From Elusimicrobia bacterium GWB2_63_22 (GTDB taxonomy: Bacteria > Elusimicrobiota > Elusimicrobia > Elusimicrobiales > UBA9959): a stretch of 64,000 nucleotides of DNA. The first letter of the stretch is position 1, and every line of letters starts with the position of its first letter. Under the pieces are notes generated by a model, which saw nothing but the letters and a program-made list of their open reading frames with translations, had not been told where the DNA came from and did not search any database. Positions 1-64,000 of the stretch are shown here, piece after piece. The DNA lies in NCBI GenBank assembly GCA_001799735.1, contig MGUA01000020.1:7572-71571 (forward strand), written 5' to 3'. Made by a program: the position numbers and the translations under genes.

Positions 1-542
1 AGGGCGGGGTCGAAGCTCTGCACGCCGATGGCCAGCCATTCCACTCCGGCGGACTTCAGGAAGGCCAGCTTCTCCGGGTCCAGCGTATTGGGGCTGGCTT
101 CGAAAGCTATGCGGGTCTTGGGCGTGACCTTGAAATACGCGCGCAGCATTTTAAACATCCGGTCCAGCTGGGCTATGGTCAGCAGGCTGGGCGTGCCGCC
201 GCCTATGCAGAGGAACCTGAGCGGGCGGCCTTTGAAGAGCGGCCCCAGGATCTTTATTTCTTTCTCCAGCGCGTCCAGGAAGCGGTCGATGGCACCGGGC
301 GCGGCCGGGAGTTTATAGAAACCGCAGAAGCGGCAGAGGGTTTCGCAGAAAGGCACGTGCACGTAGACCACCGGCCTGCGGCCGCCGTCGGAACGGAGCG
401 ACCGGCGCCAGGCCGCCACTATTTTCTCCGTGCCGCGCAGCTCGGGCCAGGCCGCCATGGGCGGATAATTGGGCGGGGCCTCCGGCAGGGAGTCCCTGTC
501 GGCGCAGGCCAGCAGCCGCTCTATGTCCATGGCGGCTTTCAT
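1..542 (-). CDS. HemN-like (coproporphyrinogen-III-oxidase family, class C type) radical SAM protein; C-terminal part lies beyond the window edge
   Basis: Hand translation of the minus strand from ATG 542..540 gives MKAAMDIERLL...VVYVHVPFCETLCRFCGFYK...FLCIGGGTPSLL...WLAIGVQSFDP. This has CxxxCxxC in the HemN-type context plus GGGTPS and GVQS motifs. It is absent from the ORF track because no stop lies in the window. ATGA start/stop overlap with the upstream gene at 539..542. Confidence 0.75.
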   Translation of the reverse strand, partial: MKAAMDIERLLACADRDSLPEAPPNYPPMAAWPELRGTEKIVAAWRRSLRSDGGRRPVVYVHVPFCETLCRFCGFYKLPAAPGAIDRFLDALEKEIKILGPLFKGRPLRFLCIGGGTPSLLTIAQLDRMFKMLRAYFKVTPKTRIAFEASPNTLDPEKLAFLKSAGVEWLAIGVQSFDPA

Positions 543-1930
543 TGATAACCCTCCGCCCAGCCTTCCAGCATTTTGCGCGCCGCCGGCTCTTTTAGTTTTG
601 CGAGCAGCAGGTCCGACACGCCCATGAAGACCCGGCAGCGGCCGTTGGTCATCATGTCGCCCCAGAAACCGCCCTGCGCCGCGTGGTTATAGACCGGAGA
701 GACCCGGCACCAGGCGCTGTGCGGGCAGCGCGCGCAGCGCGGCTGCGTCAGCCGCGGGAAACAGGAAAGGATCAGAGTCCTGCCCAGCGGGGAGGAGGCC
801 AACCGGCAGAAGGAGTCCTCCACCGAGCCCAGCCTGAAGAATTCGTTGCCGCCGGCGGCCAGCAGGCGAGCCTCGTCGGAACCGTAGACGGAGCCGTCGG
901 GCCCATAGGCCAGGCGGTACAGCAGGTCCAGGTTCTGGTAGCGCGGGCGTTCGCCGCCCACCATCTGCTTGAGGAACATCAGCGCGCCCTTCTCATACAC
1001 CGCCACGCCCCTGCGGTTCAGGCGCAGCATATACTCCAGGGCTTCGGCGTAGAAAGCGAGGAATTCTTCCGGGGTCACGGCCAGGCCCGCGCGGGCGGCG
1101 CGGCCGATAGGCTCCAGCGGTCCCAGCTGCACGCGCTTGATGCCGCGCTTTAAAAATTCGTCCACTATCGCCTTCGGCTGCGACAGGGAATATTTAGTGA
1201 CGGTGCAGATGGCGTTAAGAGGTTCCAGCTCCCCGGCCGCCGCGAGCTTCTGTACCAGGGCTATGCCGCGGACGGCGGCGGCGTGGCTGGAGCCGCCGGA
1301 ATACTTGCGGCCGCTGTCGTGGATGGCCGCGGGGCCGTCGAGCGAGGTGCATAAGGTCACCTTGTTCGCCGCCAGGTAGGCCAGTTTTTCGGCCGTAAGG
1401 CCGGCCAGGTTGGAGACCATGGAGAAATGCAGGCTCTGTCCCCCCCGCGCCGCGAGCCGTTTGGCCTCGCCTATCATGTACTGCACCACGCCGAAATTGC
1501 GCAGCGGCTCTCCGCCCTGGAATTCTATCACCAGTTCAGGGGCGCCCGTGCTGAAGATGAAATTGAGCGTCTTCTTAGCCGTCGCGCGGGTCATGTGGGA
1601 GCCGCCGGAGCCGGACGAGGCACCGCAATAAAGGCAGGCGTGGTCGCAGTCGGCCGTCACGGCTACGATATGCACCCTGGGGCCTTTCCAATCGGCCAGC
1701 AGGGCCGCGAAATGCCGCGGCAGCAGCCTGGCGAAATCCAGCCGGCCGGAGAAAAAGCCTTTCTCCTCCAACCCCTTGCGCAAGGCCGGCGGCAGGGCCG
1801 CGCCGCGGGCGAAACGGGACAGCTCAGCGGCGCTCAGCTCCGTGGTCATGGACAGATCATTGGACAGCAGCCTGCCTCCGCCGCGGCGGGCGAAGTTGAA
1901 CTCCATGGGGCGGTCGTCCCTCTTCGCCAT
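539..1930 (-). CDS. Radical SAM / SPASM-type maturase, HxsB-like; paralog of 20692..22146
   Basis: 463 aa with CDHACLYC (CxxxCxxC), IEFQGGEPL, and a C-terminal Cys block (CARCPHSAWC..., CRVFMG). Alignable by eye over most of its length with the 484-aa protein at 20692..22146 (IEFQGGEPL, CTSLDGPA, GGSSHAA vs GGNSHAA, LNRRG). Confidence 0.8.
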   Translation of the reverse strand: MAKRDDRPMEFNFARRGGGRLLSNDLSMTTELSAAELSRFARGAALPPALRKGLEEKGFFSGRLDFARLLPRHFAALLADWKGPRVHIVAVTADCDHACLYCGASSGSGGSHMTRATAKKTLNFIFSTGAPELVIEFQGGEPLRNFGVVQYMIGEAKRLAARGGQSLHFSMVSNLAGLTAEKLAYLAANKVTLCTSLDGPAAIHDSGRKYSGGSSHAAAVRGIALVQKLAAAGELEPLNAICTVTKYSLSQPKAIVDEFLKRGIKRVQLGPLEPIGRAARAGLAVTPEEFLAFYAEALEYMLRLNRRGVAVYEKGALMFLKQMVGGERPRYQNLDLLYRLAYGPDGSVYGSDEARLLAAGGNEFFRLGSVEDSFCRLASSPLGRTLILSCFPRLTQPRCARCPHSAWCRVSPVYNHAAQGGFWGDMMTNGRCRVFMGVSDLLLAKLKEPAARKMLEGWAEGYQ

Positions 1931-3012
1931 CAGATGTAACCCTTCTTAAAAAGTTTTATCAGGCGCTTCAGGTAGGCCTTCATGGCCGGCTCGGCGGCGG
2001 ACCTGCGCACCAGCTCCGCCGCGGCGGCGCGGCAGACTTCCGTGCGCAGGGCGTGGGCGCGGCTGCCGTCGGCCAGGCCGGGCAGGCGGTAATAGGAGCG
2101 GGCGCAGGCCAGGCAGCGGCGGGAACCGGCGGCAGGAGCGCAGGCGGCGTATTTTTTAGCCACCCCCCCATCAGCCGTGCCGATGGCCGCGGCCCTGCGC
2201 TCGGCGGCAGTGCGCAGGAAAGGGTAAGGGTAGAAGGAGAGGGTGCCGTCGGGGAAGAGTTCCAGGTCGCGCAGGAAAGGGCAGAAGGTGCTCTTGAATT
2301 CTTTGTCCCTGAGGAATTCCAGCAGCGGCTCCAGCACCACCGGGGATTTGTCCCCCGCGTGCGCCAGGGTGTAGGCGGCTATCTTTTTCATGCCGGCTTC
2401 GAAAGCTTTATAGTCGGCGGCCCGCCAGGGGAAACCGTGCACGCATTCTATGCCGATATTTCGGAAGCCGTCCTCCGCCAGCCGCAGGAAATCCTGGTAG
2501 GCGGCCGCGGCGCGCCGCGGGTGCACGCAGAGTATGACGTGCAGACCCTCGCCCAGCTTTGAGAGGAACATCGGGATCTTGGCCTCCACGGCGGCGTGGG
2601 AGCCTTTCCCGGAAATAAATTTGCGCGACAGGTCGTGGCTGCGGCCGCTGCCGGAGAAGCTCACGGCGAAACGGACGCCGCGGGCGGCCAGCCAGTCCAG
2701 CTGCTCGGCGCCGGCCAGCACGCCGTTGCTGGCCACGGAGACGGCGAGGGTCTTGCCGAGTTTTCTGGCGAGTGAGCGGGCGGCGGTGATGATGGTTTTG
2801 ACCAGTTCGAATTCCATCAGGGGCTCGCCGCCGTAGATCTCGAGGGTCTTGGTCCGGCCGGGGGAGCGCAGGAAGGTCTCCACGGCCTTCAGGGCGGAGG
2901 GAGCGGGGATGGTCTCGACCCGGCTCTTGTCGATAAAGCAATGCGTGCACCGCAGGCAGCAGCCCGAGGTGACGGCTATCTTGAACTTCAGTATTTCCTT
3001 GTTGAACTTCAT
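1930..3012 (-). CDS. Radical SAM protein, HxsC-like by size and pairing with the HxsB-like gene
   Basis: 360 aa with GCCLRCTHC cluster motif, IYGGEPL, and C-terminal Cys residues (FCPF..., CLAC). Its stop overlaps the downstream start by 1 nt (TGATG at 1928..1932). The HxsC assignment is positional, not verified. Confidence 0.7.
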   Translation of the reverse strand: MKFNKEILKFKIAVTSGCCLRCTHCFIDKSRVETIPAPSALKAVETFLRSPGRTKTLEIYGGEPLMEFELVKTIITAARSLARKLGKTLAVSVASNGVLAGAEQLDWLAARGVRFAVSFSGSGRSHDLSRKFISGKGSHAAVEAKIPMFLSKLGEGLHVILCVHPRRAAAAYQDFLRLAEDGFRNIGIECVHGFPWRAADYKAFEAGMKKIAAYTLAHAGDKSPVVLEPLLEFLRDKEFKSTFCPFLRDLELFPDGTLSFYPYPFLRTAAERRAAAIGTADGGVAKKYAACAPAAGSRRCLACARSYYRLPGLADGSRAHALRTEVCRAAAAELVRRSAAEPAMKAYLKRLIKLFKKGYI

Positions 3013-3040
3013 CGTTATTTCAGTTTCCGGTCATCGCTGC

Positions 3041-3169
3041 GCCGCCACCGGGGCAGGAACGCAAAAACGTGGTCTCGCACACCGTGCTCGCCACTCCCCG
3101 TCTCGGCCCTCGCGCTTACGCAAGCTCGGGCCTCCGACAGGGTTTTGCTAACCCTGCCCCGGCGTCGGC
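3041..3169. repeat. Possible degenerate, shorter third copy of the palindromic intergenic element seen at 30505 and 41613
   Basis: Flanking inverted repeat: ccggggcagg (3048..3057) pairs with cctgccccgg (3153..3162), extendable to 15/17. Inner segments tcgcacaccgtgctcgc and tctcggcc resemble ctcggcacacagtgcctcgc and tctcggcc of the full copies. The similarity is weak. It overlaps the 3' end of CDS 3116..4180. Confidence 0.3.
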
Positions 3170-4180
3170 ACGAAGCCCCTTCTTCTTAAGTAAAACCTGA
3201 GCCCTCTTCAAGCGGTTGTGGGAGGGCACCAGCGGGAAGGGGACGGCTGGTTTACGGACGGGGCGGAATTCGCTGCCGCCGAACAGGTCCGAGTACCATT
3301 TCTCGAAGCCCATGCAGCGCGCGTTGTAGATACAGGCCTCGCAGCCCTTGTTCTTGAGGCAGAGGCGCTCTTTGAGGCCGTGGATGCGGTCCTCGCGGCC
3401 GTCGATATGGAACAGCGGCTCGTCCTTCGTCCCGGCCGGGCGCTCCCATTCGGCCATCAGGTGGACGGCCTCCGGGAGATTGCAGGGCGTAAAATTCACC
3501 AGCACCGTGTCCTCTATCGCCGCGCCGGAATCCTTGAGATAGGCCAGCGCCTCGCGCACATAAGGCACGGCCTGGGTCACGCTCACCTTCAGCTCGGAGG
3601 CCCGCGCGGCCATCATGCCGTTGTAATGCGGGAAGATCACGTTAAAATCTTCTATGCCGAAGCGCCCGCTGATGATCTCCAGCAGGGGCTTGAGCTTTTT
3701 ATAGTTTCTCTTGTTGAGCGCGTGGTTGACGGAGATCTCGGCGCCCAGGCGCGTGAGGTTGTCGAAGGCCTTCATCACTTTTTTAAAGGCGCCCGGCACG
3801 CCGACCAGGGCGTCGTGGGTGGCGGCGTCGGGGCCGTGCACCGAGACGCGGAAAATGTTGGCCCCGGCCTCCACCAGCTCCCTGGCGTAGGCGGGGTCGG
3901 CCAGCTTGAGGCCGTTGCTCATCACCTGCACGTAGGGGTAGCCCATGTCGCGAGCTATCCGCACTATCTTGGGCAGGTCGGGGCGCATGGTGATCTCGCC
4001 GCCTATCAGGTAGGCGACCCAGCATTTTTCCCGGCGGCCCTTGTACAGCGCCTCGGCGGCCTTGGCAAAAGGCATGCGCTCCGCCACCTGGTTCAGCACC
4101 GCTTCCGGGTGGTAGCAGAACCTGCATTTAGCGTTGCAGTCGTAGTTCAGTATGACTTCGCAGTTGCGCGGTTTTATCAT
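3116..4180 (-). CDS. Radical SAM protein with C-terminal twitch/SPASM-like CxxCx5CxG motif; tandem paralog of 4177..5247
   Basis: 354 aa with CNAKCRFC, LIGGEITMRPD, and C-terminal CEACIYNARCMG. It carries a ~30-aa C-terminal extension relative to its paralog, and that extension is encoded by the repeat-like sequence at 3116..3200. Confidence 0.8.
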   Translation of the reverse strand: MIKPRNCEVILNYDCNAKCRFCYHPEAVLNQVAERMPFAKAAEALYKGRREKCWVAYLIGGEITMRPDLPKIVRIARDMGYPYVQVMSNGLKLADPAYARELVEAGANIFRVSVHGPDAATHDALVGVPGAFKKVMKAFDNLTRLGAEISVNHALNKRNYKKLKPLLEIISGRFGIEDFNVIFPHYNGMMAARASELKVSVTQAVPYVREALAYLKDSGAAIEDTVLVNFTPCNLPEAVHLMAEWERPAGTKDEPLFHIDGREDRIHGLKERLCLKNKGCEACIYNARCMGFEKWYSDLFGGSEFRPVRKPAVPFPLVPSHNRLKRAQVLLKKKGLRADAGAGLAKPCRRPELA

Positions 4181-5247
4181 ATCTCAAAAAGGGTCTTAAC
4201 CGCGAAAGAGCGCGGGGCCCTGGCCAGCGGCTTGAACTCCCTGCCGCCGGCGAGCTTTATGTACTCGGCGTCGAAGCCGCGGCAGCGCCGGTCCAGCGCG
4301 CAGCGCGCGCAGCTGGCAGGCTTGCAGCTCTGCAGGTTCTTCATCTCGGCCATGTTCACCACGGCCCCGTCGGCCGGCATCAGGGGGTCGCCTTCGGAGA
4401 TATCGGATTCCCAGTCGGCCAGCAGGTTCATATGGCGCGGCAGCAGGCAGGGGGTGAAGTTGACCAGCACGCGGTTGAGCGCGGGCACGCCGGACTTTTT
4501 AAAGACTTCCATCCCTTTGACTATATAGGGCAGGGTTTTAGAAATATTCACGCGCAGCAGTTTTTCATTGCAGGCCATCACGCCGCGGTAATGCCCGTAG
4601 ATGATGTTGAAGTAGTTTACGCCCAGGCCGTTATAGGCAAAGTCCATAAACTTCGGAAAATGTTTATAGTTCAGCGCGTTGACCACCAGGTTAGTGCCGG
4701 TCTCGCGGCCCAGCTCCCGCACATTGCGCATGGCCCGCACGGCCTTGTCGAAAGCGCCCGGCACGCCCACCAGCCGGTCATGCAGCGCCGCGTTGTGCCC
4801 GTGCAGGGACACGTCGAACATGTTGAAACCGGCGGCCGCCATCCGTTTGGCGTAGGCCGGGTCGGCCAGGCGCGCGCCATTGGTGCAGAGCTTTATGCAG
4901 GAGTAGCCGGCCTTCCGGGCGAAGGAGGCGACCTTGTCGATATCGCCGCGCAGCGTCGGTTCCCCGCCGATCACGGCGGCTATCCAGCAGCCCTGCCGGC
5001 GGCCCGTGTAGAGGGCCTTGAAGATCTCCTCCAGCGAGGGCTCCGGGCCGTTCGCGAAGGAGCCCGGTTCGGCGTAGCAGAACAGGCAGCGGTTATTGCA
5101 GGCGGAATTTACGGTAACCTCGCAGACCCGGGCTTTAAGGCTGACGGGCCAGCGTATATTGGCGAGGCGCGCCGCGAGGACGGCCTTGTTCAGGCCGGGC
5201 GTTCTGCCGGTCGCGAACCTTATGTTCTTTTCAAGCAATGAGTTCAT
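4177..5247 (-). CDS. Radical SAM protein with C-terminal twitch/SPASM-like motif; tandem paralog of 3116..4180
   Basis: 356 aa with CNNRCLFC, VIGGEPTLRGD, and C-terminal CARCALDRRCRG. ATGA overlap with the downstream paralog (4177..4180). Clearly alignable with 3116..4180 (SLHG/SVHG, LVGVPGAF, VNFTPC). Confidence 0.8.
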   Translation of the reverse strand: MNSLLEKNIRFATGRTPGLNKAVLAARLANIRWPVSLKARVCEVTVNSACNNRCLFCYAEPGSFANGPEPSLEEIFKALYTGRRQGCWIAAVIGGEPTLRGDIDKVASFARKAGYSCIKLCTNGARLADPAYAKRMAAAGFNMFDVSLHGHNAALHDRLVGVPGAFDKAVRAMRNVRELGRETGTNLVVNALNYKHFPKFMDFAYNGLGVNYFNIIYGHYRGVMACNEKLLRVNISKTLPYIVKGMEVFKKSGVPALNRVLVNFTPCLLPRHMNLLADWESDISEGDPLMPADGAVVNMAEMKNLQSCKPASCARCALDRRCRGFDAEYIKLAGGREFKPLARAPRSFAVKTLFEI

Positions 5248-5320
5248 TCAAGACAAAGCCAACTTTCCCGGCGTTTACGGGTGCCGGGATATTATTATTA
5301 TATAATTAAAGCCTGAAATT

Positions 5321-6676
5321 ATGGCGGAACTCTCGGAACAGGCTTTTGACGCCTTCCTGGCGGCCCTGCGGCGCCTGGATTACACCGGCTATGCCGAGCA
5401 ACACCCGCCTTTCGGCAGCTGGCAGGATTTCGGCCGCCAGGGCGCCGGCATAAAGGCCGCCTGGGGGCGCAGCCTGGGGCTCACAAAAGAGGCCGGGCTG
5501 TTCGTCAACGTGCCGTTCTGCCGCGCCCGCTGCCGCTTCTGCTTCCTGCCGGTCACGGCCATCGGCTCTTCCGGCGAAAAGAGGACCGCCTCTTTCAGGC
5601 GCTATCTTTCCGCGCTGGACAAGGAAGCCGCCCTCTACGCCCCGCTTTTCAAGAACGTCCGTTTTTCCACTCTCTACATCGGCGGCGGCACGCCGTCCAT
5701 GATGACGCCGGCCGAGACCCGTGAGTTCTTTGCCCTGCTGCGCCGGCGCTTCAAGGTGTCGCGCAGCGCGCAGACCGTACTGGAGCTGCACCCCGACGAC
5801 GTGACGGAAGAAAAACTTTCGGCCTACACGGACTGCGGCGTCAGCCGGGTCTGCATCGGCGTGCAGTCCATGGACGCGGAAGTCCTCAACGCGAACTCCC
5901 GGCGGCAGGGCCTGGCCCAGGTGGCCGCCGCGCACGCCGCGCTGAAGGCCCGCGGCATCGGCGTCAACATCGACCTCATCTGCGGCCTGCCCGGCCAGGA
6001 CCGCGCCAGCTTCCTCTCCGGCCTGAAGAAGGTCATAAAACTCGGGCCGGACCAGGTGCACCTGAACACTTTCATCAACACCCCGTACACAGTGCACGCC
6101 ATGACCGGCGGCAAGGCCGGCGACGAGCGGGCCGTGGAGGCGCTGCGCGCCCAAGGCTTCCGGCTGCTGGCCCGCGCCGGCTACCTAAAGATAGATTCCG
6201 ATTCGATGGGCCGCACGAAAGAGTCCCGCAACAGGCAGACCACGGACCTGAGCGGCAGGCGCTCGGTACTGGGCCTCGGGCCCGGCGCCGTCTCGCGCGC
6301 TTTCGGCGCGGCGCGCTACATTAACCGCGCGGGCTGGGACGGCTGGCTGGCGCGGGCCGGCTCCGGCCTTTGCCCGGCCGACAGGGGCGTTTTCTGCGGC
6401 CCCGAAGACGAGATGATCTACTCGGCCCTGACAAAGTTCACCGACGAGCAGGCCATGGACCTGGCCTGGTTCCGCCGCGTCCACAAGGCCGATTTCCTGA
6501 AAGTCTTCGCGCCCGAAGCGGCCGCGCTTAAAACCGCCGGCGCAAAACTGTCCGGCGGCAAATTCAGGCTCCCGCATAATATGTGGGGGCTGGTGCGGCG
6601 CCTCTTCTACCGCCCAGACGTTATCGCCCGCGGCCTGGCCAACCTGAAAAGGGTCCGGCGTCCGGGCCCGCGCTGA
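5321..6676 (+). CDS. HemN-like (class C type) radical SAM protein
   Basis: 451 aa with FVNVPFCRARCRFCF, YIGGGTPS, RVCIGVQS and NIDLICGLPGQ. These are hallmark motifs of the oxygen-independent coproporphyrinogen oxidase / HemN-like family. Divergent from the rSAM operon at 1..5247. Confidence 0.8.
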   Translation: MAELSEQAFDAFLAALRRLDYTGYAEQHPPFGSWQDFGRQGAGIKAAWGRSLGLTKEAGLFVNVPFCRARCRFCFLPVTAIGSSGEKRTASFRRYLSALDKEAALYAPLFKNVRFSTLYIGGGTPSMMTPAETREFFALLRRRFKVSRSAQTVLELHPDDVTEEKLSAYTDCGVSRVCIGVQSMDAEVLNANSRRQGLAQVAAAHAALKARGIGVNIDLICGLPGQDRASFLSGLKKVIKLGPDQVHLNTFINTPYTVHAMTGGKAGDERAVEALRAQGFRLLARAGYLKIDSDSMGRTKESRNRQTTDLSGRRSVLGLGPGAVSRAFGAARYINRAGWDGWLARAGSGLCPADRGVFCGPEDEMIYSALTKFTDEQAMDLAWFRRVHKADFLKVFAPEAAALKTAGAKLSGGKFRLPHNMWGLVRRLFYRPDVIARGLANLKRVRRPGPR

Positions 6677-6696
6677 GCCCCGCGCAAAAATATTTC

Positions 6697-7917
6697 ATGT
6701 CCACGGTAAAAATAAACCAGCTCCTTCTCCGCAGGCTGTCGCCCGGCTCCGGCAACGGCCCGGAGGGGCTCTACGAGCAGGCCGTCACCCGGGGCCACGG
6801 CGGCGACATCCCCGGCATGCGCGCGCTGTTCGCGCGCTTCGCGGTCTCGGCGGGGCGGGACGCAGACCCGGAAAAACTGTTCCGGGCCCTGATGGAACTG
6901 CGCCTGTACGCCAGGGCTTTCGCCGCCGGAGAAAAGCTAGTGCGGCTCAGGGGCTCGGACCGGCTGCCTCTAAAAGACCCTTTCATCGACATTCGCTTCG
7001 CCCCCCCGCCGGGCTATTACGAAGAGCATATCCGTTCCCTGCGCCGGTTCAGGGCAGGCGCTGGGAGCGAGGCGTGGAAGAATTACTATCTGGGAGCGCT
7101 GCACCGCCGGCTTAACCGGCTGGAGGAGGCGCTGGTCTTTTTCAACAAGGCCCGGCCGGCCGGACCTGCCTATGGCTGGATGCGCTTCCAGCGCGGCTGG
7201 ACGCTGCTCAACCTGGGCGGGGATCTGCGGGAGGCGGAGGCCGACCTGCGCGCCGCCGTCCGCGCCGACGGGGCGGACTGGGTGGCGCGCTGCCTGCTCG
7301 GGGAAACCCGCATCTGCGCCGGCCGGAGAGCCGGGGGGCTTAAAGATTTTTCCGCGGCCCTGAAGGCCGCGCCGGCGCACTCGGCCGACATCGCCGCGTG
7401 GCGCGGCCAGATGCGCCTCCTGTACGGCGACTACCGCGGGGCGCTCGGGGACCTCAGGGCGGCCAATAAAAAAAAGAGCGTTTTTTCCTACTGCTGGCTG
7501 GGGGCCGCCTGGCTCTGCCTCGGGAAAACCGGCAAAGCCCTCTCCCTCCTGCGCCAGGCGGTGCGGCTGCTGCCGCGGGACGCCGAAGCCCGGCTCTGGT
7601 ACTGCGAGGCCCTGCGGAGGCTTGGCCGCCGGGGAGCGGCGCTGCGCCAGCTCTCCTTCGCCGGCGACGGCAACTGGACCAGGGCCAACAAGACGCTCCT
7701 GCACGCCCAGGCCGGGCGCTATTCCGAAGCTTTCGGCTGGTACCTGAAACTGGACGGGGAAATAAGGCTGAGGCTGGAAAAAGAAACCGGCCTGAGGCCG
7801 GTGGACGCGCCCGCCCTGGCGGGGCTGATGGAAGCCCTCTTTAAAAAAGCCCTCGGCAACCGCACAGACAAGCGCTACCTCTACACCCGGTGGCTGACGC
7901 CGCCGCCCCGCGCCTGA
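6697..7917 (+). CDS. TPR-repeat protein
   Basis: ORF-track entry 6583..7917, trimmed to the first ATG after the upstream stop (MSTVKINQ..., 38 codons in). Repeated Ala/Leu/Arg-rich helical pairs with TPR-like spacing, e.g. WYCEALRRLGRRGAALRQL and AWLCLGKTGKALSLLRQAVRLLPRDAEA. Confidence 0.6.
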   Translation: MSTVKINQLLLRRLSPGSGNGPEGLYEQAVTRGHGGDIPGMRALFARFAVSAGRDADPEKLFRALMELRLYARAFAAGEKLVRLRGSDRLPLKDPFIDIRFAPPPGYYEEHIRSLRRFRAGAGSEAWKNYYLGALHRRLNRLEEALVFFNKARPAGPAYGWMRFQRGWTLLNLGGDLREAEADLRAAVRADGADWVARCLLGETRICAGRRAGGLKDFSAALKAAPAHSADIAAWRGQMRLLYGDYRGALGDLRAANKKKSVFSYCWLGAAWLCLGKTGKALSLLRQAVRLLPRDAEARLWYCEALRRLGRRGAALRQLSFAGDGNWTRANKTLLHAQAGRYSEAFGWYLKLDGEIRLRLEKETGLRPVDAPALAGLMEALFKKALGNRTDKRYLYTRWLTPPPRA

Positions 7918-7960
7918 ACCGCGGGTAGAACTTCCTCAGCCGCGGTTTTTTCGCTAGAAT

Positions 7961-9088
7961 GTGGGCATGGGGTTCCGGGGGCTACTGCGCACGCTGCTGC
8001 TTTCTTTGCCTATGCTGGCATTGAGCGCCTACCTGCTTACAAGGGGCGTTATTCCTCCGGATTGGCCGCACCGGGCCGCGCTCCTCCTGGTTTTCTTTTT
8101 TTTCAACGCCGCTTTCATAGCGATGATACATACCGGCAAGACGGACCGCTGGCGGGCCCCGCTTTTTATCGCTATCGCCGGCCTGTTCGCCGTCTCCTTC
8201 ATGGGCAACATGCTGGAACTCAACTCCCGGCAGGGCGAATTTGTGGATTTCATCTTCCGGGATAGCGTGCCCATGTGCCCGGTCGTGATCCCGATGATGC
8301 TGATCCCGGCCGCCGTCGGCAAGACCATTATCTGGCCCGGGGCCGTCGCCGGCACCTACGCCGCCGCGGGGCTCATGTTCGTCATCTGGCTGGCCGCTTC
8401 GCTGGGCCTGGGCAAGGCCTGGTGCGGCTGGGGCTGCTTCTTCGGCGGCCTCGACGACGCTTTCTCGCGCCTGCTGCCCAGGGCGCTCCTCGGCACGCCG
8501 GGCTGGCTCAGGGCGCTGCCCTATGCCGTACTCATAGTGTTCGCGCTGCTGACCGCCGCCTCCATGATGCCGGCCTATTGCGGGCTTCTCTGCCCGGTCA
8601 AGGCCGCGACGGAACTGCCGCCGGGAGACTTTGTCAGCGACAAGCTCATGCTCTGGGTGCACCTGGGCATGTTCGGAGCTTTTACCGCGGCGCTGCCGAT
8701 ACTTACCAAGCGCCGCGTCCAATGCGCCTTCATCTGCCCGCTGGGCGCGCTGCAGAACGGCATGGACCGCCTGGCCCCATTCAAGATGCGCGTGGACGCC
8801 GCCCGCTGCACCGCCTGCGGCGCCTGCGCAAAAAACTGTCCGGTCCTGGCGATAAAGCCGGGAACCGCAACCCCGGGCAGCGCCTGCGTCAAGTGCGGGC
8901 GCTGCGCCGATAATTGCCCGGCCGGGGCCATCAGTTTCTCCGTCAAAGGCGCCGTCCACTCCCCCGGTTCAGGGCGGCTGCTCTTTCTTTATCCGGCTTT
9001 TCTTTTTATGACGGGTTTCGGCGGCGGCATCTGCGTCGACGCCGTAGCCAGGCTCATTACCTTCGGCCTGACCGGGAGGCTGTTCTGA
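7961..9088 (+). CDS. Polytopic membrane polyferredoxin (NapH/NosR-like 4Fe-4S binding protein)
   Basis: 375 aa with multiple hydrophobic helices, a CGWGCFFGG motif, CPVKA and CPLGA, plus two classical ferredoxin motifs (CTACGACAKNCP and CVKCGRCADNCP). The start is either GTG 7961 or ATG 7967. Confidence 0.75.
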   Translation: MGMGFRGLLRTLLLSLPMLALSAYLLTRGVIPPDWPHRAALLLVFFFFNAAFIAMIHTGKTDRWRAPLFIAIAGLFAVSFMGNMLELNSRQGEFVDFIFRDSVPMCPVVIPMMLIPAAVGKTIIWPGAVAGTYAAAGLMFVIWLAASLGLGKAWCGWGCFFGGLDDAFSRLLPRALLGTPGWLRALPYAVLIVFALLTAASMMPAYCGLLCPVKAATELPPGDFVSDKLMLWVHLGMFGAFTAALPILTKRRVQCAFICPLGALQNGMDRLAPFKMRVDAARCTACGACAKNCPVLAIKPGTATPGSACVKCGRCADNCPAGAISFSVKGAVHSPGSGRLLFLYPAFLFMTGFGGGICVDAVARLITFGLTGRLF

Positions 9089-9540
9089 AACGCGTAAGGA
9101 ACGCTCCCTCCCTGCTCTGGGCGGCGCTGGCCACCCCGGCGGTATTCCTGTCCCTCGCCGGCAGCGACGCCTTCAGCCGCACCCTCGCGGAGAAATCCGG
9201 GCTGAAGATCTCTCCCCGGTTCACCGGCGGGGAAATAGTCGCCGAGACCAGGCACGGCGGGTACAAGACGCTGCTGCACCGGCCGGTCTTCGACGGCATC
9301 GCCGGCGAGCGGGAGACAGGCTTCATCCAGGTGGACTGGCGGCCGCTGCCGGCCCTGCCCCCGGAGCTGAGCGAGGAGATCCCGCTGCCCGGAGGAGGCA
9401 GTTTCCGGCTGAACGTGGAGACGGCCACCGGGCGGGTCTCCTGCGAAGGCGGCGGCGGCCGGGTACTCTGCGACCCCGGCACGGCGCGCGCGAAGAACGC
9501 CCTCACCGTGCGGGTCAAGCTTTACCGGCGCCGCGGCTGA
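9085..9540 (+). CDS. Hypothetical exported protein; start codon unresolved
   Basis: In frame with ORF-track entry 8914..9540, whose first ~57 codons overlap the polyferredoxin gene in another frame. A signal-like LLWAALATPAVFLSLAG begins just after the upstream stop. GGGAGG (~9074..9079) precedes a CTG at 9085, and I saw no in-frame ATG or GTG in the first ~55 codons after it. Confidence 0.3.
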   Translation: MKRVRNAPSLLWAALATPAVFLSLAGSDAFSRTLAEKSGLKISPRFTGGEIVAETRHGGYKTLLHRPVFDGIAGERETGFIQVDWRPLPALPPELSEEIPLPGGGSFRLNVETATGRVSCEGGGGRVLCDPGTARAKNALTVRVKLYRRRG

Positions 9541-9551
9541 ACCCCGCCGGC

Positions 9552-11219
9552 TCAGCGCCCCAGCGCGGGAATTATTTTATCGTTGGAGATCCTGAACAGG
9601 CCGCCGGCCCCGGCGGCGTAGAGATATTTTTTGGTCGCCGACAAGCCCTCGATGCGGGGCGTCACGTAGAAAGACCCCAGCCTTTTAGAAGAAGAGACCT
9701 CGTAGACCACCACGTCGCCGCCGAGATAGGACCCCGCGTAAAGAAATTTTCCGTCGGCGGAGAACTCCAGCTTCCTCACATGGAAGGGCGCGTCGATCTT
9801 GCCGATGATCTTCAGACTCTCCGCATCCAGCATGTAGATATCCTGCGTGAAGACCGAAGGGGCGTAGAGCCTGCGGCCGTCAGGCGACAGCGCCAGGTCC
9901 ATGAAGGCCCTGGAGGGATCGGAAGCGCCGGTCAGCTGCAGGGTATTTTCGTCGAACTCCAGGATGCGCCGGCCCGGCTGCGCGCCGATCCAGTGCATGA
10001 ACCACATCAGCCGCCAGAAACCCGGCCTGGCCGCGGGGTCCTGGCCGTAGAGCGAGACCAGGAGCGTGCGCCGGCGCGGGTTGCGCTTGACCTGGAAGAC
10101 CACGGCGCCGTTGCCGATCAGGCCGGCCTCGTGCAGCGACAGCGATTTGAGCAGCTTGCCCGAGCCGTCCAGGGCGAACAGCGCCGGGTTCAGGTTATTG
10201 ACCGCGTACACCCTGCCGCAGGCGTTATGCACGGCGAAGAGTTCCTCCACCGGCCACCCGCCGACCGAGGCCGGCAGCGGCAAGCGCTTGAGCGAATCGG
10301 CGCCGGGCACGTATTCCAGCAGGTACGGCGCGTGCCAGGGCGCGAAGTAAAGCCGCCCGGGGCATTCCGAAGAGAACCGCCGCACCTGGGACCCCTCGTA
10401 AAAAGCCCTGAACTCCGGGCGGAGCAGGTCTACCCAGGCGAAGCTCGGCCTGGGCGCCGCGTCGCGCCCGAAGGTGGCCCCAAAGGAGAGCGCGGCCCAG
10501 GAATCGTCGGGCGCCGCGTAGACCTCGTGGGGGTGCAGCGTCCCCGCGGGCCAGGGCTCGCCTTCGGCCCCGGCGTAACCCTCGGCCGGGAAAACCTTCT
10601 CCAGGCCCGCCGGCCGGGAGCGCAGCTCGCGCAGGGGCCCGCCGGGGTGGAAGTAAAGCAGGGCGAACAGCGCCGCGGCGCAGGCGGCGGGCAGCAGCAG
10701 CGTTACGGTAAGGCGGAAGGCGGAACGGCGATAGACGAGGGCCCAGTAGGCCGCGCCTATCAGGGCCAGCAGCGCCGCGGCCGGCAGCGGGTTGGCGTAC
10801 AGCAGGATCCAGCCCACAAAATGCCAGAGCCCCACCAGCGGCGCGAAGATGTCGGGGCGGCCGTGGGCGGTTATGGGGAAAAGGAAGAAGAGCACCGAGA
10901 GCAGGAGCAGCACCAGCATCCTGCCCGCCATTGGCAGCCAGACCAGGGGCCCGGGGCCCAGGCGTTTCGCCTCCAGCAGCCTGGTCGCCGCGTATTCTAA
11001 AACCAGCAGCGGCAAGGCGGCCGCGGCCGCGGTCCAAGCCGGCAGCGGCAGCAGGTACAGGAGATAACTGTGCGCGGAACGTATATAATATAACTGAGCG
11101 AAAGTTGCCGCGGCCGGGGCCAGCAGGTAAAAAACGGCCGCCCGGGACCCCGCCGGGAGCGGGGCTTTCTCTAAAATTTTAAAAAAATACTTTTTGATGT
11201 CAGAACTCGCCATTATCAT
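9552..11219 (-). CDS. Polytopic membrane protein with C-terminal beta-propeller (YVTN/YncE-like repeats)
   Basis: 555 aa. The N-terminal ~200 aa are very hydrophobic (several TM helices). The C-terminal part has repeated ...DG..LY....... blades (DGRRLYAPS, DGKFLYAGSY, KKYLYAAGAG). The first ~20 codons are AT-rich and overlap the divergent GT2 start, so the true start is uncertain. Confidence 0.6.
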   Translation of the reverse strand: MIMASSDIKKYFFKILEKAPLPAGSRAAVFYLLAPAAATFAQLYYIRSAHSYLLYLLPLPAWTAAAAALPLLVLEYAATRLLEAKRLGPGPLVWLPMAGRMLVLLLLSVLFFLFPITAHGRPDIFAPLVGLWHFVGWILLYANPLPAAALLALIGAAYWALVYRRSAFRLTVTLLLPAACAAALFALLYFHPGGPLRELRSRPAGLEKVFPAEGYAGAEGEPWPAGTLHPHEVYAAPDDSWAALSFGATFGRDAAPRPSFAWVDLLRPEFRAFYEGSQVRRFSSECPGRLYFAPWHAPYLLEYVPGADSLKRLPLPASVGGWPVEELFAVHNACGRVYAVNNLNPALFALDGSGKLLKSLSLHEAGLIGNGAVVFQVKRNPRRRTLLVSLYGQDPAARPGFWRLMWFMHWIGAQPGRRILEFDENTLQLTGASDPSRAFMDLALSPDGRRLYAPSVFTQDIYMLDAESLKIIGKIDAPFHVRKLEFSADGKFLYAGSYLGGDVVVYEVSSSKRLGSFYVTPRIEGLSATKKYLYAAGAGGLFRISNDKIIPALGR

Positions 11220-11928
11220 CCCCGCCTACAACTCGGCAAAAAGCGTAGAGCCTACCCTGGAACGCCTGGCCGCCGTGCTGCCGCGCCTGCCGCGCGCGGC
11301 CGTGCTGCTGGTGGACGACGGCAGTTCAGACGGCACCGCCGCGGCGGCCGCGGCCGCCGGGCAGAGGCTGGGCCTGGACCTGCGCGTGCTGCCCCACCTG
11401 GCCAACCGCGGCTACGGCGCCGCGCAGAAAACCGGCCTGAAGGCCGCGCTGGAGTCCGGCTGCCGGGCGGCGGTCCTGCTGCATGCCGACGGGCAGTACG
11501 CCCCCGAAGAGCTGCCGGCCATAACGGCGCCTGTTTTCTCCGGCGCCGCGGACGTCTGCGTGGGCTCCCGGCTGCTGTCCGGCCAGGCCAGGCAACAGGG
11601 CATGCCGTTCGCGCGCTACTGGGCCAACCGCGGGCTCACCGCCCTGGAGAACCTGGTGTTCGGCCTGGATTTCGCCGAGTACCACACCGGCTACCTGGCC
11701 TACTCGGCCGGGGCGCTGCGCGCCATCCGGTTCGACACCCTGACCGATAAATTCCATTTCGACGGGGAGATGCTGCTCTGCTCCGGCAAGCTCGGCCTGC
11801 GCGTGGCCCAGGTGCCCGTCTCCGCCTATTACGGCCCCGGCTCTTCCAGCCTGGCCCCCCTGCCTTATCTCGCCGAGATCGCCGGCGTGCTGTTTAAATA
11901 CCTGCGCCGCGGCTATTTCTTTCAGTGA
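11194..11928 (+). CDS. Family 2 glycosyltransferase (Dpm1/polyprenol-phosphate sugar synthase-like)
   Basis: 244 aa with LAIIIPAYNS, VDDGSSDGT, NRGYGAA and HADGQY. This is the typical GT2 (GT-A fold) N-terminal motif set. Confidence 0.8.
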   Translation: MMSELAIIIPAYNSAKSVEPTLERLAAVLPRLPRAAVLLVDDGSSDGTAAAAAAAGQRLGLDLRVLPHLANRGYGAAQKTGLKAALESGCRAAVLLHADGQYAPEELPAITAPVFSGAADVCVGSRLLSGQARQQGMPFARYWANRGLTALENLVFGLDFAEYHTGYLAYSAGALRAIRFDTLTDKFHFDGEMLLCSGKLGLRVAQVPVSAYYGPGSSSLAPLPYLAEIAGVLFKYLRRGYFFQ

Positions 11929-13391
11929 GCCGTCGCGCGAAAAAAATTCTTCAGCAGGCCGTAGCCCCAGCGCTCGGGCAGCGGCTTTAAAAAACCCGTC
12001 CTGAGCCTGAACCAGGCCAGCGGCCTGTACAGATAGTACAGCGCCCTGAGCGCGGCCGAACCGGCGCCATAGTCGTCCATCTTGCGGTCGAGGAACTTGC
12101 TGACAAAGCAGGCGCGCTCCAGGAAATCCTTCATCGAGGGGTCCCCCTCGTGCATGTGCGAATAGTCCCACTCGTAGCGGCCCCAGTCCTCCAGCCTGCC
12201 CGGAAAAGCGACGCCCTTCCTCTCCAGCCCGGCGTAGATCTCGGTGCCCGGGTAGGGCGCGAAGATATAGAACTGAGGGATGCGGAAATTGTCGCCCAGT
12301 TTAAGGATCTCCATCCCGAAGCGCATGGTCTCGCGGATCTCCGTCAAAGTCTCTCCGGGCAGCCCGACGATAAAGGAGCAGAGCACCGCTATGCTGCGGC
12401 CCTTGAACCGCGCCACCTGCGCGCGCGCGAGCTCCAGGCTGCCGGACTTGTTGAGGATCTCGCGGCGCACGCGGTCTACCCCGGACTCCACGCCGATGGC
12501 CAGCCGCACCACGCCGGCCTCCTCCAGAAAGTCCAGGTCCGCGTCGCTCAGCCTGGCCAGCGTCTCTATGTCCACGCCCTGCAGCACGCAGCCCAGGCCC
12601 AGCGCCTTCAGGCCTTTCAGGATCGTCATCGCGCGGCCCTGGTCTATGAAAAAATTATCGTCGAGCAGGTAGACCAGGGAGAAATCGTACTTCTCCCGGA
12701 GCTCTTTTATTTCCCTGAGAACCAGGTCCGCGTGTTTGGCGCGCAGGCGGCCTCGGCTGAAGGCGCGGTTGTAGCAGTAGGCGCAGCGGCAGGGGCAGCC
12801 GCGGCTGGACTGGTAGAAGAACATGCGCCGCCCGTTATAGGTCTGGGCGTAGCGCTCCATGTCCACCAGGTGGTAGGGCACGGGCGGCAGGGCGTTGACG
12901 TCGAGGAGTTCCTGGGGGGCGGGGGCCGAGGGCCGGCCGTCGCGTTTGAACCACACCCCGGGGATGCCGGCAGTGTCGGCGCCGGAGGCCAGGCGGCGGG
13001 CGAGTTCCGCCAGCGCGTTCTCCCCTTCGCCTTCTACCACGTAATCGGCGAGCTCGTGGGCCGCCGCCTGCTCCGGCAGCAGCGAAGCGTGTATGCCGCC
13101 CCAGACCAGCGGCGCGGCGGTAAGCCGGCGCGCCTCGCGGGCGGCCTCGAGGGCGCGGGTGATCATCTGGCCGGTCATGGCCGTAAAACAGACCGCCGCC
13201 GTATCGGCGTCTATCGCCGCGGCCAGCGCCGCCCGCCAGTCACCCGGGAGGCGCTGGTCGACCACTCTCACTTCAAACTCGCGGCAGGCCACGGACGCGG
13301 CGGCTAGCAGCCCCAGCGGCGGCGTGGGCTTGTCGCGGAACATGTCCATATCGCCGATGCCCGGCTGGACCAGGACCAGGTTCTTTTTCAT
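11922..13391 (-). CDS. B12-binding domain radical SAM protein (class B type)
   Basis: 489 aa. N-terminal Rossmann-like cobalamin-binding region (KNLVLVQP...PPLGLL...), then SSRGCPCRCAYC. ATGA overlap with the upstream gene (13388..13391). Confidence 0.85.
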   Translation of the reverse strand: MKKNLVLVQPGIGDMDMFRDKPTPPLGLLAAASVACREFEVRVVDQRLPGDWRAALAAAIDADTAAVCFTAMTGQMITRALEAAREARRLTAAPLVWGGIHASLLPEQAAAHELADYVVEGEGENALAELARRLASGADTAGIPGVWFKRDGRPSAPAPQELLDVNALPPVPYHLVDMERYAQTYNGRRMFFYQSSRGCPCRCAYCYNRAFSRGRLRAKHADLVLREIKELREKYDFSLVYLLDDNFFIDQGRAMTILKGLKALGLGCVLQGVDIETLARLSDADLDFLEEAGVVRLAIGVESGVDRVRREILNKSGSLELARAQVARFKGRSIAVLCSFIVGLPGETLTEIRETMRFGMEILKLGDNFRIPQFYIFAPYPGTEIYAGLERKGVAFPGRLEDWGRYEWDYSHMHEGDPSMKDFLERACFVSKFLDRKMDDYGAGSAALRALYYLYRPLAWFRLRTGFLKPLPERWGYGLLKNFFRATAH

Positions 13392-14332
13392 ACCGGGCCG
13401 CCGGCGGGCACAATAAGGTCCGCCAGGACCAGCGCACCGGAGAGCTCCGCGCCGGCCGCCACCCGCCCGCCGGGGAAGACTACGGAATCTTTGATCCTGG
13501 CGCCGGCCCCGACAAAGGCGCCGCGCGCCGCTACTGAATTTTCAAGTTCCGCCCCCGGGCCAACCTCGGCGCCGGGGTGCGCGAACCCCCGCAGGCCGCG
13601 CTCAGCCAGCCAGGCGGCGTTGGCCTTCACGATATCCGCGGGATAGGTGATGTTTACGTCCAGCGAGAGCGTCTCCATGGCGGTGACCAGGCCGCCGGCC
13701 GAGATGAGGTTCTGTATCGCGTCGGTCAGTTCTATCTCGCCGCGCAGGGAGGAGGGGCGCGTGTACGCGAGGGCCGGCAGGAAGAGCGGGCCGAAAAAGT
13801 AGACGCCGCAGGGTTTGACCAGGCTGAGCGCCCGGGCCGGCTTCTCTATGATCTTAAGCACGCGCCCCGTCTCGTCCTGGGCTATAGTGCACTCCTTCAG
13901 GATGGCCGCTTCGTCCTCGACGCTGCGCACGGAGAGCACGGCGTCCGAACGCCCCTCGGCCACGGTCTTTACGGCGCCGGAAAAACGCGGCGCCGAATAG
14001 TAGGTGTCGCCCAGCACCAGCGCGAAGGGCCCCCCGGCCAGCCACGGCGCGGCCAGGGAGGCGGCGTGGCCGATGCCGAGGCGCTCGGCCTGCGGCGCGA
14101 TAAAAAGTTCGGAGCCGGTGCCGGCCAGCGCGGCGCGCGCGGCGGCCTCTATGGAGCTGCCGGCGGGGTCCGTGACTATGACGAACCGGCGGCTGCCGGC
14201 GGCCAGGAAGGCTTTAAGGTGCATCTCCAGCAGCGTGGAGTCGCCGACCGGCAGCAGGGCCTTCGGGAAGCGCCTGCCTACCTCGCCCAGGCGCTTGCCG
14301 CTGCCGGCGGTAAGTATGACGACGGGGATCAT
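13388..14332 (-). CDS. Sugar-1-phosphate nucleotidyltransferase with C-terminal left-handed beta-helix
   Basis: ORF-track entry 13388..14626, trimmed to Met99 (MIPVVILTAGSGKRLG, the canonical G-x-G-x-R-L NTP-transferase signature). That ATG forms an ATGA overlap with the upstream stop (14329..14332). The C-terminus has hexapeptide-like repeats. Confidence 0.8.
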   Translation of the reverse strand: MIPVVILTAGSGKRLGEVGRRFPKALLPVGDSTLLEMHLKAFLAAGSRRFVIVTDPAGSSIEAAARAALAGTGSELFIAPQAERLGIGHAASLAAPWLAGGPFALVLGDTYYSAPRFSGAVKTVAEGRSDAVLSVRSVEDEAAILKECTIAQDETGRVLKIIEKPARALSLVKPCGVYFFGPLFLPALAYTRPSSLRGEIELTDAIQNLISAGGLVTAMETLSLDVNITYPADIVKANAAWLAERGLRGFAHPGAEVGPGAELENSVAARGAFVGAGARIKDSVVFPGGRVAAGAELSGALVLADLIVPAGGPV

Positions 14333-15669
14333 TTCAGGATCTTTCCGGCGGCGGCCAGGCCGGCCTCGATGCTGTGGTCCATGTTGTAGACGGCCCATTC
14401 GCCGAAGCGCCCGGCTGAAATTATCCCGGCCCGGGCCAGGGAGCGCAGGCAGGCGCCCGTGTCCTCGGCGTGGCGCGCGTGCGGCACCGGGTAGGCGGGG
14501 CAATGGTCGTAGGCCCAGACGCCCCTGATATCTTTCTTCTTTATTATTCCCAGCCGCAGCAGGGCCGCGGTGACGCGGGCCTGCAGGCCGGCCGGCGCGG
14601 CGGCGCTGCCGCCCGGCAGCGCGCACTCCACGATCAGGGCCTTGCCGCCGGGCACGGCGCGAGGGTTAAAAAGGTCGGCGCGGGTCAGGCGGTAGAACGG
14701 CAGCGCCGGGTCCGGCACGTAGATCCAGTGGTAGGGCGGCAGGTTCACGGCGGAGAGGGCGTAATGCAGGCACAGCACCCGCGTGGCGCGCAGGCGCGGC
14801 GCTGCCTGGCGGCAGTCCCTCAGGCCGGCCAGCGCGACGGCTTTATCCAGCGGCAGGGTGGAGATGAGCCGGCCGTAGCGCACGGGGCCGCGGGAGGTCA
14901 GCACGGTCTTGCGCCGGGCGTCTATGCCCGTCACCGCGGTGCCGCAGAGCGGCGAGACCGGAGCTATTTCGCCCAGCAGGCCCTCTATCACGCCCTCTAT
15001 GCCGCCGGTCTTCGGGTAAATAAACTCCGCGTGCGGCGCCACGTCGCCGCGGGAGGACGGCTTGCCGCCGAGGATGCTCTCGGCCAGGCCGGCCGGGCCG
15101 GGCAGGCGGATCTTGGAGGCGAGCCAGGCGTAACTCATGCCGGCCAGCGGGGTCTGCCACAGTTTCTCGTTGTAAGGCCGGAAAAAAAGGTCCGTTATCC
15201 CGGCGCCCAGTTCGCGCAGGGCGTACTCTTCCAGGTTGCGGGGGCCGGGGGCGGGGCCGCCGGACCGGTTCTCCAGCAGGCTCACCAGCACCCGGCGCCT
15301 GTCTTCGGGCGAAAGCTGGTGAATGTTGTCCTGAAAAGGAAAATCCACCCAGCCGCCCTTCCACATTACCCCCAGCCGGTGGCGGTGCGAGTAGACCGGG
15401 CCGGCGAGCGCCCTGAAGACGCCGGCGGCGCGCCGGTTCCTGGTAAAAAAAACGTGCGGCAGCTCGTCTATCGTCACCCCGCCGGAGCGGTTGGTCTTCA
15501 TGAGGCCGCCCGGCCTGGCGTCCCGCTCGAGCAGCAGTATATCCCGCCGGCCGGCCCGCAGCAGTTCGCGGGCGGCGACCAGGCCGGTAAGGCCGGCGCC
15601 AAGGATCACCACCCCGGCCTTTGCGGGCAGGGAGGCGGGGCGGGCGGCGGCTGCTTTCTTCTTCATCAT
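14329..15669 (-). CDS. FAD/NAD(P)-binding oxidoreductase (amine-oxidase / protoporphyrinogen-oxidase / UDP-galactopyranose-mutase-like fold)
   Basis: 446 aa. N-terminal dinucleotide-binding motif VVILGAGLTGLVAAREL...LLLERDARPGG. The C-terminus has the GRFGEW motif seen in this fold. Confidence 0.7.
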   Translation of the reverse strand: MMKKKAAAARPASLPAKAGVVILGAGLTGLVAARELLRAGRRDILLLERDARPGGLMKTNRSGGVTIDELPHVFFTRNRRAAGVFRALAGPVYSHRHRLGVMWKGGWVDFPFQDNIHQLSPEDRRRVLVSLLENRSGGPAPGPRNLEEYALRELGAGITDLFFRPYNEKLWQTPLAGMSYAWLASKIRLPGPAGLAESILGGKPSSRGDVAPHAEFIYPKTGGIEGVIEGLLGEIAPVSPLCGTAVTGIDARRKTVLTSRGPVRYGRLISTLPLDKAVALAGLRDCRQAAPRLRATRVLCLHYALSAVNLPPYHWIYVPDPALPFYRLTRADLFNPRAVPGGKALIVECALPGGSAAAPAGLQARVTAALLRLGIIKKKDIRGVWAYDHCPAYPVPHARHAEDTGACLRSLARAGIISAGRFGEWAVYNMDHSIEAGLAAAGKILK

Positions 15670-15692
15670 TTAAATATTATCAAATCTGGCGT

Positions 15693-17789
15693 TCAGGCCC
15701 TCTCGGCGCAGAAGACGCTCCATTTGCCGAGCGGCACCGTCCTGGTCAGGCGCCAGCCGGCCGACCGCAGGTCGTTCTCCAGGGTTTCCCGCGCGCACTC
15801 CATCCAACTCCCGGTCAGTTCCCAGCCGGGGCCGAATTCAGGATAGCCCAGGCCGCTGTCGATAATGAATAATTTAGCGCCAAAACCGGCCGAGCCCAGC
15901 AGGCGCCTGAGCAGGCCGACCCGCCCGGCCGCCGGCAGGGCGCCGAGCACCTGCGAAACCACGATATCCCGGAAATGGCCGCCTTTAAGGGCACCGGCCG
16001 CGGCCGCCGGCAGGGCGGGCCTGTCCGCGTAAAACCTGTCCCGGGCCGGCGGGGTCGGGAAAAAGCCGAATTTTTCTTCTACCAGCAGTTCCCGCGAAAA
16101 GTCGCAGCCGGAAAGCCGGGCCGGGTCGGAGGAGGCCGCCCCGCAGACGAGCAGCGAGGGGGAACGCAGCCGTTCGCCTGCTGCCAGGCGCAGCACCCTG
16201 TCGGCCGTGGCGCCGTCCACCCTCTCCCAGGCCAGGCGCGCCTCGCAGAACCCCGCGTAGCGCGCCGCGAAGGCCCGCCTCTCGCGGCCTCGCTCCAGCC
16301 CGGCCAACTCCCCTATCAGCCAGGCCCGGCGTTCCCTGAAAGTGTTCACGTCCAGCCCCGACCAGTCCCCGTCGTCCTGGAACGCGTCCGTCTCGGCCGC
16401 GGCCGCCGCCATGCCTTTGTCCGCCCGGGCCAGCCTGTTCACCCGGCGGCAGAGCGCCACCCCGGGAAACTCGCCGGCGTGGCCCCGCGCGATATGGCGG
16501 AACAGGAAGCCGAAATACTTATCCGCGAAGACGATGTTGGCGGCCAGCGACACTTCCCGGGCCAGCGCGCAGGCGCGCTTCAGCCCGGCCGCGCCGAGCG
16601 ACGGCACGCTGAGAACGTAATAGGGGTCCAGCTCCTGGAACTTAATGCCCAGCCGCGCGGCCGCCTTGCCCAGCGGCGTGCCCGGGTAGACGCGCAGGCG
16701 GTGGAAGAAGAGCCCGGCGTTGACCGAAAGGCCCCAGTCGAAGTTGGCCAGGCAGTTCTTATAGGTGTCGCCCGGCAGGCCTATGATGAAGCTGAGCACC
16801 ACCTTGGCCCGCGGGGCCGCGGCCGCGAGCAGGCCGGTCTTGCGCCGGAGCTCGCCGAAATCCATCCGCCTGTTGATCAGCCGGCAGGTCTCGGGGAAGA
16901 CGCTCTGCACGCCCACGCCGAGAATGAAGGCCCTGTCGTTGAGGAGCGGGATCCTCCGCTCGTCCAGGTTGCGGAGGTCCATCTGTATCTCCACGTTGAT
17001 CCCGCGCCGGGACACCTCCCCGCCCAGCAGCCGCAGCAGCTGCGGCATGGCGGAGTTCTGGCAGAGGTCGGGGTCTATAAGAAAAAGCGTGCGCAGCTCG
17101 GGAAAATCGCTCAGGATGCGGGCCAGTTCGGCCCTGGCCCGCCGGATGCCGAATTCACGGTAATTCCTGGTGATGGCGCAGTAGAGGCAGGACCCGCGGC
17201 AGCCGCGCGAGTTCTCGAAAGGGATGCGCGGGTAGCCCGCCCACTTGAAGAGGCCGCCCAGGTAGGGCGAGGGCACGGTTGAAAGGTCTTTGACGGACTC
17301 GCCGGGTGGATTGACGGCGACGCGCCCGCCTTCGGCGTAGGAAAGGCCCCTGACCCCGGCCAGGTCTCCCCGGCCCAGCAGCGCCCTGAGAACCGCCACG
17401 AAGGCCAGCTCCCCCTCCCCGGCTACGGCGTAGTCCACAGCGCCTCCGGAGAAGATCTCGCCGGCCGGCACCGAACCGGCCAGCGGGCCGCCGAAGATTA
17501 TTTTAGCGCCGCAAAGTTTTTTTACGCCCTGCGCCGCCTTCTTGGTCAGCGCCAGCCCGCCGTAGACAGTAAAGCCGGCCAGGTCCGGCTTCAGCGCCGC
17601 CACGCGCGCCGGAGCCTCCTCCGCGCCTACCCAGGGCTCCAGGATGGTTATCTCCACGCGCCCGCGCAGGAAAGGATCGCGCAGGGCGCAGGCCTTCAGC
17701 AGGCCCGCGGCCAGCGGCAGCAGCCCGTCCGCGTGCAGCGGCGGCACCAGCACCACCCTGTACTTGTCCCGGCGGGCGGCGGCCTTCAC
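15693..17789 (-). CDS. B12-binding radical SAM protein fused to a C-terminal methyltransferase-like domain
   Basis: 698 aa. N-terminal B12-binding-like region, then NSRGCRGSCLYC. The C-terminal ~180 aa (FRDIVVSQVLGALP...KLFIIDSG...) resemble the C-terminal half of a class I SAM methyltransferase fold; that assignment is weak. GTG start, with a GTGA overlap with the upstream stop. Confidence 0.75.
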   Translation of the reverse strand: MKAAARRDKYRVVLVPPLHADGLLPLAAGLLKACALRDPFLRGRVEITILEPWVGAEEAPARVAALKPDLAGFTVYGGLALTKKAAQGVKKLCGAKIIFGGPLAGSVPAGEIFSGGAVDYAVAGEGELAFVAVLRALLGRGDLAGVRGLSYAEGGRVAVNPPGESVKDLSTVPSPYLGGLFKWAGYPRIPFENSRGCRGSCLYCAITRNYREFGIRRARAELARILSDFPELRTLFLIDPDLCQNSAMPQLLRLLGGEVSRRGINVEIQMDLRNLDERRIPLLNDRAFILGVGVQSVFPETCRLINRRMDFGELRRKTGLLAAAAPRAKVVLSFIIGLPGDTYKNCLANFDWGLSVNAGLFFHRLRVYPGTPLGKAAARLGIKFQELDPYYVLSVPSLGAAGLKRACALAREVSLAANIVFADKYFGFLFRHIARGHAGEFPGVALCRRVNRLARADKGMAAAAAETDAFQDDGDWSGLDVNTFRERRAWLIGELAGLERGRERRAFAARYAGFCEARLAWERVDGATADRVLRLAAGERLRSPSLLVCGAASSDPARLSGCDFSRELLVEEKFGFFPTPPARDRFYADRPALPAAAAGALKGGHFRDIVVSQVLGALPAAGRVGLLRRLLGSAGFGAKLFIIDSGLGYPEFGPGWELTGSWMECARETLENDLRSAGWRLTRTVPLGKWSVFCAERA

Positions 17790-18874
17790 CTGGCCGCCCC
17801 GGCGCGCGGCACGTCCGGGTTTCCGGAGCCCATCCCCGTAGCGCGCAGCAGCCGGACGATATCCGTGCTGCTCTTGAGCATGGCTTTAAGGTCGCCGCCG
17901 TGCAGCAGGCTGCTGTAATAGATGCAGAGCAGGCAGCCCAGGAACTCGCGGCGCCCTCCGGCCATGACCGCCTTGAAAATTTTTTCCCTGGACGCCCTGA
18001 CCTTAGCGAGGTCCGGGCCGGTGCGCCAGTCGCCCGCGGCGTAGCGGGCGCGCAGCGCGGGCTCCTGGGCTACGCTGGAAGCCGAGAGCATGGAGCAGGG
18101 GTAGAAATACCCGTCGGGCCCGATGGAGATCTCGCCCTGGCCGCAGAAACTCTCCAGCCAGGGCTTGCCCGCCCGCATGAGCTTGTAGCCGAACCGCGGG
18201 CTGTCCTTGAAAGCCCCGCGGCCAGCGCCCTTAAGCCAGCGGCTGGCGGCGAGCAGCTCGCACTCCAGGCCGGCCAGGTCGGCGCGCGTCCAGCGCTCCT
18301 GCACCGCGAAAGAGAGCCCCAGGTCGCCGGCGCAGAGCGAAGCCAGGAATTTAATATTTTCAAAAAGGCGGGGCGCGGTGGCGCGCGTCACGGTGGCGGA
18401 GATGCCGAGGCTGCGGCGCAGGCTTTTCGGGATGGCCAGCAGGTTGCGCACTACCCGGGCGGAGCTCGGCGCGCCGCCGGCATCGACGCGGTTAAGGTCC
18501 TGGCTGGCGGGCGCCCCGTCCAGGCTTATCTTCAGGTGCACGCCGCTGCGGCGGAACAGCTCCGCCGTGGGGCGGTCCAGCAGCAGGCCGTTGGAAAAAC
18601 ATTCTATCTCCAGGTCCGGCCCGGCCGCGCGCCGCAGCCAGGGCAGCAGCGAGCGCAGCAGTTTTTTATCCAGCAGCGGTTCGCCGCCGGAGATGCTGAT
18701 CTTCTCGGCCCGCGGGCCGGCGGCCCGCAGATACTGCAGCACGGCCAGTTTCATCCTGCGCAGGTCCAGCCGCTGCGCGCGCGAGCGGTCGAGACTGCCG
18801 GAATAGCAGTAGCGGCAGCGCATATTGCACTGGTTGGAAACGCAGATGTCTAGTTCCTGGGGGATGGTGTTCAT
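17786..18874 (-). CDS. Radical SAM protein with twitch/SPASM-like region, HxsC-like by position
   Basis: 362 aa with CNMRCRYC, ISGGEPLL, and CGQGEISIGPDGYFYPCS (the typical SPASM/twitch beta-hairpin motif). It lies 95 nt downstream of the His-Xaa-Ser peptide gene. Confidence 0.8.
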   Translation of the reverse strand: MNTIPQELDICVSNQCNMRCRYCYSGSLDRSRAQRLDLRRMKLAVLQYLRAAGPRAEKISISGGEPLLDKKLLRSLLPWLRRAAGPDLEIECFSNGLLLDRPTAELFRRSGVHLKISLDGAPASQDLNRVDAGGAPSSARVVRNLLAIPKSLRRSLGISATVTRATAPRLFENIKFLASLCAGDLGLSFAVQERWTRADLAGLECELLAASRWLKGAGRGAFKDSPRFGYKLMRAGKPWLESFCGQGEISIGPDGYFYPCSMLSASSVAQEPALRARYAAGDWRTGPDLAKVRASREKIFKAVMAGGRREFLGCLLCIYYSSLLHGGDLKAMLKSSTDIVRLLRATGMGSGNPDVPRAGAAR

Positions 18875-18969
18875 CGGAAACCCGCCGGGGGGCGGGGCTG
18901 CGGGGGAGACGCGGACGGAAGCCGCCCGCGCCCGCGGATGCGGGACGCGGGAGCGCCGTTAAAGCCCTG

Positions 18970-19302
18970 CTAGCACCAGCCGCCGCGGGCGTGCGAACCG
19001 TGGCTGCCGTGCGAACCGTGGCTGCCGTGCGAACCATGGCTGCCGTGCGAGGCGTGCGAACCGTGGCTGCCGTGCGAGCCGTGGCTGCCGTGGCTCTGGT
19101 GGCTGACGTGCGAGGTCGGGTCGGCCGGCGGGTAGAAGTAGTTCTGGTGGATGGTCTGCGCGCTCGCCTGGTCCACCATCGCCGCGCCGAGTATGCCCAG
19201 CGCGAGGCCGGCCTTCACTATGTCGGCGTCAAGCATCTTCCCCTCTTCGCTGTTGAGGAAGAGCTTTATATTCTTTTTTACTCCGGGTTTTTTCTTTTTC
19301 AT
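18970..19302 (-). CDS. His-Xaa-Ser repeat peptide (HxsA-like precursor candidate), 110 aa
   Basis: ORF-track entry 18970..19317 begins at a TTG. Five codons in there is an ATG (19302) preceded by AAGGAG with a 6-nt spacer. Product: MKKKKPGVKKNIKLFLNSEEGKMLDADIVKAGLALGILGAAMVDQASAQTIHQNYFYPPADPTS, then HVS-HQS-(HGS)4-HAS-(HGS)6, then HARGGWC. Confidence 0.8.
   Translation of the reverse strand: MKKKKPGVKKNIKLFLNSEEGKMLDADIVKAGLALGILGAAMVDQASAQTIHQNYFYPPADPTSHVSHQSHGSHGSHGSHGSHASHGSHGSHGSHGSHGSHGSHARGGWC
18994..19110 (-). repeat. Coding tandem repeat: 13 x 9 nt, organised as ~18-nt units gtgcgaaccgtggctgcc, encoding His-Xaa-Ser
   Basis: Direct reading shows gtgcgaaccgtggctgcc repeated with minor variants from ~18991 to ~19110 on the plus strand. 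On the minus strand it is in frame with the peptide CDS. Confidence 0.85.
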
Positions 19303-19313
19303 GGCCGGCTCCT

Positions 19314-20381
19314 TCAATCCTTACCTAAGGCCTTCCTGGCGTTTTTATTCACGTCTTCTATTATTTTCTGCTCTTCTTTCTTGCGGGCCTCTTCGAGGCG
19401 TTTCTTTTTCTCGGGGCTCATATTCTGTTCGTGCGTCGCCTCCGTCTGGGCGAAAGTGCCGGCGATCTTGTCGAGTATGAGCGAGCAGACCGAACCGGAC
19501 TTGGTGGAGAAAACTCCGCACTCCGTCATGTACTTCTCGGGGCAGGCGGAGATGTTGTTGTCCCGGAGCGAGAGGTAAAGCCTGTTGTTGTCCATGCAGT
19601 CCTGGGTCCTGCAGTTGCGGCTGTCGGCGGGGAACGCCTCGCGGCAGCGGCTCTTGTCGCGGGCGGGCGCCATGTCGCAGATATAGGAGAAGCCTTTGGC
19701 CACCTCGCGGCAGAATTCCGGCGGCACCTTGGCGCCCTCCACGCTGTCCCCCGCGAGATACTTGCGGCAGACCGACTCGCCGTTGACGTTGAACCGGCCG
19801 GCGGCGTAAGCGTAGAAGAGCACGCGGCTGGCGGGGTCCACGCACTGGTAATGCGGGCTCCAGAAATATTTATCCTTCTTGTTGAGGGACCCGGGCAGGA
19901 AGTTGCACATGTTCAGGTCGCCGTAGGCCACGGCGTTGCAGGAGAAGAACTGGGCCAGCAGGCTGTAGAGGGCGTCGTTCTCTTCCTTGGTGAAGACGTC
20001 CGGGCCGAAAGTGGCGTTGCCCCAGGCCTTGCCGTGGGAGGAGAGGATGCCGTTGAGGGTTTTGCCGGTGTAGCCTACCGGGGCGCGGGCGAAGTCCGCG
20101 TTGATGGTGGGCAGCGGGCCGGCCCCGGCCATTTCGGCCGGCGCCTTGAAAACCGAAGAGGGCGGGGCCTTTATCGGGGCAGAGGGCCGCGTTTCCTGCG
20201 ACGGCTGCTGGGCCGCGTAGGCGGTGGCCTCGGCCGGCAGCGGTATGCCCGCGGGGGCCTCGGCGACGGGCGTAGCCTGGCCCGCCGGCAGGGCGGGAAC
20301 GGGGCTGCGCCGCTGCATGTACTGCAGGAAAAGCACCAGGGCCAGCAGCCCGACAATAGCGATCACCACTGATTTTTTCAT
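19314..20381 (-). CDS. Membrane-anchored or exported Cys-rich protein (12 Cys) with Lys/Glu-rich C-terminal tail
   Basis: ORF-track entry 19314..20489, trimmed to Met37 (MKKSVVIAIVGLLALVLFL, a signal/anchor sequence). That ATG forms an ATGA overlap with the stop of the HxsD-like gene (20378..20381). A Pro/Ala-rich linker is followed by a ~220-aa domain with 12 Cys. No family recognised. Confidence 0.65.
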   Translation of the reverse strand: MKKSVVIAIVGLLALVLFLQYMQRRSPVPALPAGQATPVAEAPAGIPLPAEATAYAAQQPSQETRPSAPIKAPPSSVFKAPAEMAGAGPLPTINADFARAPVGYTGKTLNGILSSHGKAWGNATFGPDVFTKEENDALYSLLAQFFSCNAVAYGDLNMCNFLPGSLNKKDKYFWSPHYQCVDPASRVLFYAYAAGRFNVNGESVCRKYLAGDSVEGAKVPPEFCREVAKGFSYICDMAPARDKSRCREAFPADSRNCRTQDCMDNNRLYLSLRDNNISACPEKYMTECGVFSTKSGSVCSLILDKIAGTFAQTEATHEQNMSPEKKKRLEEARKKEEQKIIEDVNKNARKALGKD

Positions 20382-20695
20382 TTGCTCCCCCGTAAGCGCG
20401 GCTTGTTTTCGCCGCAGGCCGACAGCAGCGCCTTGGTCACTATCATGCCGGCCAGTTTTGAATTCTTTTTGGCAAGGTCGATACGGCACTGCTGGTTGAG
20501 CGCCTCGTTGGCGAACTCGCCGGCCAGCCGGTCCAGCGCCGCGCCCCCGGACAGCCGCGCGACCAGAACGCCTTTGCCGGGCGAGACTTTTACGCCGCAG
20601 CGCCCGGCGAAGACGTAGGCCGCCAGCTCGACGGCCTCTTTAGAATAGACCGCCGAGTCAAAAACCAGTTCTTTAGCGTCAGTCTGCTTTTTCAT
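20378..20695 (-). CDS. HxsD-like small protein (copy 1)
   Basis: 105 aa. Its size, position next to an HxsB-like rSAM gene (ATGA overlap 20692..20695), and the segment LAGEFANEALNQQCRIDL resemble the LLNDYxLRE-type signature that I recall for the HxsD family. Not verified by HMM. Confidence 0.55.
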   Translation of the reverse strand: MKKQTDAKELVFDSAVYSKEAVELAAYVFAGRCGVKVSPGKGVLVARLSGGAALDRLAGEFANEALNQQCRIDLAKKNSKLAGMIVTKALLSACGENKPRLRGSK

Positions 20696-22146
20696 TTTTT
20701 TGCCACCCAGCTCTCCAGCACCTTTTTGTCGCGGGCGTTCCCCAGCCTTTTAAAAATAGCGGCGAAGACGCCCTTGAACAGGCTGCAGCGGCCGTTGGAG
20801 CGCATATTGCCCCACAGCGAGCCCTGCGCCTCGTAGTTGTACACGGGGCAGACGCCGCAATAGGGCTTATAGGCGCAGCGCGAGCATTCGGGCTGGGCCT
20901 CGAGATTGGAGGAGACCACGCAGGCGCGGGCGGCCGGCGAGGCGAGGACCTTGCGCAGGCTGTCCTTGAACACGTTGCCGACGCGGAAAATGTCGTCGCC
21001 TTCCCAGCCCACCATGCGGCCCTCGTCGCAGGTGAAGAGGTCGCCGTTGTAGTTGTAGGCGATCTGGCCTATGGCCGCGCCGCAGGGGCAGCGCGCGTCC
21101 AGGTAGCCGGGCTCCGTGGCGTTCACTATCTTCTCCAGCATCATGGCGGCGGTCTTTTCGCGCATGACCGTGCCGCGGCGGTTAAGGGCGAGGATGTAGT
21201 CCAGGCAGCGGCCGTAAAATTCCTGGAACTCTTCCGGGGTATAGCCGATCTTGTCCCAGAGGCCGCGGGCGTAGCCGATGGGGGCCAGCGGCCGCACGAA
21301 GATGTCTTCCAGCCCCAGCGCCGCGTACTCTTCTATGATCTCCTTCCAGCGGGGCAGGGACTGGCGGGACACGGTGAGCAACGCGCCGGGTTTGAAGACG
21401 CGGTACTGCTGCGACTGGCGCGCGTGTTTCTCCTGGAAATATTTTATCCAGCGCACCGTGGCGGCGTGGGAGTTGCCGCCGGCGAAGATCCGGTTCTTGT
21501 TATGCAGGTCCGCCGGGCCGTCGAGAGAGGTGCAGATGGAGACCTCATTCTCGAGGAGGAAACGGGCCTTCTCCTCCGTCATCAGGGTAAAATTGGAGAC
21601 CAGCGCCAGCTTGAGTTCCTTGCCGGTGGCGGCGGCCTTTTCGCGGGCGCGCTTCACGGCGGCCTTCAGCACGTCCCAGTTCAGCAGCGGCTCCCCGCCC
21701 TGGAACTCTATGGTTATCAGGGGATTGGGAGAGGTGAAAGCGAAATCCACGCTGGCCAGCGCGGTCCTGCGGTCCATGTCCGTCTTTTTTGCGCCCTCGC
21801 CGGCGGCGCTGGACTGGCAGTAGAGGCATTTATGGTTGCACCTGAGGGTCAGCACCAGTATGTGCAGGCCCGGCCCCTGGTCCAGGTGCGCGTTCAGGGT
21901 GCGCCATTTAGCGGCCAGCCCTTCAAAATCCATGCTCTCCCGGACGAAGCCCGCGGCGGCGAGCCGCTTGAAGAGGGGGTCTTTTTTGGTTATGCCGCCG
22001 GCCATGACCCGCGCGAAATCCTTCTCGCCCAGCAGGGCGTGACAGCCGGCGTCGTTGGTCAGCAGGCGGCCGCCGGCCACCCGCTCCCAGCGGGCCAGGG
22101 GCGTCCTGGCGGACTTTTTATTTTTTACGGGGCTTTTTGGCGCCAT
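20692..22146 (-). CDS. Radical SAM / SPASM-type maturase, HxsB-like
   Basis: 484 aa with CNHKCLYC, IEFQGGEPLL, and a C-terminal Cys block (CPCGAA..., CSRCAYKPYCGVCPVYN, CSLFKG) typical of SPASM auxiliary clusters. Paralog of 539..1930. Confidence 0.8.
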   Translation of the reverse strand: MAPKSPVKNKKSARTPLARWERVAGGRLLTNDAGCHALLGEKDFARVMAGGITKKDPLFKRLAAAGFVRESMDFEGLAAKWRTLNAHLDQGPGLHILVLTLRCNHKCLYCQSSAAGEGAKKTDMDRRTALASVDFAFTSPNPLITIEFQGGEPLLNWDVLKAAVKRAREKAAATGKELKLALVSNFTLMTEEKARFLLENEVSICTSLDGPADLHNKNRIFAGGNSHAATVRWIKYFQEKHARQSQQYRVFKPGALLTVSRQSLPRWKEIIEEYAALGLEDIFVRPLAPIGYARGLWDKIGYTPEEFQEFYGRCLDYILALNRRGTVMREKTAAMMLEKIVNATEPGYLDARCPCGAAIGQIAYNYNGDLFTCDEGRMVGWEGDDIFRVGNVFKDSLRKVLASPAARACVVSSNLEAQPECSRCAYKPYCGVCPVYNYEAQGSLWGNMRSNGRCSLFKGVFAAIFKRLGNARDKKVLESWVAKK

Positions 22147-22579
22147 ACTTGTCTTCCCAAGTGCTCGTCAGTCCCAGCGGGTCCGCGGCTCCCCCGCGGA
22201 CGTCCTCTTTAATTTCTTTCTCGACCTGCGAAATAAGGTCGGCCAGCTCTTTTTCCTGTTCCGGGGTAAGCCCGGAATCCGGGACCGGGGCCGGGGTAGG
22301 CGAGGAGAGCGCCTTCAGCGTAAGGAACTCCCTGAGCTCCCTGTTCTCGGCCGAAATTTTTTCCCGCAGCTTCTCGTCCTCCAGTTCGGCCAGGAACTTC
22401 CCCTTCAGGGCGGCTCCGGACCCGCCGTCTTTAGGCGAGAGCGACACGGCCACGGCGCCGGCGCCGGCGCGGCTTATAAAAACGAAAGCCTCGCCGCTCA
22501 GGGCGTAAGCCGCGTAGCGCGCGGCGTCGAGGCTGTATTTTTTAAGGTCTACCTTAACGTTTGCGATCCTGTTGTCCAA
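22118..22579 (-). CDS. HxsD-like small protein (copy 2) with acidic/Pro-rich C-terminal extension
   Basis: 153 aa. The N-terminal ~100 aa parallel copy 1 (YSLDAARYAAYALSGEAFVFI vs YSKEAVELAAYVFAGRCGVKV) and contain LAELEDEKLREKI (an xLRE motif). It overlaps the HxsB-like start by 29 nt. Confidence 0.55.
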   Translation of the reverse strand: MDNRIANVKVDLKKYSLDAARYAAYALSGEAFVFISRAGAGAVAVSLSPKDGGSGAALKGKFLAELEDEKLREKISAENRELREFLTLKALSSPTPAPVPDSGLTPEQEKELADLISQVEKEIKEDVRGGAADPLGLTSTWEDKYGAKKPRKK

Positions 22580-22612
22580 AGCCCTGTCCTCCGTAAACTC
22601 GTTCTAAACCCG

Positions 22613-23398
22613 TCAGATTATACGGCAGCAGACCATGGTGCCGCCCCAGTCCTCGCCGAGCACTATGTAGCGGCCGACCCCGGTGGAAGTCTGGTTCAGG
22701 GGCAGGAAGCCCCAGACGCGGGCCACGCCGTCGCCCATATAGCCCATCACGCGGGCCCCCGCCGGGCAGAACGCCTGGGGCCCTATGGTGTACTGCACCC
22801 TGGAGCAGACGTTGCGGATATAGCCGGTGCCGGGGGTCATGATGATGTCGCCGGTCACCGAGATATTGCCGGAGACGCTGAGGCGCTGGCTGGGGAAGGA
22901 GGTGGCTATGCCCACGTTGCCGCCCTGGGTAATGGTCATCTGGGGCGAGGTGATGCGCTGGGTACCGGCCTGGGGCAGGCCGAAGACCCAGTTATTGCTG
23001 GAGTCTATGCCCATGGCCTTTACCACGTTGCCCTGCCGGGTCATCGCGATATAGGTAAGGGTCTGGCCGGAAGCAGGGCGCGTGACGCCGAAGGTGCCGT
23101 AGGACGCCGTGTCGGCATTAGCGCTGCCGTCCGTTATCTGCGTGGCCCCGTGCACGTGCAGTTTGCTGCCGGGCCCGGCGATGTTGATGCCCACGTTGCC
23201 GCCGTCCCTGGCCAGCAGGGTCTGGTTGGTGGTCAGCAGGCTGACATAGCCGCCGTAAGGGGCCGGATAATAAGTGGTAAGGGTTAAAGTCTCGGAGCCG
23301 ATAAAGCCCGGATGCCAGGCCAGCAGAAAGAAAGCAAGCAGAACCGAGATCTGCCTGCGGTTGAAGTTGAGTTTTAAGGATATTTCCGTGGTTTCCAT
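22613..23398 (-). CDS. Membrane-anchored or secreted protein with tail-fibre-like GNVGI repeats and a Cys-containing C-terminal domain
   Basis: ORF-track entry 22613..23434, trimmed to Met13 (METTEISL...), which is preceded by GGGGGAGG. It has a hydrophobic anchor (ISVLLAFFLLAW), TLTLTTYYPAPYGGY, two GGNVGI(N/A)...L.V.G motifs, and 4 Cys in the last 70 aa. Confidence 0.6.
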   Translation of the reverse strand: METTEISLKLNFNRRQISVLLAFFLLAWHPGFIGSETLTLTTYYPAPYGGYVSLLTTNQTLLARDGGNVGINIAGPGSKLHVHGATQITDGSANADTASYGTFGVTRPASGQTLTYIAMTRQGNVVKAMGIDSSNNWVFGLPQAGTQRITSPQMTITQGGNVGIATSFPSQRLSVSGNISVTGDIIMTPGTGYIRNVCSRVQYTIGPQAFCPAGARVMGYMGDGVARVWGFLPLNQTSTGVGRYIVLGEDWGGTMVCCRII

Positions 23399-23463
23399 AG
23401 AACCTCCCCCACTGGGACCGTCCCAAAGGCGCAAAACAGCGCCGCACCCAAATGCGCTGCTAT

Positions 23464-23518
23464 AGTCTAGCAGAAAATATTAATATTTTCAACGGGAAGT
23501 TAAGTATATGTATATACT
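23464..23518 (-). promoter_or_regulatory. Candidate promoter plus two AT-only palindromes upstream of the Hxs-type operon
   Basis: On the minus strand: TTGAAA (23492..23487), 17 nt, then TAGACT (23469..23464). A perfect 18-bp palindrome GAAAATATTAATATTTTC (23473..23490) overlaps the -35 and spacer. A second near-palindrome AGTATAT-gt-ATATACT lies at 23503..23518. Both are striking in a high-GC background. Confidence 0.35.
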
Positions 23519-23907
23519 CAAAGGAGGACCACGGTAAAAGGGGTTTTTGACTTTTCCAGCAGGAAAGCCCGGGCTTCGCCGGCCACATCGGCAAAATCCT
23601 CCAGGTCTTTGGGGGAGGAGGCGAGAAAAGAGGCGGAATTGCTTATTACCAGAGCGTAGCCGCCTGCCGGCAGCTCTTCGTGCAGGGACCGGAGGCAGTC
23701 CAGAAGAGCGTCCCAGTTGCGGCCGAAATAGGCGGGAAATTTGAAACTGTCGGCGAGCGCCTCCATAAGTTCGGCCTTGGCGGGGACCTTTGCCCCGTCT
23801 ATCCAGGCTGTAAAATAAACCGGCGGAGGGAACATTTTATTGATCCCCTCCGCCGTCATGCCGCGGCCCTTAAGGTCCAGGAAAAGTCCTTGTTCCCCGG
23901 GGCCCAT
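23518..23907 (-). CDS. Barstar-family ribonuclease inhibitor
   Basis: 129 aa with ...ELMEALADSFKFPAYFGRNWDALLDCL..., matching the barstar signature (F-P-x-Y-[FY]-G-x-N-x-D-A-L-x-D-C-L). It lies immediately downstream of the RNase gene. Confidence 0.8.
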   Translation of the reverse strand: MGPGEQGLFLDLKGRGMTAEGINKMFPPPVYFTAWIDGAKVPAKAELMEALADSFKFPAYFGRNWDALLDCLRSLHEELPAGGYALVISNSASFLASSPKDLEDFADVAGEARAFLLEKSKTPFTVVLL

Positions 23908-23911
23908 CGGC

Positions 23912-24463
23912 TCAGTAAACTACTTCGAGCAGTATGAAATGCGCGTAATGGTCGGGCGTGTAATAGATCTTCTGGCCGCCGCCGATTATAACGCGCTCGG
24001 AACCGCGGGCGCTCAGGTCGGGCGCCACCTGATAGGTGGTGCCGCCTATCACTACGGTGTGCGGGGCGTTGCCGGTGAGCAGCGTGTACTCTTTGTAGAA
24101 GCCGGCGGGCTGCGCGGGCAGTTTGCCTTCCTTGTTCTTGAAGGTGGTGCCGTCCTGCGAGTAGGGCAGGGGCTTGCCGTTATAAACATCCGAAACGAGC
24201 TTCATGATGGCCTTGATGCGGGCCTGGTCCTTGATGACGGGGGTGAAGTCCTTGCCGGGCTGCGGGGCGAGGCCGGCGGCCTTTTCCGGGGCGGCTACCT
24301 CGGCGGGGACGGGGAGCTCTACCAGGTTGGTATAGGACGAATTATCCAGCAGGTCGCCGAGCGCGGCGGATTTAAGTTCCTGCGCGCCGGCATAAGAAGC
24401 TATCGAAGTGAAAGAGAGGGCGGCTACCGCGAAAACATTTAACCAGAAGTTTTTCTTAAGCAT
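23912..24463 (-). CDS. Secreted barnase / RNase Sa-type (microbial N1/T1 family) ribonuclease
   Basis: ORF-track entry 23912..24484. The likely start is Met8 (MLKKNFWLNVFAVAALSFTSIASYAGA signal peptide), preceded by AAGGA. The C-terminal domain reads ...DGTTFKNKEGKLP...FYKEYTL...RGSERVIIGGG.KIYYTPDHYAHF, with the catalytic-type E, R and H context of barnase-like RNases. Confidence 0.8.
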   Translation of the reverse strand: MLKKNFWLNVFAVAALSFTSIASYAGAQELKSAALGDLLDNSSYTNLVELPVPAEVAAPEKAAGLAPQPGKDFTPVIKDQARIKAIMKLVSDVYNGKPLPYSQDGTTFKNKEGKLPAQPAGFYKEYTLLTGNAPHTVVIGGTTYQVAPDLSARGSERVIIGGGQKIYYTPDHYAHFILLEVVY

Positions 24464-24575
24464 GTTGACGTCCTTTATCCGCATTTTTAACGACAGCGTT
24501 ACAGTTATAGTTTAACTATACTGGCAAACCTTGCCGAGAGCAATAAGACCCAGGCCCGCCTAGGTCTTTAGGCCC

Positions 24576-24610
24576 AAAAAAGAACGGGCCGCGGTTTTTC
24601 TCCGCGGCCC
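24576..24610 (-). terminator. Intrinsic terminator downstream of the PIN-PhoH gene
   Basis: 9-bp GC stem gggccgcgg (24586..24594) pairs with ccgcggccc (24602..24610), with a 7-nt loop. On the minus-strand transcript it is followed by GUUC-UUUUUU (A-run 24576..24581 on the plus strand). Confidence 0.6.
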
Positions 24611-24632
24611 GCCCGTTCCGGCTTTCCCGGGG

Positions 24633-25937
24633 TTACAGCAGTTCCGCCACCAGGGCCGCCAGCTGGCTGCGCTCGGTCTTGGTGAACGTCAGGTGGCCGT
24701 ACAGCTTCTGGCCGCGCATGCGGTCCACAATGTAGGTCAGGCCGTTGGAGGCGATGTCCAGGTAGGGGTTGTCTATCTGGTACGGGTCGCCGGTGACGAC
24801 GACCTTGGTGCCCTCGCCCGCGCGGGACAGGATGGTCTTGATCTCGTGCGGCGTCAGGTTCTGGGCGTCGTCGACGATCATGTACTGCTTGGGCAGAGAG
24901 CGGCCGCGGATATGCGTCACAGAGGCGATCTCGATCTTCTCGTTCTGCAGCAGGTATTCGAATTTTTCCACGGCGCTTTCCTGGTGGCGCTTGTCCATCA
25001 CGAACTCGAGGTTGTCGTAGATGGCGCCCATCCAGGTGGAGAGCTTCTCCTCCTTGGTGCCGGGGATGAAGCCGATGTCCTTGCCGACGGGGACGATGGG
25101 GCGGCAGATGATGAGCTTGCGGTAGACGTTCTCCTCCACGGCCTTCTGCAGGCCGCAGACCAGCGTCATCAGGGTCTTGCCGGTGCCGGCGGCGCCGAGC
25201 AGCGTGACCAGCTTGACGGAGTCGTCGAGCAGCAGCTCCATGGCGCAGCGCTGCTCCTTGTTGAGCGGGCGGATGCCCCACGGCGAGGGTTCGGCCCCGA
25301 GCGCGCGGATCTTGGAGACGTCGTTCGGGTCCACGCGGCCGAGCGCGGACTTCTTGGGGTCCTCTTTGGAATGGATCACCACGAACTCGTTGGGGGAAAG
25401 CTCCTCTTTCTCGGGGCTCTTCAGCTCGTGGTCCTTGTAGAACTTGTCGACGGAGGCGGAAGGCACGTCGAGCGACACCAGGCCGGGGTACAGCTCGTCC
25501 ACGTTCACCTTACCGGCCTCGTAATCCTCGGTGGTCAGGCCCACGGCCTCGGCCTTGAGGCGCAGGTTGATGTCCTTGGTCACCAGGATGGCGCTGTGCT
25601 TTTTCTGCTCGTACCAGTAGGCGGTATTGAGGATGCGGTTATCCATCTCGAGCAGCTTGAATTCTTTGGGCAGCACCTGCACGTGGTCCAGGTCCACGAT
25701 CAGCGTGCCGCCAGCCTCGGTCTTCACGCCGGCGTTCAGCTTGCCCTTGATGCGGAACTCGTCGAGCTTGCGCGACACGATGCGCGCGCTCTTGCCGCGC
25801 TCGTCGGCGGTATGTTTAAAATTGTCCAGCTCCTCTATGACGGAGATCGGGATCACTACGGTGTTCTCTTCGAATTTGGTGAAGGAAAGCGGGTCGTGGA
25901 TGAGTACGTTAGTGTCGAGTATGTAGACTTTTTTCAT
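24633..25937 (-). CDS. PhoH-like ATPase with N-terminal PIN domain (YlaK-type)
   Basis: The ORF-track entry 24633..27788 is over-extended. The real start is MKKVYILDTNVLIHDP (434 aa, ATG 25937), preceded by GGAGGAAG. PIN-type N-terminus; Walker A LLGAAGTGKT; PhoH motifs IVDDAQNLTPHE and VVVTGDPYQID. Confidence 0.9.
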   Translation of the reverse strand: MKKVYILDTNVLIHDPLSFTKFEENTVVIPISVIEELDNFKHTADERGKSARIVSRKLDEFRIKGKLNAGVKTEAGGTLIVDLDHVQVLPKEFKLLEMDNRILNTAYWYEQKKHSAILVTKDINLRLKAEAVGLTTEDYEAGKVNVDELYPGLVSLDVPSASVDKFYKDHELKSPEKEELSPNEFVVIHSKEDPKKSALGRVDPNDVSKIRALGAEPSPWGIRPLNKEQRCAMELLLDDSVKLVTLLGAAGTGKTLMTLVCGLQKAVEENVYRKLIICRPIVPVGKDIGFIPGTKEEKLSTWMGAIYDNLEFVMDKRHQESAVEKFEYLLQNEKIEIASVTHIRGRSLPKQYMIVDDAQNLTPHEIKTILSRAGEGTKVVVTGDPYQIDNPYLDIASNGLTYIVDRMRGQKLYGHLTFTKTERSQLAALVAELL

Positions 25938-26102
25938 TCTTCCTCCGTTGATCGGCTTGGGGGTTTTTGCGCGCCCGGGATGCAACCGTTGGGCGCCCTG
26001 ACCCGTAGTATTTATGTCAGCGATATCAAACTCCGCTAATTCTAGCATAAAATACGGGAAAGACCGATTTATGCCGCGCGGCAAAAATAGTAAGATATCT
26101 AT

Positions 26103-26137
26103 ATTGACACCCTTGCCGGAGATTGACACCTGCCGGA
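26103..26137 (+). promoter_or_regulatory. Tandem direct repeat ATTGACACC(C)TTGCCGGA / ATTGACACC-TGCCGGA upstream of bamA
   Basis: Two near-identical 16-18-nt units at 26103..26120 and 26122..26137, each containing TTGACA, ~30 nt upstream of the bamA ATG. No convincing -10 at 17-nt spacing from either unit, so their role (promoter or regulator site) is open. Confidence 0.3.
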
Positions 26138-26165
26138 AGGGCGCTCCGCCCGATTTTTTAAGGAT

Positions 26166-28637
26166 ATGATGAAAAAACTCCAGCTTCTGCTTCTTTTGAC
26201 CCTTCTCCCCGCCCTGCCCCTTTCGGCCCAGACGCCAGACCAGCCGCAGCAGCAGGCGCCCGCGGCGCAGCCGGCCAGCCCTGGCATCCCGCCCGCCGCC
26301 CTGCCCGGCATGCAGGACCCGACGGCCGCCGAACCCGCCCCCCTCCCCCCTCCGGAGACCGCGGCCGCGCCGGCGGAGCACGCCGACGGCCCCTGGGAAG
26401 TGGCCGAAACGGCCGTAAAGGGCAGCGTTAATATAAAGGCCAAGGCCATACTGAAGACCGGCAAGGCCAGGAAAAAGCGCCTCTACCAGCGGTCGTTCGT
26501 CGGCCAGGACATAGAAGCCATCCTCGGCCTGGGCAGCATAGACCGGATCTCCGTGGAGATAGACGACCTGCCCGGCCTCCCCGTTTCGCCCAAACTGGCG
26601 GCGGTCGGCGTCTCCTCCACGCCCGTGAGGATAACCTACATCATCTCCGAGAAACCCATGGTCAAGACGGTCACCGTGACCGGGGCCAAGGGCATGTCCA
26701 AGGGCGCCGTCAAGGACGAGATGACCCTGAAAGAAAAAGATTTCTTCGACGAGTTGAAGGTACGCGAAGACCTGATAAAGATCACGGACAAATACCGCGA
26801 GAAAGGTTTCATAGACGCCAGGGCCGACTACGAGGTGAAGTTCGACACGGCGGCCAATCTCTGTTTTCTGACCATCGCGCTCACCGAGGGCAAGAAAGCC
26901 CGGGTGGCGGCGGTGGAGCTGGAAGGCGCCGCCGGCTTCAAGCTTAAGAAGCTGGTGAAGAAATTCAAGAACAGGCCCAAGAAGATCTACACCCCGCAGG
27001 ACCTGGACGCCGACTACAAGGCGCTGGAGGCTTTCTACAAGAACAACGGCTACGCCGACTTCAAGATCACGGACTCCACCGTCTCTTTTAACGCGGACCG
27101 CTCCAGCGTCACCATACACGTTACGCTGACCGAGGGCAACAAGCAGAAGTTCGGCGCCACCTACTTCGCCGGCAATACCGTCTACCTGCCCAGCGAGCTG
27201 GAGCCGCGGCTGGAGTACCGCCGGGGCAAGCTGTTCAACCAGGACCGCTTCGACGACACCCTGCGCGGCATCCAGGACAAGTACGCCGACAAAGGCTACC
27301 TCCGCGCGGGCATCCAGCCGGAGCGGGTCTACAACGAGAAGACCGGCGAGACCGACGTCACCTTCACCATCACCGAGAACAACCAGATCTTCGTGGACCA
27401 CGTGGACGTGGAGGGCAACAAGGCCACCAAGACCTACGTGCTCAAGCGCGAAATAACCCAGAAGGAAGGCGAGGTCTTCAGCTCCTCCAAGATCCGCCGC
27501 AGCCAGGAGAAGATCTTCAACCTGGGTTTCATCGACGACGTCAGCCCCGTGATCAACCCCACGGCCGACCCGGACAAAGTGGACCTGGTCTTCGACGTGG
27601 CCGAAGGCAAGCCCGGCATGCTGACCGCCGGCGCCGGCATCTCCTCCACCGACGGCCTGGTGGGCACGCTGTCGCTGTCGCACCTCAACCTTTTCGGCCG
27701 CGCCTACAAGACCTCGCTCTCCTGGAACTTCGGCAAGAAGGTGCAGGACTACTACCTGAGCTGGTCCACCCCGTGGATAGGCAGCCACCCGACCTCCTTA
27801 GGCCTCGACATCTTCAACACGCGCCATTACAAGCCCTACCGCGACACCGTCTCGGCCTACACCGAGCGCCGCACCGGCGGCAAGATCTCGCTGGGGCCGC
27901 GCTTCCAGGACGACAAGTACCACCTGACCACCTCCTACACCTACGAGCAGGTGCGCATCTACGAGGTGGACGATATTTACGCGGGCGAGCTGCAGGACGG
28001 CACCAGCGTCACCTCCTCCGTTTACGTGGAGTTCGCCCGGGACACCCGCGACAGCACCTACGACCCCACCCGCGGCTGCCGCACCTCGCTGGGCCTGGAA
28101 TACGCCGGCGGCGCGCTGCAGGGCGACGTGAACTACTACAAGCCCACCTTCTCCCACAGCTACAACCTCAAGCTGTTCTCCATCGACGAGTACCCCTTCG
28201 TCCTCTCGATCGCCAACCGCCTCGGCTTCGTGGGCCGCTTCGGCAGCACCAAGTCGGTGCCCGTCTACGAGCGCTACTTCCTGGGCGGCGCGGAGACCGT
28301 GCGCGGCTACTCCAATAACGGCCAGATCGGCCCGCTCAACGGCGGCAAGGTCTACGACGTCATGAATATCGAGTTCAAGTTCCCGCTGGCCCGCGAGCGC
28401 CGGCGCACCATAGTGCAGTGGGCCTTCTTCTTCGACATCGGCAACTCGTGGGACGGCTTCGACGACGTTTCCGGGCGCATCGGCACCGGGACCTCCAACC
28501 TGAAGGCCGGCGCCGGCTTCGGCATCCGCTTCACCACCCCCGCTTTCCCGATACGGCTGGACTGGGGCTACGGCTTCAACCACAAGCCCGGGGAACAGCG
28601 CTCGGATATTTACTTCACGCTGGGCAACCTGTTCTAA
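26166..28637 (+). CDS. bamA: Outer membrane protein assembly factor BamA (Omp85 family)
   Basis: 823 aa. Signal peptide, Pro/Ala/Gln-rich linker, POTRA-like repeats (...GF.DA.V....), and a C-terminal beta-barrel with RGY and the terminal aromatic ...YFTLGNLF. Confidence 0.9.
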   Translation: MMKKLQLLLLLTLLPALPLSAQTPDQPQQQAPAAQPASPGIPPAALPGMQDPTAAEPAPLPPPETAAAPAEHADGPWEVAETAVKGSVNIKAKAILKTGKARKKRLYQRSFVGQDIEAILGLGSIDRISVEIDDLPGLPVSPKLAAVGVSSTPVRITYIISEKPMVKTVTVTGAKGMSKGAVKDEMTLKEKDFFDELKVREDLIKITDKYREKGFIDARADYEVKFDTAANLCFLTIALTEGKKARVAAVELEGAAGFKLKKLVKKFKNRPKKIYTPQDLDADYKALEAFYKNNGYADFKITDSTVSFNADRSSVTIHVTLTEGNKQKFGATYFAGNTVYLPSELEPRLEYRRGKLFNQDRFDDTLRGIQDKYADKGYLRAGIQPERVYNEKTGETDVTFTITENNQIFVDHVDVEGNKATKTYVLKREITQKEGEVFSSSKIRRSQEKIFNLGFIDDVSPVINPTADPDKVDLVFDVAEGKPGMLTAGAGISSTDGLVGTLSLSHLNLFGRAYKTSLSWNFGKKVQDYYLSWSTPWIGSHPTSLGLDIFNTRHYKPYRDTVSAYTERRTGGKISLGPRFQDDKYHLTTSYTYEQVRIYEVDDIYAGELQDGTSVTSSVYVEFARDTRDSTYDPTRGCRTSLGLEYAGGALQGDVNYYKPTFSHSYNLKLFSIDEYPFVLSIANRLGFVGRFGSTKSVPVYERYFLGGAETVRGYSNNGQIGPLNGGKVYDVMNIEFKFPLARERRRTIVQWAFFFDIGNSWDGFDDVSGRIGTGTSNLKAGAGFGIRFTTPAFPIRLDWGYGFNHKPGEQRSDIYFTLGNLF

Positions 28638-28657
28638 CATAGCTACGGAAGGAAAAA

Positions 28658-29470
28658 ATGAAAAAACTTATTTTCCTGTTGCTGGCGCTGGCGCCCCTTA
28701 ACGCGGGAGCCCTGGAGCTCCTGCTCGAGGAGAACCGCGGCGAGTCCGGGACCATCGGCTACGTCGACATAGACCGGGTGTTCAAGGAATACTCCGGCAC
28801 CACCGGCGCGCGCGACGAGTTCATCGCGGAGATAAAAAAGCGAGAGGACGCCCTGAACGCCAAGAAGATGACGGTGTTCACCCTCAAGGCCGAGATCGCC
28901 AAGCTGCGCCAGGAGCGGGAATTCGCCATAACCCTCCCGTCGCTGCTGGAGACCCGGCGCAGCGTGGAGGAGGCCGCCGCCGCGGTGGCGGCTTCTACCC
29001 AGGCTGCTCCCCAGCAGGTCTCCACCCAGCCCGCCGCGGGAGTGCAGGCTTCCACCCAGACCGCCGTTTCTACCGCCGCCCCGGCCGCGCTGCCGGCCGG
29101 CCTGGCCGCCCTCCCCGGGATGGACGGCATCGACATGCCCGGCGTGGCCAAGGTGCCCGTCGCCCATTTTAAATTCTCCGTCTCCACCTCCGTGCCGGAG
29201 ATAGACCTGGCCCTGCAAAAAAAAGAGACGGAACTAAAGAACAGGGAGGAGGACCTGCGCCTCTCCCAGCGGTTGGCGGAAAAAGAACTGCTGGACTACG
29301 AGAGCCGCAAAGGCGAGCTCCTGCTCGGCCGCATCTACGTCGCGCTCAAGGAACTGGCCATCAAGGAAGAGGTCAGCGTGATCGTAGACAAGCGCAGCAT
29401 CCTTTTCGGTCAGAACGCCGTGGACCTCACCGGCAAGCTGCTTAAGAAGCTGGAGGAGACCGGCCTATGA
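28658..29470 (+). CDS. skp: OmpH/Skp-like periplasmic chaperone with low-complexity insertion
   Basis: 270 aa. Signal peptide, coiled-coil segments typical of Skp (VDIDRVFKEY..., RIYVALKELAIKEEVSVIVDK), and the canonical position between bamA and lpxD. A ~70-aa Ala/Thr/Gln/Pro-rich insert sits mid-protein. Confidence 0.7.
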   Translation: MKKLIFLLLALAPLNAGALELLLEENRGESGTIGYVDIDRVFKEYSGTTGARDEFIAEIKKREDALNAKKMTVFTLKAEIAKLRQEREFAITLPSLLETRRSVEEAAAAVAASTQAAPQQVSTQPAAGVQASTQTAVSTAAPAALPAGLAALPGMDGIDMPGVAKVPVAHFKFSVSTSVPEIDLALQKKETELKNREEDLRLSQRLAEKELLDYESRKGELLLGRIYVALKELAIKEEVSVIVDKRSILFGQNAVDLTGKLLKKLEETGL

Positions 29471-30495
29471 ACCTGACCGCCGCCGACATAGCCAAGCTCG
29501 CCGAAGGCGACCTGCAGGGCGACGGCGCCACCCCGCTATTTGCCGCCGCCCCGTTGGAGAAAGCCGGCCCGGCGGACCTCACCTTTCTGGCCGACGCGGC
29601 CCTGGCGGCCGCCGCCGCCTCTTCGCGCGCCGGTTGCCTGCTGGCGCCCCGCGGCTGCGAGGCGGTCCTGAAGGTTTTCCCCGGCGTTGTGGTGTACACC
29701 AAGAACCCGAAGTATGCCTTTATGCTGGCCCTGCGCCTGATAGAGAAGGAAATGCGCCCGCTGCCCGCGCCCGGCATACACCCTTCAGCCGTAATTTCCC
29801 AGTCGGCCAAGCTCGGCGCCGACGTCCACGTGGGTCCCTGCGCCGTAATAGAGGACGGGGCCGCCATAGGTACCGGCGCCGTCATCGGCGCGCAGTGCTA
29901 TGTGGGCCGCAATGCCAGGGTGGGCGCGCGCTCGCGGCTTTACCCCGGCGTGAAGATCATGGACGCCTGTGAAGTGGGCATAGAGGTTATAGTCCACGCC
30001 GGCGCCGTGATAGGCTCGGACGGCTACGGCTACACCTCGCCCCGCGGCGTGCACGAAAAAATTCCCCAGTTGGGCAAGGTTGTTGTAGAGGATAAGGTGG
30101 AGATCGGGGCCAATACGGCCATCGACCGCGCGGCCCTCGAGACCACACTGATCGGCGCGGGCACCAAGATAGACAATTTGGTCCACATCGCCCACAATGT
30201 GCAGATCGGCAAGAATTGCCTTATCATCGCGCAGTGCGGCATAGCCGGCTCAACCGTGCTAGGCAGCGGCGTCATCATCGCCGGCCAGGCGGCGGTCTCC
30301 GACCACCTGACCATCGGCGACAATACCGTGGTGATGGGCAAGACCGGCGTGATAGCCGACCTGGGCCCCAACCAGATAGTGTTCGGCCACGTCGCCCGCC
30401 CGCGCCTGCAGGCCATGAAAATAGAAGCTTTGCTGGGCCGCCTCCCCGAAATGCACCGGACGATCAACAAGATCAGGAAGCAGCTCGGTATTTGA
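29467..30495 (+). CDS. lpxD: UDP-3-O-acylglucosamine N-acyltransferase
   Basis: 342 aa. LpxD-type N-terminal domain, long hexapeptide-repeat LbH (IHPSAVI..., GSDGYGY, KIPQLG.V.....VEIGANT.IDR, KIDNLVHIAHN). ATGA overlap with skp. Confidence 0.9.
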   Translation: MNLTAADIAKLAEGDLQGDGATPLFAAAPLEKAGPADLTFLADAALAAAAASSRAGCLLAPRGCEAVLKVFPGVVVYTKNPKYAFMLALRLIEKEMRPLPAPGIHPSAVISQSAKLGADVHVGPCAVIEDGAAIGTGAVIGAQCYVGRNARVGARSRLYPGVKIMDACEVGIEVIVHAGAVIGSDGYGYTSPRGVHEKIPQLGKVVVEDKVEIGANTAIDRAALETTLIGAGTKIDNLVHIAHNVQIGKNCLIIAQCGIAGSTVLGSGVIIAGQAAVSDHLTIGDNTVVMGKTGVIADLGPNQIVFGHVARPRLQAMKIEALLGRLPEMHRTINKIRKQLGI

Positions 30496-30504
30496 AAGGG
30501 TTCT

Positions 30505-30697
30505 GGCCGCGGTGTGCCGGCCGTGAGCTCATAAGCGTGCGCTGGGGAAGAGGGCCTGCGGTCCTCCGCCGGCCTCGAACTCGCTCGGCACACAGTGCCT
30601 CGCTCAAACAATCTCGGCCGCAGCCTTAATGATAGGCTGTCCGCTGCGGACCTTGGCCCTGCGCACTAAAATCGCTCACGGCCGGCACACCGCGGCC
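30505..30697. repeat. Palindromic structured intergenic element, copy A (between lpxD and lpxC)
   Basis: Perfect 24-bp terminal inverted repeat: ggccgcggtgtgccggccgtgagc (30505..30528) pairs with gctcacggccggcacaccgcggcc (30674..30697). It encloses a ~145-nt core that is ~95% identical to 41632..41784. Internal hairpins include ggcac-aca-gtgcc and ccgcagc...gctgcgg. Confidence 0.75.
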
Positions 30698-30714
30698 CGA
30701 CAGCACGAATTTCG

Positions 30715-31551
30715 ATGAGAACCACCATAAAAACACCAGCGACGATAGAGGGCATCGGCCTGCATAAGGGGAAGCCTTCGAAGGTTACTTTTCTGCCTGC
30801 CGAAGGGGCTACCGGGTACCGCTTTATCAGTTCCGTTTTCAGCGAACCGCTGCCGGCACGACTGGACCGGGTGGCGGGGACGGTGCGCGGGACTAATATT
30901 ACCGACGGCAAGAATACTATTTACACCGTAGAGCATTTACTGTCCGCCGCCGCCGGGCTGGGGATAGACGACCTCGATATAGAGATAACCGGGGAGGAGC
31001 CGCCGGCCGCCGACGGCTCGGCGCTGGCTTTCGCCACTGCACTGCACAAGGCCGGGCTGAAGGAAAAACCGGATCAGGAGCGCAAAACGCTCACCCTCTC
31101 AGGTCAGTTGGAGATGGTCAAGGGCGACATCCGGTTCGTCGCTCGACCGAACCACCTCGGCGTCACATTTAAACTCACCTACGACTACCCGCACAAACTG
31201 GTAGGCAAACAGGTTATAGAATTCACCCTCACTCCGGAAGAATACCTGGTCCGCGTGGCCCCGGCCCGCACTTTCGGCTTCTCCCATGAGCTGGAGGCCC
31301 TGAAGAAGGCCGGCCTCGCCCTCGGCGGTTCGCTGGACAACGCCGTGGTGATAGCCGAGAATGAAATAACGGCCAAGGGCGGCCTGCGCTTCGCCGAGGA
31401 ATTCGCCCGGCACAAGCTGCTGGACCTCATAGGCGACCTGGCGCTGACCGGCCTGCCGCTAAAGGATATCTATATTGAAGCCGAGCGCCCCGGGCACGCC
31501 GCCAATGTCAATTTTGCTAAACTATTATTGGAAAAGGCCCAAACAGTATGA
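30715..31551 (+). CDS. lpxC: UDP-3-O-acyl-N-acetylglucosamine deacetylase
   Basis: 278 aa with TI...GIGLH.GK...V.F.PA, TVEHLLSA, ARTFGF and EFARHK.LD.IGDL (Zn-ligand and HK motifs of LpxC). Confidence 0.9.
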   Translation: MRTTIKTPATIEGIGLHKGKPSKVTFLPAEGATGYRFISSVFSEPLPARLDRVAGTVRGTNITDGKNTIYTVEHLLSAAAGLGIDDLDIEITGEEPPAADGSALAFATALHKAGLKEKPDQERKTLTLSGQLEMVKGDIRFVARPNHLGVTFKLTYDYPHKLVGKQVIEFTLTPEEYLVRVAPARTFGFSHELEALKKAGLALGGSLDNAVVIAENEITAKGGLRFAEEFARHKLLDLIGDLALTGLPLKDIYIEAERPGHAANVNFAKLLLEKAQTV

Positions 31552-32009
31552 CCGAAACCAAGCCCCGCCATTATAAGCCCGTCCGCGTCATCTCCTGCGA
31601 GGAGATCCTCAAGATCATCCCCCACCGCTACCCCTTCATGATGGTGGACCGCGTGGAAGTGGTGGAGGAAGGCCGGTACTGCGTCGGCGTAAAGTGCGTC
31701 AGCGCCAACGAACTCTATTTCCACGGCCATTTCCCGGAAAAGCCCATCATGCCGGGCGTCCTGATGCTGGAAGGCATGGCCCAGACCGCGGCCGCCATGA
31801 TGATGGACCTCCCCGAGACCAAAGGCCGCCTCGGCTTCTTTGCCGGCATCAGCCGCGCCAAGTTCCGCCGCCAGGTAGTGCCCGGCGACGTGCTGAAGAT
31901 GCACGTGGAGATCCTGCGCATGAAAAGCCACCTCGGCAAGGTCAGAGCCGAGGCCTGGGTGGGCGACGAATCCGCCGCCGAAGCCGAACTGACCTTCGCG
32001 ATAGGCTAA
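31548..32009 (+). CDS. fabZ: 3-hydroxyacyl-ACP dehydratase FabZ
   Basis: 153 aa with ILKIIPHRYPFMMVDRV, HFPEKPIMPGVL..E.MAQ. Canonical FabZ hot-dog motifs. ATGA overlap with lpxC. Confidence 0.9.
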   Translation: MTETKPRHYKPVRVISCEEILKIIPHRYPFMMVDRVEVVEEGRYCVGVKCVSANELYFHGHFPEKPIMPGVLMLEGMAQTAAAMMMDLPETKGRLGFFAGISRAKFRRQVVPGDVLKMHVEILRMKSHLGKVRAEAWVGDESAAEAELTFAIG

Positions 32010-32037
32010 AATTTCAGACACCTTTCTGGAGGAGACA

Positions 32038-32838
32038 ATGCCCACCAAGATACACCCCACCGCGGTAATAGACCCCAAGGCGCAGATAGACGAGGGCGTG
32101 GAGATAGGCCCGTTCACCGTAGTCGGCGAGGACGTACAGATAGGCGCCGGCACCAAGATCGGCCCGCACTGCATCTTCGAGTTCTGCACCGTGGGCAAGA
32201 ACAACCTGTTCACCGGCGCCGCCTACGTGGGCATGCCGCCCCAGGACTGGTCCTACCACGGCGAACACACCCGCTTTACCATGGGCGACAGCAACGTCAT
32301 CCGCGAGAACGTGACGCTGCACCGCGGCTCTCACGCCACCAATCTCACCTCCATGGGCAGCAACTGCATGCTGATGGCCAACTCCCACCTCGGCCACGAC
32401 TGCCGCGTGGGCAACAACGTCATACTCGTGAACTCCTCCGCCCCGGCCGGCCACGTGCACATCGGCGACAGGGCCACCATCTCAGGCCTCGTGGGCATCC
32501 ACCAGTTCACCCGCATAGGCGCGTACGCCATGGTTTCCGGCGGCGGCATGGTGAACCAGGACATCATCCCCTACGTGATAGCGCAGGGCGACCGCGCCCG
32601 CCCGGTGACGCTCAACGTGGTCGGCCTGCGCCGCAACGGCTTCACCCCGGAGCAGATAAAGTCCATAAAGCACGTTTTCAAGACGCTGTTCTTCCACGGC
32701 CTCATGCTGAAAGACGCCATCACAAAACTCCGTGCGGAGAATCTGCCGCCGCAGGCCACGCTGATACTGGACTTTATAGAGGGGTCCAAGCGCGGCATAG
32801 CCCGGCCGCGCCGCAACGCCGTATCGCTCGAAGACTGA
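32038..32838 (+). CDS. lpxA: Acyl-ACP:UDP-GlcNAc O-acyltransferase
   Basis: 266 aa with IHPTAVIDP.A.I, hexapeptide repeats, NSHLGHDC.VGN, NVVGLRR.GF, and a C-terminal helical domain. Confidence 0.9.
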   Translation: MPTKIHPTAVIDPKAQIDEGVEIGPFTVVGEDVQIGAGTKIGPHCIFEFCTVGKNNLFTGAAYVGMPPQDWSYHGEHTRFTMGDSNVIRENVTLHRGSHATNLTSMGSNCMLMANSHLGHDCRVGNNVILVNSSAPAGHVHIGDRATISGLVGIHQFTRIGAYAMVSGGGMVNQDIIPYVIAQGDRARPVTLNVVGLRRNGFTPEQIKSIKHVFKTLFFHGLMLKDAITKLRAENLPPQATLILDFIEGSKRGIARPRRNAVSLED

Positions 32839-32866
32839 CAGGAAGCGGCAAGGGCCGCGCTAAAAA

Positions 32867-33709
32867 ATGAGCAATGAAAAAATAGGCCTGATAGCCGGCG
32901 GCGGGAGCTTCCCGCTGTTGTTCGCGGCCGAGGCAAAGAAAGCCGGCCTCGACGTCTTTGTCGTCGGCCTTAACGATATTTCGCCCAAAGAGATAGAGCA
33001 GTACGCGGCAGAGACCCGCTGGTTCCGCCTCGGCAACGTGGGCGGCCCGATAGATTTTCTCAGGAACAGCGGCGTAAAAAAAGCGCTGATGATCGGCCAA
33101 ATCCCGCACGTTAACATCTTCGGCGGCATAGTACCCGACCTGCGCGCGGCCAAACTCCTTTTTAAACTGCGGGACAAAAAAGCCAAGGCCATCTTCTCGG
33201 CCGTGGCGGAAGAGCTGGCCTCCGACGGCATAGAGATAGTGAGTTCCGCCACCCTGCTCGGCCACCTGCTGGTGAAACCCGGGCTGCTGGCCGGCAAAAA
33301 GCCCGACGCCGGCACATTGAAAACCGCCGCCTACGGCTGGCGCGCGGCCAAAGCCATCGCCGCCCTGGACATCGGCCTTACCGTGGTGCTGCGCGACCAG
33401 ACCGTTATCGCCGTCGAGGGCATGGAAGGCACCGACGAATGCATCCGCCGCGCCGGGCAGCTTACCAAAGGCAGGGGCGGCTCTACCCTCACCGTAGTGA
33501 AAGTGGCCCGACCGGACCAGGACATGCGCTTTGACCTGCCGGTGGCCGGCGCCCGCACCCTGCACGTGATGAAGGAATCCGGCGCGTCCACTCTGGTGAT
33601 CGAAGCCGGCAAGACCCTGATCCTCGGCATGGATGAATTTCTCGCCGCCGCCAAAGAAACGGGCGTAACGGTGATCGGCGCGGACGACAGCACCTTCCCG
33701 GGAAAATGA
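32867..33709 (+). CDS. lpxI: UDP-2,3-diacylglucosamine pyrophosphatase LpxI (DUF1009 family)
   Basis: 280 aa with IGLIAGGGSFP, AVEGMEGTDECIRRAG, KV.RP.QDMRFDLP..G..T. These match my recollection of the LpxI family. Its position after lpxA is typical, and no LpxH is seen in the window. Confidence 0.7.
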   Translation: MSNEKIGLIAGGGSFPLLFAAEAKKAGLDVFVVGLNDISPKEIEQYAAETRWFRLGNVGGPIDFLRNSGVKKALMIGQIPHVNIFGGIVPDLRAAKLLFKLRDKKAKAIFSAVAEELASDGIEIVSSATLLGHLLVKPGLLAGKKPDAGTLKTAAYGWRAAKAIAALDIGLTVVLRDQTVIAVEGMEGTDECIRRAGQLTKGRGGSTLTVVKVARPDQDMRFDLPVAGARTLHVMKESGASTLVIEAGKTLILGMDEFLAAAKETGVTVIGADDSTFPGK

Positions 33710-34350
33710 ACGAACTGCTCTACAAGAACTCGCCCGCGCACAGCGTGCTTTCGCTGCTGGCCTGGCTCTATATCCAGCTCGTGGGCAAGACCTCCCGCAT
33801 CGTTATAAAAGGCAGGCCCGCCGCCGCCGGCCCCGCGGTCTACGCCCTCTGGCACCGCCAGGAAGTGCTGCTGATCTACCTGCACCGCAACAGCGGCATC
33901 TGCGGCCTGGTCAGCAAGAGCAAGGACGGCGAATACATGGCCCGCATCCTCAAGCGCTTCGGCTTCACCTTCGTGCGCGGCTCCACCTCCTCCGGCGGCA
34001 TCATGGCCCTGCGCGGCCTCATCAAGGCGGCGCGGGACGGCTACTCCATAGCCATCACCCCCGACGGACCCAAGGGCCCCATCTTCAAGGTGCAGCCCGG
34101 CCTGGTACTGATAGCCCAGAAGGCCGGCATACCCATCATCCCGGCCGCCTGCGCCCTCTCCAGCAAAAAGATCCTGCGCAGCTGGGACCGATACCAGTTC
34201 CCGCTGCCCTTCGGCCGCATCGAGGCCGTCTACGGCGCGCCTATCCAGGTCGCCGAGACCGACGACGTGCAGGCCAAGGCGCTGGAGCTGGAGAACGCTC
34301 TCAACAAACTGACCGAAGAAGCGGAAACCCTGCTGGCCGCAGGCGACTGA
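33706..34350 (+). CDS. DUF374-type lysophospholipid acyltransferase-like protein
   Basis: 214 aa with ...ALWHRQ...[26 protein letters not shown]......G....ITPDGPKGP. This pattern is seen in DUF374 proteins commonly linked to lpx/kdtA genes. ATGA overlap with lpxI. Confidence 0.6.
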
Positions 34351-34360
34351 AGGTAAAACC

Positions 34361-36262
34361 ATGCCGACCGATAACAAGAACCTGCTCACCGACCAGGACC
34401 TCTACCTGTTCAACGAAGGCAACCACCTGCGCCTCTACGAGCGCCTGGGCGCGCACCCTTTCACCCTCGACGGTACCGAGGGCACCAATTTCGCCGTCTG
34501 GGCGCCCAACGCCAGGGAAGTATTCGTGATGGGCGACTTCAACGGCTGGAATAAAACTTCCCACCCGCTGCGCCAGCACGCCTCCTCCGGCATCTGGGAG
34601 GGCTTCGTCCCCGGCGTGAAGGAAGGCGCCAACTACAAATATTACATCGCCTCCCGCTACAAGGACTTCAAGGCCGAGAAGGCCGACCCTTTCGCTTTCG
34701 CCTCCGAAACCCCGCCCAAGACCGCCTCGGTGGTGCGCGGGCTGGATTATGCCTGGCACGACGGGGACTGGATGAAGGGTCGGGCCGCGAAGAACGGGCT
34801 TAAGAGCCCCGTCTCCATCTACGAGGTGCACCTGGGCTCCTGGATGCGCGTGCCCGAGGACGGCGACCGCTGGCTCACCTACCGCGAGCTCGCCGAGAAG
34901 CTGACCGCCTACGTGAGAGACACCGGCTTCACCCACGTGGAGTTCATGCCGGTGACCGAGCACCCGTTCTACGGCTCCTGGGGCTACCAGACCATCGGCT
35001 ATTTCTCGCCTACCAGCCGCTACGGCTCGCCGCAGGACCTGATGTTCCTTATAGACAGCCTGCACCAGGCCGGCATCGGCGTGATCCTGGACTGGGTGCC
35101 GGCGCATTTCCCGGCGGACCCGCACGGCCTCGGCTTCTTCGACGGCACGCACCTCTACGAGCACGCCGACCCGCGCCAGGGCTTTCACCCGGACTGGAAG
35201 AGTTCCATCTTCAATTTCGGCCGCAACGAGGTAAAGAGCTTCCTGCTCTCCTCGGCGATGTTCTGGCTGGACAAGTACCATGTCGACGGCCTGCGTGTGG
35301 ACGCCGTGGCCTCCATGCTCTACCTCGACTATTCCCGCAAGGCCGGCGAATGGGTGCCCAACAAGCACGGCGGCAACGAGAACCTGGAGGCCATCGCCTT
35401 CCTGAAACAGTTCAACCAGGTGGTCTACCAGAATTTCCCGGACACGCAGACCTACGCCGAGGAGTCCACCGCCTGGCCCATGGTCTCTCGCCCGACGTAC
35501 CTGGGCGGCCTCGGCTTCGGCCTCAAGTGGGATATGGGCTGGATGCACGACACGCTGCAGTATTTCTCCAAGGACCCGGTGTACCGCAAGTACCACCACA
35601 ACAGCCTCACCTTCCGGATGCTCTACGCCTGGGGCGAGAACTTTACCCTGCCGCTCTCGCACGACGAGACGGTGCACGGCAAGGGCTCCATGCTGGCCAA
35701 GATGGCCGGCGACGACTGGCAGAAGTTCGCCAACCTGCGCCTGCTCTACGGCGCCATGTACGCCCAGCCCGGCCAGAAGCTGATGTTCATGGGCAACGAG
35801 TTCGCCCAGTGGGGCGAATGGAAGCACGACCAGAGCCTCGACTGGCACCAGGCCGAGCACGGCCCCCACCGCGGCATGCGGCTGTGGGTAAAGGACCTCA
35901 ACGCCCTGTACCGGGCCGAGCCCGCCCTGCACGAGCTCAACTGCAGCCCGGCCGGTTTTGAATGGATAGACGCCAACGATTCCCAGCAGAGCGTGACAGC
36001 TTTCCTGCGCAAGGACTCCTCGGGCGGGATGGTGCTGGCCGTCTGCAATTTCACCCCGCTGGCAAGGGTGGACTACCGGGTAGGCGTGCCGCAGGACGGC
36101 TTCTGGCGGGAGCGCTTGAACAGCGACGCCCCGGATTACTGCGGCAGCGGCATGGGCAACTTCGGCGGCGTGCAGGCGGAACAGCTGCAGGCGCACGGCC
36201 GCCCCTTCTCGCTCAAGATCACGCTGCCGCCGCTCTCCATACTCTTCTTCAGCCCGGAATAG
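34361..36262 (+). CDS. glgB: 1,4-alpha-glucan branching enzyme
   Basis: 633 aa with [45 protein letters not shown] and NE.L.LSHDE. This is the full GH13 GlgB motif series. Confidence 0.92.
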
Positions 36263-36281
36263 CCGCGCCAGGGATGGAACT

Positions 36282-36671
36282 ATGGCAAAGAAAATACTCA
36301 TCGTAGACGACGAGCCGGATATGTCCGAAACGCTGCGGCGCATTTTCGAGCCGCGGGGCTTCCAGGTGAAGGTCTGCGACAACGGCCTTGAAGTGGTGGA
36401 CGCCCTGGTGGAGTTCAAGCCGGACCTCCTGATAATGGACGTGATGCTGCCGGGCGTGGACGGCTACACGCTGGTCTCGAGCATCACGGGCAGCGTGGAC
36501 AGGGAGCTTAACACCCTGCCCATAATAATAATCTCGGCCCTCGACACCTCCAGGTGCATGTTCGAAAGTTTCCGGCAGGTAAAGGCCTTCTTCAGCAAGC
36601 CCTTCGAACCGCAGGATTTCCTTGAAGCCGTCAACACCGCCATAGACACCAGGGAATTCAACGCCTCCTGA
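36282..36671 (+). CDS. Stand-alone response-regulator receiver domain protein
   Basis: 129 aa with KILIVDDEPD, the phospho-acceptor context DLLIMDVMLPGVDG, and a conserved ...KPF near the C-terminus. Confidence 0.8.
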   Translation: MAKKILIVDDEPDMSETLRRIFEPRGFQVKVCDNGLEVVDALVEFKPDLLIMDVMLPGVDGYTLVSSITGSVDRELNTLPIIIISALDTSRCMFESFRQVKAFFSKPFEPQDFLEAVNTAIDTREFNAS

Positions 36672-36824
36672 CATCTTCAGGAGAGAATAGCCCCGCCCAC
36701 AAGCTCCAAAAGCCCAGGTTGCTGTCCTTTCGCCCGCAAAAGCTGACCCAGCGGCTTGCACGCAAGATGGCACACAAATTGCTCCGCCTTATTCAGATGT
36801 TAACTCAAGCCAAAGGCGGAGAGC

Positions 36825-37484
36825 ATGAAAAAAATAATATTAGCTTTGCTAGCGGCGGCAGGAACGGTTTCCCTGGCCGGCGCTGGAGAATTCAACATTG
36901 GCTTTGACGGCCAGAAAGGGGCCGGCGGCTTAAGCGCGGCCGCTATCAGCCAGCTGGTGGAGGACCTGAAGGGTCCGCCTCCGCCCCCCGTAAACTATTC
37001 CTGCTGCGGCGTGCCGATGCGGCTCTGGGACGCCTGCCTGGCGGTCTGCCCCGGGGATCTTTCAGAGTACAGCGCCGAAAGTTTCCGCCAGCTCAGTTTT
37101 TACGCGGCCGCACAGGGGGAAATGAAGAAAAAGGCGGCCGCCCATTTTACCGCCAAAGGCCGCAAAAGCCTGGCCGCGGCCTTCGCCTCGGCGAAGACGG
37201 TGGTTTCATACGAGAAAAAAACCGTTTCCCTCGTCTTTACTGACAAGCTTTACGCTTTCAAGGACGAGGCGCTGGCCGAGGCCCTGGGGACGATAGGCGG
37301 CCCGTACGGCGGCAGGGGCGTATTTAACCTGATCGTGCCGTCAAGGACCAGCGACCCCTGCCAGATCGGCCCGGAGGAGTGTGAAGTCCCCCCCGAAAAC
37401 CAGCCGAGGGCGGCCGCCACCGGCACGCAGGAATGCCTCGGCCCCTACGGCCCCCAGCCCTGCCCGACAGAGCCCCTCCGCTAG
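36825..37484 (+). CDS. Hypothetical exported protein
   Basis: 219 aa. Clear signal peptide (MKKIILALLAAAGTVSLAGA), several Cys. No family recognised. Confidence 0.5.
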   Translation: MKKIILALLAAAGTVSLAGAGEFNIGFDGQKGAGGLSAAAISQLVEDLKGPPPPPVNYSCCGVPMRLWDACLAVCPGDLSEYSAESFRQLSFYAAAQGEMKKKAAAHFTAKGRKSLAAAFASAKTVVSYEKKTVSLVFTDKLYAFKDEALAEALGTIGGPYGGRGVFNLIVPSRTSDPCQIGPEECEVPPENQPRAAATGTQECLGPYGPQPCPTEPLR

Positions 37485-37629
37485 CCCTATGGTCCTCCCG
37501 GCCTGCCCCCGGCAGGCCGATGGGGACCGCCCTCCGCAGCCCGTATACCTCCATTTTTAGTAGAATAATAAGATAACCCCGGGTTTTAAGCCCGGGTTTC
37601 ACCGTCATTTTTAAGTTCCAGAGGACAAC

Positions 37630-38694
37630 ATGGCTGACAAAAAAATGCGTTTCGGAGTGGTGGGCGCCGGCAAACTCGGCGGTTTCCATACCCGCACCCT
37701 TTCCACGATGCCCGAAGTCGAACTGGTGGGCGTCTCCGACCCCAACCTGCTCAGGGCCCAGGTACTGGCCTGGCGCTACAACTGCGTAGCCTACAAAACC
37801 GTGGAGGAACTGCTCGGCCAGGTGGACGCGCTGGTGATAGCCGCCCCCACCGAGTACCACGCCGACCTGGGCATCAAGGCCCTCTCGGCCGGCGTGCACG
37901 TGCTGATGGAGAAGCCGATCACCAATTCCGAGGAAGGCGCCCGCCGGCTGCTGGAGCTCTCTGAAAAGAATAAAGTCGTCCTGCAGGTGGGCCATTCCGA
38001 GCGCTTCAACGCCGCCGTGGTGGAAACCCTCAAGCATGTAAAGAACCCGCGCTACGTCACCATAGAGCGCCTGGGGCCGTACGACCCCCGCGTGGCCGCC
38101 ACCGGCGTCACCCTGGACCTGATGATCCACGACCTGGACATCATCCTGCTGATGATCGACTCCGAGATAGAAAAGTTCGAGGCCATCGGCGCCAGCATGC
38201 TCTCGGCCCACGAGGACATCTGCAACGTCCGCATAAAATTCAAGAACGGCTGCGTGGCCGACATCACCGCCAGCCGCGCCACCATGGAAGCCGCCCGCCG
38301 CATGCGCATCTACCAGCAGGACGCCTACATCTCGGTGGACTATGTCAGCTCCCGCCTGAAGATCTACACCAAGAAGACCCCGGTGGTGAACTCCCTCAAG
38401 GACATAGAGATCTCCTACCCTAAATTCGCCCCGAAGCAGCCTATCAAGGAAGAGCTGATGCACTTCATAGACTGCATCAAGACCTCCAAGACCCCCACGC
38501 CCAGCGGCGAGAAGGGCCTGAAGGCGCTGCGCCTGGCGCTGGACATCACCAACCAGATGCGCCGCTTCGAGGTTTCCGGCTCCAAGACCGACGAGGCCCC
38601 CGAATCCCTGGCCGGCGCGCTGGCCGACATGGGCAACGCCGCCAAGGTGCTGGTAGAGGAAGGCCTCAAGAACGCCGGCATAGACAAACAGTAA
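37630..38694 (+). CDS. Gfo/Idh/MocA-family NAD(P)-dependent oxidoreductase
   Basis: 354 aa with MRFGVVGAGKLGGFH, EKP (EKPI) and the GH.ERFN pattern. It sits immediately upstream of lpxB, the position occupied by GnnA-type UDP-GlcNAc 3-dehydrogenases in some lipid A clusters; that function is not demonstrated here. Confidence 0.85.
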   Translation: MADKKMRFGVVGAGKLGGFHTRTLSTMPEVELVGVSDPNLLRAQVLAWRYNCVAYKTVEELLGQVDALVIAAPTEYHADLGIKALSAGVHVLMEKPITNSEEGARRLLELSEKNKVVLQVGHSERFNAAVVETLKHVKNPRYVTIERLGPYDPRVAATGVTLDLMIHDLDIILLMIDSEIEKFEAIGASMLSAHEDICNVRIKFKNGCVADITASRATMEAARRMRIYQQDAYISVDYVSSRLKIYTKKTPVVNSLKDIEISYPKFAPKQPIKEELMHFIDCIKTSKTPTPSGEKGLKALRLALDITNQMRRFEVSGSKTDEAPESLAGALADMGNAAKVLVEEGLKNAGIDKQ

Positions 38695-38698
38695 ACCC

Positions 38699-39847
38699 AT
38701 GGCAAAGATCGCACCCTCCAACAAGAACATACTGGTGGTGGCCGGGGACCCTTCCGGCGACCTGCACGCCGCGAACCTGATAAAGGCCCTGCGCGCCAAG
38801 GACCCCGAGATCACCGTCACCGCCATGGGCGGCGTGCGGATGCAGGAAGTCTGCAACCGCTTCCTCTACAACCTGGTCTCCGTGGGAGCGGTCGGCTTCG
38901 CCGAGCCCTTCAAGCATTTCTTCCTCTGGTTCAAGCTGATCAAGCTGGTGCGCCGCTATATGGAGGAGAAGCGCCCGTCATGCGTGATCGCCGTGGACTT
39001 CTACGGCTTCAACCACCAGGTGCTGGGCCTGGCCGCGCACCGCAAAATCCCGGCCTTCTACTACATCAGCCCGCAGGTCTGGGCCTCGCGCCCGGGCCGC
39101 GCCGCCAAGCTGGCCAAGCTGACGAAAGAGCTCTTCGTTATCTTCCCTTTCGAGGCCGACCTCTACAAGAAGGTGAAGGGCAACGCCACTTTCGTCGGGC
39201 ATCCGCTGTTGGACCTGATGCCCGAGCCTGCCGCCAAGGATTTTCCCCCGGCCAACGGGGAGTGGCGGATCGGCATCCTGCCCGGCTCGCGCAAGACCGA
39301 GATCTCGCGCCACCTGCCGCTGTTCATCAAGGCTTTCTACCGCATCAAGGAGCAGCATCCCAAGGCCCGCGCCTACCTGTTCGCCGTGCCGGAATTCCCG
39401 GACGAGCTGCTGGTGACGCAGCTGGAGGCGGTGGAAAAATACTGGTCCAAGGACATAGAGATCGTGCGCGAGAAGGACTACAAGGAACGCGCCAACCTGG
39501 ACTTCGCCTTTACCTGCTCCGGCACCGCCACGCTGGAGAACGGCCTGCTGGGCGTGCCCATGGCCGTGGCCTACAAGATGCAGCGGCTCACCTACGCGGT
39601 GGCCAAGCGCATCGCCAAGGTGCAGTACATCTCGCTCGTCAACATCCTGCTCAAGAAGCCCGCGGTCAAGGAGCTCATCCAGGAAGCCGCCACGGTGGAC
39701 GGCCTGGCGCAGGAAGCTTTCTCCTACATCAACAACCCGCCGCGCATGCAGGCCGCCCGCAAGGAACTCATCGGCCTGCGGACCATGCTGGGCTCGCGCG
39801 GCGCCGCCGAGCGGGCCGCCGCCCGGATAGTCTCCTACCTGAGCTGA
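38699..39847 (+). CDS. lpxB: Lipid-A-disaccharide synthase
   Basis: 382 aa with ILVVAGDPSGDLHAANLIKAL, DFYGFN, YYISPQVWA.R, LPGSR..EI, and SGTATLE..L...PMAV.YK. Confidence 0.9.
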   Translation: MAKIAPSNKNILVVAGDPSGDLHAANLIKALRAKDPEITVTAMGGVRMQEVCNRFLYNLVSVGAVGFAEPFKHFFLWFKLIKLVRRYMEEKRPSCVIAVDFYGFNHQVLGLAAHRKIPAFYYISPQVWASRPGRAAKLAKLTKELFVIFPFEADLYKKVKGNATFVGHPLLDLMPEPAAKDFPPANGEWRIGILPGSRKTEISRHLPLFIKAFYRIKEQHPKARAYLFAVPEFPDELLVTQLEAVEKYWSKDIEIVREKDYKERANLDFAFTCSGTATLENGLLGVPMAVAYKMQRLTYAVAKRIAKVQYISLVNILLKKPAVKELIQEAATVDGLAQEAFSYINNPPRMQAARKELIGLRTMLGSRGAAERAAARIVSYLS

Positions 39848-39848
39848 C

Positions 39849-41606
39849 ATGCAAGAATTAGCCCCGCAAGCCCAGAAAGAACGCTTCAAGGTACTGCTGA
39901 AGTCCCTGTTCGGCTACGTAAAGCCGCACAAGGGCAAAATGCTGCAGGCCGCGGCTTCCATGCTGCTGCTGGCGGCTATCCGCGGCGGCATCGTCTATGT
40001 CATGGGCCCGGTCATCCAGGGCGTCTTTGTGGACAAGCGGATGGACATCCTGAGCATGGTGGTCATCGGCCTGCCGTTCCTGTTCGTCCTCAAGATGGTT
40101 GCCGAGTACACCAACACCTACACCATGAGCTGGGTGGGCCAGCGGGCCGTGCAGAAGATCCGCGAGGACCTCTTCACCCACATCCACCGCCTGTCGATAG
40201 AGTTCTACTGGCGCCGCCGCTCGTCCGACGTGATGAGCCGCGTGATCAACGACCTGACCAACGTGCAGAGCACGGTGCAGTTCATCCCGCTCTACGGCAT
40301 CCGCGACGTGCTGACGGTGGTCTCCTGCATCGGCGTGCTGTTCTACATAGACTGGCAGTTCGCGCTGATCTCGCTGGTCATCCTGCCGGTCACCGGGCTG
40401 CTGCTGGGGATCTTCGGCAAGAAAATGCGCCGGGCGAGCTCCGAGAGCAACGTGATCGTGAGCGAGATCTCGCACAAGTTCCAGGAGAGCCTGCAGGGCA
40501 TCACGGTGGTGAAGGCCTTCAATTACGAGGACCAGGCCATCGCCAAATTCAAGGTCTCCAACGACGCCTACTTCGGCAAGATGATGCGCTACCTGCGCGC
40601 CGCCACCATCAGCGGCCCCGTCATGGAGCTGCTGGGCGGCCTGGTGCTCATCGGCATCATCTACATGGGCGGCAAGGCCATCTTCGCCGGCACCATGAGC
40701 ACGGCCACGTTCTTCTCTTTCTCGGGCGGCTTCCTGACGGCCTACATGCCGCTCAAGAACATCTCCAACCTGAACTCCAAGCTGCAGCAGGGGCTGGCGG
40801 CCTGGGAGCGCATCTACCAGATCCTGGAGGAGAAGCCCGCCGTGGTGGTGAAGCACGAGACCAAGAACATAGACCACCTGGACGGGAAGATAGAGTTCCA
40901 GGGAGTGAATTACAAGTACCCGTCGCGCGACACGCAGGTGCTTAAGGACCTCTCTTTCACCATTAAGCCCGGCGAGGTCGCAGCCTTCGTGGGGCCGTCC
41001 GGTTCCGGCAAGACCACCATCATCCACCTGCTGCTGCGCTTCTTCGACCCCATCTCCGGCCGGGTGAATATTGACGACCACGACATGCTGGACCTGGACA
41101 CCACGGACCTGCGCGAGCACATGGGCCTGGTGACGCAGGACACGATCCTTTTCGACGACACGGTGTACAAGAACATCACCATCGGCCGCCCCGGCGCGAC
41201 GATGGCGGAGGTGGAGGAGGCCGCGCGGGCGGCCGACGCGCACGCCTTCATTACGGCGATGCCGCAGGGCTACGAGACCATGCTGGGCGAGCGCGGCGTT
41301 AAGCTTTCCGGCGGCCAGCGCCAGCGCCTGGCCATAGCGCGGGCGATCATCAAGAAGCCCAAGATCCTGCTGCTGGACGAGGCGACCTCCAACCTGGACA
41401 CCGCGAGCGAGCAGTCGGTGCAGGCGGCCATAGAGCGCATCCTGAGCGGCCGCACGGTGGTGATGGTGGCGCACCGGCTCTCCACGGTGAGGAACGCGGA
41501 CAAGATTTTCGTTCTCAAGAAAGGCGAGCTGGCCGAGACAGGCACGCACGAAGAACTCCTGGCCCTCAATGGCGTCTACAAGGGCCTTTACGAGGCACAG
41601 AGCTAG
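39849..41606 (+). CDS. msbA: ABC transporter, fused permease/ATPase; lipid A exporter MsbA-like
   Basis: 585 aa. Six-helix TMD followed by NBD with Walker A GPSGSGKTT, signature LSGGQRQR, and Walker B ILLLDEATS. Context directly after lpxB. Confidence 0.85.
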   Translation: MQELAPQAQKERFKVLLKSLFGYVKPHKGKMLQAAASMLLLAAIRGGIVYVMGPVIQGVFVDKRMDILSMVVIGLPFLFVLKMVAEYTNTYTMSWVGQRAVQKIREDLFTHIHRLSIEFYWRRRSSDVMSRVINDLTNVQSTVQFIPLYGIRDVLTVVSCIGVLFYIDWQFALISLVILPVTGLLLGIFGKKMRRASSESNVIVSEISHKFQESLQGITVVKAFNYEDQAIAKFKVSNDAYFGKMMRYLRAATISGPVMELLGGLVLIGIIYMGGKAIFAGTMSTATFFSFSGGFLTAYMPLKNISNLNSKLQQGLAAWERIYQILEEKPAVVVKHETKNIDHLDGKIEFQGVNYKYPSRDTQVLKDLSFTIKPGEVAAFVGPSGSGKTTIIHLLLRFFDPISGRVNIDDHDMLDLDTTDLREHMGLVTQDTILFDDTVYKNITIGRPGATMAEVEEAARAADAHAFITAMPQGYETMLGERGVKLSGGQRQRLAIARAIIKKPKILLLDEATSNLDTASEQSVQAAIERILSGRTVVMVAHRLSTVRNADKIFVLKKGELAETGTHEELLALNGVYKGLYEAQS

Positions 41607-41612
41607 CAGCCA

Positions 41613-41803
41613 CCGGTGAGGCGCGCCCTGTTCGCTCATAAGCGGGCGCGGCGGAAGAGGGCCTGCGGTCCTCCGCCGGCCTCGAACTCGCTCGGCACAC
41701 AGTGCCTCGCTCAGACAATCTCGGCCGCAGCCCTAATGATAGGCTGTCCGCTGCGGACCTTGGCCCTGCGCCCTAAAATCGCTCACAGGGCGCGCCTCAC
41801 CGG
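41613..41803. repeat. Palindromic structured intergenic element, copy B (between msbA and the ZIP transporter gene)
   Basis: 19-bp terminal inverted repeat: ccggtgaggcgcgccctgt (41613..41631) pairs with acagggcgcgcctcaccgg (41785..41803). Its sequence is unrelated to the arms of copy A, while the enclosed core is ~95% identical to copy A. Confidence 0.75.
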
Positions 41804-41827
41804 AGCCTGTCCTCGTGATTTTAACTT

Positions 41828-42547
41828 ATGGTAATCCTTTTTAGCATTATCGCGGTCATATTCACGCTGCTGGGGGCGGCGGGGGTGCTGCATTTCGGCA
41901 GCTTCAGCAAGACTTTCCTGGCCCGCACGCTGGCTTACGCCGCGGGCGTGCTCATCGCGGCCGCCATCCTGGACATCATCCCCGCCGGCTTCAGCCTTAA
42001 CTCCACGGCGCTTTCCTACGGCGTGCTGACGGCCCTGGCCGCCCTGTTCACGCTGGAGACCTTCGCCGCGCACAGCGCCTGCAGCGAGTTCATGGAAGAC
42101 TGCCACGTGCACCATATGGGCGCCTTCGCGCTGGCGGCGATGACGCTGCATTCGCTGCTCGACGGCTTCAATATAGCCGTGGGCTTCGCGCCGGGCGCGG
42201 TCGCCGGCCTTAACGTCGCGCTCGGAGTGGTGCTGCATAAGTTCGCCGACGGTATCACGCTGGTCTCGCTGCTGCTGCACGCGGGCCGGTCGCGGCGCGA
42301 CGCCCTGATGTACAGCGTGCTGCTGGCCGCGGCCACCCCGGCCGGCGCCTTTATAGCCGCCCCCCTCATTGAGAACATTCCACCCTCGGCCGAAGCCTTC
42401 GCCCTGGGCCTCAGCGGCGGCTCATTCCTCTATATCGCCATGGCGGACATCCTGCCGCGCCTGCATAAGGCCTACGACCGGCTGACCCCGGCCATCTTCC
42501 CGCTCGGTTTCGCCACGGTGCTGCTGATCCGCTATTTCGGAGAATAA
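41828..42547 (+). CDS. ZIP-family divalent metal (Zn/Fe) transporter, ZupT-like
   Basis: 239 aa polytopic protein with ...HS.LDGF.IA.GF... and ...HKF.DG..L... motifs characteristic of ZIP/ZupT permeases. Confidence 0.8.
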   Translation: MVILFSIIAVIFTLLGAAGVLHFGSFSKTFLARTLAYAAGVLIAAAILDIIPAGFSLNSTALSYGVLTALAALFTLETFAAHSACSEFMEDCHVHHMGAFALAAMTLHSLLDGFNIAVGFAPGAVAGLNVALGVVLHKFADGITLVSLLLHAGRSRRDALMYSVLLAAATPAGAFIAAPLIENIPPSAEAFALGLSGGSFLYIAMADILPRLHKAYDRLTPAIFPLGFATVLLIRYFGE

Positions 42548-42550
42548 TAA

Positions 42551-43993
42551 ATGGAACTCGACGAACTGCTTAAAAAATTCCGCGAATACTCCTCCCAGGA
42601 CACCACCCTGCTGGAATACGCCTGGAACTATTCCTGCGAGGCGCACCAGGAACAGAAGCGCGCCTCCGGCGAAAAATATTTCGTGCACTGCGCGGCCGTG
42701 GCGGAGATCCTGGTGGACTTCAAGATGGACCTGGAGACCGTGGCGGCCGGCCTGCTGCACGACGTGCTGGAGGACACCAAGATCCCCCACGAGACCTTCC
42801 GCAAGGAGTTCGGAGAGGAGATCTACACGCTGGTGGCCGGCGTAACCAAGATCGAGACGCTGAAATTCTCATCGCGCGACGAGGCCCAGGCCGAGAACTG
42901 GCGCAAGATGATCCTGGCCACCGCCAAGGATATCCGCGTCATCGTGATAAAGCTGGCCGACCGCCTGCACAACATGCGCACGCTGAATTTCCTCTCGCGA
43001 GAGAAGCAGATGGAGATCAGCCACGAGACCATCTCCCTGTACGCCCCGCTGGCGCAGCGCCTCGGCATCTTCCACCTGAAGTCGGAGCTGGAAGACCTCT
43101 CTTTCAAGTACCTGCACCCCGACGAATACCAGAGCCTGCTGGCCAAGGTGCAGCTGCGCTACGCCATGCGCGAGAAGCTGCTGGAGGATTTCCGCAAGGA
43201 GCTGGAGGCGCACCTCGCCGGCGCCAACGTGCCGCACCGCGTGCTGGCCCGCGTGAAGAACCTCTACTCCATCTACCGCAAGATGCTGCGCCAGGAGAAG
43301 CCGTTCGAGGAGATCCAGGACGCCCTCGCCGTGCGCGTCATCACCGACACCGTCATCAACTGCTACGCGCTGCTGGGCACCGTGCATTCGGTCTTCAAGC
43401 CGGTGGCCGGCTCGTTTACCGACTATATCGCCGTGCCCAAGATGAACCTCTACCAGAGCCTCCACACCAGCGTGATGGCCGGCACCGGCGAGGTCATAGA
43501 GATCCAGATCCGCACCGAGGACATGCACCGCACCTCCGAGTACGGCATCGCCGCCCACTGGCGCTACAAGCTGGGCGACAAGGGCGCCGACAAGCACCTC
43601 GACGAGAAGCTCAACTGGCTGCGCCAGTGGATGGAGTGGCTGCAGGACCTCTCCAGCCCGCGCGAATTCATAGAGAGTTTCAAGACCGACCTGGAGCTGG
43701 ACCAGATCTTCATCTTCACCCCTAAGGGCGACGTGAAGCCGCTCCCCGTGGACGCCACGCCCATAGATTTCGCCTACACCATCCATACCGACATCGGCAA
43801 CACCTGCATCGGCGCCAAGGTGAACAACAAGATGGTGCGCCTCGACCACCCCATGAAGAGCGGCGACATCTGCGAGATCATCACGCGCAGGAACTCCGCC
43901 CCGAAGAAGGACTGGCTGGGCACGGTAAAGACCGCCGGCGCCCGCTCGCACATCCGCAAGTACCTGCGCGAGCACGGCCAGCCGCAGGAGTAG
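42551..43993 (+). CDS. rel: Bifunctional (p)ppGpp synthetase/hydrolase, short form (HD + synthetase + TGS only)
   Basis: 480 aa with the HD motif (HCAAVAEIL...LLHDVLEDT), the synthetase region (RVKNLYSIYRKM, DYIA.PK.N.YQSLHT, EIQIRT..MH), and TGS (IFIFTPKGDV..LP..ATPIDFAY.IH...G). It ends directly after TGS. Confidence 0.9.
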   Translation: MELDELLKKFREYSSQDTTLLEYAWNYSCEAHQEQKRASGEKYFVHCAAVAEILVDFKMDLETVAAGLLHDVLEDTKIPHETFRKEFGEEIYTLVAGVTKIETLKFSSRDEAQAENWRKMILATAKDIRVIVIKLADRLHNMRTLNFLSREKQMEISHETISLYAPLAQRLGIFHLKSELEDLSFKYLHPDEYQSLLAKVQLRYAMREKLLEDFRKELEAHLAGANVPHRVLARVKNLYSIYRKMLRQEKPFEEIQDALAVRVITDTVINCYALLGTVHSVFKPVAGSFTDYIAVPKMNLYQSLHTSVMAGTGEVIEIQIRTEDMHRTSEYGIAAHWRYKLGDKGADKHLDEKLNWLRQWMEWLQDLSSPREFIESFKTDLELDQIFIFTPKGDVKPLPVDATPIDFAYTIHTDIGNTCIGAKVNNKMVRLDHPMKSGDICEIITRRNSAPKKDWLGTVKTAGARSHIRKYLREHGQPQE

Positions 43994-43995
43994 GC

Positions 43996-44370
43996 GTGAA
44001 CTTTCCGGAACTCTCCGACATAACGGCCGCCAAGATGGAGGCCCTGAAAGCCCGGATCGCCCGGCTGGGCATAGACCTGCGGCTGGTGGACGAGCAGTTC
44101 ACCCGCGGCAGCGGCAACGGCGGGCAGAAGATAAACAAAACCTCCAACGCGGTGCTGCTGCGCTACCCGGCCCTGGGCCTGGTGGTAAAGTGCCAGCGCG
44201 AGCGCAAGCGCTCGCTCAACCGCTTCATAGCCCTGAGGGAACTGGTGGACGAGATAGAAGTGAGGATCTCCCCGGCCACCTCGGAAAGGCTCAGGGAGAT
44301 AGCCCGCATCCGCAAGAAGAAAGCCCGCAGGCGCGCGCCGCGGCCCGACGGAGGCCAGGATGAAAGCTGA
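43996..44370 (+). CDS. arfB: GGQ-domain peptidyl-tRNA hydrolase, ArfB/ICT1-like ribosome rescue factor
   Basis: 124 aa with RGSGNGGQKINKTSNAV (GGQ motif) and a basic C-terminal tail (IRKKKARRRAPRP). GTG start. Confidence 0.75.
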   Translation: MNFPELSDITAAKMEALKARIARLGIDLRLVDEQFTRGSGNGGQKINKTSNAVLLRYPALGLVVKCQRERKRSLNRFIALRELVDEIEVRISPATSERLREIARIRKKKARRRAPRPDGGQDES

Positions 44371-45355
44371 ACAGAAAACTTACCGGAAAATACTGCTCAT
44401 ACTGCTGGGCCGGCTGGGCGACTACATCATCACCACGCCTTTCCTGGAAGGCTTAAGGAAGGCGTACCCGGGCGCCGAGATCACCCTCATCACCTCGGCC
44501 AAGGCCGCCGGTCTGGCCACCGGCAACCCTGACCTGGACAAGGTAGTGGTCTTCAAAGGCTGGCATCACCCGCCGAGCACGCTAAAGATGTTCGCCGCCG
44601 CCTGGCGCCGCTGCGACCTGGCCATAGACCTGAACCCGGCCTACAGCCGGGCCTCGCTGTCCCTGATGCGCCTGGCGCGTGCGCCGGAGCGCATCGCCTT
44701 CGAGAAAAAAGCCCCCGCCGGCGTCTACACCCTCACGCTCCCGCACGACCTGGAGCGGGACCATTTCATGGAGAAGTACGTAGCCCTGGCGGAACGCCTG
44801 GGCTTTACCCCGCCGGAGAGCATGCGCGTGACCCTGCCGCCGGACGTGCTGGCGGAGGGCGGCCGGCTGGTGGACGGCCTCGGTTTCCCGCAAGGGGACG
44901 TGATAGTCGCCATACACCCAGGCAACTTCAAGAAGTACGAGAACCGCTGGCCCGAAGACAAGTTCGTAGCGTTCACGAAGGCGCTACTCAAAAAGCAAGG
45001 AATCTCGGTTTTTTACCTGGTGGGTCTGGGCGAGGAAAAAGAAACGGCAGACGGCATCCTGCGCCACCTGCCCGGCGTGAAGCACATCCCCCCTAAATCC
45101 CAGGAACTGACCGCCGGCATACTAAAGCACTGCTCCATCCTGGTCTGCAACAGCACCGGCACGCTGCACCTGGCCGCCGCGGCCGGCGTGCCCACCTTCT
45201 CCTTCAACCGGCCCTACAACGAGAAATGCTGGAAGCCGAAGGGCAGCATCCACTCCGCCATCGTTTCCAAGGGCCACAAGACCTGCCGGGACATAGAGGT
45301 AGCCGACGCGGCAGAGGCTTTCTGCCGCGCCCTGGAAGGGTTGAAAAAGAATTAA
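44360..45355 (+). CDS. Family 9 glycosyltransferase (LPS heptosyltransferase-like)
   Basis: 331 aa with ILLILLGRLGDYIITTPF, IHPG......RWP...F, and NSTGTLHLAAA.G.P. These are typical GT9 motifs. Confidence 0.8.
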   Translation: MKAEQKTYRKILLILLGRLGDYIITTPFLEGLRKAYPGAEITLITSAKAAGLATGNPDLDKVVVFKGWHHPPSTLKMFAAAWRRCDLAIDLNPAYSRASLSLMRLARAPERIAFEKKAPAGVYTLTLPHDLERDHFMEKYVALAERLGFTPPESMRVTLPPDVLAEGGRLVDGLGFPQGDVIVAIHPGNFKKYENRWPEDKFVAFTKALLKKQGISVFYLVGLGEEKETADGILRHLPGVKHIPPKSQELTAGILKHCSILVCNSTGTLHLAAAAGVPTFSFNRPYNEKCWKPKGSIHSAIVSKGHKTCRDIEVADAAEAFCRALEGLKKN

Positions 45356-47169
45356 TTTTTACTGAACTTCTTGGCTTCCGCCTGGAAGGACAGCAGCAGC
45401 GGGGTAAAAACTTTAACCCGTTCTTTCCCAGCTTCCTGGTAAGCCCCGTCGTAAACCGTTACCCCGCCCCGGTAGGCCTCCAGCGGCATCACCAGGGTTT
45501 CCCCCCCGCGTATTATCGCCGCCGTATCCCAGGAAAAAGACGTCACGAACTCCCTGTCGCCGGGAGCGAACAGGTCCCGCCCGCTTGAATAGTCGGAGGG
45601 CGGGTTCTTCACGCCCGCCAGCCCCAGCAGCGCGGCGGGCAGGTCCAGGTGGCTGGTGACGGCGTTCACTACGGCCGGGGCGCGGCCGGGCCGGTAGAAC
45701 AGCAGCGGCACGCGCACCTCTTCCTCGCTGTAGGCCTGGTTATGCCCGTAGTAGCCCTTCTCAAAGAAAGGCTCGCCGTGGTCGCCCGCCACTACTATCA
45801 CCGTGTCCTTCATGCCGCCGGTCTCGCGCACGGTCTTCAGGATGCGGCCGATCAGGTGGTCGTCGTAATGAATGGAGTTCTTGTACTTATTGAAGAGCGG
45901 CAGGACGTTATCCTTGTTCAGGCGCAACAGGTTGACCGCGGCTGAAGGCTTGAACTTCTCGAAGGCCGGCTCGTAGTCGTAGCTGCCGTGGGAGGCGTCG
46001 TAGAAGATGAAGGAGAAATACGGCTTTTTAGGGTCCCGGGCCTTCAGATACTCCATGAATTTCTCCGAGATATCCCTGTCGCGCAGGGCGCCGTCGGTCC
46101 CAGCCGGCTCGTCGTAAATGCCGCTCCGCGGCACCTCCACGAAGCAGGTCTTATTGAACTCGGGGAAGCTCAGCTTTGAGGCGGAGAACAGCCGCAGGTC
46201 GTAACCCTGCTCTTTCAGCACGTCCAGCAGCACCGGGCCGCGCCGCTCGCCCAGCATGTGGAACCAGTAGTTGCCGTACAGCCCGTAGAAAAGCGAGAAG
46301 ACGCCGAAGCGGGTGCAGTTGCCGCCGCTGTAATGATTGCGGAAGACGGCGGCTTTTTTCCCCAGCGCCCAGGTCTCCGGCATAGTCTCCGGGCTCAGCA
46401 TGTCGTAGCGCATGGAATCCACCACGATCAGCAGCACGTTGAGCGGCCTGGCCGGGAGTTCGGTCCGCAGCGCGACCTTGGGATAATCCAGCCCCGAATA
46501 GCGCGGGTCTATGCCGGCATCCACTTCGCTGTCGAGCTTCACCCCGAGGTAGCGGCTGGCGAAACTCCGCACGCTGACCTTCTGGTACAGCGGGAACAGC
46601 TGGCCGTTGCGGGTTATGTGTACCGAGTCCGTCAGCGAGCCCCAGGCGAACAGGCCTTTGTCGGCCAGCACGCAGAGCAGCAGCGCCCCGGCTGCCGCCA
46701 GGACCCGGCGCCGGGTAAGCCCCGCCGCCAGCCGGGGGGAGAGGCGCAGGAAGTACCACTGCGCGCCAAAGGCCAGCACTGCGGCCAGCACGAACAGCGC
46801 CTTGGTGAGCCAGCCCTGGTCCAGCGATTCCAGGCCGCCGGGGGTCAGCACCAGGTTCAGCGCCATCGAATTCAGGTGGAAATGGAAGATCTTGTAGATG
46901 GAAATGTCGGTTATCAGCGCCAGCTGCAGGGCGCCGGCCAGGAAGGCCAGGACGGCGCGGCCCGCGGCAAAGAAGGACAGGAGCGCGGCAGCCAGCGCCA
47001 GCGGGGCGTAGATCATGGCCGTGTTGGAGACCAGCGCCAGCGCGGCAAAGGCCAGGCCCAGCGGGTGGGACCCCGCGAAAAGCAGGAAAAAGGAACAAAT
47101 GAACAGCGACAGGCAGTAGTTCAGGGCCAGGAAAATGCCGGTGCGGCTGAAGTTATCTTTGACCATCAT
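45352..47169 (-). CDS. Membrane-anchored sulfatase-superfamily protein (YejM/LapC-like or phosphoethanolamine/LTA-synthase-like)
   Basis: 605 aa with ~5 N-terminal TM helices, then the alkaline-phosphatase-superfamily core (NVLLIVVDSMRYD, ...GDHGE...). Confidence 0.8.
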   Translation of the reverse strand: MMVKDNFSRTGIFLALNYCLSLFICSFFLLFAGSHPLGLAFAALALVSNTAMIYAPLALAAALLSFFAAGRAVLAFLAGALQLALITDISIYKIFHFHLNSMALNLVLTPGGLESLDQGWLTKALFVLAAVLAFGAQWYFLRLSPRLAAGLTRRRVLAAAGALLLCVLADKGLFAWGSLTDSVHITRNGQLFPLYQKVSVRSFASRYLGVKLDSEVDAGIDPRYSGLDYPKVALRTELPARPLNVLLIVVDSMRYDMLSPETMPETWALGKKAAVFRNHYSGGNCTRFGVFSLFYGLYGNYWFHMLGERRGPVLLDVLKEQGYDLRLFSASKLSFPEFNKTCFVEVPRSGIYDEPAGTDGALRDRDISEKFMEYLKARDPKKPYFSFIFYDASHGSYDYEPAFEKFKPSAAVNLLRLNKDNVLPLFNKYKNSIHYDDHLIGRILKTVRETGGMKDTVIVVAGDHGEPFFEKGYYGHNQAYSEEEVRVPLLFYRPGRAPAVVNAVTSHLDLPAALLGLAGVKNPPSDYSSGRDLFAPGDREFVTSFSWDTAAIIRGGETLVMPLEAYRGGVTVYDGAYQEAGKERVKVFTPLLLSFQAEAKKFSKN

Positions 47170-47222
47170 CGTTGACCAATATCAATAATTCGACTAATTT
47201 TATATACTAATTATACTATCTT

Positions 47223-48332
47223 ATGAAACTGCCAAGAACCCTATTTAGCGCGGCACTTCTCTCCTTCTCCCTCCTCTCCCAGGCCCCTGCCTTCGAGCTG
47301 GACTCCCTGGGCGCCTCCGACATACAGGAGCTGGCCGCGGACCTGAGCCTGCCGGAACCCCGCCTGGCCTACGCGGAAGCCATTACCCCTAAAAACGGCC
47401 TGGACCCGGTGGTTATAACCATCCCCGGCCTCAAGTTCGGAGAGATCGGTTTCGGCTCTATGGAGCTGAGGAATGTCCTGCGGTTCATCCAGTTCTTCAT
47501 GCGCGACAAGGAAATTACCGAAGCCGACATCGCCAACGGCATCGTCGCCTTCAGCCCGCGCTATTTCTTTCCCCAGGAAGAAGAGGACGGCGCGGAGGCG
47601 AAGTACGATCCCGCCCGCCTGGCCGACAACTACCTGGAAGAGAAACTCAAAGAGATCCCCGGCTACGACCAGCACAACGTGATAGTGGTGCCCTTCGCCT
47701 GGTCGCGCGACCCCGGCGACACCAAGGCCACCCTGCCCGAATTGCAGGCCCGGATAATCGAGATTTACGACACCTATAAGAAAACCGGCCGCCCGGTCTA
47801 CATCCTGGCCCACAGCTGGGGCTCGGTGCTGGCCCATACGGCCCTGCACCGCGTCGGCCGCGAGCGCCCCGACGTGCGGATAGACAAGCTTATTACCGCC
47901 GGCTCGCCTCTGGTGCCCGGCAATTTCGTGGTAAAAATGTTCATAAAGATAGAGGTGGCCAAGGAGAAGCTGGAGAAGCGGGTCTCCAAGCCGGCCGTGG
48001 TGGGAGTCTGGCGCAATATCTGGGCCATGCGCGACGCCTACTCCAACGAGATCCCCGCCGCCGACTCCAACTTCCAGGCTGACGTCGACGTTGAGAACGT
48101 AGAACCCACCCTGATCAACCTGATCCTCCACAACAAGCTGCTCAAGAAAGAAGCCCGCCGGGACCTTTTCAAGATCCGCGACATCAAAGCCTGGCACGGC
48201 TCGTATTTCTTCGACTACCAGGCCTCGCTGACCTCGATACAGAAAGAGATCTTCGTGCCGGTGTTCCGGCCCGTGCTGGCCCCGCAGGTGGTGGATTGTT
48301 CCAAAACACCCGCCCCCATGTGCGTCCCCTGA
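47223..48332 (+). CDS. Exported alpha/beta-hydrolase (lipase/esterase-like)
   Basis: 369 aa. Signal peptide and a nucleophile-elbow motif, AHSWGS (GxSxG-type). No SD sequence upstream. Family not resolved. Confidence 0.55.
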   Translation: MKLPRTLFSAALLSFSLLSQAPAFELDSLGASDIQELAADLSLPEPRLAYAEAITPKNGLDPVVITIPGLKFGEIGFGSMELRNVLRFIQFFMRDKEITEADIANGIVAFSPRYFFPQEEEDGAEAKYDPARLADNYLEEKLKEIPGYDQHNVIVVPFAWSRDPGDTKATLPELQARIIEIYDTYKKTGRPVYILAHSWGSVLAHTALHRVGRERPDVRIDKLITAGSPLVPGNFVVKMFIKIEVAKEKLEKRVSKPAVVGVWRNIWAMRDAYSNEIPAADSNFQADVDVENVEPTLINLILHNKLLKKEARRDLFKIRDIKAWHGSYFFDYQASLTSIQKEIFVPVFRPVLAPQVVDCSKTPAPMCVP

Positions 48333-48407
48333 CGCTCCAGGCCGCGCCCCGAAGCCCGCTACGGCGGGCTTTGTTTTTGGGAGCCGCATATTTGGGATAA
48401 TATACCT

Positions 48408-49430
48408 ATGGACTTTAAAAAGCTTACTGTTTTCTTTAAAGAGAACGGCGTGCCCGCCTTCCGCCTGAAGCAGGTGCAGGACGCCATCTACAAGAACTTC
48501 GCCGTCTCCTGGGACGAGATCCCGGTGCTGCCCGCCCCGCTGAGAGAGAAGCTGAAGCCCGAACTGCGCATAAACTCCCTGGACACCCTGGAAACCCAGG
48601 TCTCCAAAAGAGGCAACGCCATAAAGTTCTGCTTCGAGCTGAAGGACGGGCTCAAGATCGAGACCGTGCTGCTCAACCTCATCCCGGAGAAGTGGAGCAT
48701 CTGCATTTCCACCCAGGTCGGCTGCCCGGTGCGCTGCCCTTTCTGCGCCACCGGCAAGAAAGGCCTCAAGCGCAATCTTTCCCCCGACGAGATCACCGAC
48801 CAGTTCCTGGCGGCCGCCAGTTTTCTCAAGAAAACGCGGAACCACAAGATCGCCAGCGTCATCTTCATGGGCATGGGCGAGCCGTTCTACAACTACGAAG
48901 CCGTGGGCGAAGCCATCCACGCTATGACCGACCCCGCCCGCATCGGCCTGGGCCAGCGCCACGTCTCCGTCTCCACCGCCGGGCATGTGCCCGCCATACG
49001 CCGCTTCGCCAAGGACTTCCCGCAGTGCAACCTGGCGGTCTCGCTGCACGCCGCCGACGACACCCTGCGCACCGACCTGGTGCCGCTCAACCGCACCTAC
49101 CCGCTCTCGCAGCTGGCCAAGGCGCTCACCGACTACATCGTCATGACCAAGCGCAAAGTGTTCGTGGAATACGTGCTGATGGACGGCATCAACAACAGCC
49201 GCTCCTCGGCGGCCAAGCTGAACTCCTGGCTGCGCGCGGTGGCGGCCCCCAAGTACTTCACCATCAACCTCATCACCTACAACCGCACCGGCGGCCCCTA
49301 CAGGGCCCCCGCCAAGGACCGCGTCAGCGTTTTCGCCGGCATCCTGGAGGATTGCGGCTTCGAAGTCACCATCCGCAAAAGCCTCGGCGACGACATAGAC
49401 GGCGCCTGCGGCCAGCTGGCCGGAAAGTAG
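48408..49430 (+). CDS. rlmN: 23S rRNA/tRNA adenine-C2 methyltransferase RlmN (radical SAM)
   Basis: 340 aa with FR.KQ...A.Y, CISTQVGCPVRCPFCATG, MGMGEP..N, SLHA..D..R and DIDGACGQL. Confidence 0.9.
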   Translation: MDFKKLTVFFKENGVPAFRLKQVQDAIYKNFAVSWDEIPVLPAPLREKLKPELRINSLDTLETQVSKRGNAIKFCFELKDGLKIETVLLNLIPEKWSICISTQVGCPVRCPFCATGKKGLKRNLSPDEITDQFLAAASFLKKTRNHKIASVIFMGMGEPFYNYEAVGEAIHAMTDPARIGLGQRHVSVSTAGHVPAIRRFAKDFPQCNLAVSLHAADDTLRTDLVPLNRTYPLSQLAKALTDYIVMTKRKVFVEYVLMDGINNSRSSAAKLNSWLRAVAAPKYFTINLITYNRTGGPYRAPAKDRVSVFAGILEDCGFEVTIRKSLGDDIDGACGQLAGK

Positions 49431-49433
49431 GCG

Positions 49434-51011
49434 CTAAACCGCGGCCTGTTGCGCCGCCTCCACGGCCCGGATGGCGTCGGAGGCCGCGCTGGTTATGCCG
49501 CCGGTATAACCCGAGCCTTCCCCTATCGGATAGAGCCCGGGCAGGCTTGCCGATTCAAAATTATCCCCGCGCTTTATTTTTACAGGCGAAGAGGTCCTCG
49601 TCTCCGGCCCCATCAGCATGGCGTCGCCCGCCACGAACAGCGGGCACTCTCCGGCCCATTTCTTAAAAGCGGCGCGCAGCGTTTCAGTCACAAAGGCCGG
49701 GAAGATGGCGGCCAGGTCCGCGCTCCGCAAGCCCATTTTATAGGAGCTCCCGTTTAAAACTGCGGAAGGCCTTCCCTCCAGGAAGTCGGGGAGGTTCTGC
49801 GCCGGCGCCCGCCAGTCGCCGCCGCCGGCCAGAAAGGCCCTGCGCTCTATCGCCTTCTGGAATTCAGCCCCGGCCAGCGGATGGCCCGGGCCGTAATCCG
49901 CGGCGCCGCAGGTTACCACGATGGCGGCATTCGAGAACGCCGACGCCCTGGCCGCGTAGCTCATCCCGTTAAGCGCCAGCCCGCCCTCCTCGGAGGAGGC
50001 GTTGACCACCTCGCCGCCAGGGCACATGCAGAAAGTGTACGCGCCGCGGCCCGCCTTGCGGTCGGTATAGTTGAACGAGTAGGCGGCCGCCCCGATACCG
50101 GGGAAAGCGCGGTACTTCGCCCCGTACCTGATAAGGTTGATCTTGTCGGCCGGATGCTCCAGCCGCACCCCCACCGAAACCGGCTTAGCCTCCAGGCTGA
50201 CGCCCTTTTCATGCAGCATGCCGAAGGTGTCGCGCGCCGAATTGCCGGGCGCGAAAAAAACACCCGAGCCCGCGTATTCCGCCGAACCGTTCACAACAAC
50301 CCCGGCCGCGCGGCCACCGGCGATCAGGATGTCCGTCACCTTGGCGCCGTAATATATTTCCCCTCCGCGCTCTAATATGTAGTTCCGCACGTTGAGAACT
50401 ATCCGGCGCAGCACATCGGTGCCCAGGTGCGGCTTGCTGACATAGCCGATCTCCGCCGGGGCGCCGAACCTGATAAAGGTTTCCAGCACGCGGCTGGCAT
50501 AAGGAGAATTGTTGATCCGGGAGAAAAGTTTTCCGTCCGAATAGGAGCCCGCGCCGCCTTCTCCGAACTGTATGTTGGACTCGGGGTCCAGGACGCGGGC
50601 GCCGATGAACCGCTGCACGTCCAGGTGGCGCTCTTCCAGTTTTTTGCCCCTCTCGAAGATCAGAGGTTTCAGCCCGTACGCCAGCAGCTCCAGCGCCGCG
50701 AACATCCCGGCCGGGCCGAAACCGACTATCACCGGCCTGGGGCCGGCCTGCGCGGGCGGATAGGTCCGGGCCGGACCGGGAACATAAGCGGGCAGCCCCT
50801 CCGTGTTGGAGAACCCGGCGGGAACGCGCACCGCCAGGGAAAGCTGATAGTAGAATTGCTGCTGGTCTCCGAATACCGGGACCTTGGATATTATCCTGAC
50901 GAGCTCCAGTTCTCCGCAAGGAAGATTAAGCCTCAGCGCGGCGGCCTTCAAATACTCCACGGGCCCGTCGTTCTCCACAGGTACGCGCAGGCCGCTTATG
51001 ATCAGTTCCAT
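49434..51011 (-). CDS. FAD-dependent dehydrogenase (COG2509-like, uncharacterised)
   Basis: 525 aa with VIVGFGPAGMFAALEL dinucleotide motif, FERG, ...FCMCPGG.V... and ...YP.GEG.GY.GGI.SAA.DG. Confidence 0.75.
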   Translation of the reverse strand: MELIISGLRVPVENDGPVEYLKAAALRLNLPCGELELVRIISKVPVFGDQQQFYYQLSLAVRVPAGFSNTEGLPAYVPGPARTYPPAQAGPRPVIVGFGPAGMFAALELLAYGLKPLIFERGKKLEERHLDVQRFIGARVLDPESNIQFGEGGAGSYSDGKLFSRINNSPYASRVLETFIRFGAPAEIGYVSKPHLGTDVLRRIVLNVRNYILERGGEIYYGAKVTDILIAGGRAAGVVVNGSAEYAGSGVFFAPGNSARDTFGMLHEKGVSLEAKPVSVGVRLEHPADKINLIRYGAKYRAFPGIGAAAYSFNYTDRKAGRGAYTFCMCPGGEVVNASSEEGGLALNGMSYAARASAFSNAAIVVTCGAADYGPGHPLAGAEFQKAIERRAFLAGGGDWRAPAQNLPDFLEGRPSAVLNGSSYKMGLRSADLAAIFPAFVTETLRAAFKKWAGECPLFVAGDAMLMGPETRTSSPVKIKRGDNFESASLPGLYPIGEGSGYTGGITSAASDAIRAVEAAQQAAV

Positions 51012-51017
51012 GTCGGG

Positions 51018-51638
51018 CTACAGACCCCGTGCCGCTTCTTTTACGGCGGCAGCCGCGGCCCTGACCAGCAGGTCCAGCGGCAGCGACGGGGAGATCCTCG
51101 GACCCGGCTTTTCTTTAAGGGCCATCTCGGTGCTCACCGGCAGGTGAACAAAAGCGTATATAGCCGGCAAGCCGGAGAGCTCTATGGCCCGCAGCGCCGC
51201 ATACATCAGCGTGTTGCAGACATAGCCGCCGGCGTGGTTGCTGACGTAGGCGGGCACGCCGGCCCGACGCACGGCCGCCGCCAGTGCCAGCGGGGCGGCG
51301 GTCACGGCGTAGGCCGCCGGCCCGCCGGCGTCCAGCTTTTTCCCCTCCGGCCGCCAGCCGGCGTTATCTTTTATCCGGTAATCGGCGATGTTGACGGCAA
51401 AGCGCTCCACCCTCACGGCAGCCTCTCCGGCCGCCAGCCCCAACGAGACCACCAGATCGGGCCGGAACTTGGCGAGCAGCGACGATATTTTTTTCCCCAC
51501 GGCCCTGCCGCTGACCGGCAGCACTCCCCTGTACAGGCGCGCCCCCGCGGGCGCCCTGAGGGCCTTCATCACGCGCAGCGTCGGGTTTTCGCTCCGCCCG
51601 TCAAAAGGTTCGAAAGCTGTTACCAGTATTTTTTTCAT
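51018..51638 (-). CDS. pcp: Pyroglutamyl-peptidase I
   Basis: 206 aa with KILVTAFEPF.G...NP, ...G.AAGE, SN.AG.YVCN and FVH.P. Confidence 0.85.
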   Translation of the reverse strand: MKKILVTAFEPFDGRSENPTLRVMKALRAPAGARLYRGVLPVSGRAVGKKISSLLAKFRPDLVVSLGLAAGEAAVRVERFAVNIADYRIKDNAGWRPEGKKLDAGGPAAYAVTAAPLALAAAVRRAGVPAYVSNHAGGYVCNTLMYAALRAIELSGLPAIYAFVHLPVSTEMALKEKPGPRISPSLPLDLLVRAAAAAVKEAARGL

Positions 51639-51759
51639 GTCTGTATCCTTAAGCGTTTAAACCGCGCGGGCTGGACGGCGGCTCCATTCGATAATTCTAT
51701 AATCCTTAGCCCCCCGTTACAATGGGCGCGCCTCTGTTCTGCGGGCTCCGGCTATGGGT

Positions 51760-51797
51760 TAAGATAAAAGAGCCCCGGAGTTTAATCCGGGGCTCTT
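51760..51797 (-). terminator. Intrinsic terminator downstream of the thiolase gene
   Basis: 11-bp stem aagagccccgg (51768..51778) pairs with ccggggctctt (51787..51797), with an 8-nt loop. It is followed on the minus-strand transcript by UUUAUCUU. Confidence 0.6.
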
Positions 51798-51815
51798 CCA
51801 TGTTTCAGGCTAAGC

Positions 51816-52994
51816 CTAGCGCTCGACGCAGATGGCGATACCCATGCCGCCGCCGATGCAGAGGGTGGCGAGGCCCTTCTTTACGTTGCGCTTCTTCATC
51901 TCGTGCAGCAGGGTCACCAGGATGCGCGCGCCCGAGGCGCCCACGGGGTGGCCCAGGGCCACCGCGCCGCCGTTGACGTTGACGATGTCCTTGTTGAAGC
52001 CCAGTTCCTTGGCCACGGAGAGCGACTGCGCCGCGAAGGCCTCGTTGGCTTCTATCAGCTCAACATCCTTCAGCTCCCAACCGGCCTTCTTGAGCGCCTT
52101 GCGTACGGCTTCGGCCGGGCCTATGCCCATGACGGACGGGTCCACGCCGGCCCAGGCGTAGGAGACTATCTTCGCCATCGGGGTCAGGTTGTGTTTTTTA
52201 ACCGCGTCGGCGGAGGCTATCAGCAGCGCGGCCGCGCCGTCGTTGATGCCGGAAGCGTTGCCGGCGGTAACCGAGCCGTCCTTTTTGAACGCCGCGCGCA
52301 GCTTGGCCAGGCCCTCGGCGGTCACGCCGGCCTTGGGATATTCGTCTTTGGTGAACATGACAGGGTCGCCCTTGCGCTGCGGGATGGCCACCGGGGCGAT
52401 CTCGTCGGCAAAGCGGCCTTCTTTCAGGGCCTTCTCGGCCTTGTTCTGGGACTCGGCCGCGAACTTATCCTGCTCCTCGCGGGTCAGGTTATACTTGGTC
52501 ACCAGGTTCTCGGCGGTCATGCCCATGTGATAGTTATTGAAGACGTCCCACAGGCCGTCTCCGATCAGGGAGTCGGTCAGCTCGCCGTGGCCCATCTTGT
52601 AGCCGTAGCGGGCTTTCTTGAGCAGGTAGGGGGCATTGGTCATGCTCTCGGTGCCGCCGGCGATTATCATCTCGGCGTCGCCGCACATGATGCTCTGCGC
52701 CGCCGTAGCCACGGCGCGCATGCCGGAACCGCAAAGCATATTCAGGGTCACCGCGGTCTTCTCCACCGGTATGCCGGCGCCTATGGCCACCTGCCGCGCC
52801 ACGCCCTGGCCGAGGCCGGCCTGGTAGATGCTGCCCATCAGCACCTCGTCGATGTCGGCGGGATTCACCTTGGCCCGCTCCATCACCGCTTTGGTCACCA
52901 CTTTCCCCAGCTCCACGGAACTAAAATCGGCCAGAGACCCCCCGAAGCTGCCTATCGCCGTCCTCACGCCGTCCACTATAAAGACTTCTTTCAT
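51816..52994 (-). CDS. Acetyl-CoA C-acetyltransferase (thiolase II)
   Basis: 392 aa with the active-site contexts LNMLCGSGMRAV, NASGINDGAAA, NGGA.ALGHP.GASG and LCIGGG.G. Confidence 0.92.
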   Translation of the reverse strand: MKEVFIVDGVRTAIGSFGGSLADFSSVELGKVVTKAVMERAKVNPADIDEVLMGSIYQAGLGQGVARQVAIGAGIPVEKTAVTLNMLCGSGMRAVATAAQSIMCGDAEMIIAGGTESMTNAPYLLKKARYGYKMGHGELTDSLIGDGLWDVFNNYHMGMTAENLVTKYNLTREEQDKFAAESQNKAEKALKEGRFADEIAPVAIPQRKGDPVMFTKDEYPKAGVTAEGLAKLRAAFKKDGSVTAGNASGINDGAAALLIASADAVKKHNLTPMAKIVSYAWAGVDPSVMGIGPAEAVRKALKKAGWELKDVELIEANEAFAAQSLSVAKELGFNKDIVNVNGGAVALGHPVGASGARILVTLLHEMKKRNVKKGLATLCIGGGMGIAICVER

Positions 52995-53032
52995 TTTATT
53001 CTCCTCCGTCAGGTTAATTTAAAATACTGAAA

Positions 53033-54364
53033 TTACAGATACCCCAGTTTCTCTCCCTGCGCTCTCAAACCCTCGCGGAAATCGGGATGGGCCACGCCGA
53101 TCAGGGCGTTGGCCCGCTCGCGCACGGTGCGGCCGCGCAGCCGCGCTATGCCGAACTCGGTAACCACGATGTCGGTGTTGGCGCGGTGCAGCGTAACCGC
53201 CGTCCCCTCGGCCAGCGCGGGAACTATGCAGGACACGGTCCCCTTCCGGGCGGTAGAGCGGCAGGCGATGATGGACTTGCCGAGACCGTCGTAGGCTTCC
53301 TTGGCGCCCACGGCGGTATCCGTCTGGCCGCCGGTGCCGGAATACTGCACGGGGCCGATGGATTCGCTGGCCACCTGGCCGGTCAGGTCCACGGTGAGGC
53401 AGGTGTTGATGGACACCATGCGGGAATTCCGCCGTATTACGGCGGGGTCGTTAACCCAGGAGCCGCGGCGGAACTCCACGGCGGGATTGTCGTGCAGCCA
53501 GTCGTAAAGCTTGCGCGACCCCATGGCGAAGGTGCAGACGAACTTGTCCTTCAGCAGGGCCTTGCGCTTGTTGGTGATGACGCCGGCCTCGCAAAGTTCC
53601 ATCATCGAGTCCACCATCATCTCGGTGTGGACGCCAAGGTCCTTCTTGCCCTTGAGGGCCAGCGCGCAGGCGTTAGGAATGCCGCCGATGCCGAGCTGTA
53701 TGGTGGAGCCGTCCTCTACGAGCTCCGAGATATAGTTGCCGATGGCCGTCTCGGTGGCGTCGGGGGCGGGCGACGGCAGGGCCGGCACCGGCTGGTCGTG
53801 CTCCACGAACCAGTCCACGTCGCGCATGTGCAGGTGGGTATCGCCGAAAGTGCGCGGCAGGTTGCGGTTCACCTCCAGAATAACGGTATCAGCCGCCTCC
53901 AGGATGTCCTTCTCGTAGGTGATGCCGAGCGAGAGCGAAACAAAGCCCTTGGCGTCGGGCGGGGTGCAGGTGCCGAAGAAAATGTCAGGCTTGCGGGCCT
54001 GCAGGCGGTCCAGCGCGGCGCGGTGCAGCATGTTGGGCACGTATGTAACCGTGCCGGCCCCGGCGGCCAGCGCCTGGCGCGAGCCGGGCGCGTGGAACCA
54101 GCTGGCCAGTTCGAAATGACCTTTCATCTCCGGCAGCATATAGAAATCGTAAGGCTTGAGGGTCAGCACGGAGAATACCCGCGCGTCCTCCACCCTGGGC
54201 GCCGCGGTGTGGAAGGCCGACATGCAGCCCTGCGGCTCGGAGGCGCACTGGGCCACCACTACGTCGTCGCCGCTCTTTATCTTGGCGGCGGCTTCTTCGG
54301 CGGTTATCAGTTTGTCGGCGTAGGCGCTCGCGCGCGTCACCCTGGTCTTTTCAGCCGTCGTCAT
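53033..54364 (-). CDS. Acetyl-CoA hydrolase/transferase family CoA-transferase (4-hydroxybutyrate / butyryl-CoA:acetate type)
   Basis: 443 aa with ...IQLGIGGIPNA..., ...HTEM..D...., SIN....VDL.GQV.SE..G....SG.GGQ.D and VVTE.G.A.L.G. Confidence 0.8.
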   Translation of the reverse strand: MTTAEKTRVTRASAYADKLITAEEAAAKIKSGDDVVVAQCASEPQGCMSAFHTAAPRVEDARVFSVLTLKPYDFYMLPEMKGHFELASWFHAPGSRQALAAGAGTVTYVPNMLHRAALDRLQARKPDIFFGTCTPPDAKGFVSLSLGITYEKDILEAADTVILEVNRNLPRTFGDTHLHMRDVDWFVEHDQPVPALPSPAPDATETAIGNYISELVEDGSTIQLGIGGIPNACALALKGKKDLGVHTEMMVDSMMELCEAGVITNKRKALLKDKFVCTFAMGSRKLYDWLHDNPAVEFRRGSWVNDPAVIRRNSRMVSINTCLTVDLTGQVASESIGPVQYSGTGGQTDTAVGAKEAYDGLGKSIIACRSTARKGTVSCIVPALAEGTAVTLHRANTDIVVTEFGIARLRGRTVRERANALIGVAHPDFREGLRAQGEKLGYL

Positions 54365-54993
54365 GCCTTCCCCCTCAGTATCCCCCGCTTGAAGATGCGG
54401 GCGAACAGCTTTACGGCTTCCGTGTCCGGCAGGCCGTAATGCCCCTTCACCTTGAACAGCTTCTCCATTATGAAATAGTTGGAGTAATTCCAGGTCACCA
54501 TCATCAGGGCGGCCACCGGGTCCACGTCCGGCGCTATCTTTGCCAGGCCCGCCGTACCGCGCGTCTTCAGGGCCTGGGCGTAGCCGGCGCGCATATTGGC
54601 GAACAGCCGGGCCACGTGTTTGGCCTCGAACTCCACCACATCCACATAGATAAGGAGAATATAGGCCGAGAACTTCTCTATGGTGTCGCGGGAGGCGAAA
54701 CCCAGCTCCTCTATATTGTCCGGGAAAGAGGTGGACAGCAGGGCCTTTATCAGCGGCTGGTCGGCCTTGAAGTATTCTTTTTCGTAGGTTTCCAGCAGCG
54801 AGACGAAGATGGCCTCTTTAGTAGGGAAGTAATTATAGATATTGCCCAGCGATACGCCGGCCTCGGAGGCGATATCGCGGGTGGAGGTGCCGTGAAAGCC
54901 CTGCCGGGTAAAAAGTTTGGCCGCGGCGGAGAGGATCCGGTCGAGGTTGGGGGCGCCGCGTGTCCGCCTGGTTTTGGGGGCCGTCTTGGTCAT
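54361..54993 (-). CDS. TetR/AcrR-family transcriptional regulator
   Basis: 210 aa with the N-terminal HTH ILSAAAKLFTRQGFHGTSTRDIASEAGVSLGNIYNYFPTKEAIF. ATGA overlap with the CoA-transferase start. Confidence 0.85.
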   Translation of the reverse strand: MTKTAPKTRRTRGAPNLDRILSAAAKLFTRQGFHGTSTRDIASEAGVSLGNIYNYFPTKEAIFVSLLETYEKEYFKADQPLIKALLSTSFPDNIEELGFASRDTIEKFSAYILLIYVDVVEFEAKHVARLFANMRAGYAQALKTRGTAGLAKIAPDVDPVAALMMVTWNYSNYFIMEKLFKVKGHYGLPDTEAVKLFARIFKRGILRGKA

Positions 54994-55063
54994 ACATGAA
55001 CGAGCGTTCGTTCAGATAAATTTTACCAAACGCCTTGCGCCAGGTCAATACCCGCGCGCGGCC

Positions 55064-55423
55064 TTAAGTTGGTTTAAGGATTTTTTTAATAGTGACAGGC
55101 AGGACCTGGTTGTGAAATTCTTTTTTGACGATATACACGTCAGGGTCGTCGCAGAGGTCCAGCACTGTTTCCGGGTTGGTGGTGGCGAACAGCACCGGCA
55201 CCTTGCTCATAAAGACATTGCGCAGCCGCTCCAGCACGCCCTTCCCGCCCCCGCCAGGCAGCTCCAGGTCCAGGATCACCACGTCGGGCTTTATCTCGCC
55301 GAACTTGGCGACAGCCAGCATGGCGTCGTCCGCGGTATGGATGTCAAAGCCAACCTTGGAAAACAGCTCTTTGTAGCATTCCAGGACATAAAGGTCCTGG
55401 TCCACCGCAAGTATTTTAGTCAT
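55064..55423 (-). CDS. Stand-alone response-regulator receiver domain protein
   Basis: 119 aa with KILAVDQD and the acceptor context DVVILDLELPGGGG. The conserved Lys region is less clear. Confidence 0.7.
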   Translation of the reverse strand: MTKILAVDQDLYVLECYKELFSKVGFDIHTADDAMLAVAKFGEIKPDVVILDLELPGGGGKGVLERLRNVFMSKVPVLFATTNPETVLDLCDDPDVYIVKKEFHNQVLPVTIKKILKPT

Positions 55424-55477
55424 TTACCCCCCCCCAAAAAAAACCGTCGTCCCTGCAACGTAGCGGCATAGCACTGG

Positions 55478-55836
55478 TTATCCGCCGGGGAGGACCGGGA
55501 AGTCCACCCCCTTTCCCCTAACTTTTTCATTATAGTAATTTATTCCGCCTGCGCCTTTTATTTCTTTTATGGTGTAGCGCGCGGCGGTCCTGTCCCCGCT
55601 GTGCGTCACTATCCCCCTGGTCCAGTTGAACCACGGCGCGCTTTTGGGCGAAAACGGCATAACCGCCATCTTGCCGCCGGGGAAGAACTTGAAGCCGCCC
55701 AGGTACAGGTCGCCCTGAAAGCATTACAAACAAAAAAGTTCCCGCTGCCGGGCCAGCCTGTTCACGCTTAAATACGGACAGAGAAGAGCCTGTGCCGCTA
55801 AAGATATAGTCTCCCACCGTGAGCGATGCGGGTCAC
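55478..55836 (-). pseudogene. Decayed coding remnant(s) of unknown family, adjacent to the IS fragment
   Basis: Minus-strand reading gives coding-like stretches in different frames, separated by stops and frameshifts: ...SDYYVEKLEDGRKVQSEIWK*, GDYIFSGTGSSLSVFKREQAG..., and ...GDLYLGGFKFFPGGKMAVMPFSPKSAPWFNWTRGIVTH.... No intact gene. Confidence 0.3.
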
Positions 55837-55916
55837 TTCCAGATTTCGCTCTGAACCTTCCGGCCGTCCTCCAGTTTCTCCACATAGTAATCGCTGGACC
55901 TCGTGCTCAGGTCGCC

Positions 55917-56117
55917 GTGTTCGTGGAGCGGCTGTGGCGTTCGGTCAAGTACGAGGACGTTTTCTTGAAGGGCTACCGGACTATCCCGGAAGCCAGGGAA
56001 GGGTTAAAAAAGCATCTCGAGTTCTACAACAACACCCGGCACCATCAGGGACTGGACTATAAGATGCCGGCAGAGGTTTACTTCGGAGAACCGAGGCTTC
56101 GCCCGGCTATAGCGTAG
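55917..56117 (+). mobile_element. IS3-family transposase C-terminal fragment (remnant)
   Basis: A 66-aa ORF reading FVERLWRSVKYEDVFLKGYRTIPEAREGLKKHLEFYNNTRHHQGLDYKMPAEVY. This is the conserved C-terminal tail of rve/IS3-type OrfB transposases. No catalytic core or OrfA lies upstream. Confidence 0.7.
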
Positions 56118-56172
56118 CCAAAAAATAAAAAAACGACCACCCGGGGCCCGGCGAGTTTCCTGGGCGACAGCG

Positions 56173-56805
56173 TTACAACTCAGGTGGATTTAATTTAAAG
56201 CCGTGATCACTACAAACCGCGGCGTAAACAAGCACGTTCCGCCATGCTTTGCGTGTAAACAGTTTTTTTCTGGCCAGTCCTTCTTTTTTGAATCCGCCGG
56301 CTTCCGCCGTCCTGACGGACGCCAGGTTAACAGGCTCGATATAAGCCTCTATCCGATTAAGCCCCAGCTCCGTAAAGGCCAGCCTGAGGCATGCCTTGAC
56401 GGCTTCTTGGGCGTAACCCCATCCCCAGAAAGGGTTGAAAATCCTGTAAGTGATCTCGGCGCTTTGATAGGCGTCTCTGGTAATGTTCATCAGGCCTATC
56501 CGCCCGATGAGCCTGTTGTCGTTCAGGAAAACACCCCAAAAACAACCGGCGCCGTCGCGCAGCAAGCTCTTATTCGCTTTTAAAATACCCCTGAAGGTTT
56601 TTCTGGTGCGCCCGGCCGGCTTTACCGCCGGCGGAACATCAAATTCACTCCGCGGAGCGGCCATCGCGGCCTGGGATTCCCTCCAGGAACCGAAATCGGA
56701 CGCCCGCAAAGGCCGGATATAAATTCTTTTATTTTTTCCCGCGAGCTTTTCAGGTATCAGATGGGTCATTCTTACCCCCTGTGTAAATAAACTTTGTCGC
56801 GGCAT
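56173..56805 (-). CDS. GNAT-family N-acetyltransferase (RimJ/RimL-like)
   Basis: 210 aa with ...IYIRPLRASD..., IGRIGL......SAEI.Y.I...WGWGYA.EAV...L..AF..L.L.RIEA...P.N..S. Confidence 0.75.
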   Translation of the reverse strand: MPRQSLFTQGVRMTHLIPEKLAGKNKRIYIRPLRASDFGSWRESQAAMAAPRSEFDVPPAVKPAGRTRKTFRGILKANKSLLRDGAGCFWGVFLNDNRLIGRIGLMNITRDAYQSAEITYRIFNPFWGWGYAQEAVKACLRLAFTELGLNRIEAYIEPVNLASVRTAEAGGFKKEGLARKKLFTRKAWRNVLVYAAVCSDHGFKLNPPEL

Positions 56806-56872
56806 GAACGCACCTCTTCGCCTTAAAGCCCGGGAGCATGCCCTTATTTTCAGCCGAGGGCACTCCTCCGTT

Positions 56873-57577
56873 TTACTCCAGTGTCCGTGGATTTTGACCA
56901 GCGGCCTCCCCCGTCGGCCGCCGGCTTTGCTCGGCGTATCTTTTTGCCAGCCCCACCAATTGGGAACAGACTTTCGACAAAAGATGATTATACGGCCGGT
57001 TCGCGGTCAGGATAGAGCCGAACTGCCGCGTGTAGGTTCCCGCCGCTACGTCGTCAGAGGCCGTTCCCGGGAACTGCCGCAGCGTGGCGCCGTGCAGAGA
57101 GCCCGCGGCGGCATCGATGCAGGGCATGGTATTGGTAAACACCACCTTTATATCTCCGTTCATGGAAACGGTTTCCGAGGATACCCCGAGAGGCGCGGGG
57201 GAACTTCCCAGCGGCAGCACCAGCGGGCGGCCGGGCAGCTTTTGGTCGTCACTGCCGGCGATAGCCGCGGCATTCGCCACAGTCACGCAGACCCCGGCTA
57301 ATTCCCGTTTAAACGCCGTGTCAAACAAGACCGCCTTCCGGGCGTCTTTTGTGTAGCGCTTTATGGCTCCGGCATTTTCCGGCTTATCCGGCAGGTAATA
57401 GTTGCGCGCCGCGTGGCCCATGGCCTCTATAACGACGTCAACCACCTGATCGATATCATACCCGTCCAGAGAAGCGGCACTGGGACCCACGGGCTTTATA
57501 GCCTCACCCCTTTCCGCCCAGGCGTCGCCGCCGAGAAGCCCGAAGGCCAGAACCGCCGCCATAAAATATTTTTTCAT
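56873..57577 (-). CDS. Hypothetical exported protein
   Basis: ORF-track entry 56873..57598, trimmed to Met8 (MKKYFMAAVLAFGLLGGDAWA signal peptide). No family recognised. Confidence 0.5.
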   Translation of the reverse strand: MKKYFMAAVLAFGLLGGDAWAERGEAIKPVGPSAASLDGYDIDQVVDVVIEAMGHAARNYYLPDKPENAGAIKRYTKDARKAVLFDTAFKRELAGVCVTVANAAAIAGSDDQKLPGRPLVLPLGSSPAPLGVSSETVSMNGDIKVVFTNTMPCIDAAAGSLHGATLRQFPGTASDDVAAGTYTRQFGSILTANRPYNHLLSKVCSQLVGLAKRYAEQSRRPTGEAAGQNPRTLE

Positions 57578-57598
57578 ATTAACACCCCCCCGCCCCAT

Positions 57599-58138
57599 TC
57601 AAGTCGCGTCCCGGCACGCCGGCAGTTTTTTGGCCAGCCTGAGCTGAAGCGGCACGTATCCGGAATCCCTGAACAGCGCTTGCCCTTGCTCGTTCCCGCT
57701 CCAGACCGTCAATTCCATCACACTTATCTTATTCTCCGCGGCCCAGGCCTCGAGCCGCTGCATCAAAGACCGGGCGACGCCGCGTCTACGGTATTTTACC
57801 TCCACGTATATATAGACGAGGCTCACGAAAGGAGCCGTTAAAAGGTCATCGGAGTATTTTTCGATACAGCCGGTGATGAATCCAGCCAGGCCGCCCGCCT
57901 GCGTCCGGGCGACCAGCGTTAACTGGTTCCTGTCCTTCAATTCCCCGATAATGCGGCGCTTTTCATCGTCCGGAACGTCGGGGCCGTTAAGGGCGGCCCC
58001 AAAACCCCGCGGACTTAGCTTGTACATCAGCTTACGCGCCTTTATAAATAGAGCGGCAAGTTCCTCCGCATCAGTTTTTCTCGCAGGGCCTATGACAATC
58101 TTCATAAAAATCCACCTTCCTGTTTTCCACACCCTCAA
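57599..58138 (-). CDS. GNAT-family N-acetyltransferase
   Basis: 179 aa in the track. It has the acetyl-CoA-binding context YIYVEVKYRRRGVARSLMQRLE. The likely real start is the internal Met (MKIVIGPARKTD, about 58105). Confidence 0.7.
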   Translation of the reverse strand: MRVWKTGRWIFMKIVIGPARKTDAEELAALFIKARKLMYKLSPRGFGAALNGPDVPDDEKRRIIGELKDRNQLTLVARTQAGGLAGFITGCIEKYSDDLLTAPFVSLVYIYVEVKYRRRGVARSLMQRLEAWAAENKISVMELTVWSGNEQGQALFRDSGYVPLQLRLAKKLPACRDAT

Positions 58139-58333
58139 AGGAAACCTGCGGACCTCCCCGGCACAGCTTCCTTTGTTCTATTAATAGTTTACCAGACCAT
58201 GCGCCGCGGCACATGAGGCCCAGGACCCGGCCGAAAAGTTTTTAGACTTAGGAGGAAAAACCGCACTAAAACGGCCCTTCCGCGCAGGATTCCCGCGTTA
58301 TTGCCCGCGGAGCGCGTGCAGTTCCTGGGGCGC

Positions 58334-58516
58334 TCAGGGGACAGCATACTTATCGGTTGCCCTCTTTTCCCACCTTCCGCACAGGTGCCGGACCTGCCTG
58401 TCGCTGCGGCCCAGGATCTGGGCGGCCTCGGCCTGCGTAATCCTGGAGCCTATGGCGTTCTGTATCACTTTAAGTTTGTCTATTTCCCGGTTGCTTATTG
58501 CTAAATAACCCTCCAT
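58334..58516 (-). pseudogene. N-terminal HTH fragment of an IS481/ISNCY-like transposase
   Basis: 60 aa reading ISNREIDKLKVIQNAIGSRITQAEAAQILGRSDRQVRHLCGRWEK. This resembles the N-terminal HTH of this transposase type. It is truncated before any catalytic domain. Confidence 0.45.
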
Positions 58517-58673
58517 CGTGCCTCCGATTTAAACAGCCCGATCTCCGGGAGAGATAACCGGCGACCGCAGGAAGCGCGCCCTGATTCCGCATGAACTGCT
58601 TAGGCCGGTTAGGACTGAACTTTTTTCCATGCGCCGGCACTAACCGTTGAAGACTTAGTGTATGTGAGGTGCT

Positions 58674-58994
58674 ATGGAGAGAAGAAAATTATACGCGGCG
58701 TGGGGCGCGGCCCTGTGCCTCTGCATCCCGGCGGCCGTCTGGGCGCTGCGCCAGGGCGGCACCGGGGCGTTGCGCTGCCCGGACCCCGCCAATCCCATCT
58801 GCGGGCTCTACGCCGTCTGCCGACCCATCCTTGACGGCTACCCGGAAGCGGAAATCACCGCCGAGGGCAAGGACTGCACGCTGACCGTGGAGTCCAGCCA
58901 GCTCATCATCCGCAGGAAGAGGGTAGACGGCGCCGCTGGCTATTATTTCTACGCTCGCCGCCGGCCGGCCGGCGGCGAGCACCCGTACCGCTGA
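58674..58994 (+). CDS. Small hypothetical exported protein
   Basis: 106 aa with a signal-like N-terminus and 6 Cys. High third-position GC in this frame supports coding. No family recognised. Confidence 0.4.
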   Translation: MERRKLYAAWGAALCLCIPAAVWALRQGGTGALRCPDPANPICGLYAVCRPILDGYPEAEITAEGKDCTLTVESSQLIIRRKRVDGAAGYYFYARRRPAGGEHPYR

Positions 58995-59030
58995 AGCGCG
59001 GTAAAACTATATAATTATTTACCGCGATTT

Positions 59031-59624
59031 ATGGAATACACGGACAAGAACGGACTTGCCGGGCTGGAAAAGGCCCTGGTCGCGCGCTTTCAGGGCGGCG
59101 ACACGGCGGCTTTCTCCGGCTTGGCCGATCTCTACAAGGACCGGTTGCACCAGTTCATCCTCTGTCTTCTGGGGCCGGACCGCGAGGCGGAAGACATTGC
59201 GCAGGAGGCCTTCGTCCAGATCTACAAGTCCCTGCCCTCCTTCAGGGGAACGTCCGGCTTCGGCACCTGGGCCTATGCCGTCACCCGCAACGTCTGCCGC
59301 CGCAGGCTCCGCGAACGCGGCCGGGACGCCGTCCTTTTCACTGAAGAGCGGGAGACGGCGGCGGACGACGTTCCCCAGTCCGGCCCCACCCAGGAACTGG
59401 CGCTGGAATCCGCCGAGACCAGGGCGCTCATCCGCGCCGAGATAGCAGCCCTCTCACCGGTGCACAGGTCCGTCATTTTTCTGAGCTGTTGGGAGCGGCT
59501 CTCTTACGCGGAGATGGCCGAAGCCCTGGAGATACCCGTGGGCACGGTGCGCTCGCGGCTGCATAACGCCCTGGCGGCCCTGGCGGCGCGGCTGAAAGTC
59601 CTGGCGGAGGAAGAAAAAATATGA
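59031..59624 (+). CDS. ECF-type RNA polymerase sigma-70 factor
   Basis: 197 aa with region 2 (DAEDIAQEAFVQIYKSL..F.....F.TWAY.V.RN) and region 4 (LS...R.V..L..WE.LSY.EMAE.L.IPVGTVRSRL). Confidence 0.88.
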   Translation: MEYTDKNGLAGLEKALVARFQGGDTAAFSGLADLYKDRLHQFILCLLGPDREAEDIAQEAFVQIYKSLPSFRGTSGFGTWAYAVTRNVCRRRLRERGRDAVLFTEERETAADDVPQSGPTQELALESAETRALIRAEIAALSPVHRSVIFLSCWERLSYAEMAEALEIPVGTVRSRLHNALAALAARLKVLAEEEKI

Positions 59625-60100
59625 ACTGCCTTACAAACGCGGAGCTGCTGGACCGGCTTTTTGGCGAAGCTGCTCCGGAGAGCAGCAAAGAGACGCACCT
59701 CGCAGCCTGCCCCGCCTGCCGGGGGAGGCTGGCCGCCCTCAAGGCCGCCACTGCTGCCGCCTCTTCCGTCCAACCGACGCCGGTCTCGGAGGATTTTACC
59801 GCCAGGCTGATGGCCAGGATCGGGGAGGAAGCCGCGCCCGCGCGGGCCCGGCTCGGCGCTGGGTTCCTGGACCGGCTGCGGCCGCGCGAGCTGGCTTTCG
59901 CGGCCGGCGCGCTGGCCCTGCTGACCTTCGTCTATTTCAAGGCCGGCGGCGGCCCCGCAGAGCGGGCGCAGGTGCTGCTGGTTATGACCGACGGCCCGGC
60001 CACGCCTGCGGCGATAGCCGCGCCGCCCTCCCCCTCCGCGGCTGGCCCGGACGGGGTGCTTCTTTCGGATTTCTGCGTGACGGCCAGGTGCGGATTGTGA
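59621..60100 (+). CDS. Anti-sigma factor (zf-HC2 type) with one TM segment
   Basis: 159 aa with HLAACPACRGRL (H-x3-C-x2-C) near the N-terminus and a hydrophobic helix (LAFAAGALALLTFVYF). ATGA overlap with the sigma gene. Confidence 0.75.
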   Translation: MNCLTNAELLDRLFGEAAPESSKETHLAACPACRGRLAALKAATAAASSVQPTPVSEDFTARLMARIGEEAAPARARLGAGFLDRLRPRELAFAAGALALLTFVYFKAGGGPAERAQVLLVMTDGPATPAAIAAPPSPSAAGPDGVLLSDFCVTARCGL

Positions 60101-60145
60101 ACTTTTTCCGGAGCTCCGCCACTAACGGCTGATGGTTGCTTACGA

Positions 60146-61441
60146 ATGGAGACTGATATGAAAAAATTAGCAATGCTGTTCCTCGTCCTTACTTTCCTGC
60201 CTTTCCACGCACCTGCCGCCGCGGCGGAAAAAGCGGCGCCCATGGAAAAGAAGATGACGTGCCGGTTCCAGAGCATCACTCTCCCGAAATTCTTTGCGTA
60301 TGTTTCCAGGGAGACCGGGCTGAACTTCAGAATAGACCCGGCGGTCAGCGAAATGCGCCTTACGCTCTTCGCCCGTAAATTTACCGCCGCCGAAGTAATG
60401 GAACTTCTGCGGATAGCAAAGGAACTGGAATTCCGCCGGGAGGCGGATGGCGGATATTTCGTGACGAAAGGCGCCCGTCTCTCTTTCCCACCCTTCACCC
60501 GCAAGGACCTGGAGGACCCGCTGCTGCAGCGGATGACGACCAATATACGTCTAAAGGAAGCGCCGCTCACGGTGCTCCTGGACATAGTATCCGCCAGCGC
60601 GCGCGTCAACTTCTTCGTCACGGAGGAGGCCGCGAAAGCCAAGATAACCGTGGAACTCACCAAGACCACCGTAGCCGACATCCTGCAATTCCTGCGGCGC
60701 GCGGGCTACGAGTATGCCCGAGTAGGCGCCACCAGCACCATCGTGGTGCGTAAAGCCGGTCCGGACGCGGGGATATTCTTCGAGGCGGAGGAAGCCTTCA
60801 ACACCAAGAAATATGAGAGGGCCGCGGTCATCTATAAGGAGATAGCGGCCGACGACCCGGAGTCCGACATGGCCGATTACGCCCTGCTGATGAGCGCGGT
60901 CAGCTACGACTGGCTGGCGGCCAGGGAGAATTCCCTCCAGGCGATGAAGACGGAGGAGGAACTGCTGGAGCGCCTTATCAAAACCTATCCGGGCAGCCAG
61001 CGCCTGGGGGACGCTTACCTGTACCTGGGCCAGATCCACTCCGGCTTCGGCGGCGCCAAGGCCGGCCCGGTTGATTGCCCCAAGGCCATCGGCTTCTACG
61101 AGCTCGCCATCAGGAACACCTACCGCGACTGGGTGAAGGCGCAAGCCCTGGCCAGGATAGCGCAATGCCACGAGCGAGCCGGCGGCAAGGAGAAAGCTGC
61201 CGCCGTCTACAAGGAGATACAGGAGAAGTACCCCGACACCCCAGCGGCTAAAGAACTGCGGGCCTTGGCTGCCGAGCGTGACCCGCTGCTGGAAGCCGGC
61301 CTGGCGCTGGAACGCGCCAAGGAGTACGAACTGGCCATCCAGACCTACAAACGGCTGATAGCCAGGGGCGACCCGGCCGAAGCCGTGCGCGAGGCCAGGA
61401 CCAGGCTGGAGGCCTGCCGCATGGCGCTGGAGGGGAAATAA
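60146..61441 (+). CDS. Exported protein with two STN/secretin-N-like modules and C-terminal TPR (YbgF/BamD-like) repeats
   Basis: 431 aa. Signal peptide. Two repeats of ...L..(F/L)L..(V/I)S.......F......(K/R)(I/L)T(L/V)....T..E(V/I)(M/L)..L... (residues ~40-110 and ~135-200), then TPR-like helices (KYERAAVIYKEIAADDP, GDAYLYLGQIH, AAVYKEIQEKYPDT). Confidence 0.6.
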   Translation: METDMKKLAMLFLVLTFLPFHAPAAAAEKAAPMEKKMTCRFQSITLPKFFAYVSRETGLNFRIDPAVSEMRLTLFARKFTAAEVMELLRIAKELEFRREADGGYFVTKGARLSFPPFTRKDLEDPLLQRMTTNIRLKEAPLTVLLDIVSASARVNFFVTEEAAKAKITVELTKTTVADILQFLRRAGYEYARVGATSTIVVRKAGPDAGIFFEAEEAFNTKKYERAAVIYKEIAADDPESDMADYALLMSAVSYDWLAARENSLQAMKTEEELLERLIKTYPGSQRLGDAYLYLGQIHSGFGGAKAGPVDCPKAIGFYELAIRNTYRDWVKAQALARIAQCHERAGGKEKAAAVYKEIQEKYPDTPAAKELRALAAERDPLLEAGLALERAKEYELAIQTYKRLIARGDPAEAVREARTRLEACRMALEGK

Positions 61442-61537
61442 GGTTCCGCAGGGCCCTGCTCAGATTGCAGGGAATATAGGTTATCAGCAGTTCCCATTGG
61501 TGAAAAAGATGAACAGCTGGCAACCCTGGCTGGGCCT

Positions 61538-62440
61538 TTATGGACCGGACGCCGTCCGCAGCACAGGCCGCCCGAGCATTTTACGAAGGATCTTCTGCTC
61601 CATGCCGAAATGGCCCGCCCCGTACACGACCAGCACCCGGTCAAACCTGTTCAGGCCCTCGGCGATGGCCCGGCAGACCGCCGCGTCCCTGACCCTTGCC
61701 ACCTGGTAGTCCATTTTCTGGGTGAATAAGGAATCAGCAGCGTTGTAAGGCGCGGTCTCCTGAATAGTTATGGCCCCGCTGTCGAATTGTTTTTTGTTCC
61801 TTTGCGAGTACCAGGCCGCCAGTTCGGACTCCGACATCAGCGCGGCCCCGGTGAGCTTGTACATCCGCCCGGCGTTCCTGGAAGCCGCCGAGTAAAAGTC
61901 GCTGAAACTCTCCGCTCCTCCCTGCCTGCGCCATACGGGGATCTCCGTCAGGATGCTGTAACCGAAAATATCCTTTTCGGTGTACCCTTTGGACAGCAGC
62001 CATTGTTTTATCTCCTGCGGCGCAGGCTCGCCGCCGGCGAACACCGCCGAGCCGGCAAGGGCGAGCGACGCGGCATAGTAGGATTCCATACGGAGAGGGT
62101 CGCTATTGATAAGTTTTACGAAGGCCGGGCTGTTATCCCCGGCATTCCGGGGAATACCTTCTACTATCACCAGTTGCGGCGGTCTCGCCGCGAATTCCGC
62201 CCTGATAAGGGCGAATGTTGCGCTGTCCAGTCCGGATTCATGCCGGGCGGCTATGTAACTCAACCGCTTTCCGCGCCGTTCATATCTGGCGACGAAAGGC
62301 GGCGGAGGACAATCGTCGCACCGGTAAGTGGCCGGCATCAAAGAGATATCTGGCGGAGATATCTTCGCGTGGCCGCAGCCAAGCGACAAGAGGGCCGCTA
62401 TCGTCGCTACGGTCAACCTTACTACCCGGATGTTTTTCAT
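61538..62440 (-). CDS. Hypothetical lipoprotein
   Basis: 300 aa with a lipobox-like N-terminus, ALLSLGCGH. No confident family; VVYGAGHF is reminiscent of TraB/GumN/ChaN-type proteins but is insufficient to assign one. Confidence 0.55.
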   Translation of the reverse strand: MKNIRVVRLTVATIAALLSLGCGHAKISPPDISLMPATYRCDDCPPPPFVARYERRGKRLSYIAARHESGLDSATFALIRAEFAARPPQLVIVEGIPRNAGDNSPAFVKLINSDPLRMESYYAASLALAGSAVFAGGEPAPQEIKQWLLSKGYTEKDIFGYSILTEIPVWRRQGGAESFSDFYSAASRNAGRMYKLTGAALMSESELAAWYSQRNKKQFDSGAITIQETAPYNAADSLFTQKMDYQVARVRDAAVCRAIAEGLNRFDRVLVVYGAGHFGMEQKILRKMLGRPVLRTASGP

Positions 62441-62449
62441 GCAGAACTC

Positions 62450-63709
62450 CTACTCAGCGCAAACGTCGCGGACCAGGTCCGCTTCAGCCGGTTCATAGCC
62501 GGCACCGGCGGCCAGACACAGCAGCCTTAAGGCCTCCGCTGAATTTTTCGGCACCGCCTCTCCGGCGGCATACCCCAGGGCCAGCTTGTATTGGGCCGGA
62601 GGATATCCCGCGTCGGCGGCCAGTCGGTATAAACGGAAAGCCTCGTTCCTGTCCGGCTTCACGCCGGAGCCGTTCTGATACGCTTCGGCCAGTTTGTACT
62701 GTTCCGCAGCGTCTCCCTGCGCGGCTGCTGCCCCATCCGTCCCGCTACCGCTCCCCGGCTTTTGACAGGTGGCGAGGATTATCTGCTTTTTAGCGGAAAC
62801 GATCACCTGCGGCATATCCGACTGGGCCTCAGGGTTGTGATTTGCCGTCAAACACCACCACTTTAAGGCCGCGGCCGGGTTCTTCGGCACAACTTCTCCC
62901 GAGTCATACAGCAGCCCCAGCTTGTATTGCGCGCTGCCAAATCCGGAATTCGCGGCCGCACCGTATAATCTGAAGGCTTCCATTCTATCCTTCTCCACGC
63001 CTCCCCCGTCTTCGTACGCCTGGGCAAGCCTGTATTGCGCCCCGGGCGCCCCCTGAGCGGCGGCCAGTTTATAGAGCCGGAACGCTTCCTCTTTATCCGC
63101 CCTGACGCCGAGGCCGGACTCGTAACGGGTCCCCAGATTATATTGCGCTATGGGGCTGCCGTTGTCCGCGGCCCGCCGGTACCATTCGGCGGCTTTTTTC
63201 TCATCCATTTCCAGGCCTTTACCTTGCGCGTAGGCATAGCCAATATTACACTGGGCTTCGGGGTTACCCTGCAGGGCCGACTTCAGAGACCATTTAACGC
63301 CTTCCGCGGCGTTCTTCTGCGTACCTTCCCCATAGGAGTACATTCTTCCGAGAGCATACTGCGCCAGGTCATCGCCGGCCTCCGCCAACTGCCGTATGCC
63401 CGGAAAAGCGGCTTTTCTCAGGTTGTCTGCGGCGGCCCTGGCTTTAAGCGACAGCGAGTTGCGGACGATACAATTGGAATAGAAATAGTAGGCGACGGGA
63501 TTATCCCTTTGCCCTAACTGTTTAAACTTCGCGCAGGCAAGGGGATACTCGAACCGCCTCCAGAGGGCGACGGCCTTGCGAAGCTCTTTTTTTTGCGCTT
63601 TATACCGCGCCGGGCTGTAGGCGCCTTCGGCGGCATCCGCACACAACGGGAGAGCGCCAAGAAGGGCCCAAAAGAGCATAACATAAGTTTTCAAAATTGA
63701 GTGAAACAT
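62450..63709 (-). CDS. Sel1-like repeat (SLR) protein, exported
   Basis: 419 aa. Signal peptide, then about 8 repeats of the A.Y.LG..Y..G.GV..D...A..W(L)Y..AA..G...AQ pattern. Confidence 0.85.
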   Translation of the reverse strand: MFHSILKTYVMLFWALLGALPLCADAAEGAYSPARYKAQKKELRKAVALWRRFEYPLACAKFKQLGQRDNPVAYYFYSNCIVRNSLSLKARAAADNLRKAAFPGIRQLAEAGDDLAQYALGRMYSYGEGTQKNAAEGVKWSLKSALQGNPEAQCNIGYAYAQGKGLEMDEKKAAEWYRRAADNGSPIAQYNLGTRYESGLGVRADKEEAFRLYKLAAAQGAPGAQYRLAQAYEDGGGVEKDRMEAFRLYGAAANSGFGSAQYKLGLLYDSGEVVPKNPAAALKWWCLTANHNPEAQSDMPQVIVSAKKQIILATCQKPGSGSGTDGAAAAQGDAAEQYKLAEAYQNGSGVKPDRNEAFRLYRLAADAGYPPAQYKLALGYAAGEAVPKNSAEALRLLCLAAGAGYEPAEADLVRDVCAE

Positions 63710-64000
63710 GTTTCTCCATCCTCTTGACGAGTTTTTTTAAACCTTCGGCTGAACTGCTCACGCTTTGTTCATGATACGAAAAAATATCCCGCTTTCACTT
63801 TTTCGCACGGTCCTTGCTTCAGCCGGGCGCCAGGCGCGAGAAAGAATGCTCCCTGAACTCGCCTATCTCCGATTCCCCCCCCGATTTTTCTTTCCTCCTG
63901 ACGCGTTTTTTCGATTTACGAACTATTGCCGGACGTTTTTTCCGGAGTCCAACCGGCATCCCAACGTTCCCGCCCACCCCTCCCTGTTATCGGGGCTCGA

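What the first reader, a model, noticed from the sequence alone, without database searches (positions are those of the whole stretch)
17786..22579. Hxs-type locus with non-canonical composition: two HxsD-like genes, split partners, tight translational coupling
Minus-strand gene order: HxsD-like(153 aa) - HxsB-like rSAM/SPASM - HxsD-like(105 aa) - 12-Cys exported protein - HxS peptide - [95-nt gap] - HxsC-like rSAM.
Junctions are a 29-nt overlap, ATGA, ATGA, and then a 12-nt gap with SD, so the genes are very likely co-translated in fixed stoichiometry.
As I recall, the described system has one copy each of HxsA to HxsD. A duplicated HxsD, one copy with an acidic Pro-rich tail, and an intercalated Cys-rich exported protein are additions I cannot place. 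The two HxsD-like proteins may be RiPP-recognition or chaperone elements for the two different rSAM enzymes.
Basis: partly seen in the sequence, partly recalled or inferred. Interest (0 to 1): 0.8.

Follow-up and report, generated by a model that had tools for sequence, protein, structure and literature searches.

The report
Elusimicrobia-type His-Xaa-Ser peptide maturation operon
This is a lineage-typical variant of the radical-SAM "His-Xaa-Ser" peptide-maturation system, whose E. coli form was recently shown to block phage DNA entry; the version in groundwater Elusimicrobia has extra conserved partners and a second modification module that nobody has described.

Summary
The genes and junctions are real. 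One label is wrong, and the locus is not a one-off.

**Gene calls**
- HxsB passes its curated NCBIfam cut-off.
- The 110-aa peptide passes the HxsA4 cut-off.
- Both small proteins match HxsD significantly but below the cut-off.
- The 362-aa enzyme is not HxsC-like. It is a short SPASM/twitch-type radical SAM (rSAM) enzyme.

**Genes outside the given coordinates**
- True HxsC-like genes lie 12.5 kb downstream (3116-5247), next to a paralogue of the 362-aa enzyme and a second HxsB paralogue.
- A conserved upstream gene (22613-23398) also belongs to the module.

**Survey of 79 species-representative loci**
- 23 loci, mostly titled Elusimicrobia and the rest only 'bacterium', have HxsD genes on both sides of HxsB.
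- 14 carry the full HxsD-HxsB-HxsD-Cys-rich-peptide string.
- CPR and Myxococcota relatives have a simpler HxsD-HxsB-peptide form.
- Peptides ending in GGWC co-occur with the 362/360-aa enzyme family: 20 of 22 loci, against 1 of 35 for other endings.

**Best reading**
The precursor has two modules. HxsB and the HxsDs act on the His-Xaa-Ser repeats, and the twitch-type enzymes act on the GGWC tail. The peptide is then exported to work with the membrane-anchored Cys-rich protein.

**Verdict**
New variant of a known kind, of moderate interest.

The parts
23464..23492 (-). Sigma-70-like promoter match (TTGAAA-17-TAGACT, TG extension) ahead of the upstream conserved gene. Possible operon start.
   Evidence: This is a consensus match only: 2 sites were found against 1.3 expected in shuffles.
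22613..23398 (-). Conserved upstream gene 'unk273' (261 aa from the ATG). It has an N-terminal hydrophobic segment and tail-fibre-like GNVGI repeats. No family assignment.
   Evidence: It lies directly upstream of the first HxsD in L007, L008, L013, L014 and most Elusimicrobia loci of the survey. No Pfam or NCBIfam hit. Weak PHROG tail-protein hit, E = 4e-6.
22118..22579 (-). HxsD1: an HxsD-family domain (residues 11-93) plus a strongly conserved ~55-aa C-terminal extension (GLTPEQEKEL..LIAQVE.EIK..DPLGIT.TWE.KYG). TTG start preceded by GGAGGA. Its end overlaps HxsB by 29 nt.
   Evidence: TIGR03976 42.9 bits, E = 4.7e-11, cut-off 50. PF27806 hit. Tail conservation across 24 homologues. Sequence.
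20692..22146 (-). HxsB, the rSAM/SPASM maturase.
   Evidence: TIGR03978 473.3 bits, cut-off 370. Pfam Radical_SAM, Fer4_12 and SPASM. 35-37% identical to annotated HxsB on plasmids.
20378..20695 (-). HxsD2: the second HxsD-family protein (105 aa). ATGA overlaps on both sides.
   Evidence: TIGR03976 37.2 bits, E = 2.7e-9. NF038315 28.1 bits (cut-off 41). PF27806 hit. 30% identical to HxsD1, E = 2e-7.
19314..20381 (-). Cys-rich protein (355 aa). It consists of an N-terminal signal-anchor helix, a Pro/Ala-rich linker, an all-helical domain with 12 conserved Cys, and a Lys/Glu-rich C-terminal helix.
   Evidence: Alignment A1. 14 word-based homologues. 104 cluster representatives by profile search. 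No Pfam, NCBIfam, PADLOC or PHROG hit. AF2 pLDDT 65, all-alpha. No PDB fold match.
18970..19302 (-). HxsA4-class precursor (110 aa). It has a Lys-rich N-terminus with an FLNSEEGKMLDADIVK motif, the hydrophobic segment GLALGILGAAMV, the sequence ASA-Q, 13 His-Xaa-Ser repeats, and the C-terminus ARGGWC.
   Evidence: NF038313 67.1 bits, cut-off 55. Sequence and alignment. It is the only HxS run in the window.
18994..19110 (-). His-Xaa-Ser repeat array, encoded by an 18-nt/63-nt tandem DNA repeat. Copy number varies between otherwise identical contigs.
   Evidence: L004 encodes an 89-aa peptide with 7 fewer repeats.
18875..18969 (-). 95-nt G+C-rich spacer between the peptide gene and the 362-aa rSAM gene. 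No supported terminator or attenuator.
   Evidence: Fold z-score -1.35 against shuffles. No intergenic terminator match on this strand.
17786..18874 (-). rSAM362: a short SPASM/twitch-type rSAM, not HxsC. It has CX3CX2C at residues 16-23 and four conserved C-terminal Cys (244, 260, 314, 317).
   Evidence: Association with GGWC-ending peptides.
15693..17789 (-). B12-binding rSAM (698 aa), joined to rSAM362 by a GTGA overlap. Membership in the pathway is uncertain. It is absent from L008 and L010.
3116..5247 (-). Two tandem HxsC/HxsC4-like rSAM genes (356 aa at 4177-5247; 354 aa at 3116-4180).
   Evidence: NF038332: 105 and 90 bits. TIGR03977: 94 and 83 bits. Both are below the cut-offs of 500 and 267.9. 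phmmer hits to annotated HxsC and to Elusimicrobia HxsC-like proteins.
1930..3012 (-). rSAM360: a paralogue of rSAM362 (26% identity). Its orthologues in other genomes sit 4-12 nt after the GGWC peptide gene.
539..1930 (-). Second HxsB paralogue (463 aa), 37% identical to HxsB. It lacks four of the SPASM cysteines. ATGA overlap with rSAM360.
   Evidence: TIGR03978 314.9 bits, below the cut-off of 370. Alignment.

Best explanation
This is the form of the His-Xaa-Ser (HXS) rSAM maturation system typical of one large clade of Elusimicrobia. It is built around an HxsA4-class precursor.

**Shown.**
- A conserved module runs unk273 - HxsD1 - HxsB - HxsD2 - Cys-rich membrane protein - HxS-repeat peptide. 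It is tightly packed and found in many species.
- The peptide has an almost invariant N-terminal region, a variable number of His-Xaa-Ser repeats and a C-terminal RGGWC.
- The gene after the peptide encodes a SPASM/twitch-type rSAM. Its family is found almost only in loci whose peptide ends in GGWC.
- HxsC-like genes, a paralogue of that enzyme and a second HxsB paralogue lie 12.5 kb downstream. That block directly follows the peptide gene in another species.

**Inferred mechanism.**
1. In the cytoplasm the invariant N-terminal region serves as the leader that docks the precursor to HxsB and its two flanking HxsD-family partners. These, probably with the HxsC-like enzymes, modify the His-Xaa-Ser repeats. 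The analogy is the +8 Da change on an SHRSS repeat in E. coli.
2. rSAM362 and rSAM360 modify the C-terminal Trp-Cys, most likely forming a Cys- or Trp-based cross-link.
3. The hydrophobic segment and the ASA-Q site then direct export and cleavage.
4. The mature poly-His peptide acts outside the cytoplasm together with the signal-anchored Cys-rich protein. That protein stands in for the peptidoglycan-binding domain that canonical HxsA carries in the same chain.

**Final role.** Phage barrier or metal/envelope function is not resolved. Two features lean towards a housekeeping envelope or metal role: the lack of basic residues in the repeats, and the flanks being conserved only among its closest relatives.
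For: **Family assignments.**

**Conservation of the module.**
- The six-gene module with overlapping junctions is conserved at 44-51% identity of the Cys-rich protein.
- It is also conserved in loci whose HxsB is only 54-58% identical.
- In the 79-locus survey, 23 loci have HxsD on both sides of HxsB and 14 have the full string.
- The N-terminal 49 residues of the peptide are nearly invariant, whereas HxsB drops to 54% identity. The FLxSEEGK leader motif is shared with CPR peptides.

**GGWC association.**
- A single 40-member cluster of short rSAMs contains rSAM362 and rSAM360. It has members in 20 of 22 GGWC loci, against 1 of 35 loci with other peptide endings. The cruder 6-kb test gave Fisher p = 5e-6.
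- The association recurs in several separate sub-lineages (Elusimicrobia sub-clades, one CPR genome, unclassified MAGs).
- rSAM360 orthologues lie 4-12 nt after the peptide gene in L025, L029 and L034.
- L073 has peptide - HxsC-like - rSAM360-like - HxsB paralogue in a row.

**Enzyme class.** The nearest solved relatives of rSAM362 by sequence include the peptide maturases CteB and SkfB and anSME. Four conserved C-terminal Cys fit one auxiliary cluster.

**Analogy with E. coli.** rSAM-dependent modification, N-terminal processing and periplasmic action of HxsA are described in PMC13128918.

**Cys-rich protein.** It has a signal-anchor helix and 12 conserved Cys.
Against: - No chemistry, localisation or interaction was measured. 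Every step after 'these genes travel together' is inference.
- Both HxsD-like proteins score below the curated HxsD cut-off.
- HxsC-like proteins in the window are far below their cut-offs, and they sit 12.5 kb away behind genes of sugar/B12-rSAM type that may be unrelated.
- The GGWC association was found with thresholds chosen after looking at the data, and the loci are phylogenetically related.
- Some Elusimicrobia loci carry HxsD1-HxsB-HxsD2-Cys-rich with no HxS peptide within 10 kb (L022-L024, L026). Others lack both (L013, L018-L021). So the Cys-rich protein is not strictly tied to the peptide.
- One contig (L010) has the module without HxsB.
- The long, partly acidic N-terminal region is not a typical Sec signal peptide.
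Confidence: 0.6

Rival explanations
1. Functionally it is the same thing as the E. coli HXS antiphage system. The matured HxS peptide sits in the periplasm and blocks incoming phage DNA. The extra genes are only lineage-specific accessories.
For: It shares HxsB, HxsD-family proteins, HxS repeats, and a precursor with an N-terminal export-like region. HXS defence and its periplasmic mechanism are described in PMC13128918. A barnase/barstar pair lies next to the module.
Against: - The repeats are almost all His-Gly-Ser, with no Lys or Arg, whereas the paper attributes DNA binding to basic-residue-rich repeats.
- There is no peptidoglycan-binding domain.
- There is no adjacent HxsC.
- Among the closest relatives the locus sits in conserved chromosomal synteny next to BamA, OmpH, LpxD and PhoH. 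No mobile-element genes were seen in the flanks. Canonical HxsB is common on conjugative plasmids.
- No PADLOC model matches, but that 2023 library predates HXS.
Confidence: 0.25
2. One reading: each HxsD-like protein is a dedicated recognition or chaperone partner of one of two rSAM enzymes. HxsD1 serves HxsB, and HxsD2 serves the 362-aa 'HxsC-like' enzyme.
For: In E. coli, HxsD forms a complex with an rSAM (HxsC). There are two HxsD paralogues and at least two rSAMs in the locus. In L013 and L018-L021 the order is HxsD1-HxsB-HxsD2-HxsC-like, so HxsD2 there directly precedes an HxsC-like enzyme.
Against: - The 362-aa enzyme is not HxsC-like.
- HxsD2 occurs in 23 survey loci, but rSAM362 orthologues occur in only 2 of them. 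HxsD2 therefore tracks the clade, not that enzyme.
- Both HxsDs overlap HxsB, not rSAM362.
- HxsB has its own ~90-residue N-terminal region ahead of the rSAM core, which could itself hold the leader-binding element (inference).
- No structural test was possible.
Confidence: 0.2
3. The Cys-rich 355-aa protein is itself a substrate of the rSAM enzymes rather than a partner of the peptide. For example, it could receive thioether or other cross-links before export.
For: Loci L022-L024 and L026 have HxsD1-HxsB-HxsD2-Cys-rich followed by HxsC-like enzymes, with no HxS peptide within 10 kb. SPASM-type enzymes often act on Cys-containing substrates (family names).
Against: - It is a 355-aa protein that AF2 models as a helical domain (pLDDT about 75 over the domain), with a signal anchor. 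Its 12 Cys are spaced as in a disulfide-rich extracytoplasmic domain.
- In 14 survey loci it is immediately followed by the peptide gene.
- It has no HxS or GGWC motif.
- The peptide genes of L022-L026 could lie elsewhere in those genomes.
Confidence: 0.12
4. Two unrelated systems lie side by side by chance: an HxsB/HxsD module and a separate rSAM cluster. The peptide would belong to only one of them.
For: A 95-nt gap separates the peptide gene from rSAM362. The downstream genes (B12 rSAMs, amine-oxidase-like, NTP transferase, GT2) look like a different pathway.
Against: A single peptide carries both the HxS repeats and the GGWC tail. The GGWC tail co-varies with the rSAM362/360 family across lineages. 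The window holds only one HxS peptide gene.
Confidence: 0.05

Closest known systems
HXS antiphage system of E. coli and other Pseudomonadota (HxsA, HxsB, HxsC, HxsD; Li et al., Nat Commun 2026, PMC13128918; NCBIfam TIGR03976-TIGR03979)
   Same: - An HxsB rSAM/SPASM maturase above the curated cut-off.
- Small HxsD-family proteins encoded next to HxsB.
- A precursor with tandem His-Xaa-Ser repeats and an N-terminal region suited to processing and export.
- Several rSAM enzymes acting on one ribosomal product.
   Different: - Two HxsD paralogues flank HxsB, one with a conserved 55-aa tail.
- No HxsC is adjacent. HxsC-like genes lie 12.5 kb away and score below the cut-off.
- The precursor is a 110-aa peptide with 13 mostly His-Gly-Ser repeats, no basic residues in the repeats and no peptidoglycan-binding domain. 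Canonical HxsA is ~214 aa with 5 basic repeats.
- It has a GGWC tail with dedicated twitch-type rSAMs.
- A conserved Cys-rich membrane protein and an upstream tail-fibre-like protein are present.
- The gene order is D-B-D-Cys-A rather than D-B-C-A.
- The setting is chromosomal and syntenic among close relatives, in Elusimicrobia rather than Pseudomonadota.
NCBIfam 'type 4' Hxs models: HxsA4 (NF038313), HxsC4 (NF038332), HxsD-like (NF038315)
   Same: The peptide meets the HxsA4 cut-off (67 vs 55 bits). The L014 homologue scores 91 bits. The curators have therefore already recognised this class of short HxS peptide.
   Different: - rSAM362 does not hit HxsC4 among its 25 best families.
- The distal HxsC-like proteins reach only 105 and 90 bits against a cut-off of 500.
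- HxsD2 reaches 28 bits against a cut-off of 41 for the HxsD-like model.
- No model exists for the Cys-rich protein or unk273.
- No paper in the searchable library mentions HxsA4 or HxsC4.
SPASM/twitch RiPP maturases that make thioether or carbon-carbon cross-links (PapB, CteB, SkfB; anSME as the fold prototype)
   Same: rSAM362 and rSAM360 have PapB as their best family hit (89 and 93 bits). CteB, SkfB and anSME are among the nearest solved relatives of rSAM362. They have an N-terminal CX3CX2C motif plus conserved C-terminal Cys. They are encoded next to a peptide whose tail holds a Cys.
   Different: - Scores are far below every family cut-off.
- There is no Pfam SPASM hit.
- rSAM362 has only four conserved C-terminal Cys (one auxiliary cluster at most).
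- The reaction and its site are unknown.
rSAM cyclophane synthases acting on His-containing three-residue motifs (HtkB, HaaB; PMC11499958)
   Same: An rSAM/SPASM enzyme cross-links a His ring to a residue two positions away in a repeated three-residue motif. His-Xaa-Ser has that same format.
   Different: This is a resemblance of motif only. HxsB is a separate family. The one measured Hxs modification is +8 Da, not the -2 Da of a simple cross-link. Nothing was tested here.

Membership tests
HXS system (HxsABCD) | HxsB rSAM/SPASM maturase (TIGR03978, cut-off 370 bits) | tested here: met
   473.3 bits, full-length match 19-481.
HXS system (HxsABCD) | HxsC rSAM maturase (TIGR03977, cut-off 267.9 bits) next to HxsB | tested here: not met
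   rSAM362 has no HxsC hit among its 25 best families. BLASTP to two annotated HxsC proteins gives E ~3e-4 over the cluster motif only. The distal paralogues at 3116-5247 score 94 and 83 bits.
HXS system (HxsABCD) | HxsD small protein (TIGR03976, cut-off 50 bits) | tested here: inconclusive
   42.9 bits (E = 4.7e-11) and 37.2 bits (E = 2.7e-9): significant, but below the cut-off. Precomputed PF27806 HxsD hits exist for both. An annotated Nostoc HxsD scores 68.9 bits.
HXS system (HxsABCD) | HxsA effector with His-Xaa-Ser repeats (TIGR03979) and a peptidoglycan-binding domain | tested here: not met
   Repeats are present (13 HxS). TIGR03979 is not hit, and there is no further domain in a 110-aa peptide. 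It fits HxsA4 instead.
HXS system (HxsABCD) | Gene order HxsD-HxsB-HxsC-HxsA (99.6% of systems) | tested here: not met
   The order here is HxsD1-HxsB-HxsD2-CysRich-HxsA4-rSAM362. Reference figure from PMC13128918.
HXS system (HxsABCD) | Blocks phage DNA entry; rSAM-dependent +8 Da modification and N-terminal processing of HxsA | not testable with these tools
   These are experimental properties.
NCBIfam type-4 Hxs variant | HxsA4 peptide (NF038313, cut-off 55 bits) | tested here: met
   67.1 bits, residues 13-109 on profile positions 5-90 of 93.
NCBIfam type-4 Hxs variant | HxsC4 rSAM (NF038332, cut-off 500 bits) | tested here: not met
   It is not among the 25 best hits of rSAM362. The proteins at 4177-5247 and 3116-4180 score 105 and 90 bits.
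NCBIfam type-4 Hxs variant | HxsD-like protein (NF038315, cut-off 41 bits) | tested here: not met
   HxsD2 scores 28.1 bits. HxsD1 has no hit.
SPASM/twitch peptide-modifying rSAM enzymes | CX3CX2C rSAM cluster motif plus C-terminal Cys for auxiliary Fe-S cluster(s) | tested here: inconclusive
   Pfam Radical_SAM and Fer4_12 are hit, SPASM is not. C16/C20/C23 and C244, C260, C314, C317 are conserved in 19-20 of 20 homologues. Nearest solved sequences include CteB, SkfB and anSME.

The most novel reading that the evidence does not exclude
The locus is the core of an undescribed multi-enzyme pathway spanning about 23 kb and including at least nine rSAM genes. It would turn one hybrid precursor into a heavily cross-linked, possibly glycosylated, poly(His-Gly-Ser) peptide. 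Two separate recognition/modification modules would act on it: the HxS repeats through HxsB, the HxsDs and HxsC-like enzymes, and the GGWC tail through a new twitch-rSAM family. The product would be displayed in the envelope on a dedicated disulfide-rich membrane protein. It would serve a housekeeping role in Elusimicrobia and, in simpler form, in CPR bacteria and Myxococcota, for example metal capture or envelope structure rather than phage defence. On this reading the E. coli defence system would be a late, specialised offshoot of a much wider family.
Probability: 0.3. Interest if true: 0.75.

Novelty: new variant of a known kind. Interest (0 to 1): 0.55.

Why it matters
- **Distribution.** The HXS system has only just been given a function. 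It was reported as 99.7% Pseudomonadota with a nearly fixed four-gene layout, but that census was seeded with HxsA. Starting from HxsB, this window leads to a large unexplored radiation in Elusimicrobia, CPR bacteria and Myxococcota. There the precursor is a short exported (His-Gly-Ser)n peptide.
- **Testable predictions.** The Elusimicrobia form adds conserved partners of unknown fold: the Cys-rich protein, a tailed HxsD and unk273. The link between the GGWC tail and a specific rSAM family predicts an enzyme-substrate pair.
- **Evolutionary question.** If the role here is not defence, it would show how a defence system was recruited from an envelope or metal-handling pathway, or the reverse.
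- **Annotation.** These partners are currently all named 'hypothetical protein'.

Tried and rejected
1. **rSAM362 as HxsC:** rejected.
2. **Structure of HxsD, to test an RRE-like fold.** Only a two-sequence alignment was allowed. AF2 gave pLDDT 42, which is unusable, so no fold search was run. A PDB sequence search with HxsD1 found nothing meaningful.
3. **Fold of the Cys-rich protein.** The AF2 model was moderate (pLDDT 65). Foldseek against the PDB gave no match with E <= 0.001; the best was E = 1.9.
4. **Attenuator or terminator in the 95-nt spacer.** The fold is no better than shuffles (z = -1.35), and there is no intergenic terminator match.
5. **PADLOC.** No Hxs models; only generic viperin-type rSAM similarity.
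6. **PHROGs.** Only a weak tail-fibre repeat hit for unk273.
7. **First GGWC test.** It used a rule of 'best hit rSAM362, or weak HxsB hit, within 6 kb' and gave 18/22 against 6/32. It was replaced by sequence clustering, which removed the weak false members.
8. **Literature.** No paper mentions HxsA4 or HxsC4. The Elusimicrobia genomics paper notes rSAM-rich regions near nitrogenase paralogues but not Hxs. A search for the solved ChlB enzyme found nothing.
9. **Not used:** the metagenome-contig scan and the RNA tools. Nothing pointed to an RNA element.

Full report

Yes, with one wrong label and boundaries that are too narrow. The minus strand carries six tightly packed genes:
- a 153-aa protein (22118-22579; TTG start behind GGAGGA)
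- a 484-aa protein (20692-22146)
- a 105-aa protein (20378-20695)
- a 355-aa protein (19314-20381)
- a 110-aa peptide (18970-19302)
- a 362-aa protein (17786-18874)

Gene calls on 11 public contigs carrying an identical 484-aa protein agree with these boundaries. Most of these contigs come from Rifle aquifer groundwater metagenomes.

Overlaps of this kind are ordinary in operons, so the junctions alone are not remarkable. They are, however, kept in homologous loci L007 and L008.

**2. What the genes are**

*HxsB.* The 484-aa protein is a bona fide HxsB: TIGR03978 473 bits against a cut-off of 370, plus Pfam Radical_SAM, Fer4_12 and SPASM.

*The peptide.* It meets the curated cut-off of NCBIfam HxsA4 (67 against 55 bits). 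It does not hit canonical HxsA.

*The two small proteins.* They are 30% identical to each other. They hit the HxsD model at E = 5e-11 and 3e-9 but below its cut-off (42.9 and 37.2 against 50). Both have precomputed Pfam PF27806 (HxsD) hits.

*The 355-aa protein.* It has no family in Pfam, NCBIfam, PADLOC or PHROGs. Its parts are:
- an N-terminal hydrophobic helix
- a Pro/Ala-rich linker that AF2 leaves disordered
- an all-helical domain with 12 conserved cysteines
- a Lys/Glu-rich terminal helix

It has no structural neighbour in the PDB. A profile search of 1.84 billion cluster representatives finds only 104 relatives.

*The 362-aa protein.* It is not HxsC-like:
- Neither TIGR03977 nor the HxsC4 model is among its 25 best hits. 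PapB leads at 89 bits.
- BLASTP to two annotated HxsC proteins aligns only the cluster-binding motif.
- It has about 20 close relatives, then a drop to generic 30% matches.
- It carries CX3CX2C at residues 16-23 and four conserved C-terminal cysteines.
- Its nearest solved relatives include CteB, SkfB and anSME.

It is therefore a short SPASM/twitch-type peptide maturase.

**3. Beyond the given coordinates**

*Upstream.* A 261-aa gene (22613-23398) ends 33 nt before HxsD1. It accompanies the module in most related loci. A promoter-like match precedes it.

*Immediately downstream.* rSAM362 overlaps (GTGA) a 698-aa B12-binding rSAM. This is followed by an amine-oxidase-like gene, an NTP transferase, another B12 rSAM and a glycosyltransferase.

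*The distal block, 12.5 kb further on the same strand.*
- Two tandem HxsC/HxsC4-like rSAMs lie at 4177-5247 and 3116-4180. They score 105/94 and 90/83 bits, below the cut-offs.
- A 360-aa paralogue of rSAM362 lies at 1930-3012 (26% identity).
- A second HxsB paralogue lies at 539-1930. It scores 315 bits, is 37% identical to HxsB, and lacks four SPASM cysteines.

The window holds only one His-Xaa-Ser peptide gene.

**4. How common is the arrangement?**

HxsB relatives of 52% identity or more fill at least 120 clusters. Every one that carries an organism name is from Elusimicrobia, and NCBI already names them HxsB. I scanned one genome per GTDB species with a profile of Elusimicrobia HxsB. This gave 79 loci, which I annotated with HMMs built from the window and its relatives.

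| Feature | Loci (of 79) |
|---|---|
| HxsD-family gene on both sides of HxsB | 23, mostly titled Elusimicrobia, the rest only 'bacterium' |
| Full HxsD1-HxsB-HxsD2-CysRich-HxS peptide string | 14 |

More distant loci have a single HxsD, HxsB and a peptide. These come from other Elusimicrobia, CPR groups such as Saccharibacteria and Parcubacteria, Myxococcota and Omnitrophota.

The composition is therefore the rule for its clade, not an oddity of this genome. It is still unannotated: NCBI calls HxsD1, HxsD2, the Cys-rich protein and the upstream protein 'hypothetical protein'. No paper in the library mentions HxsA4 or HxsC4.

**5. Anatomy of the peptide and a new association**

*Leader.* Across loci whose HxsB is only 54-58% identical, the first 49 residues of the peptide are almost invariant: KNIKLFLNSEEGKMLDADIVKTGLALGILGAAMVDQA. 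The FLxSEEGK motif followed by a hydrophobic segment also occurs in CPR peptides.

*Repeats.* Repeat number varies, even between contigs with identical HxsB: 110 against 89 aa. The DNA is an 18/63-nt tandem repeat.

*C-termini.* They fall into two classes, ...RGGWC (or GGWCxPRC) and ...GS[YW].

*Clustering.* I clustered all short SPASM-like rSAMs of the loci. One 40-member family contains both rSAM362 and rSAM360.

| Peptide ending | Loci with a family member |
|---|---|
| GGWC | 20 of 22 |
| Other | 1 of 35 |

The remaining 10 family members lie in loci where no peptide was found.

*Positions.*
- Orthologues of rSAM360 sit 4-12 nt after the peptide gene in L025, L029 and L034.
- L041-L043 have one member of each subfamily in tandem after the peptide.
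- In L073 the peptide is followed by HxsC-like, rSAM360-like and HxsB-paralogue genes, in the same order as window 5247 to 539.

*Caveats.* The loci are related, and the thresholds were set after seeing the data. Against that, the pattern recurs in several sub-lineages.

*GS[YW] class.* Peptides ending in GSY are followed instead by a GT28-like gene and a different 320-aa rSAM in L014, L015, L028 and L039.

**6. Most likely mechanism**

*Shown.* The gene families, their conserved linkage and the GGWC association.

*Inferred.*
1. The invariant N-terminal region is the leader that brings the precursor to HxsB and its two HxsD partners.
2. These, probably with the HxsC-like enzymes, modify the His-Xaa-Ser repeats. 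In E. coli, HxsB, HxsC and HxsD are all required for a +8 Da change on an SHRSS repeat and for N-terminal processing.
3. rSAM362 and rSAM360 modify the Trp-Cys tail.
4. The hydrophobic segment and the ASA-Q site direct export.
5. The signal-anchored, disulfide-type Cys-rich protein is the extracytoplasmic partner. It supplies in trans what the peptidoglycan-binding domain supplies in canonical HxsA.

It is in fact the best conserved part of HxsD1 (GLTPEQEKEL..LIAQVE.EIK..DPLGIT.TWE.KYG), so it is a functional docking element rather than a spacer.

*One HxsD per rSAM.* The data do not favour this idea, because HxsD2 tracks the clade and not rSAM362. In L013 and L018-L021, however, HxsD2 directly precedes an HxsC-like gene. 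That is compatible with the HxsC-HxsD complex seen in E. coli.

*Biological role.* It is open.
- For defence: homology to HXS.
- Against defence: the repeats have no basic residues, there is no cell-wall-binding domain, and among the closest relatives the locus sits in conserved synteny beside BamA, OmpH, LpxD and PhoH rather than on mobile DNA.
- A metal-binding or envelope role for a poly-His peptide is at least as likely. This last point is my own inference.

**7. Comparison with what is known**

It works like an HXS system and shares HxsB. As a member of the canonical four-gene family it fails on HxsC, on HxsA architecture and on gene order, and it is borderline on HxsD.

It fits NCBIfam's HxsA4 peptide class but not HxsC4 or the HxsD-like model.

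The tail enzymes resemble thioether-forming and cross-link-forming SPASM maturases only at class level.

The three-residue His motif recalls rSAM cyclophane synthases acting on His (PMC11499958). This is a resemblance only.

**8. Novelty and weight**

It is a new variant of a known kind. The points of interest are:
- the breadth of the HxsB/HxS-peptide radiation outside Pseudomonadota, contrary to an HxsA-seeded census
- the conserved unknown partners
- a testable enzyme-motif pairing

The locus itself is typical of its clade, which lowers the surprise.

**9. Dead ends**
- HxsD structure prediction failed (pLDDT 42).
- No fold match for the Cys-rich protein.
- No significant structure in the 95-nt spacer.
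- PADLOC has no Hxs models.
- Some clade members lack any nearby HxS peptide, and one contig lacks HxsB. Neither observation is explained.

Noticed in passing
window 539-5247 (- strand): A second Hxs-like block: two HxsC/HxsC4-like rSAMs, a paralogue of rSAM362 and a second HxsB paralogue that lacks four SPASM cysteines. It is syntenic with the genes that directly follow the peptide in L073.
   Followed up: yes
window 1-23500: Very high density of rSAM genes, at least nine: 463, 360, 354, 356, 451 (+ strand, 5321-6676), 489, 698, 362 and 484 aa. This fits the rSAM-rich regions reported for groundwater Elusimicrobia (bioRxiv 10.1101/765248).
   Followed up: partly
L004 5941-6210 versus window 18970-19302: Contigs with an identical HxsB encode peptides of 89 and 110 aa, a difference of seven His-Xaa-Ser repeats. 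This indicates repeat-number polymorphism, presumably by slippage in the 18/63-nt DNA repeat.
   Followed up: partly
L010 937-1750: A 5.7-kb metagenome contig has HxsD1 followed 20 nt later by HxsD2, with no HxsB between them. The Cys-rich gene, the GGWC peptide and the rSAM362 orthologue are all intact.
   Followed up: no
window 22118-22300 (HxsD1 C-terminal 55 aa); L064, L067, L074, L076 peptides: The conserved HxsD1 tail starts with GLTPEQEKEL. Myxococcota HxS peptides, which lack the FLxSEEGK leader, carry an LTPEQ(K/R)DI motif in their leaders. This could be chance or a shared docking motif.
   Followed up: no
L022, L023, L024, L026; L013, L018-L021: Some Elusimicrobia loci have HxsD1-HxsB-HxsD2-CysRich-HxsC-like genes but no HxS peptide within 10 kb. 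Others have HxsD1-HxsB-HxsD2-HxsC-like genes with neither the Cys-rich gene nor the peptide.
   Followed up: partly
L014 11454-13648; L015 12020-14133; L028; L039: Peptides ending in GSY are followed by a GT28-like glycosyltransferase-type gene and a 320-aa rSAM of another family. This suggests a different tail chemistry that tracks the peptide ending.
   Followed up: partly
L014 1983-5769: A NifH-NifD-like fusion and a NifD/K-like gene (Fer4_NifH, Oxidored_nitro) lie just upstream of the Hxs module in this Elusimicrobia MAG. This recalls the nitrogenase paralogues with neighbouring rSAM genes described by Meheust et al.
   Followed up: no
window 23518-24484 (- strand): A barnase-type ribonuclease (190 aa) and barstar (129 aa) pair lies immediately upstream of the module. 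The pair is also present in L007 and L013.
   Followed up: no
L038, L050, L055, L056, L059, L065, L068, L077, L079, L080, L084 and other CPR loci: Small-genome CPR bacteria (Saccharibacteria, Parcubacteria and others) carry HxsD-HxsB-HxS peptide loci. In many of these peptides a Cys directly precedes the repeats (…SAAC-SH…), which might be a lipid-modification site.
   Followed up: no
window 22613-23398 (- strand): The conserved upstream protein has GNVGI-type repeats with weak similarity to phage tail and tail-fibre families (PHROG E = 4e-6), plus a C-terminal Cys cluster. It has no known family.
   Followed up: partly

What the first reader, a model, noticed from the sequence alone, without database searches (positions are those of the whole stretch)
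18970..19302. 110-aa peptide ending in 13 His-Xaa-Ser repeats plus GGWC: a candidate radical-SAM substrate
Seen directly:
- A strong SD (AAGGAG, 6-nt spacer, ATG at 19302).
- A Lys-rich N-terminus, an amphipathic/hydrophobic segment (AGLALGILGAAMV...ASAQ), then YFYPPADPTS.
- An uninterrupted HVS-HQS-(HGS)4-HAS-(HGS)6 tract, ending HARGGWC-stop.
- The gene sits between a 12-Cys exported protein and a twitch/SPASM rSAM gene, with HxsB-like and HxsD-like genes just upstream.
From memory, His-Xaa-Ser repeat proteins (HxsA) with paired rSAM maturases (HxsB/HxsC) and HxsD were defined purely by comparative genomics. I know of no chemistry or function assigned to them. Here the repeat protein is a short, stand-alone peptide with a C-terminal Trp-Cys, which makes it a tractable RiPP-like substrate. 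The repeat could also act as a metal-binding tract (His-rich).
Basis: partly seen in the sequence, partly recalled or inferred. Interest (0 to 1): 0.85.

Follow-up and report, generated by a model that had tools for sequence, protein, structure and literature searches.

The report
HxsA4 His-Xaa-Ser repeat peptide, Elusimicrobia

Summary
Window 18970..19302 (-) encodes a 110-aa peptide with 13 uninterrupted His-Xaa-Ser units ending HARGGWC, behind an AAGGAG Shine-Dalgarno.

It scores above the curated cut-off of NCBIfam NF038313, "His-Xaa-Ser repeat protein HxsA4". A bona fide HxsB radical-SAM/SPASM maturase and two HxsD-like proteins lie just upstream.

HxsA4 relatives in Elusimicrobiota, Omnitrophota, CPR bacteria and DPANN archaea share four features:
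- an FLxSEEGK leader;
- a signal-like hydrophobic segment;
- 4-29 neutral HxS units;
- a C-terminal Trp, Trp-Cys or Tyr.

HxsB sits next to the peptide gene in 71 of 83 related loci.

- Function and partial chemistry are now published for the canonical Hxs system (Li et al., Nat Commun 2026): antiphage defence, an HxsB/C/D-dependent +8 Da modification and N-terminal processing.
- The rSAM gene directly downstream (17786..18874) is not HxsC. It is lineage-specific.
- Short size and a Trp-Cys end are normal for HxsA4.

This variant lacks HxsC next to HxsB, the peptidoglycan-binding domain and basic repeats, so the E. coli mechanism cannot simply be transferred.

Verdict: a new member of a known but experimentally untouched subtype, and a good short substrate for solving HxS chemistry. 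Interest is moderate.

The parts
18970..19302 (-). hxsA4: 110-aa His-Xaa-Ser repeat precursor/effector (stop codon 18970..18972)
   Evidence: Translation. NCBIfam NF038313 HxsA4 66.6 bits against cut-off 55. 349 homologues. The identical protein is found on 12 groundwater metagenome contigs.
19309..19314 (-). Shine-Dalgarno AAGGAG, 6 nt before the ATG; overlaps the stop codon of the upstream Cys-rich gene
   Evidence: Read directly from the sequence.
19213..19302 (-). Residues 1-30: Lys-rich N-terminus plus the conserved leader motif K-x-I-x-x-F-L-x-S-E-E-G-K. This is the best-conserved part of the family and the putative recognition sequence for HxsB/HxsD (inferred).
   Evidence: In alignment A1, E19 is invariant and K10, F15, L16, E20, G21 and K22 are >=90% conserved. 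The motif found 101 confirmed loci in GTDB genomes.
19159..19212 (-). Residues 31-48: hydrophobic segment AGLALGILGAAMV followed by DQ-ASA. It looks like a Sec signal h-region with an AxA-type cleavage site before Q49 (inferred; no predictor was run).
   Evidence: Sequence. The same hydrophobic-stretch-then-small-x-small pattern precedes the conserved H-x-N-x-F across the family.
19111..19158 (-). Residues 49-64: QTIHQNYFYPPADPTS, containing the family-wide H-x-N-x-F motif at the predicted mature N-terminus
   Evidence: H52 is >=90% conserved.
18994..19110 (-). Residues 65-103: 13 uninterrupted His-Xaa-Ser units (HVS, HQS, 4x HGS, HAS, 6x HGS), net charge 0. These are the proposed modification sites.
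   Evidence: DNA tandem array of period 18/63 nt. Repeat number ranges from 4 to 29 in homologues.
18973..18993 (-). Residues 104-110: HARGGWC C-terminal tail (conserved RGGWC ending)
   Evidence: Of 94 leader-bearing homologues, 26 end GGWC, 40 end in W and 9 in Y.
19314..20381 (-). 355-aa protein: N-terminal membrane anchor, Pro/Ala-rich linker, all-alpha domain with 12 Cys, Lys/Glu-rich C-terminal helix. It is the most frequent immediate neighbour of hxsA4. Function unknown.
   Evidence: No Pfam, NCBIfam or PADLOC family. An iterated profile finds relatives in 49 of 83 HxsA4 loci, including L010, where no HxsB lies within 10 kb. 10 of the 12 Cys columns are invariant and the other two >=90% conserved. 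AF2 model pLDDT 65 with no PDB fold match.
20378..20695 (-). HxsD-like protein, short form (105 aa)
   Evidence: TIGR03976 37.2 bits, E 2.7e-9, below cut-off 50; NF038315 HxsD_rel 28 bits against cut-off 41. Precomputed PF27806 HxsD hit. Aligns along its whole length with Aeromonas HxsD.
20692..22146 (-). hxsB: radical SAM/SPASM maturase (484 aa, CxxxCxxC at residue 102)
   Evidence: TIGR03978 473 bits against cut-off 370, full length. SPASM PF13186. 35% identical to annotated Aeromonas HxsB. Nearest solved structures are CteB (5wgg) and anSME. Present at >=250 bits in 71 of 83 HxsA4 loci.
22118..22579 (-). HxsD-like protein, long form (153 aa) with a conserved C-terminal tail (DPLG..WE.KYG)
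   Evidence: TIGR03976 42.9 bits, E 4.7e-11, below cut-off 50. PF27806. Alignment A3.
22613..23398 (-). 261-aa membrane-anchored protein (YYPAPYGGY motif, C-terminal CC), first gene of the conserved module. Function unknown.
   Evidence: Profile hits upstream of HxsD in about 30 HxsA4 loci. No family.
23464..23492 (-). Sigma-70-like promoter match (TTGAAA-17-TAGACT with TG) upstream of the module. Consensus match only.
17786..18874 (-). 362-aa radical SAM protein with a twitch-like C-terminal Cys motif, directly downstream of hxsA4. A lineage-specific accessory gene, not HxsC.
   Evidence: Best NCBIfam hit is PapB, 89 bits against cut-off 340. E = 2.7 against Aeromonas HxsC. Orthologues in only 5 loci. 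About 20 protein clusters, the named ones Elusimicrobiota, labelled only 'radical SAM protein'.
3116..5247 (-). Two tandem rSAM genes (3116..4180 and 4177..5247). Their best family hits are HxsC4 and HxsC, far below the cut-offs. They are possible distant HxsC counterparts, 14 kb from hxsA4.
   Evidence: NF038332 90/105 bits against cut-off 500; TIGR03977 83/94 bits against cut-off 268. Related genes at >=150 bits occur in 11-13 other HxsA4 loci.
539..1930 (-). HxsB paralogue (463 aa), sub-threshold
   Evidence: TIGR03978 315 bits against cut-off 370. 37% identical to the window's HxsB. Paralogues at >=250 bits occur in 11 other loci.

Best explanation
The gene encodes the precursor/effector peptide of an HxsA4-type His-Xaa-Ser system in an uncultured groundwater Elusimicrobiaceae bacterium.

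Shown:
- It belongs to the curated HxsA4 family.
- It is co-transcriptionally packed with HxsB, two HxsD homologues, a Cys-rich membrane protein and a 261-aa membrane protein.
- This module recurs across phyla.

Inferred mechanism:
1. In the cytoplasm, the conserved N-terminal leader (K-x-I-x-x-FLxSEEGK) docks the peptide onto the radical-SAM/SPASM enzyme HxsB, assisted by HxsD-like proteins.
2. HxsB abstracts hydrogen within the His-Xaa-Ser units and installs a covalent change, most likely a cross-link or oxidation involving His and Ser. This would be iterated over up to 13 units. The conserved C-terminal Trp(-Cys) may be a further site. This parallels the +8 Da change mapped to an SHRSS unit of E. 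coli HxsA.
3. The internal hydrophobic segment then acts as a Sec-type signal. Cleavage after A46-S47-A48 would release a mature peptide of about 62 residues, His-rich and uncharged, into the periplasm. There the co-conserved Cys-rich membrane-anchored protein is its likely partner.

Biological role is the weakest step. By homology with E. coli HXS, an envelope-level barrier to incoming phage DNA is the leading guess (about 0.3). The peptide lacks the peptidoglycan anchor and the basic residues on which that model rests, so metal binding or another envelope function is nearly as likely.
For: Family membership:
- NF038313 66.6 bits against cut-off 55, and HxsB TIGR03978 473 against 370.
- HxsD homology at E 3e-9 and 5e-11, with precomputed PF27806 hits and a full-length alignment.

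Operon packing:
- An 11-nt gap with the Shine-Dalgarno over the preceding stop, and overlapping start/stop codons through HxsD-HxsB-HxsD.
- A promoter-like site upstream of the first module gene.

Conserved linkage:
- An HxsB orthologue (>=250 bits) lies within a few kb in 71 of 83 loci. HxsD-like genes are in 63 and the Cys-rich protein in 49.
- Taxa include Elusimicrobiota, CPR, DPANN, Omnitrophota and Planctomycetia.

Leader:
- It is the most conserved segment of the peptide; the only other invariant column is a repeat His, H98.
- A signal-like segment with small-x-small before the conserved HxNxF is family-wide.

Precedent:
- A +8 Da change maps to an HxS unit.
- Every HxS unit is required for function (PMC13128918).
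- rSAM/SPASM enzymes HaaB and HtkB make His-C2 to C-beta cross-links in three-residue motifs (PMC11499958 abstract).
- HxsB's nearest solved relatives are the peptide cross-linker CteB and the Ser/Cys oxidiser anSME.
Against: - No experiment or expression data exist for this subtype; no paper mentions HxsA4 or HxsC4.
- Both HxsD-like proteins fall below the curated NCBIfam cut-offs.
- There is no HxsC. HxsC is essential in E. coli and is the proposed catalyst of the +8 Da step. The adjacent rSAM is unrelated to it, and the only HxsC-like genes are distant and weak.
- Some HxsA4 genes have no HxsB within 10 kb (L010 and L067).
- The signal-peptide reading is by eye. A 30-residue acidic/basic n-region is atypical, and the segment could instead be a membrane anchor.
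- The repeats are neutral (x = K/R in 3 of 935 units) and no peptidoglycan-binding domain is present, which undercuts transfer of the DNA-binding defence model.
- The locus sits among core envelope genes (BamA, OmpH, LpxD), not in an obvious defence island. PADLOC finds nothing beyond generic rSAM similarity.
Confidence: 0.6

Rival explanations
1. Metal-binding peptide or metallophore. The exported (His-Gly-Ser)n tract, cross-linked or not, chelates Ni, Zn, Cu or Co in the envelope. The 12-Cys membrane protein acts as receptor or redox partner.
For: - 15 His in the 62-residue predicted mature part, with net charge 0.
- His and Ser are the conserved positions, while x is a small residue (G/S/A 84%).
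- In several homologues the predicted cleavage puts His at position 1-3 of the mature peptide (by eye).
- A Cys-rich partner is conserved next to the peptide, even where HxsB is absent (L010).
- Copper-binding RiPPs with His cross-links are a precedent (PMC10206099 title and abstract).
Against: - No metal transporter, chaperone or metalloregulator was seen in the module.
- Plain His-rich tracts need no radical-SAM maturase, yet HxsB is linked in 71 of 83 loci.
- The only tested homologous system has a defence phenotype (PMC13128918).
Confidence: 0.22
2. Scaffold for a small peptide-derived cofactor or natural product, in the manner of PQQ or mycofactocin. The many neighbouring radical-SAM, B12-rSAM, FAD and sugar-nucleotide enzymes tailor the peptide heavily. 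The C-terminal aromatic residue or the repeats are then excised as the active product.
For: - There are 9 rSAM genes between 539 and 22146 in the window.
- HxsA4 loci of >=15 kb carry a median of 6 CxxxCxxC ORFs per ~20 kb, including loci from other phyla.
- A conserved C-terminal W/WC/Y recalls the C-terminal Tyr of mycofactocin precursor MftA (own knowledge).
Against: - Apart from HxsB, none of the window's rSAM families is consistently conserved with HxsA4. The families of 17786..18874 and the two B12-rSAMs occur only in close relatives.
- No peptidase or exporter typical of such pathways is present in the module.
- The peptide carries a signal-like segment, which fits an exported protein product better.
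- Groundwater Elusimicrobia genomes are rich in rSAM clusters linked to other pathways (bioRxiv 10.1101/765248).
Confidence: 0.12
3. Unmodified structural repeat protein. The (Gly-Ser-His)n reading makes it a short collagen-like Gly-X-Y tract, or simply a low-complexity linker.
For: Sub-threshold hits to Pfam Collagen (20 bits, cut-off 27) and to Scl adhesins.
Against: - Gly is not the conserved position. x = G in only 51% of units, and HAS, HVS and HQS interrupt the Gly periodicity in this very peptide.
- The invariant residues are His and Ser.
- Obligate linkage to HxsB argues for modification.
Confidence: 0.03
4. Spurious ORF in GC-rich repetitive DNA.
For: Several overlapping ORFs exist in other frames.
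Against: - Score above the curated HMM cut-off.
- Hundreds of homologues with the same frame, leader, repeats and C-terminus across phyla.
- A strong Shine-Dalgarno.
- The same 110-aa gene was called on 12 independent assemblies.
Confidence: 0.01

Closest known systems
NCBIfam NF038313 'His-Xaa-Ser repeat protein HxsA4', with companion models NF038332 HxsC4 and NF038315 HxsD_rel
   Same: The peptide scores above the curated cut-off. It shares the leader, hydrophobic segment, neutral HxS repeats and RGGWC end with proteins already labelled HxsA4 in Elusimicrobiales and Omnitrophota MAGs.
   Different: Nothing essential; it is a member. No gene here reaches the HxsC4 cut-off (best 105 bits against 500), and the HxsD-like genes are sub-threshold. 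The family is defined by comparative genomics only, and no paper mentions it.
E. coli HXS antiphage system HxsD-HxsB-HxsC-HxsA (Li et al., Nat Commun 2026, PMC13128918)
   Same: - Homologous HxsB (35% identity to the annotated HxsB of the canonical Aeromonas hxsDBCA operon) and HxsD.
- A substrate with an N-terminal export signal and tandem HxS units.
- Maturation expected in the cytoplasm before export.
   Different: - No HxsC next to HxsB.
- Gene order is 261aa-D-B-D'-CysRich-A4 instead of D-B-C-A.
- The peptide is 110 aa, against 192 aa in the canonical Aeromonas HxsA (residues up to 214 are mapped in E. coli HxsA).
- No peptidoglycan-binding domain.
- 13 neutral units (x = G/A/V/Q) instead of 5 basic units (x mostly R).
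- A conserved FLxSEEGK leader and a Trp-Cys end.
- An extra Cys-rich membrane protein.
- Embedded in an rSAM-rich region.
- Hosts are Elusimicrobiota, CPR and DPANN rather than Pseudomonadota (99.7% for the canonical system).
His-containing triceptide cyclophane synthases HaaB and HtkB (rSAM/SPASM; PMC11499958)
   Same: rSAM/SPASM enzymes acting on three-residue motifs that begin with His, forming His-C2 to C-beta links. This is a plausible chemical model for an iterated His-x-Ser modification.
   Different: HxsB's best non-Hxs family hits are PapB, nif11 and QhpD-type maturases. The reported E. coli mass shift is +8 Da, not the -2 Da of a simple cross-link.
CteB (PDB 5wgg) and anaerobic sulfatase-maturing enzyme anSME (PDB 4k36-4k39)
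   Same: Closest solved structures to HxsB by sequence (E 1e-21 and 6e-11). Both are SPASM enzymes that abstract H from peptide Cys/Ser/Thr-type residues.
   Different: Distant relatives. Their substrates and products (thioether; formylglycine) are not established for HxsB.

Membership tests
HxsA4 (NCBIfam NF038313) | Whole-protein score at or above the curated cut-off (55 bits) | tested here: met
   66.6 bits, E 2.7e-18, residues 7-104 on profile positions 4-90 of 93.
HxsA4 (NCBIfam NF038313) | Architecture: Lys-rich N-terminus with FLxSEEGK, hydrophobic segment, HxNxF, tandem HxS units, aromatic C-terminus | tested here: met
   Alignment A1 with 31 homologues. C-terminus statistics.
HxsA4 (NCBIfam NF038313) | Genomic linkage to an HxsB-type maturase | tested here: met
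   HxsB lies 1.4 kb upstream on the same strand. The same linkage holds in 71 of 83 related loci.
Hxs system (HxsA-D as defined by Haft and Basu, and E. coli HXS) | HxsB radical SAM/SPASM maturase (TIGR03978, cut-off 370) | tested here: met
   473.3 bits, full length. SPASM domain.
Hxs system (HxsA-D as defined by Haft and Basu, and E. coli HXS) | HxsC radical SAM partner adjacent to HxsB (TIGR03977, cut-off 268; or HxsC4 NF038332, cut-off 500) | tested here: not met
   - No gene next to HxsB or HxsA4 resembles HxsC.
- 17786..18874 against Aeromonas HxsC gives E = 2.7, and HxsC is absent from its top NCBIfam hits.
- Only 3116..4180 and 4177..5247 hit HxsC/HxsC4, at 83-105 bits.
Hxs system (HxsA-D as defined by Haft and Basu, and E. 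coli HXS) | HxsD small protein (TIGR03976, cut-off 50) | tested here: inconclusive
   Two candidates score 37.2 and 42.9 bits, below the cut-off, with E 2.7e-9 and 4.7e-11. Both carry precomputed PF27806 HxsD hits and align end to end with Aeromonas HxsD. They are homologues, but not equivalogs by the curated score.
E. coli-type HXS antiphage effector HxsA (TIGR03979 type) | Peptidoglycan-binding domain C-terminal to the repeats | tested here: not met
   The peptide ends 7 residues after the repeats. No Pfam domain apart from a sub-threshold Collagen hit. No similarity to Aeromonas HxsA (E 3.2).
E. coli-type HXS antiphage effector HxsA (TIGR03979 type) | Basic HxS units (x mostly Arg), proposed to bind DNA electrostatically | tested here: not met
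   The window tract has net charge 0, against +4 in the Aeromonas tract. K/R at x occurs in 3 of 935 units family-wide.
E. coli-type HXS antiphage effector HxsA (TIGR03979 type) | Protection against phage; HxsB/C/D-dependent cleavage and +8 Da modification | not testable with these tools
   Requires expression, MS and phage challenge. PADLOC 2023 has no Hxs model and gave only generic viperin-like hits to the rSAMs.
Bacterial collagen-like proteins (Pfam PF01391) | Gly at every third residue over a long tract; score at or above 27.2 bits | tested here: not met
   20.1 bits. Gly periodicity is broken by HVS, HQS and HAS, and x = G in only 51% of units in the family.

The most novel reading that the evidence does not exclude
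The HxsA4 module is not a copy of the E. coli defence system. It would be a distinct envelope system of ultra-small groundwater lineages (Elusimicrobiota, Omnitrophota, CPR, DPANN). In it, a portable 'FLxSEEGK leader + signal' cassette delivers His/Ser- or Cys-rich cores to HxsB and a changing set of further radical-SAM enzymes. The product is an iteratively cross-linked, exported poly-imidazole peptide that works together with a dedicated Cys-rich membrane protein, for example in metal or redox handling or in cell-cell contact. It would act by a mechanism that needs neither peptidoglycan anchoring nor positive charge.
Probability: 0.3. Interest if true: 0.7.

Novelty: new member of a known kind. 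Interest (0 to 1): 0.42.

Why it matters
The chemistry installed on His-Xaa-Ser repeats is still unsolved. The 2026 E. coli study could only report a +8 Da shift. It could not reconstitute the reaction, partly because its HxsA (more than 200 residues) is insoluble.

HxsA4 peptides offer a short substrate with 13 near-identical units and a clear leader. Any per-unit modification would be multiplied and easy to see by mass spectrometry, and the enzyme set could be reduced to HxsB plus HxsD-like proteins.

Biologically, the subtype extends Hxs systems from Pseudomonadota to Elusimicrobiota, CPR bacteria and DPANN archaea. Some of these lack an outer membrane, so the subtype tests whether 'periplasmic gatekeeping' of phage DNA is the general role of HxS repeats or only one use of them.

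For annotation, the result is ordinary: the gene is correctly nameable as HxsA4.

Tried and rejected
- **PADLOC scan of ten locus proteins.** It gave only generic viperin-like similarity for the rSAMs and one PDC-M51A hit for the B12-rSAM, so there is no known defence-system call.
- **Pfam on the peptide.** Only a sub-threshold Collagen hit; collagen was rejected because Gly is not the conserved position.
- **Terminator or attenuator after hxsA4.** No T-tract terminator was found. The 95-nt intergenic fold is no better than shuffles (z = -1.35).
- **Cys-rich neighbour.**
  - Only 14 close homologues were found; those with a source name are Elusimicrobiota.
  - The AF2 model is mediocre (pLDDT 65, all-alpha).
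  - Foldseek against PDB gave nothing at E < 1.
- **Adjacent rSAM as HxsC.** Rejected by direct comparison with an annotated Aeromonas HxsC and by its narrow distribution.
- **C-terminal domain fused to HxsA4 in CPR genomes.** No Pfam family.
- **Leader-only search of 1.8 billion representatives.** Only 26 hits because the query is short, and one of them (a PPR protein) is spurious. It showed other cores behind the same leader but gave no census.
- **Literature.** Searches for HxsA2, HxsA3, HxsA4 and HxsC4 returned nothing. The Elusimicrobia rSAM/nitrogenase-paralogue clusters were considered as context, but no link was established.
Full report
**1. The observation**

The minus strand of window 18970..19302 reads AAGGAG (19314..19309), a 6-nt spacer, ATG (19302), then 110 codons. 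The product is MKKKKPGVKKNIKLFLNSEEGKMLDADIVKAGLALGILGAAMVDQASAQTIHQNYFYPPADPTS followed by HVS-HQS-(HGS)4-HAS-(HGS)6 and HARGGWC.

- All 13 His-Xaa-Ser units are contiguous.
- The DNA is a tandem array of period 18/63 nt.
- The Shine-Dalgarno overlaps the stop codon of the preceding gene.
- The other ORFs overlapping this stretch are off-frame products of 63% GC DNA.

**2. What it is**

NCBIfam scan:

| Gene (minus strand) | Best relevant model | Score | Cut-off |
|---|---|---|---|
| 18970..19302 peptide | NF038313 HxsA4 | 66.6 bits | 55 |
| 20692..22146 | TIGR03978 HxsB | 473 bits | 370 |
| 20378..20695 | TIGR03976 HxsD | 37.2 bits (E 2.7e-9) | 50 |
| 22118..22579 | TIGR03976 HxsD | 42.9 bits (E 4.7e-11) | 50 |

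- HxsB also carries a SPASM domain.
- Both HxsD candidates carry precomputed PF27806 HxsD hits. They align end to end with an annotated Aeromonas HxsD.
- The exact peptide occurs on 12 groundwater metagenome contigs, including Rifle aquifer assemblies.
- It is 100% identical in a GTDB MAG labelled uncultured Elusimicrobiaceae.

**3. The family**

A protein search returned 349 relatives at E<=1e-3. Several are already labelled 'HxsA4' in Elusimicrobiales and Omnitrophota MAGs. Sequences and alignment show a fixed architecture:

- a basic N-terminus with the nearly invariant K-x-I-x-x-F-L-x-S-E-E-G-K;
- a 13-16-residue hydrophobic stretch ending in a small-x-small motif;
- a conserved H-x-N-x-F;
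- a variable number of HxS units;
- an aromatic end.

Among 94 leader-bearing homologues:

- unit number ranges from 4 to 29;
- x is G (51%), S (17%) or A (16%), and K/R in only 3 of 935 units;
- the C-terminus is W (40), GGWC (26) or Y (9).

**4. Conserved neighbourhood**

Context was read for homologues from other lineages. A GTDB-wide pattern scan gave 79 further loci. I called ORFs in all 83 loci and searched them with the window proteins and iterated profiles.

| Neighbour | Loci with it (of 83) |
|---|---|
| HxsB orthologue (>=250 bits) beside the peptide gene | 71 |
| HxsD-like genes | 63 |
| Relatives of the 12-Cys membrane protein 19314..20381 | 49 |
| Relatives of the 261-aa membrane protein 22613..23398 | about 30 |

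- Most HxsB exceptions are contigs cut off upstream, or Myxococcota hits that match only the repeat region.
- The Cys-rich relative is present in L010, where no HxsB lies within 10 kb.
- The recurrent module is therefore 261aa - HxsD(long) - HxsB - HxsD(short) - Cys-rich - HxsA4, all on one strand with overlapping or near-touching boundaries.
- A sigma-70-like site lies upstream at 23492..23464.
- Hosts are mostly Elusimicrobiota. They also include Saccharibacteria/Nealsonbacteria/Azambacteria (CPR), Woese- and Nanoarchaeota (DPANN), Omnitrophota, Planctomycetia and a few Deltaproteobacteria MAGs.

**5. The second radical-SAM enzyme**

The gene directly downstream (17786..18874) has the CxxxCxxC motif and a C-terminal Cx11Gx4C...CxxC pattern of the twitch type, read. 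Three results argue against it as a conserved partner:

- Its best family hit is PapB, at 89 bits against a cut-off of 340.
- It shows no specific similarity to Aeromonas HxsC (E 2.7).
- Its orthologues exist in only 5 of 83 loci, and in about 20 protein clusters whose named members are Elusimicrobiota.

It is a lineage-specific accessory, not a conserved HxsA4 maturase.

The wider region is an rSAM island. There are nine rSAM genes between 539 and 22146:

- an HxsB paralogue at 539..1930 (315 bits, below the cut-off);
- two tandem genes at 3116..5247 whose best hits are HxsC4 (90 and 105 bits, cut-off 500) and HxsC (83 and 94 bits, cut-off 268);
- two B12-rSAMs and a HemN-like enzyme.

HxsA4 loci of >=15 kb carry a median of 6 CxxxCxxC ORFs per ~20 kb. 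Only HxsB is consistently conserved.

**6. What is already known**

Li et al. (Nat Commun 2026, PMC13128918) showed the following for E. coli HxsD-B-C-A:

- It blocks 110 of 113 coliphages at the DNA-entry step.
- HxsA has a signal peptide, five basic HxS units and a peptidoglycan-binding domain.
- HxsB, HxsC and HxsD are each needed for N-terminal processing and periplasmic accumulation.
- A +8 Da change maps to the SHRSS unit.
- Replacing any HxS unit with alanines abolishes defence.
- HxsC binds HxsD.
- In vitro reconstitution failed, and the chemistry remains undefined.
- 99.7% of those systems are in Pseudomonadota.

No paper mentions HxsA2, HxsA3, HxsA4 or HxsC4.

**7. How it most likely works**

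Shown: family membership, operon packing, and obligate linkage to HxsB.

Inferred:
- The leader is the docking element. It is the most conserved part of the peptide.
- HxsB (with HxsD-like proteins) acts in the cytoplasm on the HxS units, probably iteratively. Its nearest solved relatives are the peptide cross-linker CteB and the Ser/Cys oxidiser anSME.
- His-C2 to C-beta cyclophanes made by HaaB and HtkB give a chemical precedent.
- The hydrophobic segment plus ASA|Q then directs Sec export and cleavage. This would yield a peptide of about 62 residues with 15 His and no net charge.
- The co-conserved Cys-rich membrane protein is a likely periplasmic partner. Ten of its 12 Cys columns are invariant and the other two are >=90% conserved. 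It has no recognisable family or fold.

Biological role is the weak step:
- Defence is suggested by homology.
- Against it, this subtype lacks HxsC next to HxsB, the peptidoglycan anchor and the positive charge.
- It also sits among BamA/OmpH/LpxD core genes.
- It occurs in organisms without an outer membrane.

Metal binding and a multi-rSAM-tailored product are live rivals. A collagen-like protein and a spurious ORF are rejected (section 3).

**8. Comparison and novelty**

The locus is a member of HxsA4 by every feature I could test. It works like, but is not a member of, the E. coli-type HXS system:

| Feature | Result |
|---|---|
| HxsB | met |
| HxsD | inconclusive at curated cut-offs |
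| HxsC | not met |
| Peptidoglycan-binding domain | not met |
| Basic repeats | not met |

Novelty is 'new member of a known kind'. The subtype itself is catalogued but uncharacterised.

Interest is moderate (0.42). A specialist would not be surprised. However, the 13-unit short peptide is a practical route to the unsolved HxS chemistry, and the phylogenetic spread raises the question of whether phage exclusion is the general function.

**9. Limits**

- There are no expression data, no signal-peptide predictor and no complex modelling.
- The co-occurrence counts rest on my own ORF calling and HMMER thresholds. They are lower bounds for divergent proteins; for example, the Cys-rich proteins of L012 and L013 were recognised by eye but missed by the profile.

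Noticed in passing
window 539..22146 (also 48408..49430): Radical-SAM island. There are nine rSAM genes in 22 kb: HxsB, an HxsB paralogue, two HxsC4-like, two PapB-like/twitch, two B12-binding and one HemN-like. FAD-oxidoreductase, sugar-nucleotidyltransferase and GT2 genes are interspersed. Related HxsA4 loci have a median of 6 rSAM-like ORFs per ~20 kb. Whether these act on HxsA4 or on something else is unknown.
   Followed up: partly
L067 9968..10558; proteins P0166, P0168, P0173, P0176, P0177: The same FLxSEEGK leader plus hydrophobic segment is attached to quite different cores that lack long HxS runs. These cores are Cys/Thr-rich or HSSCHSSC-type, in proteins of 115-196 aa. In L067 no HxsB lies within 10 kb. 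The leader looks like a portable cassette.
   Followed up: partly
L044 9992..11485 (Candidatus Nealsonbacteria complete genome CP179887, 689 kb) and L046 9998..11527: In CPR genomes the HxsA4 leader and about 25 HxS units are fused to a ~340-aa C-terminal domain with no Pfam family. HxsD and HxsB lie directly upstream.
   Followed up: partly
window 22613..23398 (-): A 261-aa protein with an N-terminal membrane segment, a YYPAPYGGY motif, GNVGI-type repeats and a C-terminal ...MVCCRII. It is conserved as the first gene of the module in about 30 loci and has no family assignment.
   Followed up: partly
window 19314..20381 (-): An orphan 12-Cys, all-alpha, membrane-anchored protein with a long Pro/Ala linker and a Lys/Glu-rich C-terminal helix. 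It is paired with hxsA4 even where HxsB is absent (L010). It has no fold match in PDB.
   Followed up: yes
window 23518..24484 (-): A barnase-like ribonuclease and barstar gene pair lies immediately upstream of the Hxs module. The same arrangement (BamA-OmpH ... barnase-barstar-module) is kept in the distantly related Elusimicrobiales locus L011. A strong intrinsic terminator sits at 24614..24582.
   Followed up: no
window 24633..27788 (-): The 1051-aa ORF in the mechanical list over-extends a PhoH/PIN-domain gene of about 434 aa. Gene callers on the matching contigs start it much later.
   Followed up: no
window 34301..41639 and 47241..49049 (-), 53087..54439 (+): Several large ORFs (450-705 aa) have no Pfam family at E<=1e-5. 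They were not examined further, and some may be off-frame artefacts of GC-rich DNA.
   Followed up: no
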